A stretch of 64,000 bases of DNA from Leucoraja erinacea (lineage: Eukaryota), in assembly GCF_028641065.1 (NCBI RefSeq), contig NW_026576387.1, positions 1 through 64,000 on the forward strand, written 5' to 3'. Shown here piece by piece: positions 1 to 64,000 of the stretch. The notes under the pieces are model-generated. The model was not told the DNA's origin. It did not search any database and worked only from the letters and a program-made list of their open reading frames with translations. The position numbers and the translations under genes are program-made. Each line of letters starts with the position of its first letter. Positions within the stretch are counted from its first letter, which is position 1.

Positions 1-833
1 AGGGAAGGGGAAAAAGAAGAGAAGGGAAGGGAGTAAAAGGAGGAGGGAAAGAGGGAGGGGAAAGGGGAGAAGGAAAGGGGAGTGGAAAGGGAAGAGATAG
101 AGAGGAGAGAGGGGGAGGGGGGATGGGAGAGAGGGGGAAAGGGAGAGGGGGAGGGGAGAGGGGGGGAGGGAGGAGGGGGAGGGGAGAGAAAAGACGAGAA
201 GCGGAGGAGAGGGTAGAGAGGGGAGAAGGGAGGCAGAGACTTTGAAGGGAAGGAGGAGAACGGGGAAAGGGGAGAGAGAATGAAGGGGAGAGAGGGGAGG
301 AGAGAGAGAAAAGGGAGAGGGAGAGGGAAGAGGACAAGAGGGGGTGTAGAGGGAAGGGGAGAGAGGGGGAAGGAGAGAGAGAGAAAGGGAAAGGGAGAGA
401 GAGGGTGAAGGGGAGAACGAGTGAAGGGGAGAGAGAGAGAAAGGGAGAGAGAGGGAAGGGGAGAGAGGGAGGGAAGGGGAGAGGGTGTGATGGAGGGAGA
501 AGAGAGCTCGGGAAGCGGAAGAGAATGAAAAGGAGGGGAGAGAGAGGGAAGGCGAGAGAAAGCAGTAAGGGCAGAGAGATGGAATGCGGAAAAGCTGAGG
601 GGGGAGAGAAAGAGGAGGAGAGGGGAGGGGGAGAGAGAAAGATTGAGGGGGAGAGAAAGGAGAGGGGAGGGAGTGGGAAGGGGGTGGAAGGAGGAAGAAA
701 GGAAGGTGGGAGGCTGGGAAAGAGGGAAGGGGAGAGGGGACCGAGTGAAGGGGAAGAGAGAGTGAGGGAGAGAGAGAGAAAGATGGGGAAAAGTGAGGGA
801 GGGTAGGTGTGAGAGAGGGTGGTTGAAGAGAGA
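1..833 (+). repeat. GA-rich polypurine low-complexity tract
   Basis: Almost exclusively G and A. Confidence 0.95.
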
Positions 834-1120
834 GGTTCTGACCTTCCTTCCATCGAGGGGATCTATCGCAGTCGCTGCCTCACAAAGGCTGGCAGTATCA
901 TCAAAGTCCCACACACCATCCTGGCCACACACTCATCTCCCTGCTACCTTCAGGTAGAAGGTACAGGAGCCTGAAGACTGCAACAACCAGGTTCAGGAAT
1001 AGCTACTTCCCCACAGCCATCAGGCTATTAAACCTGGCTCGGACAAAACTCGGATTATTAATAACCCATTATCTGTTATTTGCACTTTATCAGTTTATTT
1101 ATTCATGGGTGTATATATTT

Positions 1121-2041
1121 AGAAACATAGAAACATAGACACATAGAAAATAGGTGCAGGAGTAGAGGCCATTCGGCCCTTCGAGCCTGTACCGCCATTC
1201 AATATGATCATGGCTGATCATCCAACTCAGTATCCCGTACCTGCTTTCTCTCCATACCTTCTGATCCCCTTAGCCACAAGGGCCACATCTAACTCCCTCT
1301 TAAATATAGCCAATGAACTGTGGCCTCGACTACCATCTGTGACAGAGAGTTCCAGAGATTCACCACTCCCTGTGTGAAAAAAGTTCTTCTCATCTCGGTT
1401 TTAAAGGATTTCCCCCTTATCCTTAAGCTGTGACCCCTTGTCCTGGACTTCCCCAACATCGGGAGCAATCTTCCTGCATCTAGCCTGTCCAACCCCCTTA
1501 AGAATTGTGTACGTTTCTATAAGATCCCCTCTCAATCTCCTAAATTCTAGAGAGTATAGAAACATAGAAACATAGAAATTAGGTGCAGGAATAGGCCATT
1601 CGGCCCTTCGAGCCTGCACCGCCATTCAATATGATCATGGCTGATCATCCAACTCAGTATTCCGTACCTGCCTACTCTCCATACCCTCTGATCCCCTTAG
1701 CCACAAGGGCCACATCTAACTCCCTCTTAAATATAGCCAATGAACTGGCCTCAACGACCCTCTGTGGTAGGATTTCCAGAGATTCACCACTCTCTGTGTG
1801 AAAAACCAAGTCCAAAACCAAGGTATAAACCCAGTCTATCCAGTCTTTCTTCATAAGACAGTCCTGACATCCCAGGAATCAGTCTGGTGAACCTTCTCTG
1901 CACTCCCTCTATGGCAATAATGTCCTTCCTCAGATTTGGAGACCAAAACTGTACGCAATACTCCAGGTGTGGTCTCACCAAGACCATGTACAACTGCAGT
2001 AGAACCTCCCTGCTCCTATACTCAAATCTTTTTGCTATGAA
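1121..2041 (-). mobile_element. Two tandem CR1 LINE 3' fragments, subfamily A ((TTTCTATG)n tail)
   Basis: RT C-terminal peptides [13 protein letters not shown] / RGDLIETY / FFTQRVVNLWNSLP and an 8-bp tail repeat. Confidence 0.9.
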
Positions 2042-2116
2042 TTTATATTATGGTACACAAAAAAGCTGGAGAAACTCAGCGGGTGCAGCAGCATATATGG
2101 AGCGAAGGAAATAGGC

Positions 2117-2144
2117 AACGTTTCGGGCCGAAACCCTTCTTCAG
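2117..2144 (-). ncRNA. Minimal hammerhead-ribozyme-like core (Penelope-derived)
   Basis: Reverse complement is identical to the 3496-3523 core. Confidence 0.6.
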
Positions 2145-2627
2145 ACTGGTATATGGTACATGGACACACTGATCTGTTCTGTAATAAATGCCTACTGTGT
2201 TCTGTGTGCTGAAGCAAAACACGAATTTAATTGTCCTATACAGGGACACATGACAATAAACTCACTTGAACTTGAACTTGTTATTTATTGCAGATTATTG
2301 CAGAACATATTATTTATTTAATATATAAAAGAATATGCGATTCTGTTTGTAGTTTGTTTGTTTGTCTTTTTGCACAAAGTCCGCGCGCATTGCCACTTTT
2401 CATTTCACTGCACATCTCGTATGTGTATGTGATGTGACTTGACTTGACACAATTTGATATGTTAGAAAGCAACCCAAGGTTCCCAACCCGAAACGACGCC
2501 TGCCCATGTGCTCCAGAAATACTGACTTACTGGCAGTGTCACTCCAGCATTCCGTGTCTATGTTCGCCAGGGATGGTGCCTGACCCGCTGAGTTATTCCA
2601 GCACTTTGAGTATTTTTATTTGTTAAT

Positions 2628-3028
2628 TCTTATAGAAACGTACAACATTATTAAGGGGTTGGACAGGCTAGATGCAGGAAGATTGTTCCCGATGTTGAGG
2701 ACATCCAGAACAAAGGGCCACACACAGTTTAAGGATAAAGGGGGAAATCTTTTCGGACCGAGATGAGGAAAACATTTTTCACACAGAGAGCGGTGAATGT
2801 GTGGAATTCTCTGCCACAGAAGATAGTTGAGGCCACAGTTCATTGGCTATATTTAAGAGGGAGTTAGATGTGGCCCTTGTGGCTAAAGGCATCAGGGGGT
2901 ATGGAGAGAAGGCAGGTGCAGGATACTGAGTTGGATGATCAGCCATGATCATATTGAATGGCGGTGCAGGCTCGAAGGGCCGAATGGCCTCTACTCCTTT
3001 ACCTATTTTCCATGTTTCTATTTCTATG
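2628..3028 (+). mobile_element. CR1 subfamily A 3' fragment
   Basis: Same 3' sequence and tail as 1121-2041. Confidence 0.88.
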
Positions 3029-3346
3029 TAAATACATTGGCAATAAGTATTTACCCGAACTCAGAAGAGAATTGAAATGACCAAACACAGCCTGACACTG
3101 ATTTTTCTATGCACCATCATTCAAATCAAGAGCGACCTGCACATCTACCTAACAAACAATTTTCAGACGAGTTTATAAAGGTAGTGTTTGTCTTTTATTC
3201 CACGTTCTAATGTCCTGGCTGCAGGAACCAAGGAAATGTGGCCAGCTATCCTGTTCCACCATTGCCCATGTGGTGGCAATAGAGAACACTCAGTGAGCAT
3301 TTGGGAGGTGACGCGAATAAGCAGATTCATGGAGCAGAGGTGAATC

Positions 3347-4313
3347 AAGTTCAAGTTCAAGTTCAAATGAGTTTATTGTCATGTGTCCCTTTATAGGACA
3401 ATGAAATTCTTGCTTTGCTTCAGCACAACAGAACATAGTAGGCATTTACTACAGAACTGATCAGTGTGCCCATATAACACAATATAAATACCAGTCTGAA
3501 GAAGGGTTTCGGCCCGAAACGTTGCCTATTTCCTTCGCTCCATAGATGCTGCTGCACCCGCTGAGTGTCTCCAGCTTTTTTGTGTACCATAGTATAGGAC
3601 AATGAAATTCTTGCTTTGCTTCAGCACAACAGAACATAGTAGGCATTTACTACAAAACAAATCAGTGTGTCGATATACCATAATATAAATATATGCACAC
3701 ATGAATAAATAAACTGATCAAGTGCAAATAACAGATAATGGGTTATTAATAATCAGAGTTTTGTCCGAGCCAGGTTTAATAGCCTGATGGCTGTGGGGAA
3801 GTAGCTATTCCTGAACCTGGTTGTTGCAGTCTTCAAGCTCCTGTACCTTCTACCTGAAGGTAGCAGGGAGATGAGTGTGTGGCCAGGATGGTGTGGGTCT
3901 TTGATGATACTGCCGGCCCTTTTGAGGCAGCGACTGCGATAAAGATTCAGATTCAGATTCAGATTCAGATTCAATTTTAATTGTCATTGTTAGTGTACAG
4001 TACAGAGACAACGAAATGCATTTAGCATCTCCCTGGAAGAGTGACATAGCAAATTAACCCCCTCGATGGAAGGAAGGTCAGAGCCGATGATGGACTGGGC
4101 AGTGTTTGCTACTTTTTGTAGTATTTTCCTCTCCAGGGCGCTCAAGTTGCCGAACCAAACCACGATGCAACTGGTCAGCATGCTCTCTACAGTGCACCTG
4201 TAGAAGTTAGAGAGAGTCCTCCTTGACAAACCGACTCTCCGTACTCTTCTCAGGAAGTAGAGGCGCTGATGGGCTTTCTTGATAATTGCATTAGTGTTCT
4301 CGGACCAGGAAAG
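3347..4313 (-). mobile_element. Rex1/Babar-like LINE 3' fragment (same family as 836-2280, inverted)
   Basis: ORFs 3990-4229 (NFYRCTVESMLTSCIVVWFG) and 3753-3974, with an (AAGTTC)n tail on the plus strand. Confidence 0.78.
3496..3523 (+). ncRNA. Minimal hammerhead-ribozyme-like core in a Penelope-derived repeat
   Basis: CTGAAGA-A-GGGT(TTCG)GCCC-GAAAC-GTT: CUGAnGA and GAAA boxes, a 4-bp stem II and a palindromic AACGTT helix III. Stem I is weak. Confidence 0.6.
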
Positions 4314-4685
4314 ATATCATTACATTTCTATAAGGCCGATCGCCATTTCAGACAGATCCAAAAACGATTTCCACCAATGGACTGACTGATGAGCTGCGAT
4401 ACAGCAAGGTACAGGGCGGCCAGTGGCGGATCGGTTCGTCTACGTTGGTGAAGATGTTGAGGGGATAGACATAACATTCTCGAATAGCTCAGCTGGTCCG
4501 GCAACATCTCTTCTGAAGAAGGGGCTCGACCCGAAACATCACCGATTTCTTTGGTCCAGAATTGCTCCCTGACTCCAACTTTTTTTTTTATGAATCTTCG
4601 GTTTATACCTGCAATGCAATTGCTCCCTACACAAGTTGTTTAAGGGTCTCTGCCACTAGAAAGGATTTCTCCCCCCTCTCCCACA

Positions 4686-5232
4686 GTCATAGAGTCATAG
4701 AGTGATACAGTGTAGAAACAGGGCCTTCGGCCCAACCTGTTCAAACCGCCACTACTCCCACCTGCCTGCGAATGGTCCATATCCCTGCAAACCTGTCCTA
4801 CCCATGTACTTGTCTAACTATTGTCCAAACGATAGGATAATCCCGACTTCTACTACCTCCTCTTGCAGCTTGTTTCATACACCCAACTCCCTTTGAGTGA
4901 AAATGTTACCCCTCGAATTCCAATTAAATCTTTTCTCCTTCACCTCGAACCTATGTCCTCTAGTCCTCGATTTCCCTACTCTGATCAAAAGGCTCTGTGC
5001 ATCTAACCCATTTATTCCACTCATGATTTTGTTTACCTCTATAAGATCACCCCTGGTCCTCCTGCGCTTAGGAATCAGAGACCCAGCCTGCTCAACCTCT
5101 CCCTGTAGCTCACCCCCTCTAGTCCTGGCAACATCCTCGTAAATCTTCTCTGAACCCGTTCAAGCTTGACAATACCTTTCGTATAACATGGTGCCCAGAA
5201 CTGAACACGATACTCTAAATGTAGTCTCACCC
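4686..5232 (-). mobile_element. Older CR1 3' fragment ((CTATGACT)n tail)
   Basis: Diverged CR1 3' end. A similar copy lies at about 58545-59115(+). Confidence 0.7.
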
Positions 5233-5594
5233 AATAATCCTAGAGGAGCAAGATAGACCACTCCTCCGAAATCCAATGGACTGAGGTGTAGCATGTAATG
5301 GAACGTCACGGCCGCCATTTGTTGATGCCAAACGCGACATCTTTGGTAGCGGGGACGGTCTCCACAGTTATACAATCTGCTCTTACATCAGGTCGCAGGG
5401 AAGAGCAAAGATACTAGAGGCTCCTCTACTATCTTTGGGGGAGGAGGACATTTCCTCCACTCCTGTGTTGATCCAGGACTGATTCTCGGTCGGTCCCCCC
5501 GATACCAGATGAAGGCGGCCGGCGGGAGAGCCTCAAGCATCTGCCCGCGGTCGGCGCTCCCGAGGCAGCGGGCAATGCTCCTCTAGTATCTTTG
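5231..5594. mobile_element. Unclassified MITE-like element
   Basis: Terminal inverted repeats CCAATAATCCTAGAGGAGCA / TGCTCCTCTAGTATCTTTGG, with an internal back-to-back copy at about 5407-5437. Confidence 0.45.
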
Positions 5595-5925
5595 GTGTCA
5601 TCCGTTCCGAAGATTGATCCGTTCTATCATTTTTGGTGTAATCAGTGTTGTAGGATACAGTGTTTTATATAGCATCGATCACTTCACATATTTAGTTCAT
5701 ATTATTGTACATTTTATTAATATTATTGTAAACTGCAGCTCATTAAAATGGCGTCAACAATCGCCCATGTCATACTACGCTTTTTCCGCAGAGTGGCGCA
5801 TCTTGCTCTGCTCTATAATCTTTTGTCTCACCAACGTCTTCCTCAACTACAACATGACCTCCCAACTTCCATCTCAATATTCTCATTGATGAAAGCCAAT
5901 GTGCCAGAGCCCTGCTGGGATTACT

Positions 5926-8572
5926 TTATAACATATAACTATATAACCATATAACAATTACAGCACGGAAACAGGTCATCTCGACCCTTCTAGTCCGTGC
6001 CGAACACATATTCTCCCCTAGTACCATACACCTGCGCTCAGACCATAACCTTCCATTCCCTTCTCGTCCATATAACTATCCAATTTATTTTTAAATGATA
6101 AAAACGAACCTGCCTCCACCACCTTCACTGGAAGCTCATTCCACACAGCCACCACTCTCTGAGTAAAGAAGTTCCCCCTCATGTTACCCCTAAACTTCAG
6201 TTCCTTAATTCTCAAGTCATGTCCCCTTGTTTGAATCTTCCCTCCTCTCAGTGGGAAAAGCTTATCCACGTCAACTCTGTCTATCCCTCTCATCATTTTA
6301 AAAACCTCTATCAAGTCCCCCCTTAACCTTCTGCGCTACAAAGAATAAAGCCCTAACTTGTTCAACCTTTCTCTGTAACTTAGTTGCTGAAACCCAGGCA
6401 ACGTTTTGTTCGCCGATTTGTTTGGCCGACACTGTCCCGTTATCCGACAACATCCGAACTGCCATAGTGACGCGGTGGATCTGCACACCCCGTGCAATAT
6501 CCCCCCCCCCCCCCCCCACCCCCCCCCCCCCCCCCCCACACAACCCCATCTCATCTGAATGGGCGATTTGTTGAATTCAACACAGTCCTGATTTCTTAGA
6601 AACATAGAAACATAGAAACAGAGACAATAGGTGCAGGAGTAGGCCATTCGGCCCTTCGAGCCTGCACCGCCATTCAATATGATCATGGCTGATCATCCAA
6701 CTGAGTATCCCAGCCCTGCCTTCTCTCCATACCCCCAGATCCCTTTAGCCACAAGGGCCACATCTAACTCCCTCTTAAATATAGCCAATGAACTGGCCTC
6801 AACTACCTTCTGTGGCAGAGAATTCCAGAGATTCACCACTCTCTGTGTGAAAAATGTTTTTCTCATCTCGGTCCTAAAAGGTTTAAATTTATCCTTAAAC
6901 TGTGTGACCCCTTGTTCTGGACTTCCCCAACATCGGGAACAATCTTCCTGCATCTAGCCTGTCCAACCCCTGAATAATTTTCTAAGTTTCTATAAGATCC
7001 CCCCTCAATCTTCTAAATTCTAGCGAGTACAAGCCGAGTCTATCCAGTCTTCCGTCGTATGAAAGTCCTGACATCCTAGGAATCAGTCTGGTGAACCTTC
7101 TCTGTACTCCCTCTATGGCAAGAATGTCTTTCCTCAGATTAGGAGACCAAAACTGCACACAATACTCCAGGTGTGGTCTCACCAAGACCCTGTACAACTG
7201 CAGTAGAACCTCCCTGTTCCTATACTCAAATCCTTTTGCTATGAATGCTAACATACCATTCGCTTTCTTCACTGCTTGCTGCATCTGCATGCCTACTTTC
7301 AATGACTGGTGTACCATGACACCCAGGTCTCGTTGTATCTCCCCTTTTCCTAATCGGCCACTATTCAGATAATAGTCTACTTTCCTGTTTTTTGCCACCA
7401 AGGTGGATAACCTCACATTAATCCACATTATACTTCATCTGCCATGCATTTGCCCACTCACCCAGCCTATCCAAGTCACCTTGCAGCCTCCTAGCATCCT
7501 CCTTACGGCTAACACGGCCTCCCAGCTTCGGGTTATCCGCAAACCTGGAGATGTTGCATTCAATTCCCTCGTCCAAATCATGAATATAACCATATAACCA
7601 TATAACCATATAATAATTACAACACGGAAACAGGCCATCTCGGCCCTACAAGTCCGTGCCGAACAATTATTTTCCCTTAGTCCCACCTGCCTGCACTCAT
7701 ACCATAACCCTCCATTCCCTTCTCATCCATATGCCTATCCAATTTATGTTTAAATGATACCAACGAACCTGCCTCCACCACTTCCACCGGAAGCTCATTC
7801 CACACCGCTACCACTCTCTGAGTAAAGACGTTCCCCCTCATGTTACCCCTAAACTTCTGTCCCTTAATTCTGAAGTCATGTCCTCTTGTTTGAATCTTCC
7901 CTATTCTCAAAGGGAAATGCTTGTCCACATCAACTCTGTCTATCCCTCTCATCATTTTAAAGACCTCTATCAAGTCCCCTTTAACCTTCTGCGCTCCAGA
8001 GAATAAAGACCTAACTTGTTCAACCTTTCTCTGTAACTTAGTTGTTGAAACCCAGGCAACATTCTAGTAAATCTCCTCTGTACTCTCCCTATTTTGTTGA
8101 CATCCTTCCTATAATTGGGCGACCAAAATTGTACACTATACTCCAGATTTGGCCTCACCAATGCCTTGTACGATTTTGTCATTACATCTCAGCTTCTATA
8201 CTCAATGCTCTGATTTATAAAGGCTAGCATACCAAAAGCTTTCTTTACCACCCGGTCTATATGAGATTCCACCTCAATGAACTATGCACGGTTAGTCCCA
8301 AATCCCTCTGTTCAACTGCATTCTTCAATTCCCCACCATTTACCATGTACGTCCTATTTTGATTTGTCCTGCCAAGGTGTAGCACCTCGCATTTATCAGC
8401 ATTAAACTCCATCTGCCATCTTTCAGCCCATTCTTCCAAATGGCCTAATTCACTCTGTAGACTTTGGAAATCCTCTTCATTATCCACAATACCCCCTATC
8501 TTAGTATCGTCTGCATACTTACTAATCCAATTTACCACACCTTCGGCCAGATCATTGATGTACATGACAAAA
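5926..8572 (-). mobile_element. CR1 cluster: subfamily B 5926-6405, A 6598-7582, B 7584-8572
   Basis: Subfamily B has RPNLEYGVQFWSPNYRKDVNKIERVQRRFTRMLPG, YADDTK and an (ATATGGTT)n tail. Confidence 0.9.
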
Positions 8573-8709
8573 AAACAATATATATTGTAAATAGCTTGGG
8601 TCCCGGCACTGAGCCTTGCGGTACCCCACAAGTCACTGCCTGCCATTGTGAAAAGGACCTGTTTACTCCTACTCTTTGTGTAGGTTACTACAACTACAAT
8701 GTGTAGGTT

Positions 8710-9757
8710 AACATATTGTGAGCGTTTGACGGTACTGGGCCTATATTCGCTGCAGTTTAGAACAGTGAGGGATGTGGGGAACCACATTGAGACGTACAGA
8801 ATAGTGAATGACATGGGTACGGTGATGTGAAGATGATGTTTCCACTAGTGGGATAATCTAGGACTAGAACTCATAGCATCAGGTTTAAAGGACGTACTTT
8901 TAGGAAGGAGATGAGGAGGAATTTCTTTAGAGAGGTGGAATCTGTGGAATTATTTGCCGCAGGAGGCTGTGCAGGCAATGTCAGTGGATATATTTAAGGG
9001 AGAGCCCGATAGATTCTTGATTCGTACGGGTGGGGAGAGGTAATGGTGAGAAGGCAGGAAAATGGGATTGGATCAGCCACCATTAAGGGGTTGTACAGGC
9101 TAGATGCAGGAAGATTGTTCCCGATGAACCTTCTCTGTACACCAGACTGATTCCGGGGATGGCAGGACTTTCATATGAATGGATTGACTCGGATTGAACT
9201 CGCTATAATTTAGAAGATTGAGGGGGGATCTTATAGAAACTTACAAAATTCTTAAGCGGTTGGACAGGCTAGATGCAGGAAGATTGTTCCCGATGTTGAA
9301 GAAGTCCAGAACAAGGGGTCACAGTTTAAGGATAAGGGGGAAGTATTTTAGGACCGAGATGAGAAAAACATTTTTCACACAGAGGAATCTGTGGAATTCT
9401 GCCACCGAAGGTAGTTGAGGCCAGTTAATTGGCTATATTTAAAAGGGAGAGAGATGTGGCCCTTGTGGCTAAAGGGAGCAGGGGGTATGGAGAGAAGGCA
9501 GGTACGCGATACTGAGTTGGATGATCAGCCATGATCATTTTGAATGGCGGTGCAGGCTCGAAGGGCCGAATGGCCTACTCCTGCACCTATTTTCTATGTG
9601 TCTATGTTTCTATTAAATGGCGGAGTAGAATTTATGGGCCGAATGGCCTAATTCTACTCCTGCCGTTTACCCCCTGATCCCCTCAGCCATGATCATATTG
9701 AATGGCAGTGCAGGCTCGAAGGGCCGAATGGCCTACTCCTGCACCTAATTTCCATGT
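8710..9757 (+). mobile_element. CR1 fragments (old copy 8710-9070; subfamily A 9083-9613; short ends)
   Basis: RGDLIETYKIL peptide and CR1 3' UTR. Confidence 0.8.
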
Positions 9758-10201
9758 TTAAGATCAGTAATGCTAACATACTCTGGATCAGCTGAGCAAG
9801 TGAAGATTGAGTGTGTAGGGATCTGGGTGTCTGGGCATTATGCAAGAGAGCGCTGTGGGGAAAGTCACCGGTGATTGTAGTAAACGGATCAACAGGCCAG
9901 AAGTTGTTCTTCACTGCTGTGTCCGAAAATGAAGCATTGACCCTCGGATCACAGCTATGTCCATCTTTAAGAGCCGAGTGTGCGGGTGAGGTCCCGGAGC
10001 AGCGAGGCCGAGAGCCATTGATCCCCGTCCCGGCACGTTCTGATATCCTGATACTTCCCTGGTGATTATTCCAGTCTCAGCTCCCCAGAATATTATATAT
10101 TTAATACAGCTGGTAAACTCCGCGCTTTCTCCCTCTCTCCCGCAGCGATCCCTTTTATCATAAAATACTTTCAAATCAACTTATTATCAATTAAAATATT
10201 A

Positions 10202-11300
10202 AAAACATAGAAAATAGATTCAGGAGTAGGCCATTCGGCCCCTCGAGCCTGCACCGCCATTCAATATGATCATGGCTGATCATCCAACTCAGTATCCTGT
10301 ACCTGCTTTCTCTCCATACCCCCTGATCCCTTTAGCCACAAGGGCCATATCTATGTCCTTGTTAAATATAGCCAATGAACTGGCCTCAACTACATTCTGT
10401 GGCAGAGGATTCCAGAGATTCACCACTCTCGGTGTAAAGAATGTTTTTCTCATCTCAGTCCGAACATATTTCCCCTTTATCCTTAAACTGTGTGGCCCCT
10501 TGTTCTGGACTTCCCCAACATCGAGAACAATCTTCGTGCATCTAGCCTGTCCAACCCCTTAAGAATTTTGTAAGTTTCTATAAGATCCCCCCTCAATCTT
10601 CTAAATTCAAGCGAGTACAAGCCGAGTCTATTCAGTCTTTCATCATATGAAAGTCCTGACATCCCAGGAATCAGTCTGGTGAACCTTCTCTGTACTCCCT
10701 CTATGGAAAGAATGTCCTTCCTCAGATCAGGAGACCAAAACTGTACGCAATACTTCAGGTGTGGCCTCACCAAGACCCTGTACAACTGCAGTAGAACCTC
10801 TCTGCTCCTATACTCAAATCCTCTTGCTATGAATGCTAACATACCATTCGCTTTCTTCACTGCCTGCTGCACCTGCATGCCTACTTTTAATGACTGGTGT
10901 ACCACGACACCCAGGTCTCGTTGCATCTCCCCTTTTCCTAATCGGCCACCATTCAGGTAATAGTCTACTTTCTATATTGAAGTTCATAGAAACATAGAAA
11001 TTAGGTGCAGGAGTAGGCCATTCGGCCCTTCGAGCCTGCACCGCCATTTAATATGATCATGGCTGATCATCCAACTCAGTATCCCGTACCTGCCTTCTCT
11101 CCATACCCTCTGATCCCCTTTGCCACAAGGGCCACATCTAACTCCCTCTTAAATATAGCCAATGAACTGGCCTCAACTACCCTCTGTGGCAGAGAGTTCC
11201 AGAGATTCACCACTCTCTGTGTGAAAAAAAGTTCTCCTCGTCTCGGTTTTAAAGGATTTCCCCCTTATCCTTAAGCTGTGACCCCTTGTCCTGGACTTCC
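10202..11300 (-). mobile_element. Two CR1 subfamily A fragments
   Basis: ORF 10483-10926 is an RT C-terminus, with tails. Confidence 0.9.
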
Positions 11301-11681
11301 AAGTTCATGGCTTGTAAGATCAATAAATTGCAATTTCTGAGAATTCTTTCTCAAAGAGTCCATTTTAGGCTCAATATCTTCCAGTTTCTGAATATGAACA
11401 TTTTGTTGTAAGTGCTGCTCCGTCTCTCCCCCCTCCCTCGCAGGGCCCGAGTGACCGCGACACCTGCCTCGCTACACAAACAACCAAAAACAGCATGGGT
11501 TCGTGCTAGGACAGCTAAATTAAGCCCAGGCCAACACCGACAGGGTCCCTCGGGGAGAGCCACAAGAGCGCAGCTGCATCAGCGCCTCCCACACACACGG
11601 CAGGCGCCTCGGCTGCTCGGCCCGTGAACCGTGGCCAACGTGGCGATCTCTGGAATGACCCGCGTCTGATTGCCCCGATGA

Positions 11682-12380
11682 TCTGAGGAGAGACATTCTT
11701 GCCATAAAGGGGTACAGAGAAGGTTCACCAGACTGATTCCTGGGATGGCAGGACTTTCATATGGAGAAAGACTGGATAGACTCGGCGTGTACTCGCTAGA
11801 ATTTAGAAGATTGAGGGGCGATCTTATAGAAATTTACAAAATTCTTAAGGGGTTGGACAGGCTAGATGCAGGAAGATTGTTCCCGATGTTGGGGAAGTCC
11901 AGAACAAGGGGTCACAGTTTAAGGATAAGGGGGAAATCTTTTAGGACCGAGATGAGGAAGACATTTTTTCACACAGAGAGTGGGTTTTTTATCATTTAAA
12001 AAAATTAATTGGATAGTTATATGGACGGGAAAGGAATGGAGGGTTATGGTCTGAACGCAGGTGTATGGGACTAGGGGAGAGTGCGTGTCCGGCACGGACT
12101 AGAAGGGTCGAGATGGCCTGTTTCCGTGCTGTAATTGTTATATATGGTGGTGAATCTGTGGAATTCTCTGCCACAGAAGGACGTTGAGGCCACACAGTTC
12201 ATTGGCTATATTTAAGAGGCAGTTAGATGTGGCCCTTGTGGCTAAAGGGATCAGGGGGTATGGAGAGAAGGCAGGTACAGGATACTGAGTTGGATGATCA
12301 GCCATGATCATATTGAATGGTGGTGCAGGCTCGAAGGGCCGAATGGCCTCTACTCCTGCACCTATTTTCTATTTTTCTAT
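11682..12380 (+). mobile_element. CR1-A fragment with a nested CR1-B 3' end
   Basis: ORF 11745-11999, with a B-type UTR at about 11985-12147. Confidence 0.85.
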
Positions 12381-12764
12381 TCGTAAAACATTGGCACCAG
12401 AACACAGGGGAAGGCACCCGGACAGAACAGCAAACGCTCCTTCTGAAGTGTGGCCTTGAAGTGTGTGCTACTGGAGCACAGTGAGGCGCAGAGGTTCAAA
12501 GTTCCACAGCTCATGGTTATTTCAGGCGAAAGCAGCAACGCTCATGGCGTCCTCAGTTAGAGTTATGGACCAGTAGTAGGGAATGATGCCAAGCGGAGAT
12601 GTTGGTGGTTGTAGCAGTGCAGGAGGGAGCTTCCTATGTCTGGGTAAGGGGTTCTGGGGATGGGCTGCCGACCATTCACGTTGTCCAACTGAAGAGACAA
12701 CTGCCTCTCATGAGCAACCTGTACAAGAGCCATCGCCACACGATCATTTTAATGGTACATCTTA

Positions 12765-15700
12765 ACAGACAATCGACAAGAGGTGCAGGAGTTGGCCATT
12801 CGGCCCATCGAGCCAGCACCGCCATTCAATGTGATCATGGCTGATCATCCCCAATCAGTACCCCGTTCCTGCCTTCTCCCCATATCGCCTGGCTCCGTTA
12901 TATTTAAGAGCCCTATCTAGCTCTCTCTTGAAAGCATAGAAACATATAAACATAGAAATTAGGTGCAGGAGTAGGCCATTCGGCCTTTCGAGCCAGCACC
13001 GCCATTCAATGTGATCATGGCTGATCATCCCCAATCAGTACCCCGTTCCAGCCTTCTCCCCATATCGCCTGACTCCGTTATCTTTAAGAGCCCTATCTAG
13101 CTCTCTCTTGAAAGCATCCAGGGAATTGAGGCAGAGAATTCCACAGACTCACCACTCTCTGTGAGAAAAAGTGTTTTCTCGTCTCCGTTCGAAATGGCTT
13201 GCTCCTTATTCTTAATCAGTTGGGCAAGTGGGCTGAGGAGTGGTTAATGGAGTTTAATGCAGATACGTGTGAGGTGTTGGGGAGTCTAACCAGGGCATGA
13301 CTGCCGCAGTAAATGGTGCCGCTTTGGGGAGTGTGGATAGGAGAGGGATCTTGCAGTGCAGGGACACAGTTCCTTCAAAGTGGCATTACAGGTAGATAGG
13401 GCAGTCAAGGAATATTTCGGTACATTGAACGTCATCAGTCGGTGAATATAGAGTACCATATAACCATATAACCATATAACAATTACAGCACGGAAACAGG
13501 CCATCTCGACCCTTCTAGTCCGTGCCGAACACATATTCTCCCCTAGTCCCATACACCTGCGTTCAGACCATAACCCTCCATACCTTTCCCGTCCATATAA
13601 CTATCCAATTTATTTTTAAATTATAAAAACGAACCTGCCTCCACCACCTTCACTGGAAGCTCATTCCACACAGCCACCACTCTCTGAGTAAAGAAGTTCC
13701 CCCTCATGTTACCCCTAAACTTCTGTCCCTTAATTCTCAAGTCATGTCCCCTTATTTGAATCTTCCCTACTCTCAGTGGGAAAAGCTTATCCACGTCAAC
13801 TCTGTCTATCCCTCTCATCATTTTAAATACCTCTATCAAGTCCCCCCTTAACCTTCTGCGCTCCAAAGAATAAAGCCCTAACTTGTTCAACCTTTCTCTG
13901 TAACGTAGTTGCTGAAACCCAGGCAACATTCTGGTAAATCTCCTCTGTACTCTCTCTATTTTGTTGACATCCTTCCTATAATGAGGCGACCAAAATTGTA
14001 CACCATACTCCAAAATTGGCCTCACCAATGCCTTGTACAATTTTAACATTACATCCCAACTTCTATACTCAATGCTCTGATTTATAAAGGCCAGCACACC
14101 AAAAGCTTTCTTTACCACCCTATCTACATGAGATTCCACTTTCAGGGAACTGTGCACAGTTATTCCCAGATCCCTCTGTTCACCCGCATTCTTCAATTCC
14201 CTACCATTTACCATGTACGTCCTATTTTGATTTGTCCTGCCAAGATGTAGCACCTCACACTTATCAGCATTAAACTCCATCTGCCATCTTTCAGCCCACT
14301 CTTCCAACTGGCATAAATCACTCTGTAGACTTTGAAAATCTACTTCATTATCCACAACCCCACCTATCTTAGTATCATCTGCATACTTACTAATCCAATT
14401 TACCACACCATCATCCAGATCATTGATGTACATGACAAACATTTGTTGGGATGTTAGATACAAAATAGAGAGAGTACAGAGGAGATTTACTAGAATGTTG
14501 CCTGGGTTTCAGCAACTAAGTTACAGAGAAAGGTTGAAAAAGTTAGGGCTTTATTCTTTGGAGCGCAGAAGGTTAAGGGGGGACTTGATAGAGGTTTTTA
14601 AAATGATGAGAGGGATAGACAGAGTTGACGTGGAAAAGCTTTTCCCACTGAGAGTAGGGAAGATTCAAACAAGGGGACATGACTTGAGAATTAAGGGACT
14701 GAAGTTTAGGGGTAACATGAGGGGGAACTTCTTTACTCAGAGAGTGGTGGCTGTGTGGAATGAGCTTCCAGTGAAGGTGGTGGAGGCAGGTTCGTTTTTA
14801 TCATTTAAAAAATAAATTGGATAGTTATATGGACGGGAAGGGAATGGAAGGTTATGGTCTGAGCGCAGGTATATGGGACTAGGGGAGATTATGTGTTCGG
14901 TACGGACTAGAAGGGTCGAGATGGCCTGTTTCCGTGCTGTAAATTGTTATATGGTTATATGGTTATCAGTACCCCGTTCCTGCCTTCTCCCCATATCGCC
15001 TGGCTCCGTTATGTTTAAGAGCCCTATCTTGCTCTCTCTTGAAAGCATCCAGAGAATTGAGGCAGATAATTCCACAGACTCACAACTCTCTGTGAGAAAA
15101 AGTGTTTCCTCGTCTCCGTTCGAAATGGCTTACTCCTTATTCTTAACCTCGTCTCCGTTCGAAATGGCTTACTCCTTATTCTTAATCAGTTGGGCAAGTG
15201 GGCTGAGGAGTGGTTAATGGAGTTTAATGCAGATATGTGTGAGGTGTTGGGGAGTCTAACCAGGGCATGACTGTCGCAGTAAATGGTGCCGCTTTGGGGA
15301 GTGTGGATAGCAGAGGGATCTTGCAGTGTAGGGACACAGTTCCTTCAAAGTGGCATTACAGGTAGATAGGGCAGTCAAGGAATATTTCGGTACATTGAAC
15401 CTCATCAGTCATTGAATATAGAGTACATGTGTTGGGATGTTAGATTACAGCTGTACCAGGCGCTGGAGTGGCCACTAATTGAGTATTGTGGCCAGTTTAG
15501 GCCACCCTGCCACAGGAAACAAGTTATTAATCTGCAAGGAGTGTAGAGAAGATTTGTGAGGATGTTGGCAAGTATTGAGAGTCTGAGCTACAGGGAGGGA
15601 TTGGGCAGCAAGCGCAGTATTCCTTGGAGCGTGGAAAGATTTGGTGATCTTATAGTGTTTCATCAGATCCAGAGAAGAATATATAGTACAGATACACAGG

Positions 15701-17182
15701 GTATTTTGTCCAGCGTACGGTAAGCAAGAAACAGACAACATAGGTTTAAGAAGGGAGTGGTAAGAATTAACATGAATCTGAGGAGCAGTTTATTTACGCA
15801 GAGGGTGGCGGGTTTATGAAATAAGCAGTCTGTGTCGAGATGAGAAGAACTTTTTTCGAGATGAGAAGAACTTTTTTCACACAGAGAGTGGGGAATCTCT
15901 GGAACTCTCTGCCACAGAGGGTAGTTGAGGCCAGTTCATTGGCTATATTTAAGAGGGAGTTAGATGTGGCCCTTGTGGCTAAAGGGATCAGGGGCTATGG
16001 AGAGAAGGCAGGTACGGGATACTGAGTTGGATGATCAGCCATATTGAATGGCGGTGCAGGCTCGAAGGGCCGAATGGCCTACTCCTGCGCTTAATTTCTA
16101 TGTTTCTATGTTTCTATGTGTAGGTTGATGAGGCAGAAGTTATGACAATTTTTAAAGACACGTGTACAGATACATAGACAGGAAATATTTAGTGGGATGT
16201 GGGATTAAGGTACTAAACGCGGCAAGTGGTACTAGTTTAGATGGGACATCTTTGTCGGGATCTGCAAGCAGGGCCGAAGGGCCTATTACCCTGCTGTATA
16301 ACTCAATGATTCTGAAATGGGACAAACGCATGCACATATAGGTGAGGTTATCCACTTTGGTGGCAAAAACAGGAAAGTAGACTATTACCTGAATCGTGGC
16401 CGATTAGGAAAAGGGGAGATGCAACGAGACCTGGGTGTCATGGTACACCAGTCATTGAAAGTAGGCATGCAGGTGCAGCAGGCAGTGAAGAAAGCGAACG
16501 GTATGTTAGCATTCATAGCAAAAGGATTTGAGTATAGGAGCAGGGAGGTTCTACTGCAGTTGTACAGGGTCTTGGTGAGACCACACCAGGAGTATTGCGT
16601 ACAGTTTTGATCTCCTAATCTGAGGAAGGACATTCTTGCCATAGAGGGAATACAAAGAAGGTTCACCAGACTGATTCCTGGCATGGCCGTGCTGTAATTG
16701 TTATATGGTTATATGGCAAGGACTTTCATATGAAGAAAGACTGGATAGATTCGGCTTGTACTCGCTAGAATTTAGAAGATTGTGGGGGGATCTTATAGAA
16801 ACGTACAACATTTTAAAGGGGTTGGACAGGCTAGATGGAGGAAGATTGTTCCCGATGTTGGGGAAGTCCAGGACAAGGGGTCACAGGCACAAGGATAAAG
16901 GGGGAAATCTTTTAGGACTGAGATGAGAAAAACATTTTTTACACAGAGTGTGGTGAATCTCTGGAATACTCTGCCACAGAATGTAGTTGAGGCCACAGTT
17001 CATTGGCTATATTTAAGAGGGAGTTACTTGTTGGCCTTGTGGCTAAAGGGATCAGGGGGTATGGAGAGAAGGCAGGAGTGGGATACTGAGTTGGATGATC
17101 AGCCATGATCATATTGAATGGCGGTGCAGGCTCGAAGGGCCGAATGGCCTCTACTCCTGCACCTATTTCTATGTTTCTATGT
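12765..17182. mobile_element. Nested CR1 cluster: C(-) 12765-13215, B(-) 13457-14440, B(+) 14461-14965, old CR1 to about 15830, A(+) 15838-16119 and 16340-17182
   Basis: RT ORFs 13621-14463 (YADDTK), 14423-14815 and 16317-16610. Confidence 0.88.
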
Positions 17183-17586
17183 TTATATTCTTGGCTAGCT
17201 TACCTCATCTTTTCTCCCCGTATTGCCTTATTAGTTATCTTCTGTTGCTCTTTAAACATGCCACAATCCTCAGAGTGATAGACAGATGGGGGAAAGGGGG
17301 ATGGGAGAAGGTTAAGCAGAGACATACCGAGACATACGCAGAAAGGCAGAGAACGAGAGAGGAAGAGCAACAAGATAGAGTGGGGGGGGGGGGGTAGAGA
17401 GAGATACAGAGATGCAGTCTATTTATTTTGACTCATGTTGTTTGAGAAATCCTGCAATTTACTATGGAAGAAATGCAAGCATAACGCTCGGTATATACCA
17501 AGATATCTATTATCAAAAAGCCTGTCAAACGTGTTTGGGCCGCGACGCATTAGATATAAATGTTGACTTTCGTAGGCAGTGTGTAA

Positions 17587-17812
17587 TGCCCCTGTCCCAC
17601 TTAGGAAACCTGAACGGAAACCTCTGGAGATTTTGCGCCCCACTCAAGGTTTCCGTGCCGTTCCCGGAGGTTGCAGGTGGTCGCCGGAGGTTGCAGGTAG
17701 TGGAGGCAGGTAGGGAGACTGACAAAAACCTCCGGGAACCGCACGGAAACCTTGGGCGGGGCGCAAAGTCTCCAGAGGTTTCCCTTCAGGCCTCCTAAGT
17801 GTGACAGGGGCG
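17587..17812. mobile_element. Harbinger/PIF-like MITE
   Basis: Long TIRs TGCCCCTGTCCCACTTAGG... / ...CCTAAGTGTGACAGGGGCG with TAA on both flanks. Confidence 0.75.
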
Positions 17813-18094
17813 TAAGGCGCCACGCTATTGGAGACAGCTCCAGCCGTTCTCATTCTGCATCAGAATGTTTGGATTAAGGAAATATTTGCAATAGCTCCTG
17901 AACCGTTGACTAGACACCGGCCACCGAGACAGGTACATTGACGGTGGAGTATAATAGTAATAGGTTGGACAAACAAGGGAAGGAGAGGTCAGATGGGATA
18001 AAATGATGCTATATCGCCAAGTCATCTGTTCGCCCAGAATCAAATATATCAAATCAGAGTACAATTTAAGGTGAGATTTTGAAATGTGTTGGTG

Positions 18095-21000
18095 AAACAT
18101 AGAAACATAGAAACATAGAAATTAGGTGCAGGAGTAGGCCATTCGGCCCTTCGAGCCTGCACCGCCATTCAATATGATCATGGCTGATCATCCAACTCAG
18201 TATCTCGCACCTGCCTTCTCTCCATACCCCCTGATCCCCTTAGCCACAAGGGCCACATCTAACTCCGTCTTAAATATAGCCAATGAACTAGCCTCAACTA
18301 CCCTCTGTGGCAGAGAGTTCCAGAGATTCACCACTCTCTGTGTGAAAAAAGTTCTCCTCATCTCGGTTTTAAAGGATTTCCTCTTTATCCTTAAGCTGTG
18401 ACCCCTTGTCCTGGACTTCCCCAACATCGGGAACAATCTTCCTGTATCTAGCCTGTCCAACCCCTTAAGAATTTTGTAAGTTTCTATAAGATCCCCTCTC
18501 AATCTTCTAAATTCTAGAGAGTATAAACCAAGTCTATCCAGTCTTTCTTCATAAGACAGTCCTGACATCCCAGGAATCAGTCTGGTGAACAGTCTCTGCA
18601 CTCCCTCTATGTCCTTCCTCAGATTTGGTTAACCAGTTTCAACAACAAGGCCATTCGAGCAACAAATACACATGGTTTGCTGCATTTATACAGGAGACTG
18701 GTGGGAACGCAATTGGAATATCGTGCATTGCTCCTGTCCTGACCTATCTTTCTCTGGAAGGAGATGGAGGGAATGCGAACGCGGCTAATATCCTTAATTC
18801 GCGGGCACGGCTGTGTAACATGGGGATATCAAGCAATCTGGACCGATAGTCTCCAGTGAATGAGAGGTAAACTCATGGAAGCAAGAGCCTGGAAGCAAGA
18901 CTCTCTGGAGTTTAGAAGGATGAGAGGGTATCTCATTGAAACATATAAGATTGTTCAGGGCTTGGACATAAGGGGGGCAGGAAACATGTTCCCAATGTGA
19001 TCATGGCTGATCATCCCCCAATCAGTACCCCGTTCCTGCCTTCTCCCCATATCCCCTGACCACGCTATTTTTAAGAGCCCTATCTAGCTCTCTCTTGAAA
19101 GCATCCAGAGAACCAGCCGCCACCGCCCTCTGAGGCAGAGAATTCCACAGACTCACAACTCTCTCTGAGAAAAAGTGTTTCCTCGTCTCCGTTCTAAATG
19201 GCCGACCCCTTATTCTTAAACTGTGGCCCCTGGTTCTGGACTCCCCCAACATCGGGAACATGTTTCCTGCCTCTAGTGTGTCCAAGCCCTTAACAATCTT
19301 ATATGTTTCAATGAGATCCCCTCTCATCCTTCTAACACATGAACTGCGAACGTTATTTGCTTCCGACCAGTTTGGCCTGGGTGTTCACAGATCCTGCTCC
19401 ACACTCCATTTTCATGCAAGAAACAGATGCACTTATTACTTTCAAGATATGTTTGAACAACTATGTGAAGATGGACGTCAAAAGCTGGAGTAACTCATCG
19501 GGTAAGACATCAGCTCAGGCGAAAAGGAATACATAGAAACATAGATAGAAGCATAGAAAATAGGTGCAGGAGGAGGTCATTCGGCCCTTCGAGCCAGCAC
19601 CGCCATTCATGGCTGACCGTCCCCTATCAATAACCCGTGCCTGCCTTCTTCCCATATCCCTTGACTCCACTAGCCCCTAAAGCTCTATCTAAATCTCTCT
19701 TAAATCCATCCAGTGACTTGGCCCACTGCCCTCTGAGGCAGGGAATTTCATAAATTCACAACTCTCTGGGTGGAAAAGTGTTTATCACCTCAGTCTTAAC
19801 ATAGGAACATAGAAAATAGGTGCAGGAGTAGGCCGTTCGGCCCTTCGAGCCTGCACCGCCATTCAATATGACCATGACTGATCATCCAACTCAATATACT
19901 GTGCCTGCCTTCTCTCCTTACCCCCTGATCACTTTAGCCACAAGGGCCACATTTAACTCCCTCTTAAATATAGCCAATGAACTGATCTCAACTACCTGCT
20001 GTGGCAGAGAGTTCCAGAAACGCACCACTCTCTGTGTGAACAATGACCTCCCCTTTATTCTAAGACCCTGGTTCTGGACTCGCCCAACATTGGGAACATT
20101 TTTCCTGCTTCTAGCTTGTCCAGTCCTTTTATAATTTTATATGTTTCTATAAGATGCCCCCCTCATCCTTCTAAACTCCAGTCAATACAAGCCTAGTCTT
20201 TTCAATCTTTCCTCATATGACAGTCCCGCCATCCCAGGGTTCAATCTCGTGCACCTACGCTGCACTGCCTCAATCACAAGGATGTCCTTCCTCAAATTAG
20301 GAGACCAAAACTGTACACAATACTCCAGATATGCTCTCACCAGAGCCCTATACAATCAGTGATATCTCGGGTCGAGACCCTTCTTCAGACAAATCGTTTT
20401 TGACAAAACAGTCAGAACCTTCATGCCAATTCGGAAAATCAAATACCAGAGGGCATAGTTTTTAAGGTGAGGGGAAAGTTTCAATCAAGTGCTTGGGGCA
20501 CGGCTTTTTACATAGAGGTTGGCGGGTGCCTGGAACACGCTGCCGGGGGCGGTGGAGTTTAAAAGAATTTTGCGTTGACACATAGACATCTGAGGAAAAG
20601 AGGGATATGGATTATGTGCATGCAGAGGAGATATTGACTTAGCAACATGTTGGGCACCGGCATTGCTGGCCGAAAGGCCTGTTCGTGTACCGTACAGTTG
20701 TATGTTCCATTTTCTATCAATCCTAATTAATGCACAGCTTGTTTGAGGCGAATTCGAGGGTAGATAAAAGTGCCGGAGAAACTCAGCGGGTGCAGCAGTA
20801 TCTATGGAGCGAAGGAAATAGGCAACGTTTCGGGCCGAAACCCTTCTTCATAGAAACATAGAAACATAAAAAACAGGTGCAGGAGTAGGCCATTCGGCCC
20901 TTCCAGCCTGCACCGCCATTCAATATGATCATGGCTGATCACCCAACTCAGTATCCTGTACCTGCCTTCTCTCCATACCCCCTGATTCCTTTAGCCACAA

Positions 21001-23225
21001 GGGCCACATCTAACTCCCTCTTAAATATAGCCAATGAACTGTGTGGCCTCAACTACCTTCTGTGGCAGAGAATTCCACAGATTCACCACTCTCTGTGTAA
21101 ATATTTTTTCTCATCTCAGTCCTAAAAGATTTCCCCTTTATCCTTAAACTGTCGCCCCTTGTTCTGGACTTCCAGAGAATTCCAGAGGTTCACCACTCTT
21201 CAGTCTGAACATTGCCTATTTCCTTCGCTCCATAGATGCTGCTGCACCCGCTGAGTTTCTCCAGCACTTTTATTTTCCGCCATTTGCAGTTCCTTCTTAA
21301 ACAGTGAGGCGAATCGAGATTCTCCAGGCTCCAGTTCTGGCTGCTCTGGGGAAAAACGATCATCAGTCAATTGGATGTTAGATGTTTTAGGGATCAGCTT
21401 CATGTTAAACTTTGAATAGGCAAAGCGCAGACGCGGCATGTTCACCGCAGGCTTTTCCCCATCTTGAGTCTGAACCGCTGAGGCAGTTCCGGGGAGATCA
21501 AATAGAGTTTGTGCGGGGCAGCTCAACACGACGTGGAACAGCTTTGATCTCGTTGACCGGTGGGGCAGAAGCGACGATCTCCTGCTGCCGCTGAACACAG
21601 CAGCCGCTCCGAATGTCTGAAATCAGTTCGCCCGGATATTGATCGCATATTCACAAGCCTGAATCTGTGACATAACCAAGATGAAACATTATAAATTCAG
21701 AGATGAAGAATGTTAACGATTAATCCAGAATTAATTCAGGGACGCAATTTGGTGGAATTTTTGGTTACGGACATAGAAACATAGAAACATTGAATATAGG
21801 TGCAGGGGTAGAGGCCATTCGGCCCTTCGAGCCTGCACTGCCATCATGGCCGATCATCCAACTCAGTATCCCATACCTGCCTTCTCTCCATACCCCCTGA
21901 TCCCTTTAGCCACAAGGGCCACATCTAACTCCCTCTTGAATATAGCCAATGACCTGTGGCCTCAACTACCTTCTGTGGGAGAGAATTCCACAGATTCACC
22001 ACTCTCTGTGTGAAAAATGTTTTCCTCATCTCGGTCCTAAAAGACTTCCCCCTTACCCTTAAACTGTGTGACCCCTTGTCCTGGACTTCCCCAACATCGG
22101 GAATAGTCTTCCTGCATCTAGCCTGTCCAACCCCTTGAGAATTTTGTTCAAGAAGGAACTACAGATGCTGGAAAATCGAAGGTACACAAAAATGCTGGAG
22201 AAACTCAGCGGGTGCAGCAGCATCTATGGAGCGAAGGAAATAGGTAACGTTTCGGGCCGAAACCCATATAACCATATAACCATATAACAATTACAACACG
22301 GAAACAGGCCATCTCGACCCTTATAGTCCGTGCCGAACACGCATTCTCCCCTAGTCCCATACACATGCGTTCAGACCATAACCCTCCATACCTTTCCCGT
22401 CCATATAACCATCCAATTATTTTTTTAATTATAAAAACGAACCTCCCTCCACCACCTTCACTGGAAGCTCATTCCACACAGCCACCACTCTCTGAGTAAA
22501 GAAACATAGAAACATAGAAACATAGAAATTAGGTGCAGGAGTAGGCCATTCGGCCCTTCGAGCCTGCACCGCCATTCAATATGATGATGGCTGATCATCC
22601 AACTCAGTATCCCGTACCTGCCTTCTCTCCGTACCCCCTGATCCCCTTAGCTACAAGGGCCACATCTAACTCCCTCTTAAATATTGCCAATGAACTGGCC
22701 TCAACTACCCTCTGTGGCAGAGAGTTCCAAAGATTCACCACTCTCTGTGTGAAAAATGTTCTTCTCATCTCGGTTTTAAAGGATTTCCCCCTTATCCTTA
22801 AGCTGTGACCCCTTGTCCTGGACTTTCCTAACATCGGGAACAATCTTCCTGCATCTAGCCTGTCCAACCCCTTAAGAAATTTGTAAGTTTCTATAAGATC
22901 CCCTCTCAATCTCCTAAATTCTAGAGAGTATAACCAAGTCTATCCAGTCTTCATAAGACAGTCCTGACACCCCAGGAATCAGTTCCCCCTCATGTTACCC
23001 ATAAACGTCTGTCCCTTAATTCTCAAGTCATGTCCCCTTAAGAATGTTGTCAGTTTCTATAAGATCCTCCCCCTCAATCTTCTAAATTCTAGCGAGTACA
23101 AGCCTAGTCTATCCAGTCTTTCTTCATATGAAAGTCCTGACATCCCAGTAATCAGTCTGGTGAACCTTCTCTGTTCTCCCTCTATGGCAAGAATGTCTTT
23201 CCTCGGATTTGGAGACCAAAACTGT
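18095..23225 (-). mobile_element. Multiple CR1 3' fragments upstream of the IgL gene (18095-18625, 18900-19335, 19535-20355, 20850-21199, 21771-23225), with unique sequence between them
   Basis: Repeated RT C-terminal ORFs and tails, mostly on the minus strand. Confidence 0.85.
20760..20850 (-). mobile_element. Penelope 3' UTR fragment with hammerhead-like core
   Basis: Matches the UTR next to the GIY-YIG fragment. Further copies at about 4513(+), 20361(-), 21220(+), 22148-22266(-), 28490(+), 47535(+) and 62030-62095(-). Confidence 0.7.
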
Positions 23226-23391
23226 TTGTGCAGGGAATTCAGGGGTATGCAGGGAATTGAAGGGTATGCAGGGAATTGAAGGCTATGACTTATATGCGGG
23301 CATATAAGAGTTGGTCTTGGCATCATCTTCAGCATACTATCCTATTTGCTATGTTCTCTGTTCAACCAAAGATGAAACATTTTGAAGTCAG

Positions 23392-23561
23392 CAGGTGAAG
23401 AATGTAACGACATCTAGTTTGCCGCCAGCAGATTGCGGGATGTCATTCTCCGCCCACATCGTTTTCCTGACCCCTCCTACTCATGAAATCCCGGTTAAAA
23501 AAGCCACCCGGAGGCCCCTGTTTGCACACACTTCAACCGGTGTGGGTCTCGGAGTTTGCAC
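23392..23561 (+). promoter_or_regulatory. Putative IgL promoter: E-box CAGGTG (23392-23397) and two GTTTGCAC octamer-like motifs (23520-23527, 23554-23561)
   Basis: Motifs lie 57-220 bp upstream of the leader ATG. GTTTGCAC differs from the canonical ATTTGCAT at 2 positions. Confidence 0.35.
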
Positions 23562-23610
23562 AACAGCGTTTGGTTGCGTTAGAAGTTTGGGCGCTCGCTG
23601 ATCCGGAGAA

Positions 23611-23659
23611 ATGTCCCAAGCGCTGCACCTCCTTTTGTCCCTGCTTCTGCTGCCACCAG
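23611..23659 (+). CDS. Ig light chain leader exon (exon 1), MSQALHLLLSLLLLPP-G, phase-1 donor
   Basis: ATG at 23611, 16 hydrophobic codons plus G, then GTGAGG donor. Splices in frame to 24342 to give the signal peptide MSQALHLLLSLLLLPPGILA. Confidence 0.9.
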
Positions 23660-23787
23660 GTGAGGCTCCGGTTGGTTTTCACGGACTGATTGGCCGCAGC
23701 GCCGTTTGTTTAACATCTCCAGTGTCTTGCGCGTATTGTTGAGCCTCCCGTTGGCTCCAAGTTGAGCCTCCCGTTGGCTCCATGTCC

Positions 23788-24306
23788 AAGGGGACACGAC
23801 TTGAGAATTAAGGGACTGAAGTTTAGGGGTAACATGAGGGGGAACTTCTCTACTCAGAGAGTGGTGGCTGTGTGGAATGAGTGAAGGTGGTGGAGGCGGG
23901 TTCGTTTTTATCATTTAAAAATAAATTGGATAGTTATATGGACGGGAAGGGAATGGAGGGTTATGGTCTGAGCGCAGGTATATGGGACTAGGGGGGAATA
24001 TGTGTTCGACACGGACTAGAAGGGTCGAGATGGCTTGTTTCCGTGCTGTAATTGTTATATGGTTATATATTAATAACAGGTATAACCTAATATGAGACCA
24101 GTGTCAAAATACACAATGAATATAGACCTCCCGGTCTCTGTGTACATATAGTTAAATCTTTAAAAGGAAACTTATAAACTCTCTGTTGAGATGAATTCTG
24201 ATTTGCTTGCGGTGCATGGCAACAACATCCTGCTGCTGCCGATTGGCTAGACAATACATAGGGTCGAGATGGCCTGTTTCCATGCTGTAAATTGTTATAT
24301 GGTTAT
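23788..24306 (+). mobile_element. CR1-B 3' fragments in the IgL leader intron (23788-24068 and 24260-24306)
   Basis: B-type UTR GGGTCGAGATGGC.TGTTTCC.TGCTGTAA and an ATATGGTT tail. Confidence 0.85.
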
Positions 24307-24341
24307 AAGTTACCATCTTGTCCCATTGTGTTTTGTTGAAG

Positions 24342-24701
24342 GTATCTTGGCGGTTCCAACTCTGCTCCAGAGTCCAACGTCCAGCCCTGTCTCCGCGGGG
24401 CAGACCGCCCGCTTAGAGTGTGGGGTTCAGAACTTAAACGTTGCAAGTTACGGCGGGATGTGGTACCGACAGCGTCACGCGGGCAGACCGGAGTTTGTGC
24501 TAGTACATTGGGCTAGTGGTAGCATTGAGAGAGGGGCCGGTGTCACTGACCGATTCGTACCGTCGAGAGACACCTCCACCAACAGTTATATCCTGACCAT
24601 CGACAGGCTGGAGCCCAGAGACGCCGCCGTCTATTACTGTGCCGTGAGGGAAACAAATACGGCTTATCACTTCGGCGGGGGGACCATCATGGATATAACT
24701 A
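24342..24701 (+). CDS. Ig light chain V-J exon, germline-joined (type I / sigma-cart-like)
   Basis: Acceptor ttttgttgaag ends at 24341. Encodes (G)ILA-VPTLLQSP...ARLEC...WYRQ...long CDR2...DRF...DAAVYYCAVRETNTAYHFGGGTIMDIT, with conserved Cys/Trp/Cys and the J motif FGxG in one ORF. Phase-1 donor A|GTAAGT at 24701/24702. Confidence 0.95.
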
Positions 24702-24934
24702 GTAAGTGTCCCTCTTTCAGTTTCTATCAATTTCAATAGGGAGGTTTCACCACCCATGACCCGTACTATTGCCACGCTACGCCAACTAGAGTACACGCGA
24801 TGAACTGCAGGTACGCACTCACCAACGGGCCCGCTAAAGCCCGCCGAAATTGTCAATTTCTGCGCTGTAAATAATCACGGAAATCGGGATAAGCGTGTGA
24901 GACATTTAGCCTACTTCAGAATTTCAAAAGCGAG

Positions 24935-25298
24935 GTAGATAGATATAGATATGCCATTAATTGTCACTATACATGTACAGTGAAACTGAAAGCTGCTCGT
25001 ACTCAGTGCATACATACAATTTAGCACAAAAAACAAGAAACAGAAAAAAAAAAAAAAAGAAGGGAGAAGGGGGGGGGGAATAGGTGAACAATTCTGCGGC
25101 GTTATATACATATATACAGATGGAAGTCCGTGTTGGGCGGTGTAGTCAGTGCATGTGTGAATTTGAATTTGTAGTAGATATAATTCTCGGAAAGCAACTA
25201 TTCCTGAGTCTGTTTGTCCTGGATTTGATGCACCTATAGCGCCTTCCAGAGGGCAGCAGGTCGAACAGTCCAAACGCAGGATGGGAGCTGTCTTTGAT
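24935..25298 (-). mobile_element. Rex1/Babar-like LINE 3' end nested in THAP element copy 1
   Basis: Encodes TIKDSSHPAFGLFDLLPSGRRYR...RLRNS. Absent from THAP element copy 2. Confidence 0.65.
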
Positions 25299-25571
25299 GG
25301 TGAAATGGCGGTAGATAGAAGCGAGAGCTGAAGGGACAACAACAGCCAAAGTGCTTGGCGAACATTGGCCGTTTGCTCACTGCATTTCATCAACAGTAAG
25401 GCATTATTTGTGTTTTTTCTTGATTCCTTTGCTATCTAAAAAGTCTCAGAAGTGATAAATCTGTCTGTAAAATTTGCTTCAGATGAGTTTTTTTTTTGTA
25501 TGTAAAAACCCACTTGAGAACCATGGGCGATTTAAAATTTTTACAGGCAGATTTATCACTTCTGCAACTTT

Positions 25572-25835
25572 TTAGATACCAAAGAAATCAAGAAAAAACA
25601 CAAATAATGCCTCACTGTTGATGAAATGCAGTGAGCAAACGCGATAATTCCCAATATTTTCAATTCCGATATCTGCACGGCCAATGTTTACCAAGCACTT
25701 TAGCTGTTGTTGTCCCTTCAGTTCTCGCTTCTCTTTACCTTCATTTCGCTTCACGTTTGGAATTCTGAAGTTGGGTACATGTCTCTCACACTTACCCCGA
25801 CTCCCACAATTTTTTACAGCGCAAAAATTCACCAT
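25572..25835 (-). pseudogene. THAP zinc-finger exon remnant of a transposon protein
   Basis: C-x4-C near the N-terminus, FRIP and RVCSLHF motifs, and a GT donor-like site right after HFIN. The usual central THAP Trp is not present. Confidence 0.7.
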
Positions 25836-26136
25836 TTTGGCGGTTTTTAACAGGTAGGAAAGTACGCGTTTCTCGCATTAATAACATATACCGGAAGTGA
25901 CGGATGTCCTCCAGATGGATTGAGCGGCTCCGTGCGTCAAGCCCTATGACCCAGTGACCTTACGTGCAACCCCCCTATTACGGACAGGCTGCACCGGATA
26001 CATCCCTAGTCCGGGAACGCCGGAGAGATGGTTCTGTCTCAGCTCGGCGCGGAGGCCATTCTGCCCATAGCGTCGATTCCATCCATCAGCTTCAAGCACC
26101 TTTTGTGCGCGGTGCACTCCAGGACGTGCAGTTATT

Positions 26137-26850
26137 CTAGCGGCAATTTACCTAATGCCAATTAACCTACAAACCCGTACGTATTTATCATGTCGGAGTA
26201 AACCATGGCACGCAGAGAAACCCCACGCGGTCATTAGTAGAACGTGAAAACCGCAAACCTACATTGCCCCTGTCCCACTTAGGAAACCTGAACGGAAGTC
26301 TCTGGAGACTTTGCGCCCCATCCAAAGTTTCCGTGCGGTTCCCGGAGGTTGCAGGTGGTTGCCGGCGGTTGCAGGTGGTTGCCGGAGGTTGCAAGTAGTG
26401 GAAGCAAGTAGGGAGACTGACAAAAACCTATTCTTAAAAATTCTTAAGGGGTTTGACAGGAAGATGCAGGAAGATTATTCCCGATGTTGGGGAAGTCCAG
26501 AAGTCCAGAACTAGGGGTCACACATTTTAAGGATAAGAGGGAAGTATTTTAGGACCGAGATGAGAACATCATTTTTTTACACAGAGAGTGGTGAATTTCC
26601 CAGGTAGAGAGACTGACAAAAAAACCTCCGGGAACCGCACGGAAAATTTGGGTGGGGCGCAAAGTCTCCAGAGGTTTCCGTTCAGGTTTCCTAAGTGGGA
26701 CAGGGGCATCCTAATCTCGGACATTAGGTTTACGGTTTGCACGTTCTGCTAGTGACCGCGTGGGTTTTCTCTGAGTGCCATAGTTCGCTCCCACATCCCA
26801 ACCAAGTGCGGGTTTTCTACGTTAATTGTCCCTCTGTAAATTGCCGCTAG
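26137..26850. repeat. Inverted pair of V-SINE halves (26137-26261 minus; 26725-26850 plus) bracketing the Harbinger-like MITE
   Basis: CTAGCGGCAATTTAC ... GTAAATTGCCGCTAG. Both halves truncate at the same SINE position. Confidence 0.6.
26265..26708. mobile_element. Harbinger-like MITE with nested CR1 fragment, in the IgL J-C intron
   Basis: Same TIRs as 17587-17812. CR1 piece at about 26430-26598. Confidence 0.72.
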
Positions 26851-26885
26851 TGTGTGTAGAGAGTGGGCCAGAGTGTGGGGAAATC

Positions 26886-27289
26886 TAGAATTTAGAAGAT
26901 TGAGGGGGGATCTTATAGAAACTTACAGAATTCTTAAGGGGTTGGACAGGCTAGATGCAGGAAGATTGCTCCCGATGTTGGGGAAGTCCAGGACAAGGGG
27001 TCACACAGTTTAAGGATAAGGGGGAAGTCTTTTGGGACCGAGATGAGAAAATAATTTTTCACACAGAGAGTGGTGAATCTGTGGAATTCTCTGCCACAGA
27101 AGGTAGTTGAGGCCACACAGTTCATTTGCAATATTTAAGATGTGGCCCTTGTGGCTAAAGGGATCAGGGGGGGTGAAGGCAGGTACAGGATACTGAGTTG
27201 GATGATCAGCCATGATCATATTGAATGGCAGTGCAGGCTCGAAGGGCCGAATGGCCTCTACTCCTGCACCTATTTTGTATGTTTCTATG
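26886..27289 (+). mobile_element. CR1-A 3' fragment in the J-C intron
   Basis: A-type 3' end and tail. Confidence 0.88.
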
Positions 27290-27572
27290 AAACTTAGAAC
27301 TAGAGTGAGCGGGTGATTCACGGCCAGGGTCGACGCGGTTCAAAAAAGTAACACTCACAAATTCACGGTCAAACGAATTTCAGAGCTGGAAAATTGTTGA
27401 CAATTGTTGAACTCCTCAATTGTGGCCGCCTGGTCTGGAGGACAACCCGTGTTGCCCCAAAATTTCACCCACGTCTGAGTCGTGGACGGTCGGTGCTAAT
27501 TTCTGTTGTTTCGCGCTGTGGTCAGGGTGTGGGAGTCTCCATCAACTAACAATACCTCCTTTCCCCACACAG

Positions 27573-27901
27573 GTAGCGAGTCTCGGAAGCCCTCGCTTCT
27601 CCTACTCCCTCCCTCCCCGGAGGAAACCGGCTCGGGCACGGCCACCCTCAGCTGCCTGGTGAGCAGCTTTAAGCCGGGCCTGGTGGCTTTGCGCTGGGCC
27701 GTGGACGGCGTGGAGACCGAGAACGGGGTGACCACGGGCGCCGTGTCCCCGGACGCCGGGCAGACGTTCAGGCTGAGCAGTTACCTGCGGGTCCCCGCTG
27801 CCGCCTGGAACAAGGGCTCGAGCTATTCCTGCAGCGTGAGCCACAGCTCGCTGACCTCGCCTCTACGCCACACCGTCTCCGCGTCAGCCTGCCCGCACTG
27901 A
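27573..27901 (+). CDS. Ig light chain constant exon (C1-set), cartilaginous fish type I/sigma-cart-like
   Basis: Pyrimidine-rich acceptor ...ttccccacacag at 27572. Encodes SESRKPSLLLLPPS...ATLSCLVS.F.P...W...SSYL...W.....YSCSVSH...SACPH*, with both domain Cys and a C-terminal Cys for the H-L bond. Resembles the shark type I CL as I recall it. Confidence 0.93.
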
Positions 27902-28186
27902 CGCCTGTCTATTAGCTGTCCCTGTTTAACGCAGTGAGACCCTCACTGGGTCTGCGGCCGCCTTATGCAATGTAACCTGTAGCAACTGCCGCTTCTGGCA
28001 ACAACACGAATATGTAATAATCTCAGAGATCAGCGCGATGATTGTCCGCCTTGCATGCCGAGAGATTCGCTATTGTCTATTTGTCCCTTGTGCCCCGTGT
28101 CCCACTCCCGCTGTGTGTTTAATGGGGGTAGATGCCCCGACAGGCGGCGACCGTGTTGTGAATGGGTCCAGTGTAACACAGCTCTC

Positions 28187-28192
28187 ATTAAA
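28187..28192 (+). terminator. Candidate polyadenylation signal ATTAAA for the IgL gene
   Basis: Poly(A)-type hexamer about 290 bp after the C stop codon and before the next CR1 insertion. Confidence 0.4.
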
Positions 28193-28574
28193 GAACAAAA
28201 AACGCGATGTGTCTCCAATGGTCTCTTATTACTCGGGGCCTCACAATACATTGAGGGCACTGGCGCGAATAATGTGCGGTTCAGAAGCAACCTTATAGAA
28301 ACATAGAAAATAGGTGCAGGAGTTAGCTATTCGGCCCTTCAAGCCTGCACCGCCATTCAATATGAACATGGCTGATCATCCAACACATCCAATTGTATTT
28401 TTATGCATCTACATTACTTTTTTGCATTTTTCATTCATTTGTTCTATATCGCCGTCTATATCTCTCGTTTCTCCTTCTCCCGACTCAGTTTGAATCAAGG
28501 TCTCAACCCGAAATGTCGCCTAATTCTTTGCTCCAGAGATGTTGTCTAGCGCATAGTTACTCCAGCCTTTTGCA

Positions 28575-30598
28575 ACCCATATAACCATATAACAATTACA
28601 GCACGGAAACAGGCCATCTCGGCCCTTCTAGTCCGTGCCGAAAACTTATTCTCACCTAGTCCCATCTACCTGTACTCAGACAATAACCCTCCATTCCTTT
28701 CCCGTCCATATACCTATCCAATTTATTTTTAAATTATAAAATCGAACCTGCCTCCACCACGTCCACTGGAAGCTCATTCCACACAGCTACCACTCTCTGA
28801 GCAAAGAAGTTCCCCCTCAAGTTACCCCTAAACTTCTGTCCCTTAATTCTCAAATCATGTCCTCTTGTTTGAATCTTCCCTACTATCAATAGAAAAAAAC
28901 GTATCCACGTCAACTTTGTATATCCCTCTCATCATTTTAAAGACTTTTGTCAAGTCCCCCCTTAACCTTCTGCGCTCCAAAGAATAAAGACCTAACTTGT
29001 TCAACCTTTCTCTGTAACTTAGGTACTGAAACCCAGGCAACATTCTGGTAAATCTCCTCTGTACTCTCTCTATTTTGTTGACATCCTTCCTCTAATTAGG
29101 CGACCAAAATTGTACACCATACTCCAGATTTGGCCTCACCAATGCCTTGTACAATTTTAACATTACATCCAAACTTCTATACTCAATGCTCTGATTTATA
29201 AAGGCCAGCACACCAAAAGCTTTCTTTACCACCCTATCTACATGAGATTCCACCTTCAGGGAACTATGCGCAGTTATTCCTAGATCCCTCTGTACAACTG
29301 CATTCCTCAATTCGCTACCATTTACCATGTACGTCCTATTTTGATCTGTCCTGCCAAGATGCAGCACCTCACATTTATCAGCATTAAACTCCATCTGCCA
29401 TCTTTCAGCCCATTCTTCCAAAACCCGACAAGTTTATCCTGCTCCCCCCTTTTCCATACCTTTCTATCCTTCCCTTCACCCCTACTAGTCGGAGCCAGAT
29501 CCACAATCTCGCCGCTCTTTGCTCAAATTCTAACTACCAGATCGGAAGTATACTTTTCAAGTCAACTTACTGCGATTCTCGGCGTTCCCTGCATAAAGGT
29601 GTCTTGTTTTTATCTGAATCCATCTACACAATACGTTCCACGTTTCAACATGTCTTTGTCCTATCATTGTTAACACGTTGGGAGTGGAGACATGAAAGCA
29701 CGGAGCTGAACTTATCCGCTCTGCTCCATCAAGACAGCTCCACCCGGTCCGTTCCATCGTGTCGGGGGCGGCATATTGACGTAGCAAACAGAGGTCGGAG
29801 GCAATCCTTGGGCTTCGTGCATTTATAATAATAATAATATATTTTATTGTCATTGCACATAAGCGCAACGAGATTTAGTATACAGCTTCCATCCGATGTC
29901 ATAACTTAAATAACTAATACAATTTAGATGTAGATGTAAAAGCTTTTGGTGTGCTAGCCTTTATTAATCAGAGCATTGAGTATAGAGGTTGGGATGTAAT
30001 GTTAAAATTGTACAAGGCATTGGTGAGGCCAATTCAGGAGGATGGTGTACAATTTTGGTCGCCCCATATAGGAAGGATGTCAACAAAATAGAGAGAGTAC
30101 AGAGGAGATTTACTAGAATGTTGCCTGGGTTTCAACAACTAAGTTACAGAGATAGGTTGAATAAGTTAGGTCTTTATTCTCTGGAGCGCAGAAGGTTAAG
30201 GGGGGACATGATAGAGGTCTTTAAAATGATGAGAGGGATAGACAGAGTTGATGTGGACAGGCTTTTCCCTTTGAGAATAGGGAAGATTCAAACAAGAGGA
30301 CATGACTTCAGAATTAAGGGACAGAAGTTTAGGGGTAACATGAGGGGGAACTTCTTTACTCAGAGAGTGGTAGCGGTGTGGAATGAGCTTCCAGTGGAAG
30401 TGGTGGAGGCAGGTTCGTTGGTATCATTTAAAAATGAATTGGATAGGCATATGGATGAGAAGGGATTGGAGGGTTATGGTATGAGTGCAGGCAGGTGGGA
30501 CTAAGGGAAAAAAAGATGTTCGGCACGGACTTGTAGGGCCGAGATGGCCTGTTTCCGTGCTGTAATTTTTATATGGTTATATGGTTATATGGTTATAT
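28575..30598. mobile_element. CR1-B fragments: 28575-29421(-) and 29938-30598(+)
   Basis: ORFs 29092-29421 and 29989-30504. Confidence 0.88.
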
Positions 30599-30789
30599 CC
30601 CGAGAACATGGTTTGTAAAATAACAGTAAAATAGTCAAAACAGTTCAAACAGACTAAAGTGCAGATGTGTCTGTGGGACGTGACCATCCGAGGGAGACAG
30701 TCCAGGGGGGATGGGGGGCACTCAGCAGCGCCGGTTCAGAGCCGTTATAGCTCTGGGAATGAAGCTGCTTTGAAGGGCGTCTAATCACT

Positions 30790-31250
30790 GGAAGGTAGAC
30801 AAAAATGCTGGAGAAACTCAGCGGGTGCAGCAGCATCTATGGAGCGAAGGAGATAGGTAACACTTCGAGCCGAAACCCTTCTTCAGGCTGATAGGGGGTG
30901 GGGGGAGGCCGGGAGAAGAAATGAAAAAGGAGGAGGAGGAGCCCGAGGGCCGAGGGAGAGATATGAAGGGGAGGAGACAGCAAGGGCTAACAGAATTGGG
31001 AGAATTCAATGTTCATGCCCCCAGGATGCAGACTCCCCAAGCGGAATATGAGGTGCTGACCCTCCAATTTCCGGTGTTGCTCACTCTGGCCATGGAGGAG
31101 ACCCAGGACAGAGAGGTCGGATACAGAATGGGAGGGGGAGTTGAAGTGCTGAGCCACCGGGAGGTCAGGTTGGTTAGTGCGGACCGAGCGGAGGTTTTCA
31201 GCGAAATGATCGCCAAGCCTACGCTTGGTCTCACCGATATAGATCAGCTG
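30790..31250 (-). mobile_element. Penelope-like element 3' fragment: GIY-YIG endonuclease C-terminus plus 3' UTR with hammerhead-like motif
   Basis: Encodes LIYIGETKRRL..HF..H....L.....R...E...I..LG...P.G.N. The UTR has CTGAAGAAGGGTTTCGGCTCGAAG at about 30863-30886(-). Confidence 0.85.
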
Positions 31251-31806
31251 ACACCCCCCCCCCCCCCCCCCCACCCCTCGACTCCATTCAAGGACCCACG
31301 CAGTCGTTCCAGGTGCGACACTTGGTCTATTCACTGTAATTTAGAAGGAGAGGAAGGGGCCCTATAGAAATAAATAATATTCTTAAAGGACAGGCTAGAT
31401 GCAGGAAAATGTTCATGATGTTGGGGGAGTCCAGAACCAGCGGTCACAGTTTACGAATACGGGGTAGAGGCCATTTAAGACAGATGTGGAAAAGCCTTGG
31501 GATACATGACGCTGTAGAATTCTCCGCCAATTCTCTGAAGGCAGTGGAGGCCAATTCACCGGATGTTTTCCAGAGAGAGTGTAGCTATTACGGCTATCCG
31601 GATCAAGGAATCTGGGGAAAAATCAGGAACGGGGTCCTGATTTTAGATAATTAGCCATCAGTCATTTTGCTTCTCAGCATATCCGGAAACGTTATACTGT
31701 CATGTCTGACATATGCTGGCCATTACCCATATTTTCAAATCACCAGAACTTAAACTTACTCTCGATATAAGGACCCAGCCTTTATTCTCGAGGAAGCAGG
31801 GAATAT

Positions 31807-34800
31807 TAACCATATAACCATGTAACAATTACAGCACGGAAACAGGCCATCTCGGCCCTACAAGTCCGCGCCGAACAACTTTTTTTCCCTTAGTCCCACC
31901 TGCCTGCACTCATACCATAACCCTCCATTCCCTTCTCATCCATATGCCTATAAAATTTATTTTTAAATGATACCAATGAACCTGCCTCCACCACTTCCAC
32001 TGGAAGCTCATTCCACACCGCTACCACTATCTGAGTAAAGAAGTTCCCCCTCATATTACCCCTAAACTTCTGTCCCTTAATTCTGAAGTCATGTCCTCTT
32101 GTTTGAATCTTCCCTATTCTCAAAGGGAAAAGCTTGTCCATGTCAACTGTGTCTATCCCTCTCATCATTTTAAAGACCTCTATCAGGTCCCCCCTTAACC
32201 TTCTGCGCTCCAGAGAATAAAGACCTAACTTATTCAACCTATCTCTGTAACTTAGTTGCTGAAACCCAGGCAACATTCTAGTAAATCTCCTCTGTACTCT
32301 CTCTATTTTGTTGACATCCTTCCTATAATTGGGCGACCAAAATTGTACACCATACTCCAGATTAGGTCTCACCAATGCCTTGTACAATTTAACATTACAT
32401 CCCAGCTTCTATACTCAATGCTCTGATTTATAAAGGCTAGCATACCAAAAGCTTTCTTTACCACCCTATCTATATGAGATTCCACCTTCAAGGAACTATT
32501 CTTTCAGCTTCTCATTTGCTGCACACATACGTGTATTTATGCGGTGATCCACAGTAAAGTTAGGGAAGAGTTAAAGACAATGTTACATAGAAAACATAGA
32601 AACATAGAAAATAGGTGCAGGAATTCGAGCCAGCACCGCCATTCATTGTGATCATGGCTGATCGTCCCCAATCAATAACCCGTGCCTGCCTTCTCCCCAT
32701 ATCCCTTGACTCCACTAGGCCCTAGAGCTCTATCTAACTCTCTCTTAAATCCATCCAGTGACTTGGCCTCCACTGCCCTCTGTGGCAGGGAATTCCTCAA
32801 ATTCACAACTCTCTGGGTGAAAAGGTTTTTTCTCGCCACAGTCTTAAATGACCTCCCCTTTATTCAAAGACTGTGTGTGGCCCCTGGTTCTGGACAACAT
32901 CGGGAACATTAGGCCCAACATCGGGAACATTTCTCCTGCATCTAGCTTGTCCAGTCCTTTTATAATTGTATATGTTTCTATAAGATTCCCCCTCATCCTT
33001 CTAAACTCCAGTGAATCCAAGCCTAGTCGTTTCAATCTTTCCTCATATGACAGTCCCGCCATCCCAGGGATCGATCTCGTGAACCAACGCTGCACTGCCT
33101 CAATCACAAGGATGTCCTTTCTCAAATTAGGAGACCAAAACTGTACACAATACTCCAGATGTGGTCTCACCAGAGCCCTGTACAACTGCAGAAGAACCTC
33201 TTTACTCCTATACTGAAATCCTCTTGTTATGACATCGTCGTTGCAGTCCAAATTGAGCAATAGAACAGTTGCATCGCCATTGCTTAAATTTCTACTGTAT
33301 TTGTTCTAATTATCGAGAACGTTTAATTATTTTACCTCTGACAATAGGCTCTTGACTGCCAGTTATCTGTCTTCCGTAGTATGCAGTATACCGCCCAAAG
33401 GGAGGCTTTCGCAAACTATAAGAACAATTTCGTCAGGACACTGCAGGATTAGGGAAAAGGGAAATCTTATACATAATTGGATCGTTTTCGCGGAGGGTCC
33501 AATGCTCAGTGGATATACCATATAATATAACCATATAACAATTACAGCACGGAAACAGGCCATCTCGGCCCTACAAGTCCATGCCGAACAAATGTTTTCC
33601 CCTTAGTCCCACCTGCCTGCACTCGTACCATAACCCTCCATTCCCTTCTCATCCATATGCCTATCCAATTTATTTTTAAATGATACCAATGAACCTGCCT
33701 CCACCACTTCCACTGGGAGCTCATTCCACACCGCCACCACTCTCTGCGTAAAGAAGTTCCCCCTCATATTACCCCTAAACTTCTGTCCCTTAATTCTGAA
33801 GTTATGTCCTCTTGTTTGAATCTTCCCTATCCTCAAAGGGAAAAGCTTGTCCACATCAACTCTGTCTATCCCTCTCATCATTTTAAAGACCTCTATCAGG
33901 TCCCCCCTTAACCTTCTGCGCTCCAGAGAATAAAGACCTAACTTATTCAACCTATCTCTGTAACTTAGTTGTTGAAACCCAGGCAACATTCTAGTAAATC
34001 TCCTCTGTACTGTCTCTATTTTGTTGACATCCTTCCTATAATTTGGCGACCAAAATTGTACCCCATACTCCAGATTTGGTCTCACCAATGCCTTGTACAA
34101 TTTTAACATTACATCCCAGCTTCTATACTCAATGCTCTGATTTATAAAGGCTAGCATACCAAAAGCTTTCTTTACCACCCTATCTATATGAGATTCCACC
34201 TTCAAGGAACTATGCACGGTTATACCCAGATCCCTCTGTTCAACTGTATTCTTCAATTCCCTACCATTTACCATGTACCATATAGACAATAGGTGCAGGA
34301 GTAGAGGCCATTCGGCCCTTCGCGCCTGCTCTGCCATTCAATGTGATCATGGCTGGTCATCCACAATCAGTACCCCGTTTCTGCCTTCTCCCCATATCTA
34401 CAGACGCCGCTATCGTTTAAGAATTCTATCTAACTCTCTCTTGAAAGCATCCGGAGAACCGGCCTCCACCGCCTTCAGAGGCAGACTCACCACTCTCTGT
34501 GTAAAAAAAAGTTTTTCCTCATCTCCGTTCTAAATGGTTACTACTTATTCTTAAACTGTGGTCCCTGGTTCTGGACTCCCCCAACATCCGGAACATGCTT
34601 CCTGCCTCTAGTGTGTCCTAACCTTCAATAATCTTATAGGTTCCAATGTTACCCTATCATCCTTCTACATTCCAGAGTATACAATCCCAAACGCTCCCTT
34701 CTATGTCCTAAACCTCTACAGGTGCAAGGTAGAGAGCATTCTGACTGATTCCATCGTGGCTTCCTTCGGCAACTTGAACGTCCAAGAGCGAAAAAGACTA

Positions 34801-35662
34801 CAAAAGGTTGAGACCACTGCCCAGTCCATCACCGGCTTTAACCTCCCCACAGTCGAAGGGATCATTGCAATAGGGTTTGAGTATAGGAGCAGGGAGGTTC
34901 TACTGCAGTTGTACAGGGTCTCGGTGAGACCACACCTGGAGTATTGCGTACAGTTTTGCTCTCCTAATCTGAGGAAAGACATTCTTGCCATAGAGGGAGT
35001 GCAGAGAAGGTTCACCAGACTGATTCCTGCGATGGCAGGACTTTCATATGAAGAAAGACTGGATAGACTCGGCTTGTACACGCTAAAATTTAGAAGATTG
35101 AGGGGGGATCTTATAGAAACTTACAAAATCCTTAAGGGGTTGGACAGGTTAGATGCAGGAAGATTGTTCCAGATGTTGGGGAAGTCCAGAACAAGGGGTC
35201 ACAGTTTAAGGATATGGGGGAAATCTTTTAGGACCGAGATGAGAAAAACATTTTTCACACAGAGAGTGGTGAATCTCTGGAATTCTCTGCTCCAGAAGGT
35301 AGTTGAGGCCAGTTAATTGGCTATATTTAAGACAGAGTTAGATGTGGCCCTTGGGGCTAAAGGGATCAGGGTGTATGGAGAGAAGGCAGGTACAGGATAC
35401 TGAGTTGGATGATCAGCCATGATCATATTGAATGGCGGTGCAGGCTCGAAGGGCCGAAAGGTCAATCTTCTAAATTCTAGCGAGTACAAGGCAAGTCTAT
35501 CCAGTCTTTCTTCATATGGAAGTCATGACATCCCAGGAATCAGTCTGGTGAACCTTCTCTGTACTCCCTCTATGGCAAGAATGTATTTCCTCAGATTAGG
35601 AGACCAAAACTGTACGCAATACTCCAGGTGTGGTCTCACCAAGACCCTGTACAACTGCAGCA
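31807..35662. mobile_element. CR1 cluster: B(-) 31807-32500, D(-) 32586-33230, B(-) 33515-34279, C(-) 34280-34700, Rex1-like piece about 34715-34862, A(+) 34866-35458, A(-) 35463-35662
   Basis: RT ORFs 31890-32387, 33603-34337 and 34756-35316 (chimeric). Confidence 0.87.
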
Positions 35663-35997
35663 AGTAATAATTTCATTGTCCCTCCCGGGACATTCTTGAC
35701 TCTTGTGGTCCCGCCATCCCGGGAATAGACCTGCCGCTCCCTCAATAACAACATATGACGTTAGTAAACTTATGTGAGTATCGATAGCCAGAATCCGTTT
35801 CCCAGTGTAGAAATGTCAACAACTAGAGGACATATCATTAAGAACCGGAAGAGGGATGTATTTAGCAAATGTGCCGGAGAACGTCTACACACGGTGAGTG
35901 GAGCGCGCTGCCAGGAGTGGAGGTGAAGACAGACACGCTATTGTCTTTCAAATCGCGTTTAGTTGGGCATTTCTACGTGCATGGTATGGTGGAATAT

Positions 35998-36885
35998 AGG
36001 GAGGTTTCACGGCAGTCGGGTCACCACCCATGACCCGTACTGTTGCCACGCTACGCCAACTAGAGTACACGCGATGTACTGCAGGTAGGCACTTACCAGG
36101 GTTTCCAGCGTAGCGGGCCCGTTAAAACCAGCCGAAATTGTCAGTTTTTGCGCAGCAGATAATTATGGAAATCGGGATAAGCGTGGGAGACATTTATCCT
36201 ACTTCAGAATTCCAAAAATGAGGATAAATGACGGTAGATAGAAGCGAGAGCTGAAGGGACAACAACAGCGAACATTGGCCGTTTGCTCACTGCATTTCAT
36301 CAACTAAAACATTATTTGTGGTTTTTCTTGATTCCTGTGGCATCTAAAAAGTTTCAGAAGTGATAAATTTAGCTGTAAAATTTTTGAATCGCCCATGGTT
36401 CTCAAGTGGGTTTTATACATACAAAATGAAAACGCATCTGAAGCAAAATTTACAGCCAGATTTATCACTTCTGAGGCTTTCTAAATACCAAAGGAATCGA
36501 GAAAAAACACAAATAATGCCTTACTGTTGATGAAATGCAGTGAGCAAACGCGATAATTCCCAATATTTTCAATTCCGATATCTGCACGGCCAATGTTTAC
36601 CAAGCACTTTAGCTGTTGTTGTCCCTTCAGCTCTCGCTTGTCTTTACCTTCATTTCGCTTCACGTTTGGAATTCTAAAGTTGGGCACATGTCTCTCACAC
36701 TTACCCCGACTCCCACAATTTTTTACAGCGCAAAAATTCAACATTTTGGCGGGTTTTAACAGGTTGGAAAGTACGCGTTTCTTGCATTAATAACATATCC
36801 CGGAAGTTACGCATGTCCTCCAGATGGATTGAGCGGCTCCGTGCGTCAAGCCCTATGACCCTGTGACCTTACGTGCACACCCCCT
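35998..36885. mobile_element. THAP-bearing fold-back DNA transposon, copy 2
   Basis: Same termini and AT flanks as copy 1. THAP ORF at 36481-36744(-): MLNFCAVKNC...FRIP...RVCSLHF. Confidence 0.78.
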
Positions 36886-36973
36886 ATAGATCATTTGCAG
36901 GAAGAAGAATTCGTTTATTTGGCATAAGGTTAGGCAACAATATCGTGTGTCGATGTGTCGGGTCCTACACTGT

Positions 36974-38468
36974 ATAGAAACATAGACATAGAAACATAGA
37001 ACATAGGTGCAGGAGTAGAGGCCATTCGGCCCTTCGAGCCTGCACCGCCATTCAATATGATCATGGCTGATCATCCAACTCAGTATCCCATCGCTGCCTT
37101 TTCTCGATACCCCCGATCCGTTTAGCCACAAGGGCCACATCAAACTCCCGCTTAAATATAGCCAATGAACTGTGGCCTCAACTACCTTCTGTGGCAGATA
37201 ATTCCACAGATTCACCACTCTCTGTGTGAAAAAAAATGGTTTTCTCATCTCGGTCCTAAAAGATTTCCCTCTTATCCTTAAACTGTGACCCCCTAGTTCT
37301 GGACTTCCCCAACATCGGGAACAATCTTCCTGCATCTAGCCTGCCCAACCCCTTAAGAATTTTGTAAGTTTCTATAAGATCCCCCCTCAATCTTCTAAAT
37401 TCTAGCGAGTACAAGCCGAGTCTATCCAGTCATATAACCATATAACCCCATATAACAATTACAGCACGGAAACAAGCCATCTCGACCCTTCTAGTCCGTG
37501 CCGAACACGTATTCTTCCCTAGTCCCATACACCTGCGTTCAGACCATAACCCTCCATACCTTTCCCGTCCATATAACTATCCAATTTATTTTTAAATGAT
37601 AAATACGAACCTGCCTCCACCACCTTCACTGGAAGCTCATTCCACACAGCCACCACTCTCTGAGTAAAGAAGTTCCCCCTCATGTTACCCCTAAACTTCT
37701 GTCCCTTAATTCTGAGGTCATGTCCCCTTGTTTGAATCTTCCCTATTCTCAAAATGAAAAGCTTGTCCACATCAACTCTGTCTATCCCTCTCATCATTTT
37801 AAAGACCTCTATCAAGTCCCCCCTTAACCTTCTGCGCTCCAGAGAATAAAGACCTAACTTATTCAACCTATCTCTGTAACTTAGTTGTTGAAACCCAGGC
37901 AACATTCTAGTAAATCTCCTCTGTACTCTCTCTATTTTGTTGACATCCGTCCTATAATTAGGCGACCAAAATTGTACACCATACTCCAAAATTGGCCTCA
38001 CCAATGCCTTGTACAATTTTAACATTACATCCCAACTTCTATACTCAATGCTCTGATTTATAAAGGCCAGCACACCAAAAGCTTTCTTTACCACCCTATC
38101 TACATGAGATTCCACTTTCAGGGAACTGTGCACAGTTATTCCCAGATCCCTCTGTTCACCTGCATTCTTCAATTCCCTACCATTTACCATGTACGTCCTA
38201 TTTTGATTTGTCCTGCCAAGATGTAGCACCTCACACTTATCAGCATTAAACTGCATCTGCCATCTTTCAGCCCACTCTTTGGTCTCACCAATGCCTTGTA
38301 CAATTTTAACATTACATCCCTTTCTTCATATGGAAGTCCTGCCATCCCAGGAATCAGTCTGGCGAACCTTCTCTGTACTCCCTCTATGGCAAGAATGTCT
38401 TTCCTCAGATTAGGGGCAAGAATGTCTTTCCTCAGATTAGGGGCAAGAGTGTCTTTCCTCAGATTAGG
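36974..38468 (-). mobile_element. CR1-A and CR1-B fragments directly 3' of GPCR-A
   Basis: ORF 37519-38256, with a 27-bp triplication at about 38388-38468. Confidence 0.88.
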
Positions 38469-38533
38469 ATTTTTTATTATCAAAGGTTTTATAGTCTGAA
38501 ACTGTGAAGAGTACACAACTAATCTACATACCG

Positions 38534-39432
38534 TTATATACATAGCTTCCCATTTAAGGTAAACATATACTTCACTCCATTTTTCAGCTCCTCTCTAAAT
38601 TTCCTTTGTGTGAGACCATAAATGCAGGTGTTGCTGCAAGTACTGAGAAACTGCAGCATGAATCCACATTGTTGAAATATATATATGGGACTATTCAAAT
38701 ATCTGTCCCCATAGGTAACATTCACCGCCTGCCAGTTCATTGAATGTATTACATAGGGCATCCACAGTAAAATGAAGTTCGCTGATATCGCGAACAGGAG
38801 AATCATTGATTTTCTCCGGTTTTCCACCTCTGAATCTTTCTGATTTTCACTGGGACTTTTCAGCGACTTCCGGACCTGATTTGCCGCGACGATGTGCCTG
38901 ACGGTTAACCCATTAAACAGAAGAATGAAACATATGGGTAGCAACGGCGTTACGAGGCTGTCAAACAACTCGTGTCCTTTCCAGAGGGGAGAAGTGAAGT
39001 ACTCGGGCGTTTTCACGCAAAGCCAGGGCACAGAGTCGATGATAACAAAAGGCTCAGCCTCGAAATAAAAAGGGATACACCTCACACAGCTCACTATCGT
39101 CACCATTACTATCACCTTGGTGGCTGTTCTCGCTGTACAATATCGTTCCCGCAGATTTGGGAAACAGATGGCGACGCATCTATCGAAGGTAAAAGCCACT
39201 GTAAGCCAAACGGAACAGTCGGTGCTTGCAACTGTAAACACGGTGGTCAGGGAACATATCGGAGTTATCAGCAAGAATCGGGCGTAATAATACATGCTGT
39301 TGATCTGTCTGAGAATATTAGCAATGACGACCATCATGAAATCCGCTCCTGCCATCCCAACCAGGTAGCGAGTGATACATTTGGAGAGTCCACATTTCCC
39401 ACGGGATAGGATCACGATAGCCGTTACATTAA
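38534..39432 (-). CDS. GPCR-A exon 2: class A 7TM receptor, GPR139/GPR142-related family (322 aa spliced)
   Basis: Acceptor tttctcattgcag. Contains TM1 Asn, MAGAD (D2.50), FDRCVAIC, PFYF, ECL2 PWLC, FILLWMP, CSNTCIY and helix-8 KFREEL. Uninterrupted ORF to stop. Confidence 0.92.
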
Positions 39433-39459
39433 CTGCAATGAGAAAGGAAAGCACAGAGT

Positions 39460-41432
39460 TATACGTGGTAAATGGTAGGGAATGGAAGAATGTAGGTGAA
39501 CAGAGGGATCTGGGAATCTGGGAATAACTGTGCACAATGGGCTGAAAGATGGCAGATGGAGTTTAATGCTGATAAATGTGAGGTGCTGCATCTTGGCAGG
39601 ACAAATCAAAATATGACGCACATGGTAAATGGTAGCGAATTGGGGAATGCAGTTGTACAGAGGGATCTAGGAATAACTACGCATAGTTCCCTGAAAGTGG
39701 AATCTCATGTAGATAGGGTGGTAAAGAAAGCTTTTGGTGTGCTGGCCTTTATAAATCAGAGCATTGAGTATAGAAGTTGGGATGTAATGTTAAAATTGTA
39801 CAAGGCATTGGTGAGGCCAATTCTGGAGTATGGTGTACAATTTTGGTCGCCTAATTATAGGAAGGATGTCAACAAAATAGAGAGAGTACAGAGGAGATTT
39901 ACTAGAATGTTGCCTGGGTTTCAGCAACTAAGTTACAGAGAAAGGTTGAACAAGTTAGGGCTTTATTCTTTGGAGCGCAGAAGGTTAAGGGGGGGACTTG
40001 ATAGAGGTTTTTAAAACGATGAGAGGGATAGACAGAGTTGATGTGGATAAGCCTTTCCCACTGAGATTAGGGAAGATTCAAACAAGGGGACATGACTTGA
40101 GAATTAAGGGACTGAAGTTTAGGGGTAACATGAGGGGGAATTTCTTTACTCAGAGAGTGGTAGCTGTGTGGAATGAGCTTCCAGTGAAGGTGGTGGAGGC
40201 AGGTTCGTTTTTATAATTTAAAAATAAATTGGATAGTTATATGGACGGGATGGGAATGGAGGGTTATGGTCTGAGCGCAGGTATATGGGACTAGGGGAGA
40301 TTATGTGTTCGGCACGGACTAGAAGGGTCGAGATGGCCTGTTTCCGTGCTGTAATTGTTGTATGGTTATATGGTTATATGGTTAAATAAACCAAAAAGCT
40401 TCTTATGCCCCTGTCCCACTTAGGAAACCTGAACGGAAATCTCTGGAAACTTTGCGCCCCACCCAAGGTTTCCGAGCGGTTCCCGGAGGTCGCAGGTAGT
40501 GGAAGCAGGTAGGGAGACTGACAAAAACCTCCGGCAACCGCACGGAAACCTTGGGTGGGGCGCAAAGTCTCCAGAGATTTCCGTTCAGGTTTCCTTAGTG
40601 GGACAGGGGCATAAAGAGACCCTGGTTCGATCCTGGAGTATTGCGTGCAGTTTTGGTCTCCTAATCTGAAGAATGACATTCTTGCCATAGAGGGAGTACA
40701 GAGAAGGTTCACCAGACTGATTCCTGGGATGTCAGGACTGTCATAACCATATAACCATATAACAATTACAGCACGGAAACAGGCCATCTCGACCCTTCTA
40801 GTCCGTTCCGAATACGTATTCTCCCCTAGTCCCATATACCTGCGCTCAGACTATAGCCCTCCATTCCTTTCTCGCCCATATAACTATCCAATTTATTTTT
40901 AAATGATAAAAACGAACCTGTCTCCACCACCTTCACTGGAAGCTCATTCCACGCAGCCACCACTCTCTGAGTATATGAGGAAAGACTGGATAGACTCGGC
41001 TTGTACTCGCTAGAATTTAGAAGATTGAGGGGGGGATCTTATAGAAACTTACACATTTCTTAAGGGGTTGGACAGGCTAGATACAGAAAAATTGTTCCCG
41101 ATGTTGGGGAAGTCCAGAACAAGGGGTCACACAGTTTAAGGATAAAGGGGAAATCCTTTAGGACCGAGATGAGAAAAAAAATTACACAGAGAGTGGTGAA
41201 TCTGTGGAATTCTCTGCCACAGACGGTAGTTGAGGCCACAGTTCATTGGCTATATTTAAGAGGGGGTTAGATGTGGCCCTTGTGGCTAAAGGGATCAGGG
41301 GGTATGGAGAGAAGGCAGGTACAGGATACTGAGTTGGATGATCAGCCATGATCATATTGAATGGCGGTGCAGGCTCGAAGGTCCGAATGGCCTCTACTCC
41401 TGCACCTATTTTCTATGTTTCTATGTTTCTAT
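39460..41432. mobile_element. CR1 fragments filling the GPCR-A intron (B+ 39460-40385, A+ 40633-41432 with nested B- 40742-40972)
   Basis: ORFs 39496-40014 and 39998-40216, with tails. Confidence 0.88.
40406..40611. mobile_element. Harbinger-like MITE in the GPCR-A intron
   Basis: Same TIRs, with TTA/TAA flanks. Confidence 0.75.
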
Positions 41433-41460
41433 GAAAGCGCGACCAGACCCAGCGCCTTAC

Positions 41461-41530
41461 CAATAATACCAACCGCTGCAAATACAGGATAGTAAATGCT
41501 CCCGATGTAGTAAATTGCTGGATATGGCAT
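41461..41530 (-). CDS. GPCR-A exon 1 (MPYPAIYYIGSIYYPVFAAVGII-G): short N-terminus and first half of TM1
   Basis: Minus-strand ATG at 41530, 23 codons plus G, then GTAAGG donor. Joins in frame to 39432 giving ...GII-V-NVTAIVIL. Confidence 0.88.
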
Positions 41531-41972
41531 TTTCGCGATCAGTTCTTCAAAATGTTCTAGCGGTCCCATGCACAGGCGACTGCTTTATGATCATCTAATA
41601 TACGAGGGATAAGTTCCACTGCGCCAATTAGTGCGAATGTCTTGTCAGTCGTGTCATCCATAACACCTACACCATCTTTACGAGTTGCTATATTTTTTTA
41701 CCATTGCGCCATTGTGCAATGCAATCCACTCCTAAAGGAATACGACAAACAACATTAGACGTTGTCTGAAACTGCAAGTTACGGCACTTAATTCCCCGAG
41801 GAGAATTACAAACGCAATGACTCCCAAGCTGCATTGAGTATCCTCTCATTGTGCCTTATGCAAGGATCTAAATCTTAACCAATATCCTCCATGTCTGCTA
41901 TCAGCATGAGGATTTCCATTCTAGGAGGTGTCGAAATCATCTTTCATCAGTAACCGTGGATTCTTCGGTCTG

Positions 41973-42256
41973 NNNNNNNNNNNNNNNNNNNNNNNNNNNN
42001 NNNNNNNNNNNNNNNNNNNNNNNNNNNNNNNNNNNNNNNNNNNNNNNNNNNNNNNNNNNNNNNNNNNNNNNNNNNNNNNNNNNNNNNNNNNNNNNNNNNN
42101 NNNNNNNNNNNNNNNNNNNNNNNNNNNNNNNNNNNNNNNNNNNNNNNNNNNNNNNNNNNNNNNNNNNNNNNNNNNNNNNNNNNNNNNNNNNNNNNNNNNN
42201 NNNNNNNNNNNNNNNNNNNNNNNNNNNNNNNNNNNNNNNNNNNNNNNNNNNNNNNN
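41973..42256. other. Assembly gap (284 N)
   Basis: Run of N. Confidence 1.
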
Positions 42257-43022
42257 ACATAGAAACATAGAAACATAGAAAATAGGTGCAGGAGTTGAGG
42301 TCATTCAGCCCTTCGAGCCTGCACCATTCGCCATTCAATATGATCATTGCTGATCATCCAACTCAGTATCCTGTACCTGCCTTCTCCCCTGATCCCTTTA
42401 GCCACAAGGGCCACATCTAACTCGCTCTTAAATATAGCCAATGAACTGTGGGGCCTCAACTACCCTCTGTGGCAGAGAGTTCCAGAGATTCACCACTCTC
42501 TGTGTGAAAAATGTTTTTCTCATCTCGGTCCTAAAAGACTTCCCCCTTATCCTTCAACCGTGGTCCCTTGTTCTGGACTTCCCCAACATCGGGAACAATC
42601 TTCCAGCATCTAGCCTGTCCAACCCCTTAAACATTTGTACGTTTCTATAAGATCCCCCCCTCAATCTTCTAAATTCTAGCGAGTACAAGCCGAGTCTATC
42701 CAGTCAATCTTCATATGAAAGTCTTGACATCTCAGGAATCAGTCTGGTGAACCTTCTCTGTACGCCCTCTATGGCAAGAATGTCTTTCCTCAGATTAGGA
42801 GACCAAAACTGTACGCAATACTCCAGGTGTGGTCTCACCAAGACAACTGCAGTATAACCTCCCTGCTCCTATACTCAAATCCTTTTACCATGAATGCTAA
42901 CATACCATACGCTTTCTTCACTGCCTGCTGCACCTGCATGCCTACTTTCAATGACTGGTGTACCATAACACCCAGGTCTCGTTGCATCTCCCCTTTTCCT
43001 AATCGGCCACCATTCAGATAAA
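42257..43022 (-). mobile_element. CR1-A fragment
   Basis: A-type RT C-terminus and tail. Confidence 0.88.
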
Positions 43023-43750
43023 TAAAAAAATCGAGGAAATGCCATCCCGGACAAACTTCTCAAACCGTTTCCATGCCAGTGATGTGATCCATTAATTTCC
43101 TAGATTATATTCACTTCACTTCTTCAACAAAGGAATATCACTGGGTGTCCCCTCCGTCCTCCGAGACCTCGCCTGTGGCAGGAGATGACCTTCATTACAA
43201 TACAATGCAATACAATACAATACCTGTATTTGTCATTTGAACCTCACATGAGGTTCAAACGAAATTTAGTTTCTGCAGCCATACAATAAAAGAACCAAAA
43301 CACACACCAACACTATTCACATAAACATCCCTCCTCACTGTGATGGAAGGCAAAGTTCTTGTCTCTCCCCTGCATTCCGTTTCCCTCCCGAAGTCGAGGT
43401 CAAAGCCCTTAAAGTCCTGCAATGCGTTCACTTGCCACACTCTATCACATGGAATAAACCCCATCGGGCTTTGCTCAATTGTCCACCTTCAAGAGTCCAA
43501 ATATCACCTTCTTGAATTCAACCTGCCTTCGCATATTAATATTACCTCCTAATTATATTGTATTCATTCATCCCTACGCATGGAGCCTCAGTGGGGTAAT
43601 CTTCCAATTGTTCCTTGTCTACCCCGTCGTAATATTATTCCTGATTGCTGGAGCAACCCTTCCCTCCATTTTGTATCCCTTTCTATCAATCTAAATAATG
43701 GAATCCCTGAACAGTTGCAATTGCCAGCCCTGTCCTTCGCGGAACTTTAA

Positions 43751-44451
43751 TGTCCCTGTCCCACTTAGGAAACCTCTGGAGACTTTGCGCCCCACCCAAG
43801 GTTTCCGTGCGGTTCCCGGAGGTTCCCGGAGGTTTTTGTCAGTCTCCCTAATGGTCGAAAGTGGTTGCCGCTTCTTCTATGTTCCGGCGATTATTTCAAA
43901 CAACCGGCCGCGACTAAAATTAGGTTGCCGTTTTAAAAACCGGTAATTTTTTAGTCGAAGCCGGTTGCGATGCTGGTTGAAGGCGGTTCAACGTTCAACC
44001 ACCTGCAACCTCCGGCAACCACCTTCAACCTCCCGCAACCACCTGCAACCTCCGGCAACCAACTTTCATAGGACTTTCATATGAAGAAAGACTGGGTAGA
44101 CTCGGCTTGTACTCGCTAGAATTTAGAAGATTGAGGGGGGATCTTATAGAAACTTACAAAATTCTAAAGGGGTTGGACAGGCTAGATGCAGGAAGATTGT
44201 TCCCGATGTTGGGGAAGTCCAGAACAAGGGGTCACAGTTTAAGGATAAGGGGAAATCTTTTAGGACCGAGATGAGAAAAACATTTTTCACGCAGTGAGTG
44301 GTGAATCTGTGGAATTGTCAGTCTTCCCACCTTCTTCCACTACCTTCAACCTCCCGCAACCACCTGCAACCTCCGGGAACCGCACGGAAACCTTGGGTGG
44401 GGCGCCAAGTCTCCAGAGGTTTCCGTTCAGGTTTCCTAAGTGGGACAGGGG
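43751..44451. mobile_element. Longer Harbinger-like MITE with nested CR1 fragment (about 44070-44315)
   Basis: Same TIRs, extra internal sequence and 21-bp CAACCACCTGCAACCTCCGG-type repeats. Confidence 0.7.
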
Positions 44452-44561
44452 TCAGAGAGCGCAATATTAAAGATGACAATTAACTAACAAATCTGCATCT
44501 CTATATATATTTTTACCAATAACATGTACAATACAAATAAACGCACCACCATATTACAAGT

Positions 44562-44850
44562 ATCGGTGGCGCAGAGGTGGATTTCCTGCTTTACAGCGCT
44601 TGCAGCGCCGGAGTCCCGGGTTCGATCCGGGACTCTGGGTACTGTCAGTACGCAGTTTGTACGATCTCTCCGTGACCGCTTGGGATTTCTCCGAGATCTT
44701 CGGTTTCCTCCCACACTCCAAAGACTTGCCGGTTTGTAGGTGGATTGTTTTGGGATAACTCTAAATTGTCCCGTGTGTGAGTGATATTCTTAATGTGCGG
44801 GCATCGCTGGTCGTTGCACACTCGGTGGGCCGAAGGGAGCCCTCTCGTGC
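44562..44850 (+). mobile_element. tRNA-derived V-SINE (HE1-like)
   Basis: A box TGGCGCAGAGGTGG, B box GGTTCGATCC, and a central domain ...CGGTTTCCTCCCACACTCCAAAGAC... Confidence 0.75.
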
Positions 44851-45199
44851 CTGGCGCGGTTACTCGCGGAAGGCCAGCTTCGCCAGGACCATCTGCTCCT
44901 CTTTGCTGTGTGGGAGGGCGCCGGAGAAACCGCAGAAATCCCCCATGGTCACGGATAGATCGTGGAAACTGCACACTGACATCTCACTGGCAATGTCAGG
45001 GCTGCAACTCTTCCCGCTGCGCTATTGGACGCCCACAGTCTTTTTTTTTCAAAGGTAGATTGTGCTAAATCTGTACACGTGGGTTTAAAGTGAGAGATTT
45101 AAGGATAAAGGAGAAATATTTTACGACTGAGATGAGAAAAACATTTTTTTTCACACACAGAGAGTGGTGAATCTGTGGAACTCTCAGCCACAGAAGGTA

Positions 45200-45820
45200 A
45201 GATTAAGATTCAATTTAATTGTCATTTGGACCACTTGAGGTCCAAACGAAATGCCGTTTCTGCAGCCATACATTACAAACAAATAGACCCAAGGCACAAC
45301 ATAATTTACATAAAAACATCCATCACATCGCTGTGATGGAAGGCCAAACAAACTTATCTCTCCACTGCACTCCCCCCCCCCCCCCCCCCCCCCCCCCATG
45401 TCAGAGTCAAAGCCTCCGGCTGGCAATGGCGATTGTCCCGCGGCCATTAAAGCCACGTCGGGTGGTGCAAGGTCGCACACCGGGTCTTGGTGTTAGAGCC
45501 CCCGGCGTGCGCTCGCAGAGTCCCGCGGCCATTCTAAGCCGCGCGGGGCGGTGCTGCAAGGCCCCGCTCCAGGAGCTCTTCGTCCCCGCAACTCGGGCGG
45601 GAGAAGTCGCCGTTGCGAGAGCCCTGAAAAGCGGTCTCCCTCCAGGGACCGCGGGCTCCCGGTGCCGCCGTCCGCCAGACCCGCAGTTGCAGCCTCCGAA
45701 TCTCCGGAGGTCGGGCCGCAGCAGCAGCAGCAGCAGCAACGCTCCACCACCGCTCCACCCGCTCTGGACTCGGTCAGCTCCGCGACGGTGAGGTGAGTCG
45801 TCGGCACCAGAGTCCCCGGT
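45200..45820 (-). mobile_element. GC-rich non-coding retroelement-like insertion (related ends at about 43195-43405 and 56785-57310)
   Basis: Splits a CR1 at AGAAGGTA|...|GGTAGTT. Has a microsatellite tail, an ATGACAATTAAA-type end and a short hairpin, resembling the Rex1-type 3' ends in this window. Confidence 0.45.
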
Positions 45821-46371
45821 AGTTTAGGCCACAGTTCATTGGCTATATTTAAGAGGGAGTTAGATGTGGCCCTTGTGGCTAAAGGGATCAGGGGAGTATG
45901 GAGGTAACGGGATACTGAGTTGGATGATCAGCCATGATCATATTGAATGGCGGTGCAGGCTCGAAGGGCCGAATGGCCTCTACTCCTGCAACTATTTTCT
46001 ATGTTTCTATGTTTCTATTTAAGAGAGTCTTCAGCAGGTCCTTTTTCATTTGGTGTTTTTTTTTCCTATAGGGATTGAATTTCAGGAATAAGCTATATTG
46101 GTGGATGCCATTTCGACTGCTCAAATATATTTAATAGACGAATCGCAAAGTTACCGGCGGCTGCGGGACAAATGCGGGCAAGTGGGACTGGTGCACAATG
46201 TAAACCTCGTCTTGACTTGCCTAACTTCAAGTTGCCTTTGTCTTCCCGTTCTCTCCATTCCTCCCCCATTCCCAGTTATCTGACTGTCCTCGTTTACACG
46301 TTACCTCTATTTCATTTGTTGTTAACTTCTCCTAGATAATATTAATCTATTGTATATCTTCCTTGAGTTCC

Positions 46372-47488
46372 ACCCTCCTGACATGGATAGAGAAGTGGTT
46401 GGCTGACAGAAAACAAAGAGTAGGGATTAACGGGTCCCTTTCAGAATGGCAAGCAGTGACTAGTGGGGTACCGCAAGGCCCGGTGTTGGGACCCCAGCTA
46501 TTTACAATATACATCAATGATTTGGATGAAGGGATTCAAAGTAACATTAGCAAATTTGCAGATGACACAAAGCTGGGTGGCAGTGTGAACTGTGAGGATG
46601 ATGCTATGAGAATGCAGGGTGACTTGGACAGGTTGGGGGAGTGGGCAGATGCATGGCAGATGAAGTTTAATGCAGATAACTGTGAGGTTATCCACTTTGG
46701 TAGCAAAAACAGGAAGGCAGATTACTATCTAAATGGCGTCAAGGTGGGAAAAGGGGAAATACAACGGGATCTGGGGGTCCTTGTACATCAGTCTATGAAA
46801 GTAAGCATGCAGGTACAGCAGACAGTGAAGAAAGCGAATGGCATGTTGGCCTTTATAACAAGAGGAATCGAATATAGGAGCAAAGAGGTCCTTCTGCAGT
46901 TGTACAGGGCCCTAGTGAGACCACAGCTGGAGCATTATATGCAGTTTTGGTCCCCTAATTTGAGGAAGGACATTCTTGCTATTGAGGGAGTGCAGCGTTG
47001 GTTTACAAGGTTAATTCCCGGGATGGCGGGACTGTCATATGCTGAATGACTGTCACAGCTGGGCTTGTACACTCTGGAGTTTGGAAGGATGAGAGGGCAT
47101 CTCATTGAATCATATAAGATTATTAAGGGCTTGGACACACTAGAGGCAGGAAACATGTTCCCGATGTTGGGGGAGCCCAGAACCAGGGGCTACAGTTTGA
47201 GAATAAGGACCAGGCCATTTAGAACGGAGACGAGGAAACACTTTTTCTTACAGAGAGTGGTGAGTCTGTGGAATTATCTGCCTCAGAGGGCGGTGGGGGC
47301 AGGTTCTCTGGATGATTTAAAGAGAGAGCTAGATAGGGCTTTTAAAGATAGCGCAGTCAGTGGATATGGGGAGAAGGCAGGGACGGGGTACTGATTGGGG
47401 AAGATCAGCCATGATCACATTGAATGGCGGTGCTGGCTCGAAGGGCCAAATGGCCTCCTCCAGCACCTATTGTCTATTGTCTATTGTC
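46372..47488 (+). mobile_element. CR1 subfamily C fragment containing the RT core ((TATTGTC)n tail)
   Basis: VTSGVPQGPVLGP.LF.IYINDL...FADDTK, with a premature stop at 47047-47049. Confidence 0.92.
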
Positions 47489-47927
47489 GTTGTCTCGTTT
47501 ATACAATTTCCATATGTCAATGTCTCCCTTTCGCCGAATCAGGGTCTCGACACGATTCGTCACGCAATCATTCTTTCCAGAGATGCTGCCTGTCCCGCTG
47601 AGTCACGCCAGCATTCTTTGTCTATGTTCAACATGGTGAACAGACGCTAGATGGGCAGACGACGTGCTACCGTGTTGGACAACACTATGAATCCCTGACT
47701 CTTTAATAGTCGCTCTTCGGGATTTTATTTCCAATTAACCTTTCTCAATTCACTAGCTCAAGACAGAGTTCAATGGGGAGTGATTGACTGATGCTACCTC
47801 CAGTACTGAAGGAATGATCTCGAAGAGTGGGCGCCGTAATGCCAAATCTATATTCAATGGAAACGGTTTTGCAAATCAGGGCAGTGAAAGCAACGTGAGG
47901 CGCGGAAAATGTTGACTGTGCTTGCAA

Positions 47928-48890
47928 TAGAAACATAGAAACATAGAAAATAGGTGCAGGAGGAGGCCATTCGGCCCTTCGAGCCAGCACCGCCATTCAT
48001 TGTGATCATGGCTGATCGTCCCCTATCAATAACCCGTGCCTGCCTTCTCCCCATATCCCTTGACTCCACTCGCCCCTAGAGCTCTATCTAACTCTCTCTT
48101 AAATCCATCCAGTGACTTGGCCTCCACTGCCCTCTGTGGCAGGGAATTCCACAAATTCACAACTCTCTGGGTGAAAACGTTTTTTCTCACCTCAGTCTTA
48201 AATGACCTCCCCTTTATTCTAAGACTGTGTGTGGCCCCTGGTTCTGGACTCGCCCAACATTGGGAACATTTTTCCTGCATCTACCTTGTCCAGTCCTTTT
48301 ATAATTGTATATGTTTCTACAAGATCTTCCCCTCATCCTTCTAAACTCCAGTCAATACAAGCCTTGTCTTTTCAACCTTTCCTCATATGACAGTCCCGCC
48401 AGCCCGGGGATCAATCTCGTGAACCTACGCTGCACTGTCTCAATCACAAGGATGTCCTTCCTCAAATTAGGAGACCAAAACTGTACACAATACCCCAGAT
48501 GTGGTCTCACCAGAGCCCTATACAACTGCATAAGAACCTCTCTACTCCTATACTGAAATCCTCTTGTTATGAAGGCCAACATTCCATTAGCTTTCTTCAC
48601 TGCCTGCTGTACCTGCACGCCAACTTTCAGTGACCGGTGTACAAGGACACCCAGTTCTCGCTGTACCTCCCCCTTACCTAACCTAACCCCATTGAGATAA
48701 TAATCAGCCCCCTTGTTTTTGCCGCCAAAGTGGATAACCTCACATTTATCTATGTTATACTGCATCTGCCACGCATCTGCCCACTCACTCAACCTGTCCA
48801 GGTCACCCTGCAACCTCCTAACATCCTCGTCAAAGTTCACACTGCCACCCAGCTTTGTGTCATCTGCAAACTTGCAAATATTGCTAATGT
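47928..48890 (-). mobile_element. CR1 subfamily D fragment
   Basis: ORF 48352-48915: FADDTK...[13 protein letters not shown]. Confidence 0.9.
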
Positions 48891-49100
48891 TGCCCCCCCC
48901 CCCCCCCCCCCCCATTGTCCAGGTGACGTCAACCGTTGGCTCAAATCTGACGAAGGTCTATTTTGAATATCATTGCAACATGATGAATATCCCTGGGGAT
49001 ATTCCAAATGTACATAAAAACCTATGGCTCGGCGGCACATCGTCATTCTTGGATTCCAGACAGTGACGGTGGCTCGGACGAACAGCTCGTCGCCCGAAGA

Positions 49101-49167
49101 ATGCATTTACTAGTGAGCTCGGTGGCGAGGGTGTGGTACATCATCATCGCCGTTATCGGAGTCCCTG
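49101..49167 (+). CDS. GPCR-B exon 1 (MHLLVSSVARVWYIIIAVIGVP-G)
   Basis: ATG at 49101, 22 codons plus G, then GTTAGT donor. Joins in frame to 54752 giving GVP-V-NLVAMVIL. An upstream in-frame ATG at 49008 could add 31 aa. Confidence 0.85.
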
Positions 49168-49438
49168 GTTAGTGAACGGACAAGTGTGACTCGGAATTCC
49201 ACTGGCATTGTTTAATATTGGTAATCTGTAGTCAATGATGGTACAGAAATCAACAATAATGTCACAGCAATGATGTTACATCGCGAGTTTTTACGATTTT
49301 CAATGTTGTAATATGTCATGTTTGCTTTCATTAACTCAATCCGTCTTAACCTTCTTATATTTAGAATCATCAGCCGCGCAGGCTATAAATAGCATCTGAT
49401 GCTCGCTACTTTGGCGTTGATCCGGTGATTTCTTGATT

Positions 49439-52400
49439 ACATAGAAACATAGAAATTAGGTGCAGGAGTAGGCCATTCGGCCCTTCGAGCCTGCACCGCC
49501 ATTCAATATGATCATGGCTGATCATCCAACTCAGTATCCCGTACCTGCCTTCTCTCCATACCCTCTGATCCCCTTAGCCACAAGGGCCACATCTAACTCC
49601 CTCTTAAATATAGCCAATGAACTGTGGCCTCGACTACCCTCTGCGGCAGAGAGTTCCAGAGATTCACCACTCTCTGTGTGAAAAAAGTTCTTCTCATCTC
49701 GGTTTTAAAAGATTTCCCCCTTATCCTTAAGCTGTGACCCCTTGTCCTGGACTTCCCCAACATCGGGAACAATCTTCCTGCATCTAGCCTGTCCAACCCC
49801 TTAAGAATTTTGTAACTTTCTATAAGATCCCCTCTCAATCTCCTAAATTCTAGAGAGTATAAACCAAGTCTATCCAGTCTTTCTTCATAAGACAGCCCTG
49901 ACATCCCAGGAATCAGTCTGGTGAACCTTCTCTGCACTCCCTCTATGGCAATAATGTCCTTCCTCAGATTTGGAGACCAAAACTGTACGCAATACTCCAG
50001 GTGTGGTCTCACCAAGACCACAGTACAGATTAGTACAGGTTATGGGGAGAATGGAGGAGAATGGGGTTCGGAGAGAAAGATAGTTCAGCCATGATTGAAT
50101 GACGGAGTAGACTTGATGGGCCGAATGGCCTAATTCTACTTCTCTCATTTATGACCTTCTGACCCTATAATTTTGCCCGTGAACGGTGAGAATGGTTGCT
50201 CATACTTGCACGGTGTCTGGACTTCTTATACACGGAACCACTTCACAGTTGTCATGCATTATTGGTGAGGTCTTCTGCTGTGGAATAAAACTGAGGCACT
50301 ATGTCTAGATCTGTTACAAAACTTACCTTCAGCGGCGCTGCAGTTCTGCCACTGGCCGTGTGAGCGACTTTGGCGCCTTTGAGGGGGGGGGGGGGGGTTA
50401 ATGCAGTTTTTCTCCTACCTGTCCTGGATATATTTTCTCGGAGTGCAAGCCTTTGTTGAAGAATTGTTCCGACGGTCGTTCTGTGAATATTTTTTTTAAA
50501 TCGCCCGACAAGTTCAGCCCTGGAGTCATTTTAAAATCAGCTTCTAATGCCATCAACGCCGACGACGGGGACTGATTTCACGCACGGGACAGGTAAAGGA
50601 AAGCCATTTATTTTATGTATATACTTGCTTCTTAAGATGCCTTTAATCCACATTTTACGTTGCGAAAAGGTGACTTAGGACCCATACGAGCCGGCAGTAT
50701 TTTTCCTGCCGATATGGGATTTAAATTCACTGCTACCGCAACGTTCCAAACGATCGCGTTCCTCAAAATCCCACTAGCAAGATGATTTAAATGGCCATTA
50801 ATTTACGGGAATTAAACACTAAATTCCTTTTCATTTGGCCTATAAATCCATGACAATGAGATTTAAAAATCATGTTATATTGTGAATGTTATTTGGACAC
50901 TTAGGCTATTATAAAATGTTGATCTTTTCTTAAGAAATGGATAGATGTTTAGATCTAGTAATTGAATTTTGTAATTAGCTACGATTGGGTAACTAACTAA
51001 TTATATGCTTTAATTTCAGGTCATCCAAGTAAGATTGTTTCGTATATGTTTCAGAATGCTTCAATCTATAATAACTGAACATTTCTTTCAATTCTCTTAA
51101 TTTTTAAGAAATTTATGGGCTTTTGACTGTCCTCGATCACAGCTTTTGTGTTAAGTCAATGGAAAAGCAATAGGGAACAAGATGCTAATTTCCGAGTATG
51201 AAAATGGTCATAACGTTTTTAATACTGAAGATATGAAAGTGAATTAGGTGTCAAATTAAACTTCTTTTTATGCTTTATCCGATGGGATAAATTGCAGACT
51301 TGATTTTCTAAATCTCAAAATTTTGTAACATTGCTACTTATGTTAACCGTGCGTTTCATAGAAACATAGAAACATAGATGATAGGTGCAGGAGTAGGCCA
51401 TTCGGCCCTTCGAGCCTGCACCGCCATTCAATATGATAATGACTGCTCATCCACCTCAGTATCCTGTACCTGCCTTCTCTCCATACCCCCTGATCCCTTT
51501 AGCCACAAGGGCCACATCTAACTCCCTCTTAAATATAGCCAATGGACTGTGGCCTCAACAACCTTCTGTGCCAGAGATGTCCACAGATTCACCACTCTCT
51601 GTGTGTGAAAAATGTTTTCCTCATCTCGGTCCTAAAAGATTTCCCCCTTATCATTAAACTGTGACCCCTTGTCCTGGACTTCCCCAACATCGGGAATAAT
51701 CTTCCTGCATCTAGCCTGTCCAACCCCTTAAGAATTTTGTAAGTTTCTATAAGATTCCCCCTCAATCTTCTAAATTATATCGAGTACAAACCGAGTCTAT
51801 CCAGTCTTTCTTCATATGAAAGTCCTGACATCCCAGGAATCAGTCTGGTGAACCTTCTCTGTACTCGCACTATGGCTAGAATGTTTTTCCTCAGATTAGG
51901 AGACCAAAACTGTACACAATACTCCAGGTGTGGTCTCACCAAGACCCTGTACAACTGCAGTAGAACCCCCCTGCTCCTATACTCAACTCCTTTTGCTTTG
52001 AATGCTAACATACCATTCGCAATACTCCAAGTCAATGGAAAAGCAATAGGGAACAAGATGCTAAGTTCCGAGTATGAAAATGGCCATAACCTTTTTAATA
52101 CTGAAGATATGAAAGTGAATTAGGTGTCAAATCAAAATTATTGTTATGCTTTATCTGATGGGATAAATTGCGGACTTGATTTTTAAAGTCTCAAAATGTT
52201 GTAACATTGCTACTTATGTTAACCGTGTGTTTCACGTAACACCAGCAGCTGCATGCGGTGACGTTGTCTGTGTAGGTTTACACTGCGTGTGATCAAACCC
52301 CCTTGTGTCAAAGTCCTTGTATTAGGTGGCGTAGTTCTCTGCAATCTTTTAATCAAATTGCAGAGACAGTGTAACTGTATTAGCTTAAGTTTTTATTGAA

Positions 52401-54602
52401 GGGTGTTTTGGTGATGAAATGACAGCAGCGGAAAAAAAATAAGAGATTATGAGAATGGGATGTAATGTTAAAATTGTACAAGGCATTGGTGAGGCCAATT
52501 TTGGAGTATGGTGTACAATTTTGGTCGCCTAATTATAGGAAGGATGTCAACAAAATAGAGAGAGTACAGAGGAGATTTACTAGAATGTTGCCTGGGTTTC
52601 AGCAACTAAGTTACAAAGAAAGGTTGAACAAGTTAGGGCTTTATTCTTTGGAGCGCAGAAGGTTAAGGGGGGACTTGATAGAGGTTTTTAAAGTGATGAG
52701 AGGGATAGACAGAGTTGACGTGGACAAGCTTTTCCCACCGAGAGTAGGGAAGATTCAAACAAGGGGACATGACTTGAGAATTAAGGGACTGAAGTTTAGG
52801 GGTAACATGAGGGGGAACCTCTTTACTCAGAGAGTGGTGGCTGTGTGGAATGAGCTTCCAGTGAAGGTGGTGGAGGCAAGTTCGTTTTTATCATTTAAAA
52901 ATAAATTGGATAGTTATATGGACGGGAAGGGAATGGAAGGTTATGGTCTGAGCACAGGTATGTGGGACTAGGGGAGAATATGTGTTCGGAACGGACTAGA
53001 AGGGTCGAGATGGCCTGTTTCCGTGCTGTAATTGTTATATGGTTATGTGGTTATTAATGTTTTCACTTAATAAAGGACGCAGCTAACAACAATCAATTAT
53101 TAGCAAGAATTACATCTCGGATCCGGATGGATTGCACCCAGAGCTTCACAGAGAACAGCAGAGAAAATAGGAGAGGGATTGATAACCATATTTACATGAT
53201 GAATAGAGAAGTGAACCGTAATCAGCATTTAGTGAATGATGAATACAACTTGTGTCCAATGAATGGTATATTATACTGTAGACCTGGTCTGAGGAAATAC
53301 ATTCTTGCCATAGAGGGAGTACAGAGAAGGTTCCCCAGACTGATTCCTGGGATGGCAGGACTTTCATATGAAGAAATACTGGATAGACTCGGCTTGTACT
53401 CGCTAGAATTTAGAAGATTGAGGGGGGATCTTATAGAAACTTACAAAATTCTTAAGGTGTTGGACAGGCTCGATGCAGGAAGATTGTTCCCGATGTTGGG
53501 GAAGTCCAGAACTAGGGGTCACACAGTTTAAGGATAAGGGGGAAGTCTTTTAGGACGGAGATGAGAAAATCATTTTTTGCACAGAGAGTGGTGAATCTGT
53601 GGAATTCTCTGGCACAGAAGGTAGTTGAGGCCACACAGTTCATTGGCTATATTTAAGAGGGAGTTAGATGTGTCCCTTGTGGCTAAAGGGATTAAAACGA
53701 GCTGGTGGGGACACATTGGGAATATTGTGAGCAGCTTTCGACCACATACTGGAGGAACGATATGTTAGCTTTGGAGAAGGTCCAGAGGAGGTTTACGAGA
53801 ATGAGGAGGTTTAGGGAGGGTTGCAATAACGGATGAGGAACGTTTGAAAGCTTTGAAGATTTAGACTTGTTTTATGGCGGAGATGGATAGGATCTTCATT
53901 AATTTTGTTTAACAGTTTCGGTCTCCTAATCTGAGGAAATACATTCTTGCCATTGAGGGAGTACAGAGAAGGTTCACCAGACTGATTCCTGGGATGGAAG
54001 GACTTTCATATGAAGAAAGTCTGGATAGACTCTGCTTGTACTCGCTGGAATTTAGAAGATTGGGGGTGGGCGGGGGGGGGGGGGTCATATAGAAACTTAC
54101 AAAATTCTTAAGGGGTTGGACAGGCTAGATGCAGGAAGATTGTTCCCGATGTTGTGGAAGTCCAGGACAAGGGGTCACACAGTTTAAGGATAAAGGGGAA
54201 ATCCTTTAGGACCGAGATGAGAAAAACATTTTTCTCACAGAGAGTGGCGAATCTATGGAATTCTCTGCCACAGAAGGTAGTTGAGGCCACAGTTCATTGG
54301 CTATATTTAAGAGGGAGTTAGATGTGGCCCTTGGGGCTAAAGGGATCAGGGGGGATGGAGAGAAGGCAGGTACAGGATACTGAATTGGATGATCAGCCAT
54401 GATCATATTGAATGGCGGTGCAGGCTCGAAGGGCCGAATGGCCTACTCCTGCACCTAATTTCTATGTTTCTATGTTTCTATGAAGGAATGCAGGTGCAGG
54501 ATACTGAGTTGGATGATCAGCCATGATCATATTGAATGGCGGTGCAGGCTCGAAGGGCCGAATGGCCTACTCCTGCTCCTATTGTCTATGTTTCTATGTT
54601 TC
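49439..54602. mobile_element. CR1 fragments in the GPCR-B intron: A(-) 49439-50020, A(-) 51358-52020, B(+) 52456-53054, A(+) 53287-53692, A(+) 53918-54602
   Basis: RT C-terminal ORFs and tails. Confidence 0.88.
50306..51336. mobile_element. hAT-like non-autonomous DNA transposon in the GPCR-B intron
   Basis: Imperfect TIRs TAGATCTGTTACAAAA / TTTTGTAACATTGCTA. Flanks actatgtc / cttatgtt resemble a decayed 8-bp TSD. Confidence 0.5.
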
Positions 54603-54751
54603 TCTGATTCCATGAATGGTGGATAGGCGTGAGGCTCCACATATTTGTCCAATTCTGGAGTATTTTGGTATTCATTCTGTATTCCCGTGTGCGTCCAATA
54701 TGTAGAATGGCTATTTATTAAGTTCCCACCTTTTCCTTACTCTTTCCACAG

Positions 54752-55644
54752 TGAATTTGGTGGCAATGGTGATCCTGTCGCGGGGAAAGTGCGGCCTCTC
54801 CACCTGCACCACTCTCTACCTTGTGGCCATGGCAGCGGCCGATCTACTGAACATTCTCACCCAAGTACTTCTGCGGAAAATCGCCTTCTATTATTTCCCG
54901 TGGAGTTTTCTCAACATCACCCCCGTGTGCAGCATTATCTATGTCTTGGTCCGCGCGGCCACCGACTGCTCCGTCTGGTTCACCGTCACTTTCACCTTCG
55001 ATCGCTTCGTGGCCATTTGTTGTCGGAAGCTGAGCACAAGGTTCTGCACCAAGAACACAGCGGCCACGGTGTTGTCCGTCACCGCCAGTCTGATCTGCTT
55101 CAAGAACGTGCCGTTCTACTTTTCAATGGAATCGCGGGAGATGGTTGGCGGCGTGCCCTGGTTCTGTGTAAGAAAACCGGGCTATTTCACCGATCCCGGG
55201 TGGGTGGGCCTTGACTGGTTTGCTACAGTGCTAACACCATTTATTCCGTTTGTTGTCATCTTGTTGCTCAATGCTCTGATCGTTAGACACATTTTAGTCG
55301 CTAGTCAAGTTCGCAAGGCGTTGAAGCGGGAGGACTGTAATGACCCTGAAATGGAGAGCAGGAGAAGATCTATTGTTCTCCTCTTCGCCATATCTGGCAG
55401 CTTCATATTCTTGTGGTTGACAAACGTTGTACACTTCTTGTATTATTTCTGTTCCGGTGCAGTCCCATCCGTGCAAAATGATTCTCTGTACACATTGGGT
55501 GTAGTCGGGATCATGCTCCTGAACTTAAATTGTTGCACAAGCACATTTATATACGCGGTGACTCAGTCCAAGTTCAGGGAGCAGCTCCTGAAAGCGGTGG
55601 CGTGTCCGCTATCCACAATTATTCAAAGCATTGGCAATAAATGA
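54752..55644 (+). CDS. GPCR-B exon 2: class A 7TM receptor, GPR139/GPR142-related family (319 aa spliced)
   Basis: Acceptor cttttccttactctttccacag ends at 54751. Contains MAAAD, FDRFVAIC, PFYF, VPWFC, FIFLWLT, CTSTFIY and KFREQL. Intact ORF, paralogous to GPCR-A. Confidence 0.92.
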
Positions 55645-55721
55645 ATCAACAGACCCACCTCAAAATATCCAGCTCCAAATCCTGTTCATTTCGCCAGCAT
55701 CCAACAGCGTAAACATGCAAG

Positions 55722-56780
55722 CATTTAGAAGATTGAGGGGGGGTCGTATAGAAACTTACAAAATGCTTAAGGGGTTGGACGGACTAGATGCAGGAAGGTT
55801 ATTCCCGATGTTGGGGAAGTCCAGAACTAGGGGATCACAGTTTAGCCACAAGGGGGACATCTAACTCCCTCTTAAACCGAGATAATTGAACTTGAGTATC
55901 GAAGTTGGGATCTAATGTTAGAATTGTACAGGCATTGGTGAGACCTGTTCTGGAGTAAAACGTGTACAATTTTCTCCTAATTATAGGAAGGATGTCAACA
56001 AAATAGAGAGAGTACAGAGGAGATTTACTAGAATGTTGCCCAACATTTCGGGAACAAGTTACTGAGAAGCCTGAACAAGTTAGGTCTTTTTCTTTGGAGC
56101 GCAGAAGGTCCCCTCTCAACTTGATAGATTTTAGAAAGTGATAAACCAAGGATAGACAGAGTTGACGTGGAAAAGCTTTTCCCACCGAGAGTAGGGAAGA
56201 TTCAAACAAGGGGACATGACTTCAGAATTAAGGGACTGAAGTTTAATGCGTAACATGAGGGGGAAAACTTCTTTACTCCAGAGTGGTAGCGGTGTGTACA
56301 ACTGCCAGTGAAGGTGGTGCTCCAGGATCGTTTTTATCATTTTGCTAAGAAATTGGATAGTTATTTAGAAGATGGGAAGGGGGATTATGGTCTGAGCGCA
56401 GGTATATGGGACTAGGGGTTGGATAGGTGATGCGGCAGGTTACTCCCAAGGGGGGAGACAGAACTGTTTCCAGTTTAAATTGTTAAATGGTTATCTGGTT
56501 AGGACTGAGATGAGAAAATCATTTTTTACACAGAGAGTGGGGAATCTGTGGAATTCTCTGCCACAGAAGGTAGTTGAGGCCACACAGTTCATTGGCTATA
56601 TTTAAGAGGGAGTTAGATGTGGCCCTTGTGGCTAAAGGGATCAGGGGGTATGGAGAGAAGGCAGGGATGGGATACTGAGTTGGATGATCAGCCATGATCA
56701 TATCGAATGGCGGTGCAGGCTCGAAGTACCGAATGGCCTCTACTCCTGCACCTATAGTCTATGTTTCTATGTTTTTATGT
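55722..56780 (+). mobile_element. CR1-A pieces plus an indel-rich CR1-B copy (about 55885-56500)
   Basis: Recognisable CR1 sequence with many frameshifts. Confidence 0.75.
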
Positions 56781-57756
56781 ATTGGATTGGATTGGATTCA
56801 ATTTTATTATCATTGCACTTTTCAGTGCAACGAAGTGGTTTAGCCTGCAGTCATAACACAGAATAAATAACAAAACAAACACTCAACACAGTTTAAAGTC
56901 CCAAAGTCACTGTCTCTTCCCTCCTTGCTCTCCCTCTGCGCTGAGGAAATCCAGGCCTCCGATGTTGTGACCCCGCCGGGTGATGGTGAGTAAGTCCCGC
57001 GGCAGAATCCGGGCTCCGCAAACGGGCCGGTTCAAACTCCGGGCCCCCGGGGCGGTCGAAGCTGCCGAAGATGCCGCCCTCCAGTCCAGCGGACGCAGCT
57101 GTTGTTGCGGGAGCTCCGGAAAAAACAGGTCACCAACCTGTGACCAGCGAGCTCCCGACGACGTCGTCCACTGGCCCGCGGCCGAGCCTCCGAGGCTCCA
57201 AAGTCGGGTCGGAAGTTGGGTCGCAACGTAACCACAGCCCCAAAGTCGGCCATCCTCGCGTTGGTAAGTCCTGCCTCCGGATCCTCGAGGTCGGTCGCGG
57301 TTGGAGGCCGCCAGCTCCGCGAAAGGCCTCAGCGCAGACGGACACCGAGACGGGGGATACGGCAAGAAAGGTCGCATCACCACCCCCCTCCCCTCCCCCT
57401 CCCCCGAAGGAAGAGTCAAAAAAATATTACACCCACCCCCACACATACACAATTAAATAAACCGAAATAAACTTACACGGGACATATTGAGGTCATATTG
57501 ATTATTCATGACTTTACCTAAACAACAATCAAATGTAAAGTCTATGCAAGTAACTTTCTGTTCATTCAAACCCAAAGTTCTCAAGTACATATCTGAAGAT
57601 TATTTCTCCACGACTAGAATTGCATCCAGAAGAAATATCCTATCGGCATCTTATCTTCAGTCACTTGAAGAAATATCTACTTGAAGGTGGCGAAAATGTC
57701 TTTTGATGCATTAGGCTTGACCAGTCAGAGTATTGCGTTGGGAGGTTATGTTACAA

Positions 57757-60700
57757 GAAAGTAGACTATTATCTGAATTGTGGCCGATTGGGAAAGGGGG
57801 AGATGCAACGAGACCTGCGTGTCATGGTACACCAGTCATTGAAAGTAGGCATGCAGGTGCAGCAGGCAGTGAAGAAAGCGAATGGTATGTTAGCATTCAT
57901 AGCAAAAGGATTTGAGTCTAGGAGCAGGGAGGTTCTACTGCAGTTGTACAGGGTCTTGGTGAGACAACACCTGGAGTATTGCGTACAGTTTTGGTCTCCA
58001 AATCTGAGGAAAGACATTCTTGCCTTAGAGGGAGTACAGATAAGGTTCACCAGACTGATTCCTGCGATGGCAGGACTTTCATATGAGGAAAGACTGGATA
58101 GACTCGGCTTGTACTCGCTAGAATTTAGAAGATTCAGGGGGGAACTTATAGAAACTTACAAAATCCTTAAGGGGTTGGACAGGCTAGATGCAGGAACATT
58201 GTTCCCGATGTTGGGGAAGTCCAGGACAAGGGGTCACACAGTTTAAGGATAAGGGGGAAATCCTTTAGGACCGAGATAAGAAAAACATTTTTCACACAGA
58301 GAGTGGTGAATCTGTGGAATTCTCTGCCACAGAAGGTAGTTGAGGCCACACAGTTCATTGGCTATATTTAAGAGGGAGTTAGATGTGGCCCTTGTGGCTA
58401 AAGGGATCAGGGGGTATGGAGAGAAGGCAGGTACAGGACACTGAGTTGGATGATCAGCCATGATTATATTGAATGGCGGTGCAGGCTCGAAGGGCCGAAT
58501 GGCGTACTCCTGCACCTATTTTCTATGTTTCTATGTTACATTTGTATAAGATGTTGGTCAGGCCGCATACCGTGTTCTGGGCATCATGTTATAAGAAATA
58601 TGATGCATTGTCGGAAAGGACACATGGAATGTTTACGAGCATGTTGCCAGCAATAGTGGGTCTGTGCTTTAGGAAGAGGTTGAGTAGGCTGGGACTCAAT
58701 ACCCTTGTAGCGCTGGAAGGATGAGGTGTGGCCATATAGAGCTGTGTAAAATCATGAGAGGAATAGATTGGGTAAAAGCAAAGAGTCTTTTCTCCAGAGG
58801 AGGGGAACCGAGGACCAGAGGACATAGGTTTATGGTGAAAGGGAAAACAATTATTCGCTATCTGAGAATATTTTTTCTACGCATATTTTGGCGGGTGTTT
58901 GGAACAAGCTGCCAGAGGAAGTAGTTAAGGCAGGGACTATGCCATCGTTTAAGAAACAGTTAGACTGGTACGTGGATGGGACATGCTTGTAGGGATATGG
59001 ACCAAACGGGGGCAGCTGAGACAAGTGTAGCTGGGGAATGTTAGCCAGTACGGGCAAGTTGGGCCGAAAGGGCTTGTTTCCATACTGTATCTTTCTATGA
59101 TTCACTGACTCTATAACTGTATTTCTCCTTCCATGGTATGGTATGACACTTAATTAATCACATGTTCCGATGAACAGTGAAAGTAGTTTTAGCATACAGT
59201 AGGGTACAAGTATCACATAGAAACATAGAACATATAAACATAGAAAATAGGTGCAGGAGTAGGCCATTCGGCCCCTCGAGCCTGCACCGCCATTGAATAT
59301 GATCATGGCTGATCATCCAACTCAGTATCCCGTACCTGCCTTCTTTCCATACCCCCTGATCCCTTTAGCCACAAGGGCCACATCCAACTCCCTCTTAAAT
59401 ATAGCCAATGAACTGGCCTCAACTACCTTCTGTGGCAGAGAATTCCACAGATTCACTCTCTGTGTGTGAAAAATGTTTTCCTCATCTCGGTCCTAAAATA
59501 TTTCCCCCTTATCATTAAACTGTGACCCCTTGTTCTGGACTTCCCCAACATCGGGAACAATCTTCCTGCATCTAGCCTGTACAACCCCTTAAGAATTTTG
59601 TAAGTTTCTATAAGATCCCCCCTCAATCTCCTAAATTCTAGAGAGTATAAACCAAGTCTATCCAGTCTTTCTTCATAAGACAGTCCTGACATTCCAGGAA
59701 TCAGTCTTAGATAAGCATCTAATGTACAATACAAATGTATAGCAGTAATTCACTGAGACCATACAGAGTCGCCACGGTTTATACCAATTCAATTAACCTA
59801 CAAATCTGTACCTTTGGACGGTGGAAGGAAACCGAATGTCTCGGAGAAAACCCACACGGTCCAGGCGAGAACGTGCAAACGCCCGTCAGACAGCACCCGG
59901 AGTCGGGATCGAACGCGTGGCAGAATAAACGCAAAAGGGAAAGTGTATAATATTGTAAAGGATGGCGAAAATGTCAAGGATTAGAAACATAGAAAATATG
60001 TGCAGGAGAAGGCCATTCGGCCCTTCGATCCAACACCGCCATTCAATATGATCATGTTCGATGATCCTAAATCAGTACCCCGTTCCTTCTTTCTCCCCCT
60101 CATCCCGTTAGCCTCGAGACGTCTATCTAACTCTCTGTTGAATACATCCAGTGAATTGGCCTCCACTGGATCTGTTGCCGATAATTCCACCAGAATCACA
60201 ACTCTCTGGCTGAATACAATTTTCCTCATCTAAATGCTAAATGGCCTACCCTTTATTCTTAAACTTAGACTCCTAGTTCCGGACTCCCCCAACATCGGGA
60301 ACATTTCCCCTGCATCCAGCATATCCAAACCCTTAAGAACTTTGTTTTTCTGTAAGATCAATGTTTCAAGGTCAAGGGCAGTTTTTGTCACGTGTACCAA
60401 TTAAGGTACATTGAAATTTGAGAGACCCTCTCGTCCTTCTCAATTTCAGTGAATATAAGACAAGTCGATCAATTATTTTATCAAATGCCAGTCCCGCTAT
60501 TCCGGGAATTAACCTGGTGAACCTACGCTGCACTCCCCCAATAGCAGGGAAGTCCTTCCTTAAATTAGGAGAACAAAACTGCACACAATACTCCAGGTGT
60601 GGTCTCAATTGGGCCCTGTAAAACTGCAGTAGGACCTCCTTGCTCCAATAGCCAAATCCTCTCGCTATGAAGGCCAAAATGCCATTAGCCTTCCTCACTG

Positions 60701-63700
60701 CCTTCTGTACCAGCATGCTTACTTTCAGTGACTGATGTACAAGTACACCCAGGTCTCGTTGCACCTCCCCTTTTCCTAATCTGAGACCATTCAGATAATT
60801 ATCTGCCTTCTTCCTCTTGCCACCAAAGTGGTTATTCTCAAATTTATCCACATTATACAGCATCTGCCATGCAACTGCCCACTCACCCAACCTATCCAGG
60901 TCACCCCGCAGCCTCATAGCATCCTCCTCGCAGATCACACTGTTACCCAGCTTAGTGTCATCCGCAAACTTGGCAATGTTATATTTAATTCCATCATGAC
61001 ACAAGGATGACAGATGTCACAAAGCTGGGTGGCAGTGTGAAGTGTGAACTGTGAGGATGATGCTATGAGAATGCAGGATGACTTGGACAGGTTGGGGGAG
61101 TGGGCTGATGCATGGCAGATGAAGTTTAATGCGGATAAATGTGAGGTTATCCACATTGGTAGCAAAAACAGGAAGGCTGATTACTACCTAAATGGCGTCA
61201 AGTTGGGAAAAGGGGAAGTACAACGGGATCTGGGGGTCCCTGTACAACAGTCTATGAAAGTAAGCATGCAGGTACAGCAGGCCGTGAAGAAAGCGAATGC
61301 CATGTTGGCCTTTATAACAAGAGGAATCGAATATAGGAGCAAAGAGGTCCTTCTGCAGTTGTAGAGAGCCCGAATGAGACCATACCTGGAGTATTGTGTG
61401 CAGTTTTGGTCCCCTAATTTGAGGAAGGACAGTCTTGCTATTGAGGGAGTGCAGCGTTGGTTTACAAGGTTGATTCCCGGGATGGTGGAACTCTCATATG
61501 CTGAGAGAATGGAGCAGCTGGGCTTGTACACTCTGGAGTTTAGAAGGATGAAAGGATATCTAATTGAAAAATATAAGATTGTTAACGGCTTGGACGCGCT
61601 AGAGGCAGGAAACATGTTCCCGATGTTGGGGGAGACCAGAACCAGGGGCCACAGTTTAAGAATCAGGAGTAAGCCATTTAGAACGGAGACGAGGAAACAC
61701 TTTTTCTCACAGAGAGTGGCGAGTCTGTGGAATTCTCTGCCTCGGCGGTGGAGGCGGGTTCTCTGGATGCTTTCAAGAGAGAGCTAGATAGGGCTCTTAA
61801 AATAGCGTAGTTAGGGGATATGAGGAGAAGGCCGGAACAGGGTACTGATTGGGGATGATCAGCCATGATCATATTGAATGGCGGTGCTGGCTGGAAGGGC
61901 CAAATGGCCTCTACTCCTGCACCTATTGTCTATTGTCTAAAACTAAACGGAGGAGAACTAAAATGCAATAAGGCGAGAAAGGTAGAAATATGAATGTGAG
62001 CTAGTCAACAAAGTTAAATGCTGGAGTAAATCAGCGGTACAGGCAGCATCTCTGGAGACAAGGAATGGGTGACGTTTCGGGCCGAGACCTTTCAGCAGAA
62101 GAATTTTCATCTACATTAAGGGTATATTTTGCTATTCATAGCAAAATGATTTGAGTATAGGAGCAGGGAGGTTCTACTGCAGTTGTACAGGGTCTTGGTG
62201 AGACCACGCCTGGAGTATTGCGTACAGTTTTGGTCTCCTAATCTGAGGAAATACATTCTTGCCATAGAGGGAGTACAGAGAAGGTTCACCAGACTGATTC
62301 CTGGGATGTCAGGACTTTCATATGAAGAAAGACTGGATAGACGCGGCTTGTACTCGCTAGAATTTAGAAGATTGAGGGGGAATCTTATAGAAACTTACAA
62401 AATTCTTAAGGGGTTGGACAGGCTAGATGCAGGAAGATTATTCCCGATGTTGGGGAAGTCCAGAACTAGGGGGTCACAGTTTAAGGATAAGGGGGAAATC
62501 TTTTAGGACCGAGATGAGAAAAACATTTTTTTTCACACACACAGAGTGGTGAATCTGTGGAATTCTCTGCCACAGAAGGTAGGTTGAGGCCAGTTCATTG
62601 GCTATATTTAAGAGGGAGTTAGATATGGCCCTTGAGGCTAAAGGGATCAGGGGGTGTGGAGAGAAGTCAGGTACATGATACTGAGTTGGATGATCAGCCA
62701 TGATCATATTGAATGGCGGTGCAGGCCTACTCCTGCACCTATTTCCTATGTTTCTATGTTTCTATGTAAAACAGAGGAACAAGTGGACCGGGCCACTGGA
62801 AAATGAAGATGATCAGCTTACTTTAGTTTAGTTTAGTTTAGCTTATTGTCACGTGTAGCAAGATACTATGAAAAATGTTTGTTGCCTGTTTACCAGTCAG
62901 CAGAAAGACAACACATGATTACAATCGATACATTTACAGTTTATCGGTACATGATAAAGGAACATCGATTAGTGCAAGGTAAGGCCAGCAAGATCCGATC
63001 ATGGATAATCTGAGGGTCACCAAAGAGGTAGATAATAGTTCAGCACTGCTCTCTGGTTGTGGTAGGATGATCCAGTTAGAAACATAGAAACATAGAAAAT
63101 AGGTGCAGGAGTAGAGGCCATTCGGCCCTTCGAGCCTGCACCGCCATTCAATGTAATCATGACTGATCATCCAACTCAGTATCCTGTACCTGCCTTCATC
63201 TCCATACTCTCTGATCCTTTTAGCCACAAGGGCCACATCTAACTCCCTCTTAAATATAGCCAATGAACTGTGGCCTCAACTACCTTCTGTGGCAGAGAAT
63301 TCCACAGATTCACCACTCTCTGTGTAAAAAATGATGTTCTCATTTGGGTCCTAAAAGATTTCCCCCTTATCCTTAAACTGTGTGACCCCTTGTTCTGGAC
63401 TTCCCCAACATCGGGAACAATCTTCCTGCATCTAGCCTATCCAACCCCTTAAGAATGTTGTAAGTTTCTATAAGATCCCCCCTCAATCTTCTAAATTCTG
63501 GGGGATCAGGGGGATGGAGAGAAGGCAGAACAAGGGGTCACACAGTTTAAGGATAAAGGGGAAATCTTTTAGGACCGAAATGAGATGAGAAAAACATGAG
63601 TGTGAAGTGGTGAATCTGTGGAATTCTCTGCCACAGAAGGTAGTTGAGGCCACGGTTCATTGGCTATATTTAAGAGGGAGTTAGATGTGGCCCTTGTGGC

Positions 63701-63840
63701 TAAAGGGATCAGGGGGTATGGAGAGAAGGCAGGTACAGGATACTGAGTTGGATGATCAGCCATGATCATATTGAATGGCGGTGCAGGCTCGAAGGGCCGA
63801 ATGGCCTATTCCTGTACCTATTTTCTATGTTTCTATGTTT
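57757..63840. mobile_element. CR1 cluster: A+ 57757-58530, old+ 58545-59115, A- 59216-59707, old- 59982-61000, C+ 61010-61939, A+ 62130-62766, A- 63078-63500, A+ 63500-63840
   Basis: RT ORFs 57788-58246, 60372-61004, 61044-61787 and 62183-62506. Confidence 0.87.
59780..59915 (-). mobile_element. V-SINE fragment
   Basis: Reverse complement carries GTTCGATCCCGACTCCGGGTGCTGTC...GTTTGCACGTT...GGTTTCCTTCCAC. Confidence 0.65.
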
Positions 63841-64000
63841 CCTCCATTTTCAGAGTGAGGCTAAACGCAAATTGGAGCAACAGATATATAGAATATTTCG
63901 AGAGATATTGATTATTTCGCTTGGGGAGCTTACAGCCCAGTGGTATGAATAATATTTTTTCTAACTTCAAGTAAGTCCGGCATCCCTTCTCTCTCTATAC

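What the first reader, a model, noticed from the sequence alone, without database searches (positions are those of the whole stretch)
38534..55644. Two divergent intact GPR139-like receptors with a repertoire-type conservation pattern: candidate lineage-expanded sensory or immune GPCR family
Seen in sequence: two complete two-exon 7TM genes (322 and 319 aa) share the same phase-1 intron in TM1 and have almost no extracellular N-terminus. My hand alignment of TM1-TM4 gives about 52% identity. Identity is concentrated on the cytoplasmic side (VILSRGKCGLS, TDCSVW.TV.FTFDR.VAIC, D.E.E.RR.S..LLFAIS, TQ.KFRE.L). The extracellular halves of TM2, TM3, TM6, TM7 and ECL3 are highly diverged. Known: GPR139/GPR142 are aromatic amino acid-sensing class A receptors, single-copy in mammals, and from memory many cartilaginous-fish gene models carry the automatic label 'probable GPR139'. 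Inference: these genes are not GPR139 orthologues but members of an expanded family with shared G-protein coupling and diversified ligand pockets, as in odorant, TAAR or FPR repertoires. That would fit an uncharacterised chemosensory or immune-surveillance system.
Basis: partly seen in the sequence, partly recalled or inferred. Interest (0 to 1): 0.85.

Follow-up and report, generated by a model that had tools for sequence, protein, structure and literature searches.

The report
Two orphan shark-type GPR139-like receptor genes
The window holds two intact, anciently diverged receptor genes from a very large and apparently undescribed gene family of sharks, skates and rays that databases mislabel as GPR139; the family looks like a ligand-diversified receptor repertoire, but no RNA or ligand evidence yet shows what it senses.

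Summary
Gene A (minus strand, 322 codons) and gene B (plus strand, 319 codons) are intact two-exon class A GPCR genes. Both have a phase-1 intron just before N1.50 in TM1 and almost no N-terminus. They are 47% identical. The assembly gap (41973-42256) lies 443 nt upstream of A's ATG, outside both coding sequences. A and B are therefore linked only by scaffolding.

They are not GPR139 orthologues: about 24% identity to human GPR139, and five of its six pocket residues differ. They belong to a chondrichthyan family of over 2,000 non-redundant proteins, with at least 73 in one shark and at least 5 in a chimaera. Coelacanth, salamanders and one teleost carry only distant relatives.

A and B sit in clades that split before sharks and rays did. 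Synonymous sites are saturated while dN is 0.46, so both have been under purifying selection. Variation is concentrated in the extracellular halves and in pocket-facing positions, above a conserved acidic pocket floor.

A third, transposon-broken copy lies at 31.6-32.6 kb. Four RNA runs gave no reads on A's exons, so the sensory or immune role is untested.

The scan found this family before on other DNA of this genome (s1-877121, s1-878299). I found no paper describing it.

The parts
41461..41530 (-). Gene A exon 1: ATG plus 23 codons plus 1 base (70 nt). Encodes a 3-residue N-terminus and the outer half of TM1. Donor G|GTAAGG.
   Evidence: HMM of 39 homologue N-termini, 25.9 bits, E 2e-9; sequence read; translation.
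39433..41460 (-). Gene A intron (2,028 nt, phase 1), filled with LINE and other repeat fragments.
   Evidence: RNA reads here are 95-99% alike, i.e. from other transposon copies, and stop exactly at the exon edges.
38534..39432 (-). Gene A exon 2: N1.50 to the stop codon (TM1 inner half to helix 8). The full gene has 322 codons.
   Evidence: ORF; acceptor CAG|TT; PF00001 E 9.7e-20; family HMM 505.9 bits.
41973..42256 (.). Assembly gap, 443 nt upstream of gene A's ATG, in the A-B intergenic region. Outside both coding sequences.
   Evidence: Only N run in the window; flank read.
49101..49167 (+). Gene B exon 1: ATG plus 22 codons plus 1 base (67 nt). Donor G|GTTAGT.
   Evidence: Sequence. The peptide matches B-clade N-termini (P0222, P0239, P0136), which end in the same ...IGVP|V. 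Weak by the A-type HMM.
49168..54751 (+). Gene B intron (5,584 nt, phase 1), packed with LINE reverse-transcriptase fragments.
   Evidence: ORF list; sequence.
54752..55644 (+). Gene B exon 2: N1.50 to the stop codon. The full gene has 319 codons. Carries S at 7.49 and T at 6.50.
   Evidence: ORF; acceptor CAG|TG; PF00001 E 1.3e-18; family HMM 468.8 bits; 7 of 86 conserved columns changed.
31655..31750 (+). Relic of a third family member: a TM6 piece with W6.48 lost.
   Evidence: Family HMM positions 233-261, E 0.002; translation.
32478..32648 (+). Relic of the same third copy: TM7 to helix 8. It is in a different frame from the TM6 piece, with a LINE ORF (31890..32387) between them.
   Evidence: Family HMM positions 281-320, E 1.2e-7; tblastn E 0.001.

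Best explanation
A and B are functional members of a very large, chondrichthyan-expanded clade of orphan class A GPCRs. The clade is distantly related to GPR139/GPR142 and evolves by birth and death in transposon-rich clusters.

Shown:
- Both genes are intact and have been under long-term purifying selection.
- The family keeps a constant signalling core: ICL1 SRGKCGLS, D2.50, FDR[F/C] in place of DRY, W6.48, NTxxY in place of NPxxY, and a helix-8 KFRE motif.
- The family keeps a conserved acidic pocket floor: D3.37, D/E5.39, D5.42 and E/D2.57.
- The upper pocket varies strongly at positions 2.61, 2.65, 3.28, 3.29, 3.32, 3.33, 6.59, 7.39 and 7.43.

Inferred:
- Each paralogue binds a different small ligand inside the TM bundle. 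The ligand is probably cationic or polar, or a short peptide. There is no N-terminal domain to bind anything larger.
- All paralogues pass the signal to the same G protein.
- Together they form a receptor repertoire for a diverse chemical space. External or food-derived chemicals, i.e. a chemosensory role, are the most likely target.
- The structural and evolutionary part is about 0.9 likely. The chemosensory reading alone is about 0.35-0.4.
For: Gene models:
- Both gene models are complete, with consensus splice sites.

A-B divergence:
- dN is 0.46 and dS is saturated.
- Codon positions 1+2 are 65% identical and position 3 is 35% identical.
- A departs from only 2 of 86 columns that are at least 90% conserved.

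Family size:
- 1,897, 2,375 and 2,144 proteins at 90% non-redundancy.
- 105 clusters at 50% identity with E <= 1e-30, then a sharp drop.
- 53 + 20 distinct Heterodontus proteins in two top-120 lists.

Phylogeny:
- The chondrichthyan family is one clade (SH-aLRT 90).
- A lies in a batoid subclade (97*).
- B lies in a separate shark-plus-ray clade (99*).

Variation:
- Entropy is 1.65 bits in extracellular TM halves and 0.84 in cytoplasmic halves (p = 3e-11).
- 32 generic pocket positions average 1.87 bits against 1.34 for the other outer-half TM positions (p = 0.008).

Structure and turnover:
- AF2 model of the A-like P0003: pLDDT 83, 7TM plus helix 8, TM1 starting at residue 4, ECL2 hairpin.
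- A transposon-broken third copy lies in the window.

Background:
- Canonical OR, TAAR and ORA families are tiny in cartilaginous fishes (PMC11979771, PMC10116579).
Against: - No expression evidence. There were zero reads on A's exons in four RNA runs (1.1-1.9 Gb sampled each, tissues unknown). B was not tested.
- The catshark study found no GPCR among the 50 most olfactory-specific genes (PMC11979771).
- The extracellular-over-cytoplasmic gradient is generic to class A subfamilies.
- Pocket positions were taken from a remembered generic list plus x.50 anchors (4.50 is uncertain), not from model coordinates.
- B lacks N7.49 and P6.50 and changes 7 of 86 conserved columns, so it may be impaired.
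Confidence: 0.5

Rival explanations
1. The family serves internal signalling. It would be a set of receptors on neurons, endocrine or immune cells for endogenous peptides, amines or metabolites, as GPR139 is in the habenula. The expansion would track an expanded ligand family or lymphoid use rather than external chemicals.
For: - GPR139 is the nearest solved relative (profile E 1.6e-17).
- GPR139 is a brain receptor for aromatic amino acids or peptides (PMC7318219).
- The model has the ECL2 beta-hairpin, and its best fold matches are peptide receptors: CCK1R, NTSR1, NPY4R.
- The genes lie 14 kb from an Ig light-chain-type VJ gene.
- Elsewhere in this genome they are reported among TCR V segments (s1-878299, not tested here).
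Against: - More than 70 paralogues per species is far above any known vertebrate endogenous-ligand receptor subfamily (my own knowledge).
- Copy turnover is high: A's best match in another skate is 78% and B's is 65%, and pseudogene relics exist.
- Neighbourhood to V genes is also seen for mammalian OR genes at the TRA locus (my own knowledge), so it implies no immune role.
Confidence: 0.3
2. One or both copies are silent, decaying duplicates whose open frames have merely not yet been hit. This is most plausible for B.
For: - No RNA reads on A.
- B changes 7 of 86 conserved columns (rank 123 of 124), including N7.49S and P151S. It also has T at 6.50 and a long terminal branch of 0.48 against 0.16 for A.
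- The neighbourhood is transposon-rich and holds a dead copy.
Against: - Both have roughly 320 uninterrupted codons, intact start, donor, acceptor and stop.
- The contrast between codon positions 1+2 and position 3 shows selection over most of their history.
- A is typical of the family at conserved columns.
- Most of B's changes are conservative.
Confidence: 0.15
3. They are the skate orthologues or recent duplicates of GPR139 or GPR142, sensing aromatic amino acids as the database label implies.
For: - Automatic names of nearly all homologues.
- Two-exon structure, as for GPR139 (PMC7318219).
- Both lack proline at 7.50.
Against: - 24% identity to human GPR139, whereas human and zebrafish GPR139 are 70% identical (PMC7318219).
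- The single-sequence score to GPR139 is only 37 bits, no better than to TAAR13c or NTSR1.
- Five of the six GPR139 pocket residues differ in both A and B.
- There are thousands of paralogues.
Confidence: 0.01

Closest known systems
GPR139 / GPR142 (class A orphan or aromatic-amino-acid receptors)
   Same: - Best solved relative by family profile: full length, E 1.6e-17 against 1.4e-13 for the next hit, CCR5.
- Highest identity among fold matches: 24%, Z 28.9.
- Two coding exons.
- No proline at 7.50 (GPR139 NFFLY, this family NTxIY).
- Short N-terminus.
   Different: - Only about 24% identical.
- GPR139 pocket residues E3.32, F3.33, H187, R6.51 and N271 are replaced by T/V, V/R, D/A, Y/N and F/I in A/B.
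- The family keeps the C3.25-ECL2 cysteine pair and an acidic pocket floor.
- Tens to more than 70 copies per species instead of one.
- Rapid turnover instead of extreme conservation.
Vertebrate chemosensory class A repertoires (OR, TAAR, ORA/V1R, T2R)
   Same: - Large clustered multigene family.
- Pseudogene relics and lineage-specific turnover.
- Short N-terminus.
- Conserved cytoplasmic core with variable pocket positions in TM2, TM3, TM6 and TM7.
   Different: - No sequence membership: no OR or TAAR fingerprint, and 3.32 is not Asp.
- The coding sequence is split by an intron in TM1, whereas OR and TAAR coding regions are usually intronless (my own knowledge).
- No evidence of expression in sensory neurons.
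Non-olfactory expanded class A families (MRGPR, FPR)
   Same: Lineage-specific expansion of an otherwise low-copy orphan-type receptor. Possible somatosensory, immune or vomeronasal use.
   Different: - Much larger and older: the A/B split predates the shark-ray split.
- No sequence relationship shown beyond class A.
Low-copy 'probable GPR139' genes of coelacanth, salamanders and a silverside (P0358, P0335, P0365)
   Same: - Closest non-chondrichthyan relatives: 28-33% identity, E 7e-34 to 3e-18.
- They also hit GPR139 best but weakly, at 53-70 bits.
   Different: - Outside the chondrichthyan clade in the tree.
- Each sits in a small species-restricted cluster rather than an expansion.

Membership tests
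Class A (rhodopsin-like) GPCR, PF00001 | Pfam 7tm_1 match above the gathering score | tested here: met
   71.6 and 67.9 bits against a cut-off of 30.5.
Class A (rhodopsin-like) GPCR, PF00001 | Seven-helix fold with helix 8 | tested here: met
   AF2 model of the 74%-identical homologue P0003: pLDDT 83, pTM 0.82. Z 28-29 to many class A structures. The window's own spliced products were not folded.
Class A (rhodopsin-like) GPCR, PF00001 | Microswitches N1.50, D2.50, D/ERY, CWxP, NPxxY | tested here: inconclusive
   N1.50, D2.50, D3.49-R3.50 and W6.48 are present in both genes. Y3.51 is C in A and F in B. P7.50 is T in both. B also has S at 7.49 and T at 6.50.
GPR139 orthologue | High conservation (human-zebrafish 70% identity) | tested here: not met
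   24% identity to 7vug; 37 bits by phmmer; conservation figure from PMC7318219.
GPR139 orthologue | Agonist pocket E108, F109, H187, W241, R244, N271 | tested here: not met
   Only W6.48 is kept. A/B have T/V, V/R, D/A, Y/N and F/I at the other five (alignment read; residues).
GPR139 orthologue | Single copy per genome | tested here: not met
   Two genes plus a relic in this window, 17 notes in this genome, and at least 73 proteins in Heterodontus.
GPR139/GPR142-related wider clade | GPR139 is the specific nearest characterised relative | tested here: met
   Profile against PDB: GPR139 E 1.6e-17, next hit 1.4e-13. The same holds for coelacanth, salamander and amphioxus relatives. By single sequence it is tied with TAAR13c and NTSR1.
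GPR139/GPR142-related wider clade | Groups with GPR139 and GPR142 in a tree against other class A branches | not tested
   No true GPR139 or GPR142 sequence was available by reference. They were not among the best 150 representatives.
GPR139/GPR142-related wider clade | Same intron position as GPR139 | not tested
   GPR139 has two exons (PMC7318219). Its intron position was not available here.
Chemosensory receptor repertoire (functional class) | Large clustered family with birth-and-death turnover | tested here: met
Chemosensory receptor repertoire (functional class) | Ligand-pocket positions more variable than the rest | tested here: met
   1.87 against 1.34 bits, p = 0.008. The pocket list comes from general knowledge. 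No codon-level test was done.
Chemosensory receptor repertoire (functional class) | Sparse, cell-exclusive expression in a sensory epithelium | tested here: inconclusive
   Zero reads on A's exons in four RNA runs of unknown tissue, each only 1-25% sampled.
Chemosensory receptor repertoire (functional class) | Activation by external chemical cues | not testable with these tools
   Needs receptor assays.
TAAR | Amine-binding D3.32 | tested here: not met
   3.32 is T in A and V in B, and K/S/R/L across the family. TAAR was considered only because TAAR13c was A's top single-sequence PDB hit.

The most novel reading that the evidence does not exclude
This family is the missing large odorant-type receptor repertoire of sharks, skates and rays. 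It would be a class A family recruited independently of ORs and TAARs, expressed one or a few per sensory cell in the nose or other chemosensory epithelia. It would be tuned by its acidic pocket floor to amines, polyamines or other cationic cues. That would explain keen elasmobranch chemoreception despite only a handful of OR, TAAR and ORA genes.
Probability: 0.25. Interest if true: 0.9.

Novelty: new variant of a known kind. Interest (0 to 1): 0.6.

Why it matters
Cartilaginous fishes are famous for chemical sensitivity, yet they have only a few OR, TAAR and ORA genes and a modest V2R set (PMC10116579, PMC11979771).

A class A family with dozens to over 70 members per species has the hallmarks of a ligand-diversified repertoire. 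It is hidden behind the automatic label 'probable GPR139'. It is an obvious candidate for a new sensory or surveillance receptor system.

It is directly testable by in situ hybridisation, single-cell RNA-seq and deorphanisation. At the least, the label GPR139 on thousands of database entries is misleading.

The finding also gives a dated case of an orphan receptor lineage that stayed low-copy in bony vertebrates and exploded in one clade.

Tried and rejected
- Exon 1 by regular expression of the YYP motif found nothing. The HMM of homologue N-termini found A's exon. B's exon was only weak by that HMM and was accepted after comparison with B-clade N-termini.
There is therefore no homologue DNA, no site-wise dN/dS, and no neighbour-gene check in other species.
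- A-B dN/dS could not be computed. NG86 gave saturated dS and YN00 failed.
- The fold searches do not discriminate within class A. All top rows are tied at Z 28-29.
- The upstream 440-700 nt of A and B share nothing beyond chance 9-mers, so no shared promoter motif was seen.
- Literature searches for GPR139 with shark, cartilaginous fish or elasmobranch, for 'GPR139-like', and for 'coupled receptor 139' found no description of the family. The catshark paper's supplements are not held.
- RNA: four runs gave no reads on A. This is not evidence of silence. The RNA runs carry a different organism code from the DNA holders, so species identity is not certain.
- The spliced (joined) proteins were not built, searched or folded. 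All searches used exon 2 by reference, and the model is of homologue P0003.
- True GPR139 and GPR142 sequences could not be brought into the tree.
Full report
**What is there**

The stretch holds two long open frames that Pfam calls rhodopsin-family 7TM receptors (E 1e-19 and 1e-18).

- Gene A runs on the minus strand. Exon 2 starts at an acceptor (polypyrimidine tract, CAG|TT) at 39432 and ends with the stop at 38534.
- Gene B runs on the plus strand. Exon 2 starts at CAG|TG at 54752 and ends at 55644.
- In both genes the two exonic bases after the acceptor complete a Val codon directly before N1.50. The intron is therefore phase 1 at the same place.

An HMM built from 39 homologue N-termini found A's first exon at 41530..41461 (25.9 bits). 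It is 70 nt, has donor G|GTAAGG, and gives 322 codons in total.

B's first exon is 49101..49167 (67 nt, donor G|GTTAGT). It is weak by the A-type HMM. It matches the N-termini of B-type homologues almost residue for residue in its second half, for example P0222 and P0239. It gives 319 codons.

All searches used exon 2 by reference, and the joined step is left out.

**The gap**

The only N run is 41973-42256. It lies 443 nt upstream of A's ATG, in the 7.6-kb spacer between the two divergently oriented 5' ends. Neither coding sequence nor intron crosses it.

It does mean that A and B sit on different contigs of a scaffold. Their distance and head-to-head orientation are scaffold-level statements, and A's promoter may be partly unread.

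- A and B are 47% identical over 287 residues and 52% from TM1 to TM4 (64 of 124).
- The four quoted cytoplasmic motifs are present in both.
- A model of the 74%-identical full-length homologue P0003 (pLDDT 83, pTM 0.82) starts TM1 at residue 4. The N-terminus is therefore about three residues.
- In-frame ATGs 39 nt (A) and 93 nt (B) further upstream exist. The short start is the one homologues use, but RNA ends are needed to be sure.
- A-B identity is 37% on the extracellular side and 53% on the cytoplasmic side (p = 0.005). ECL3 is 10% and the outer half of TM2 is 20%. The outer half of TM3 is 56%.

**What family**

Searches with either exon 2 returned about 1,900 and 2,400 proteins at 90% non-redundancy. 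The best 120 of each are all sharks, skates and rays, and almost all are auto-named 'probable GPR139'.

- One shark, Heterodontus francisci, contributes 53 + 20 distinct proteins to those two lists alone. They lie on many different chromosome-sized contigs.
- Against 50%-identity representatives there are 105 clusters at E <= 1e-30, followed by a sharp drop.
- The chimaera Callorhinchus has at least five members, 72-75% identical to each other. The family is therefore chondrichthyan, small in the chimaera and large in elasmobranchs.
- The nearest outsiders are small species-restricted clusters: salamanders (33%), coelacanth (31%), one silverside (28%) and amphioxus (26%).

A quick maximum-likelihood tree of 59 rows (the rows were hand-picked and all others were left out) gave:

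- the chondrichthyan proteins as one clade (SH-aLRT 90);
- A in a batoid subclade next to a Rhinoraja protein (97*);
- B in a different clade of sharks and rays (99*).

The A/B split therefore predates the shark-ray split. A's best match anywhere is 78% and B's is 67%, so neither has a close annotated orthologue. This fits rapid turnover.

**Relation to GPR139**

- A family profile of 124 sequences hits human GPR139 best among all solved structures: full length, E 1.6e-17, with the next hit CCR5 at 1.4e-13.
- The coelacanth, salamander and amphioxus relatives also hit GPR139 best.
- GPR139 has the highest identity among tied fold matches (24%, Z 28.9).
- Both GPR139 and this family lack proline at 7.50.

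GPR139-related is therefore a fair description. Orthology is excluded:

- Human and zebrafish GPR139 are 70% identical (PMC7318219).
- A scores 37 bits to human GPR139, no better than to TAAR13c or NTSR1.
- Of the six GPR139 agonist-pocket residues listed in that review, only W6.48 is kept. A/B have T/V at 3.32, V/R at 3.33, D/A for H187, Y/N at 6.51 and F/I for N271. I read these from the alignment.

**Are the two genes alive?**

- Between A and B, codon positions 1+2 are 65% identical and position 3 only 35%. dN is 0.46 and dS is saturated.
- A departs from 2 of 86 columns that are at least 90% conserved, which is the family median.
- B departs from 7, ranking 123 of 124. The changes include N7.49 to S and P151 to S. 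B also has T at 6.50. B is intact but derived, and impaired function cannot be excluded.
- The family HMM also finds a dead third copy on the plus strand: a TM6 piece at 31655..31750 and a TM7-helix 8 piece at 32478..32648. They are in different frames with a LINE ORF between them.

**Pattern of variation**

- Over 124 members, extracellular TM halves have 1.65 bits of entropy against 0.84 for cytoplasmic halves (p = 3e-11). ICL1 is nearly invariant at 0.27 bits.
- This gradient alone is generic for class A subfamilies.
- A sharper test used 32 generic ligand-pocket positions, placed by x.50 anchors. The list is from my own knowledge and the 4.50 anchor is uncertain. These positions are more variable (1.87 bits) than the other 65 outer-half TM positions (1.34 bits, p = 0.008).
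- The peaks are at 2.61, 2.65, 3.28, 3.29, 3.32 and 3.33, each 2.7-3.3 bits.
- The pocket floor is conserved and acidic: D3.37 in 111 of 124, D5.42 in 98, D/E5.39 in 103 and E/D2.57 in 81. This suggests a shared cationic or polar anchor with variable specificity above it. That is an inference, not a result.

**Expression**

- The DNA index found the stretch only in three runs not on record as RNA.
- I laid four RNA runs of the same species label (bulk and single-cell, 1.1-1.9 Gb sampled each) on 38300-41700.
- They gave thousands of 95-99% alike reads on the intronic transposon copies and none on either exon of A.
- Tissues are unknown, sampling was 1-25% of each run, and the RNA runs carry a different organism code from the DNA holders. 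This is weak negative evidence only. B was not tested.

**Literature and earlier notes**

- Six full-text searches found no paper on this family.
- The catshark and multi-species studies report very small OR, TAAR and ORA sets and do not mention it.
- The scan itself met the family before in this genome. s1-877121 describes the same family, with a 70-nt first exon and transposon-broken copies, which agrees with what I found.
- s1-878299 calls the genome little skate and places such genes among TCR V segments. I did not test either point.
- Here an Ig light-chain-type, germline-joined VJ gene lies 14 kb from A (s1-878350).
- Such neighbourhoods also exist for mammalian OR genes beside TRA (my own knowledge) and say nothing about function.

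**Verdict**

The functional half, a chemosensory or immune role, remains a reasonable but untested hypothesis.

That blocked codon-level selection tests and synteny checks.

Noticed in passing
window 24269-24712 (+): V-set immunoglobulin domain ORF (Pfam E 5.7e-14). Its best solved relatives are antibody light-chain variable domains. V and J are already joined in the germline (YYC...FGGGT), followed by a GTAAGT donor. It lies 14 kb from gene A. Already noted as s1-878350.
   Followed up: partly
window 39440-41491 (gene A intron) and 38300-38413: Intronic and flanking LINE and other repeat copies attract hundreds to thousands of RNA reads per bin, 95-99% alike, in all four RNA runs. Many joints come from other copies. 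These transposon families are therefore transcribed somewhere in the genome.
   Followed up: no
window 41569-41567 and 49008-49010: In-frame ATGs lie 39 nt upstream of A's start and 93 nt upstream of B's start, before the nearest upstream stops. If used, they would add 13 or 31 residues to the N-terminus.
   Followed up: partly
window 44000-46000: The most GC-rich stretch of the A-B spacer (0.53), with overlapping proline- and glycine-rich ORFs on both strands and no Pfam match. It could be a CpG-island-like or simple-repeat region between the two divergent genes.
   Followed up: partly
whole window, e.g. 13621-14463, 33603-34337, 37519-38256, 46363-47049, 52465-52971: At least two related LINE reverse-transcriptase families are scattered in both orientations through the window and fill both receptor introns. 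One copy (46363-47046) scores as RVT_1. The C-terminal fragment tested (37522-38256) does not.
   Followed up: partly
P0308 / P0294 / P0407-P0409 (database proteins): Members of the same family carry other automatic names: vasopressin V2 receptor-like, neuropeptides capa receptor-like, type-2 angiotensin II receptor-like, GPR15-like, galanin receptor 2a-like. Name-based counts of the family will therefore be too low.
   Followed up: partly
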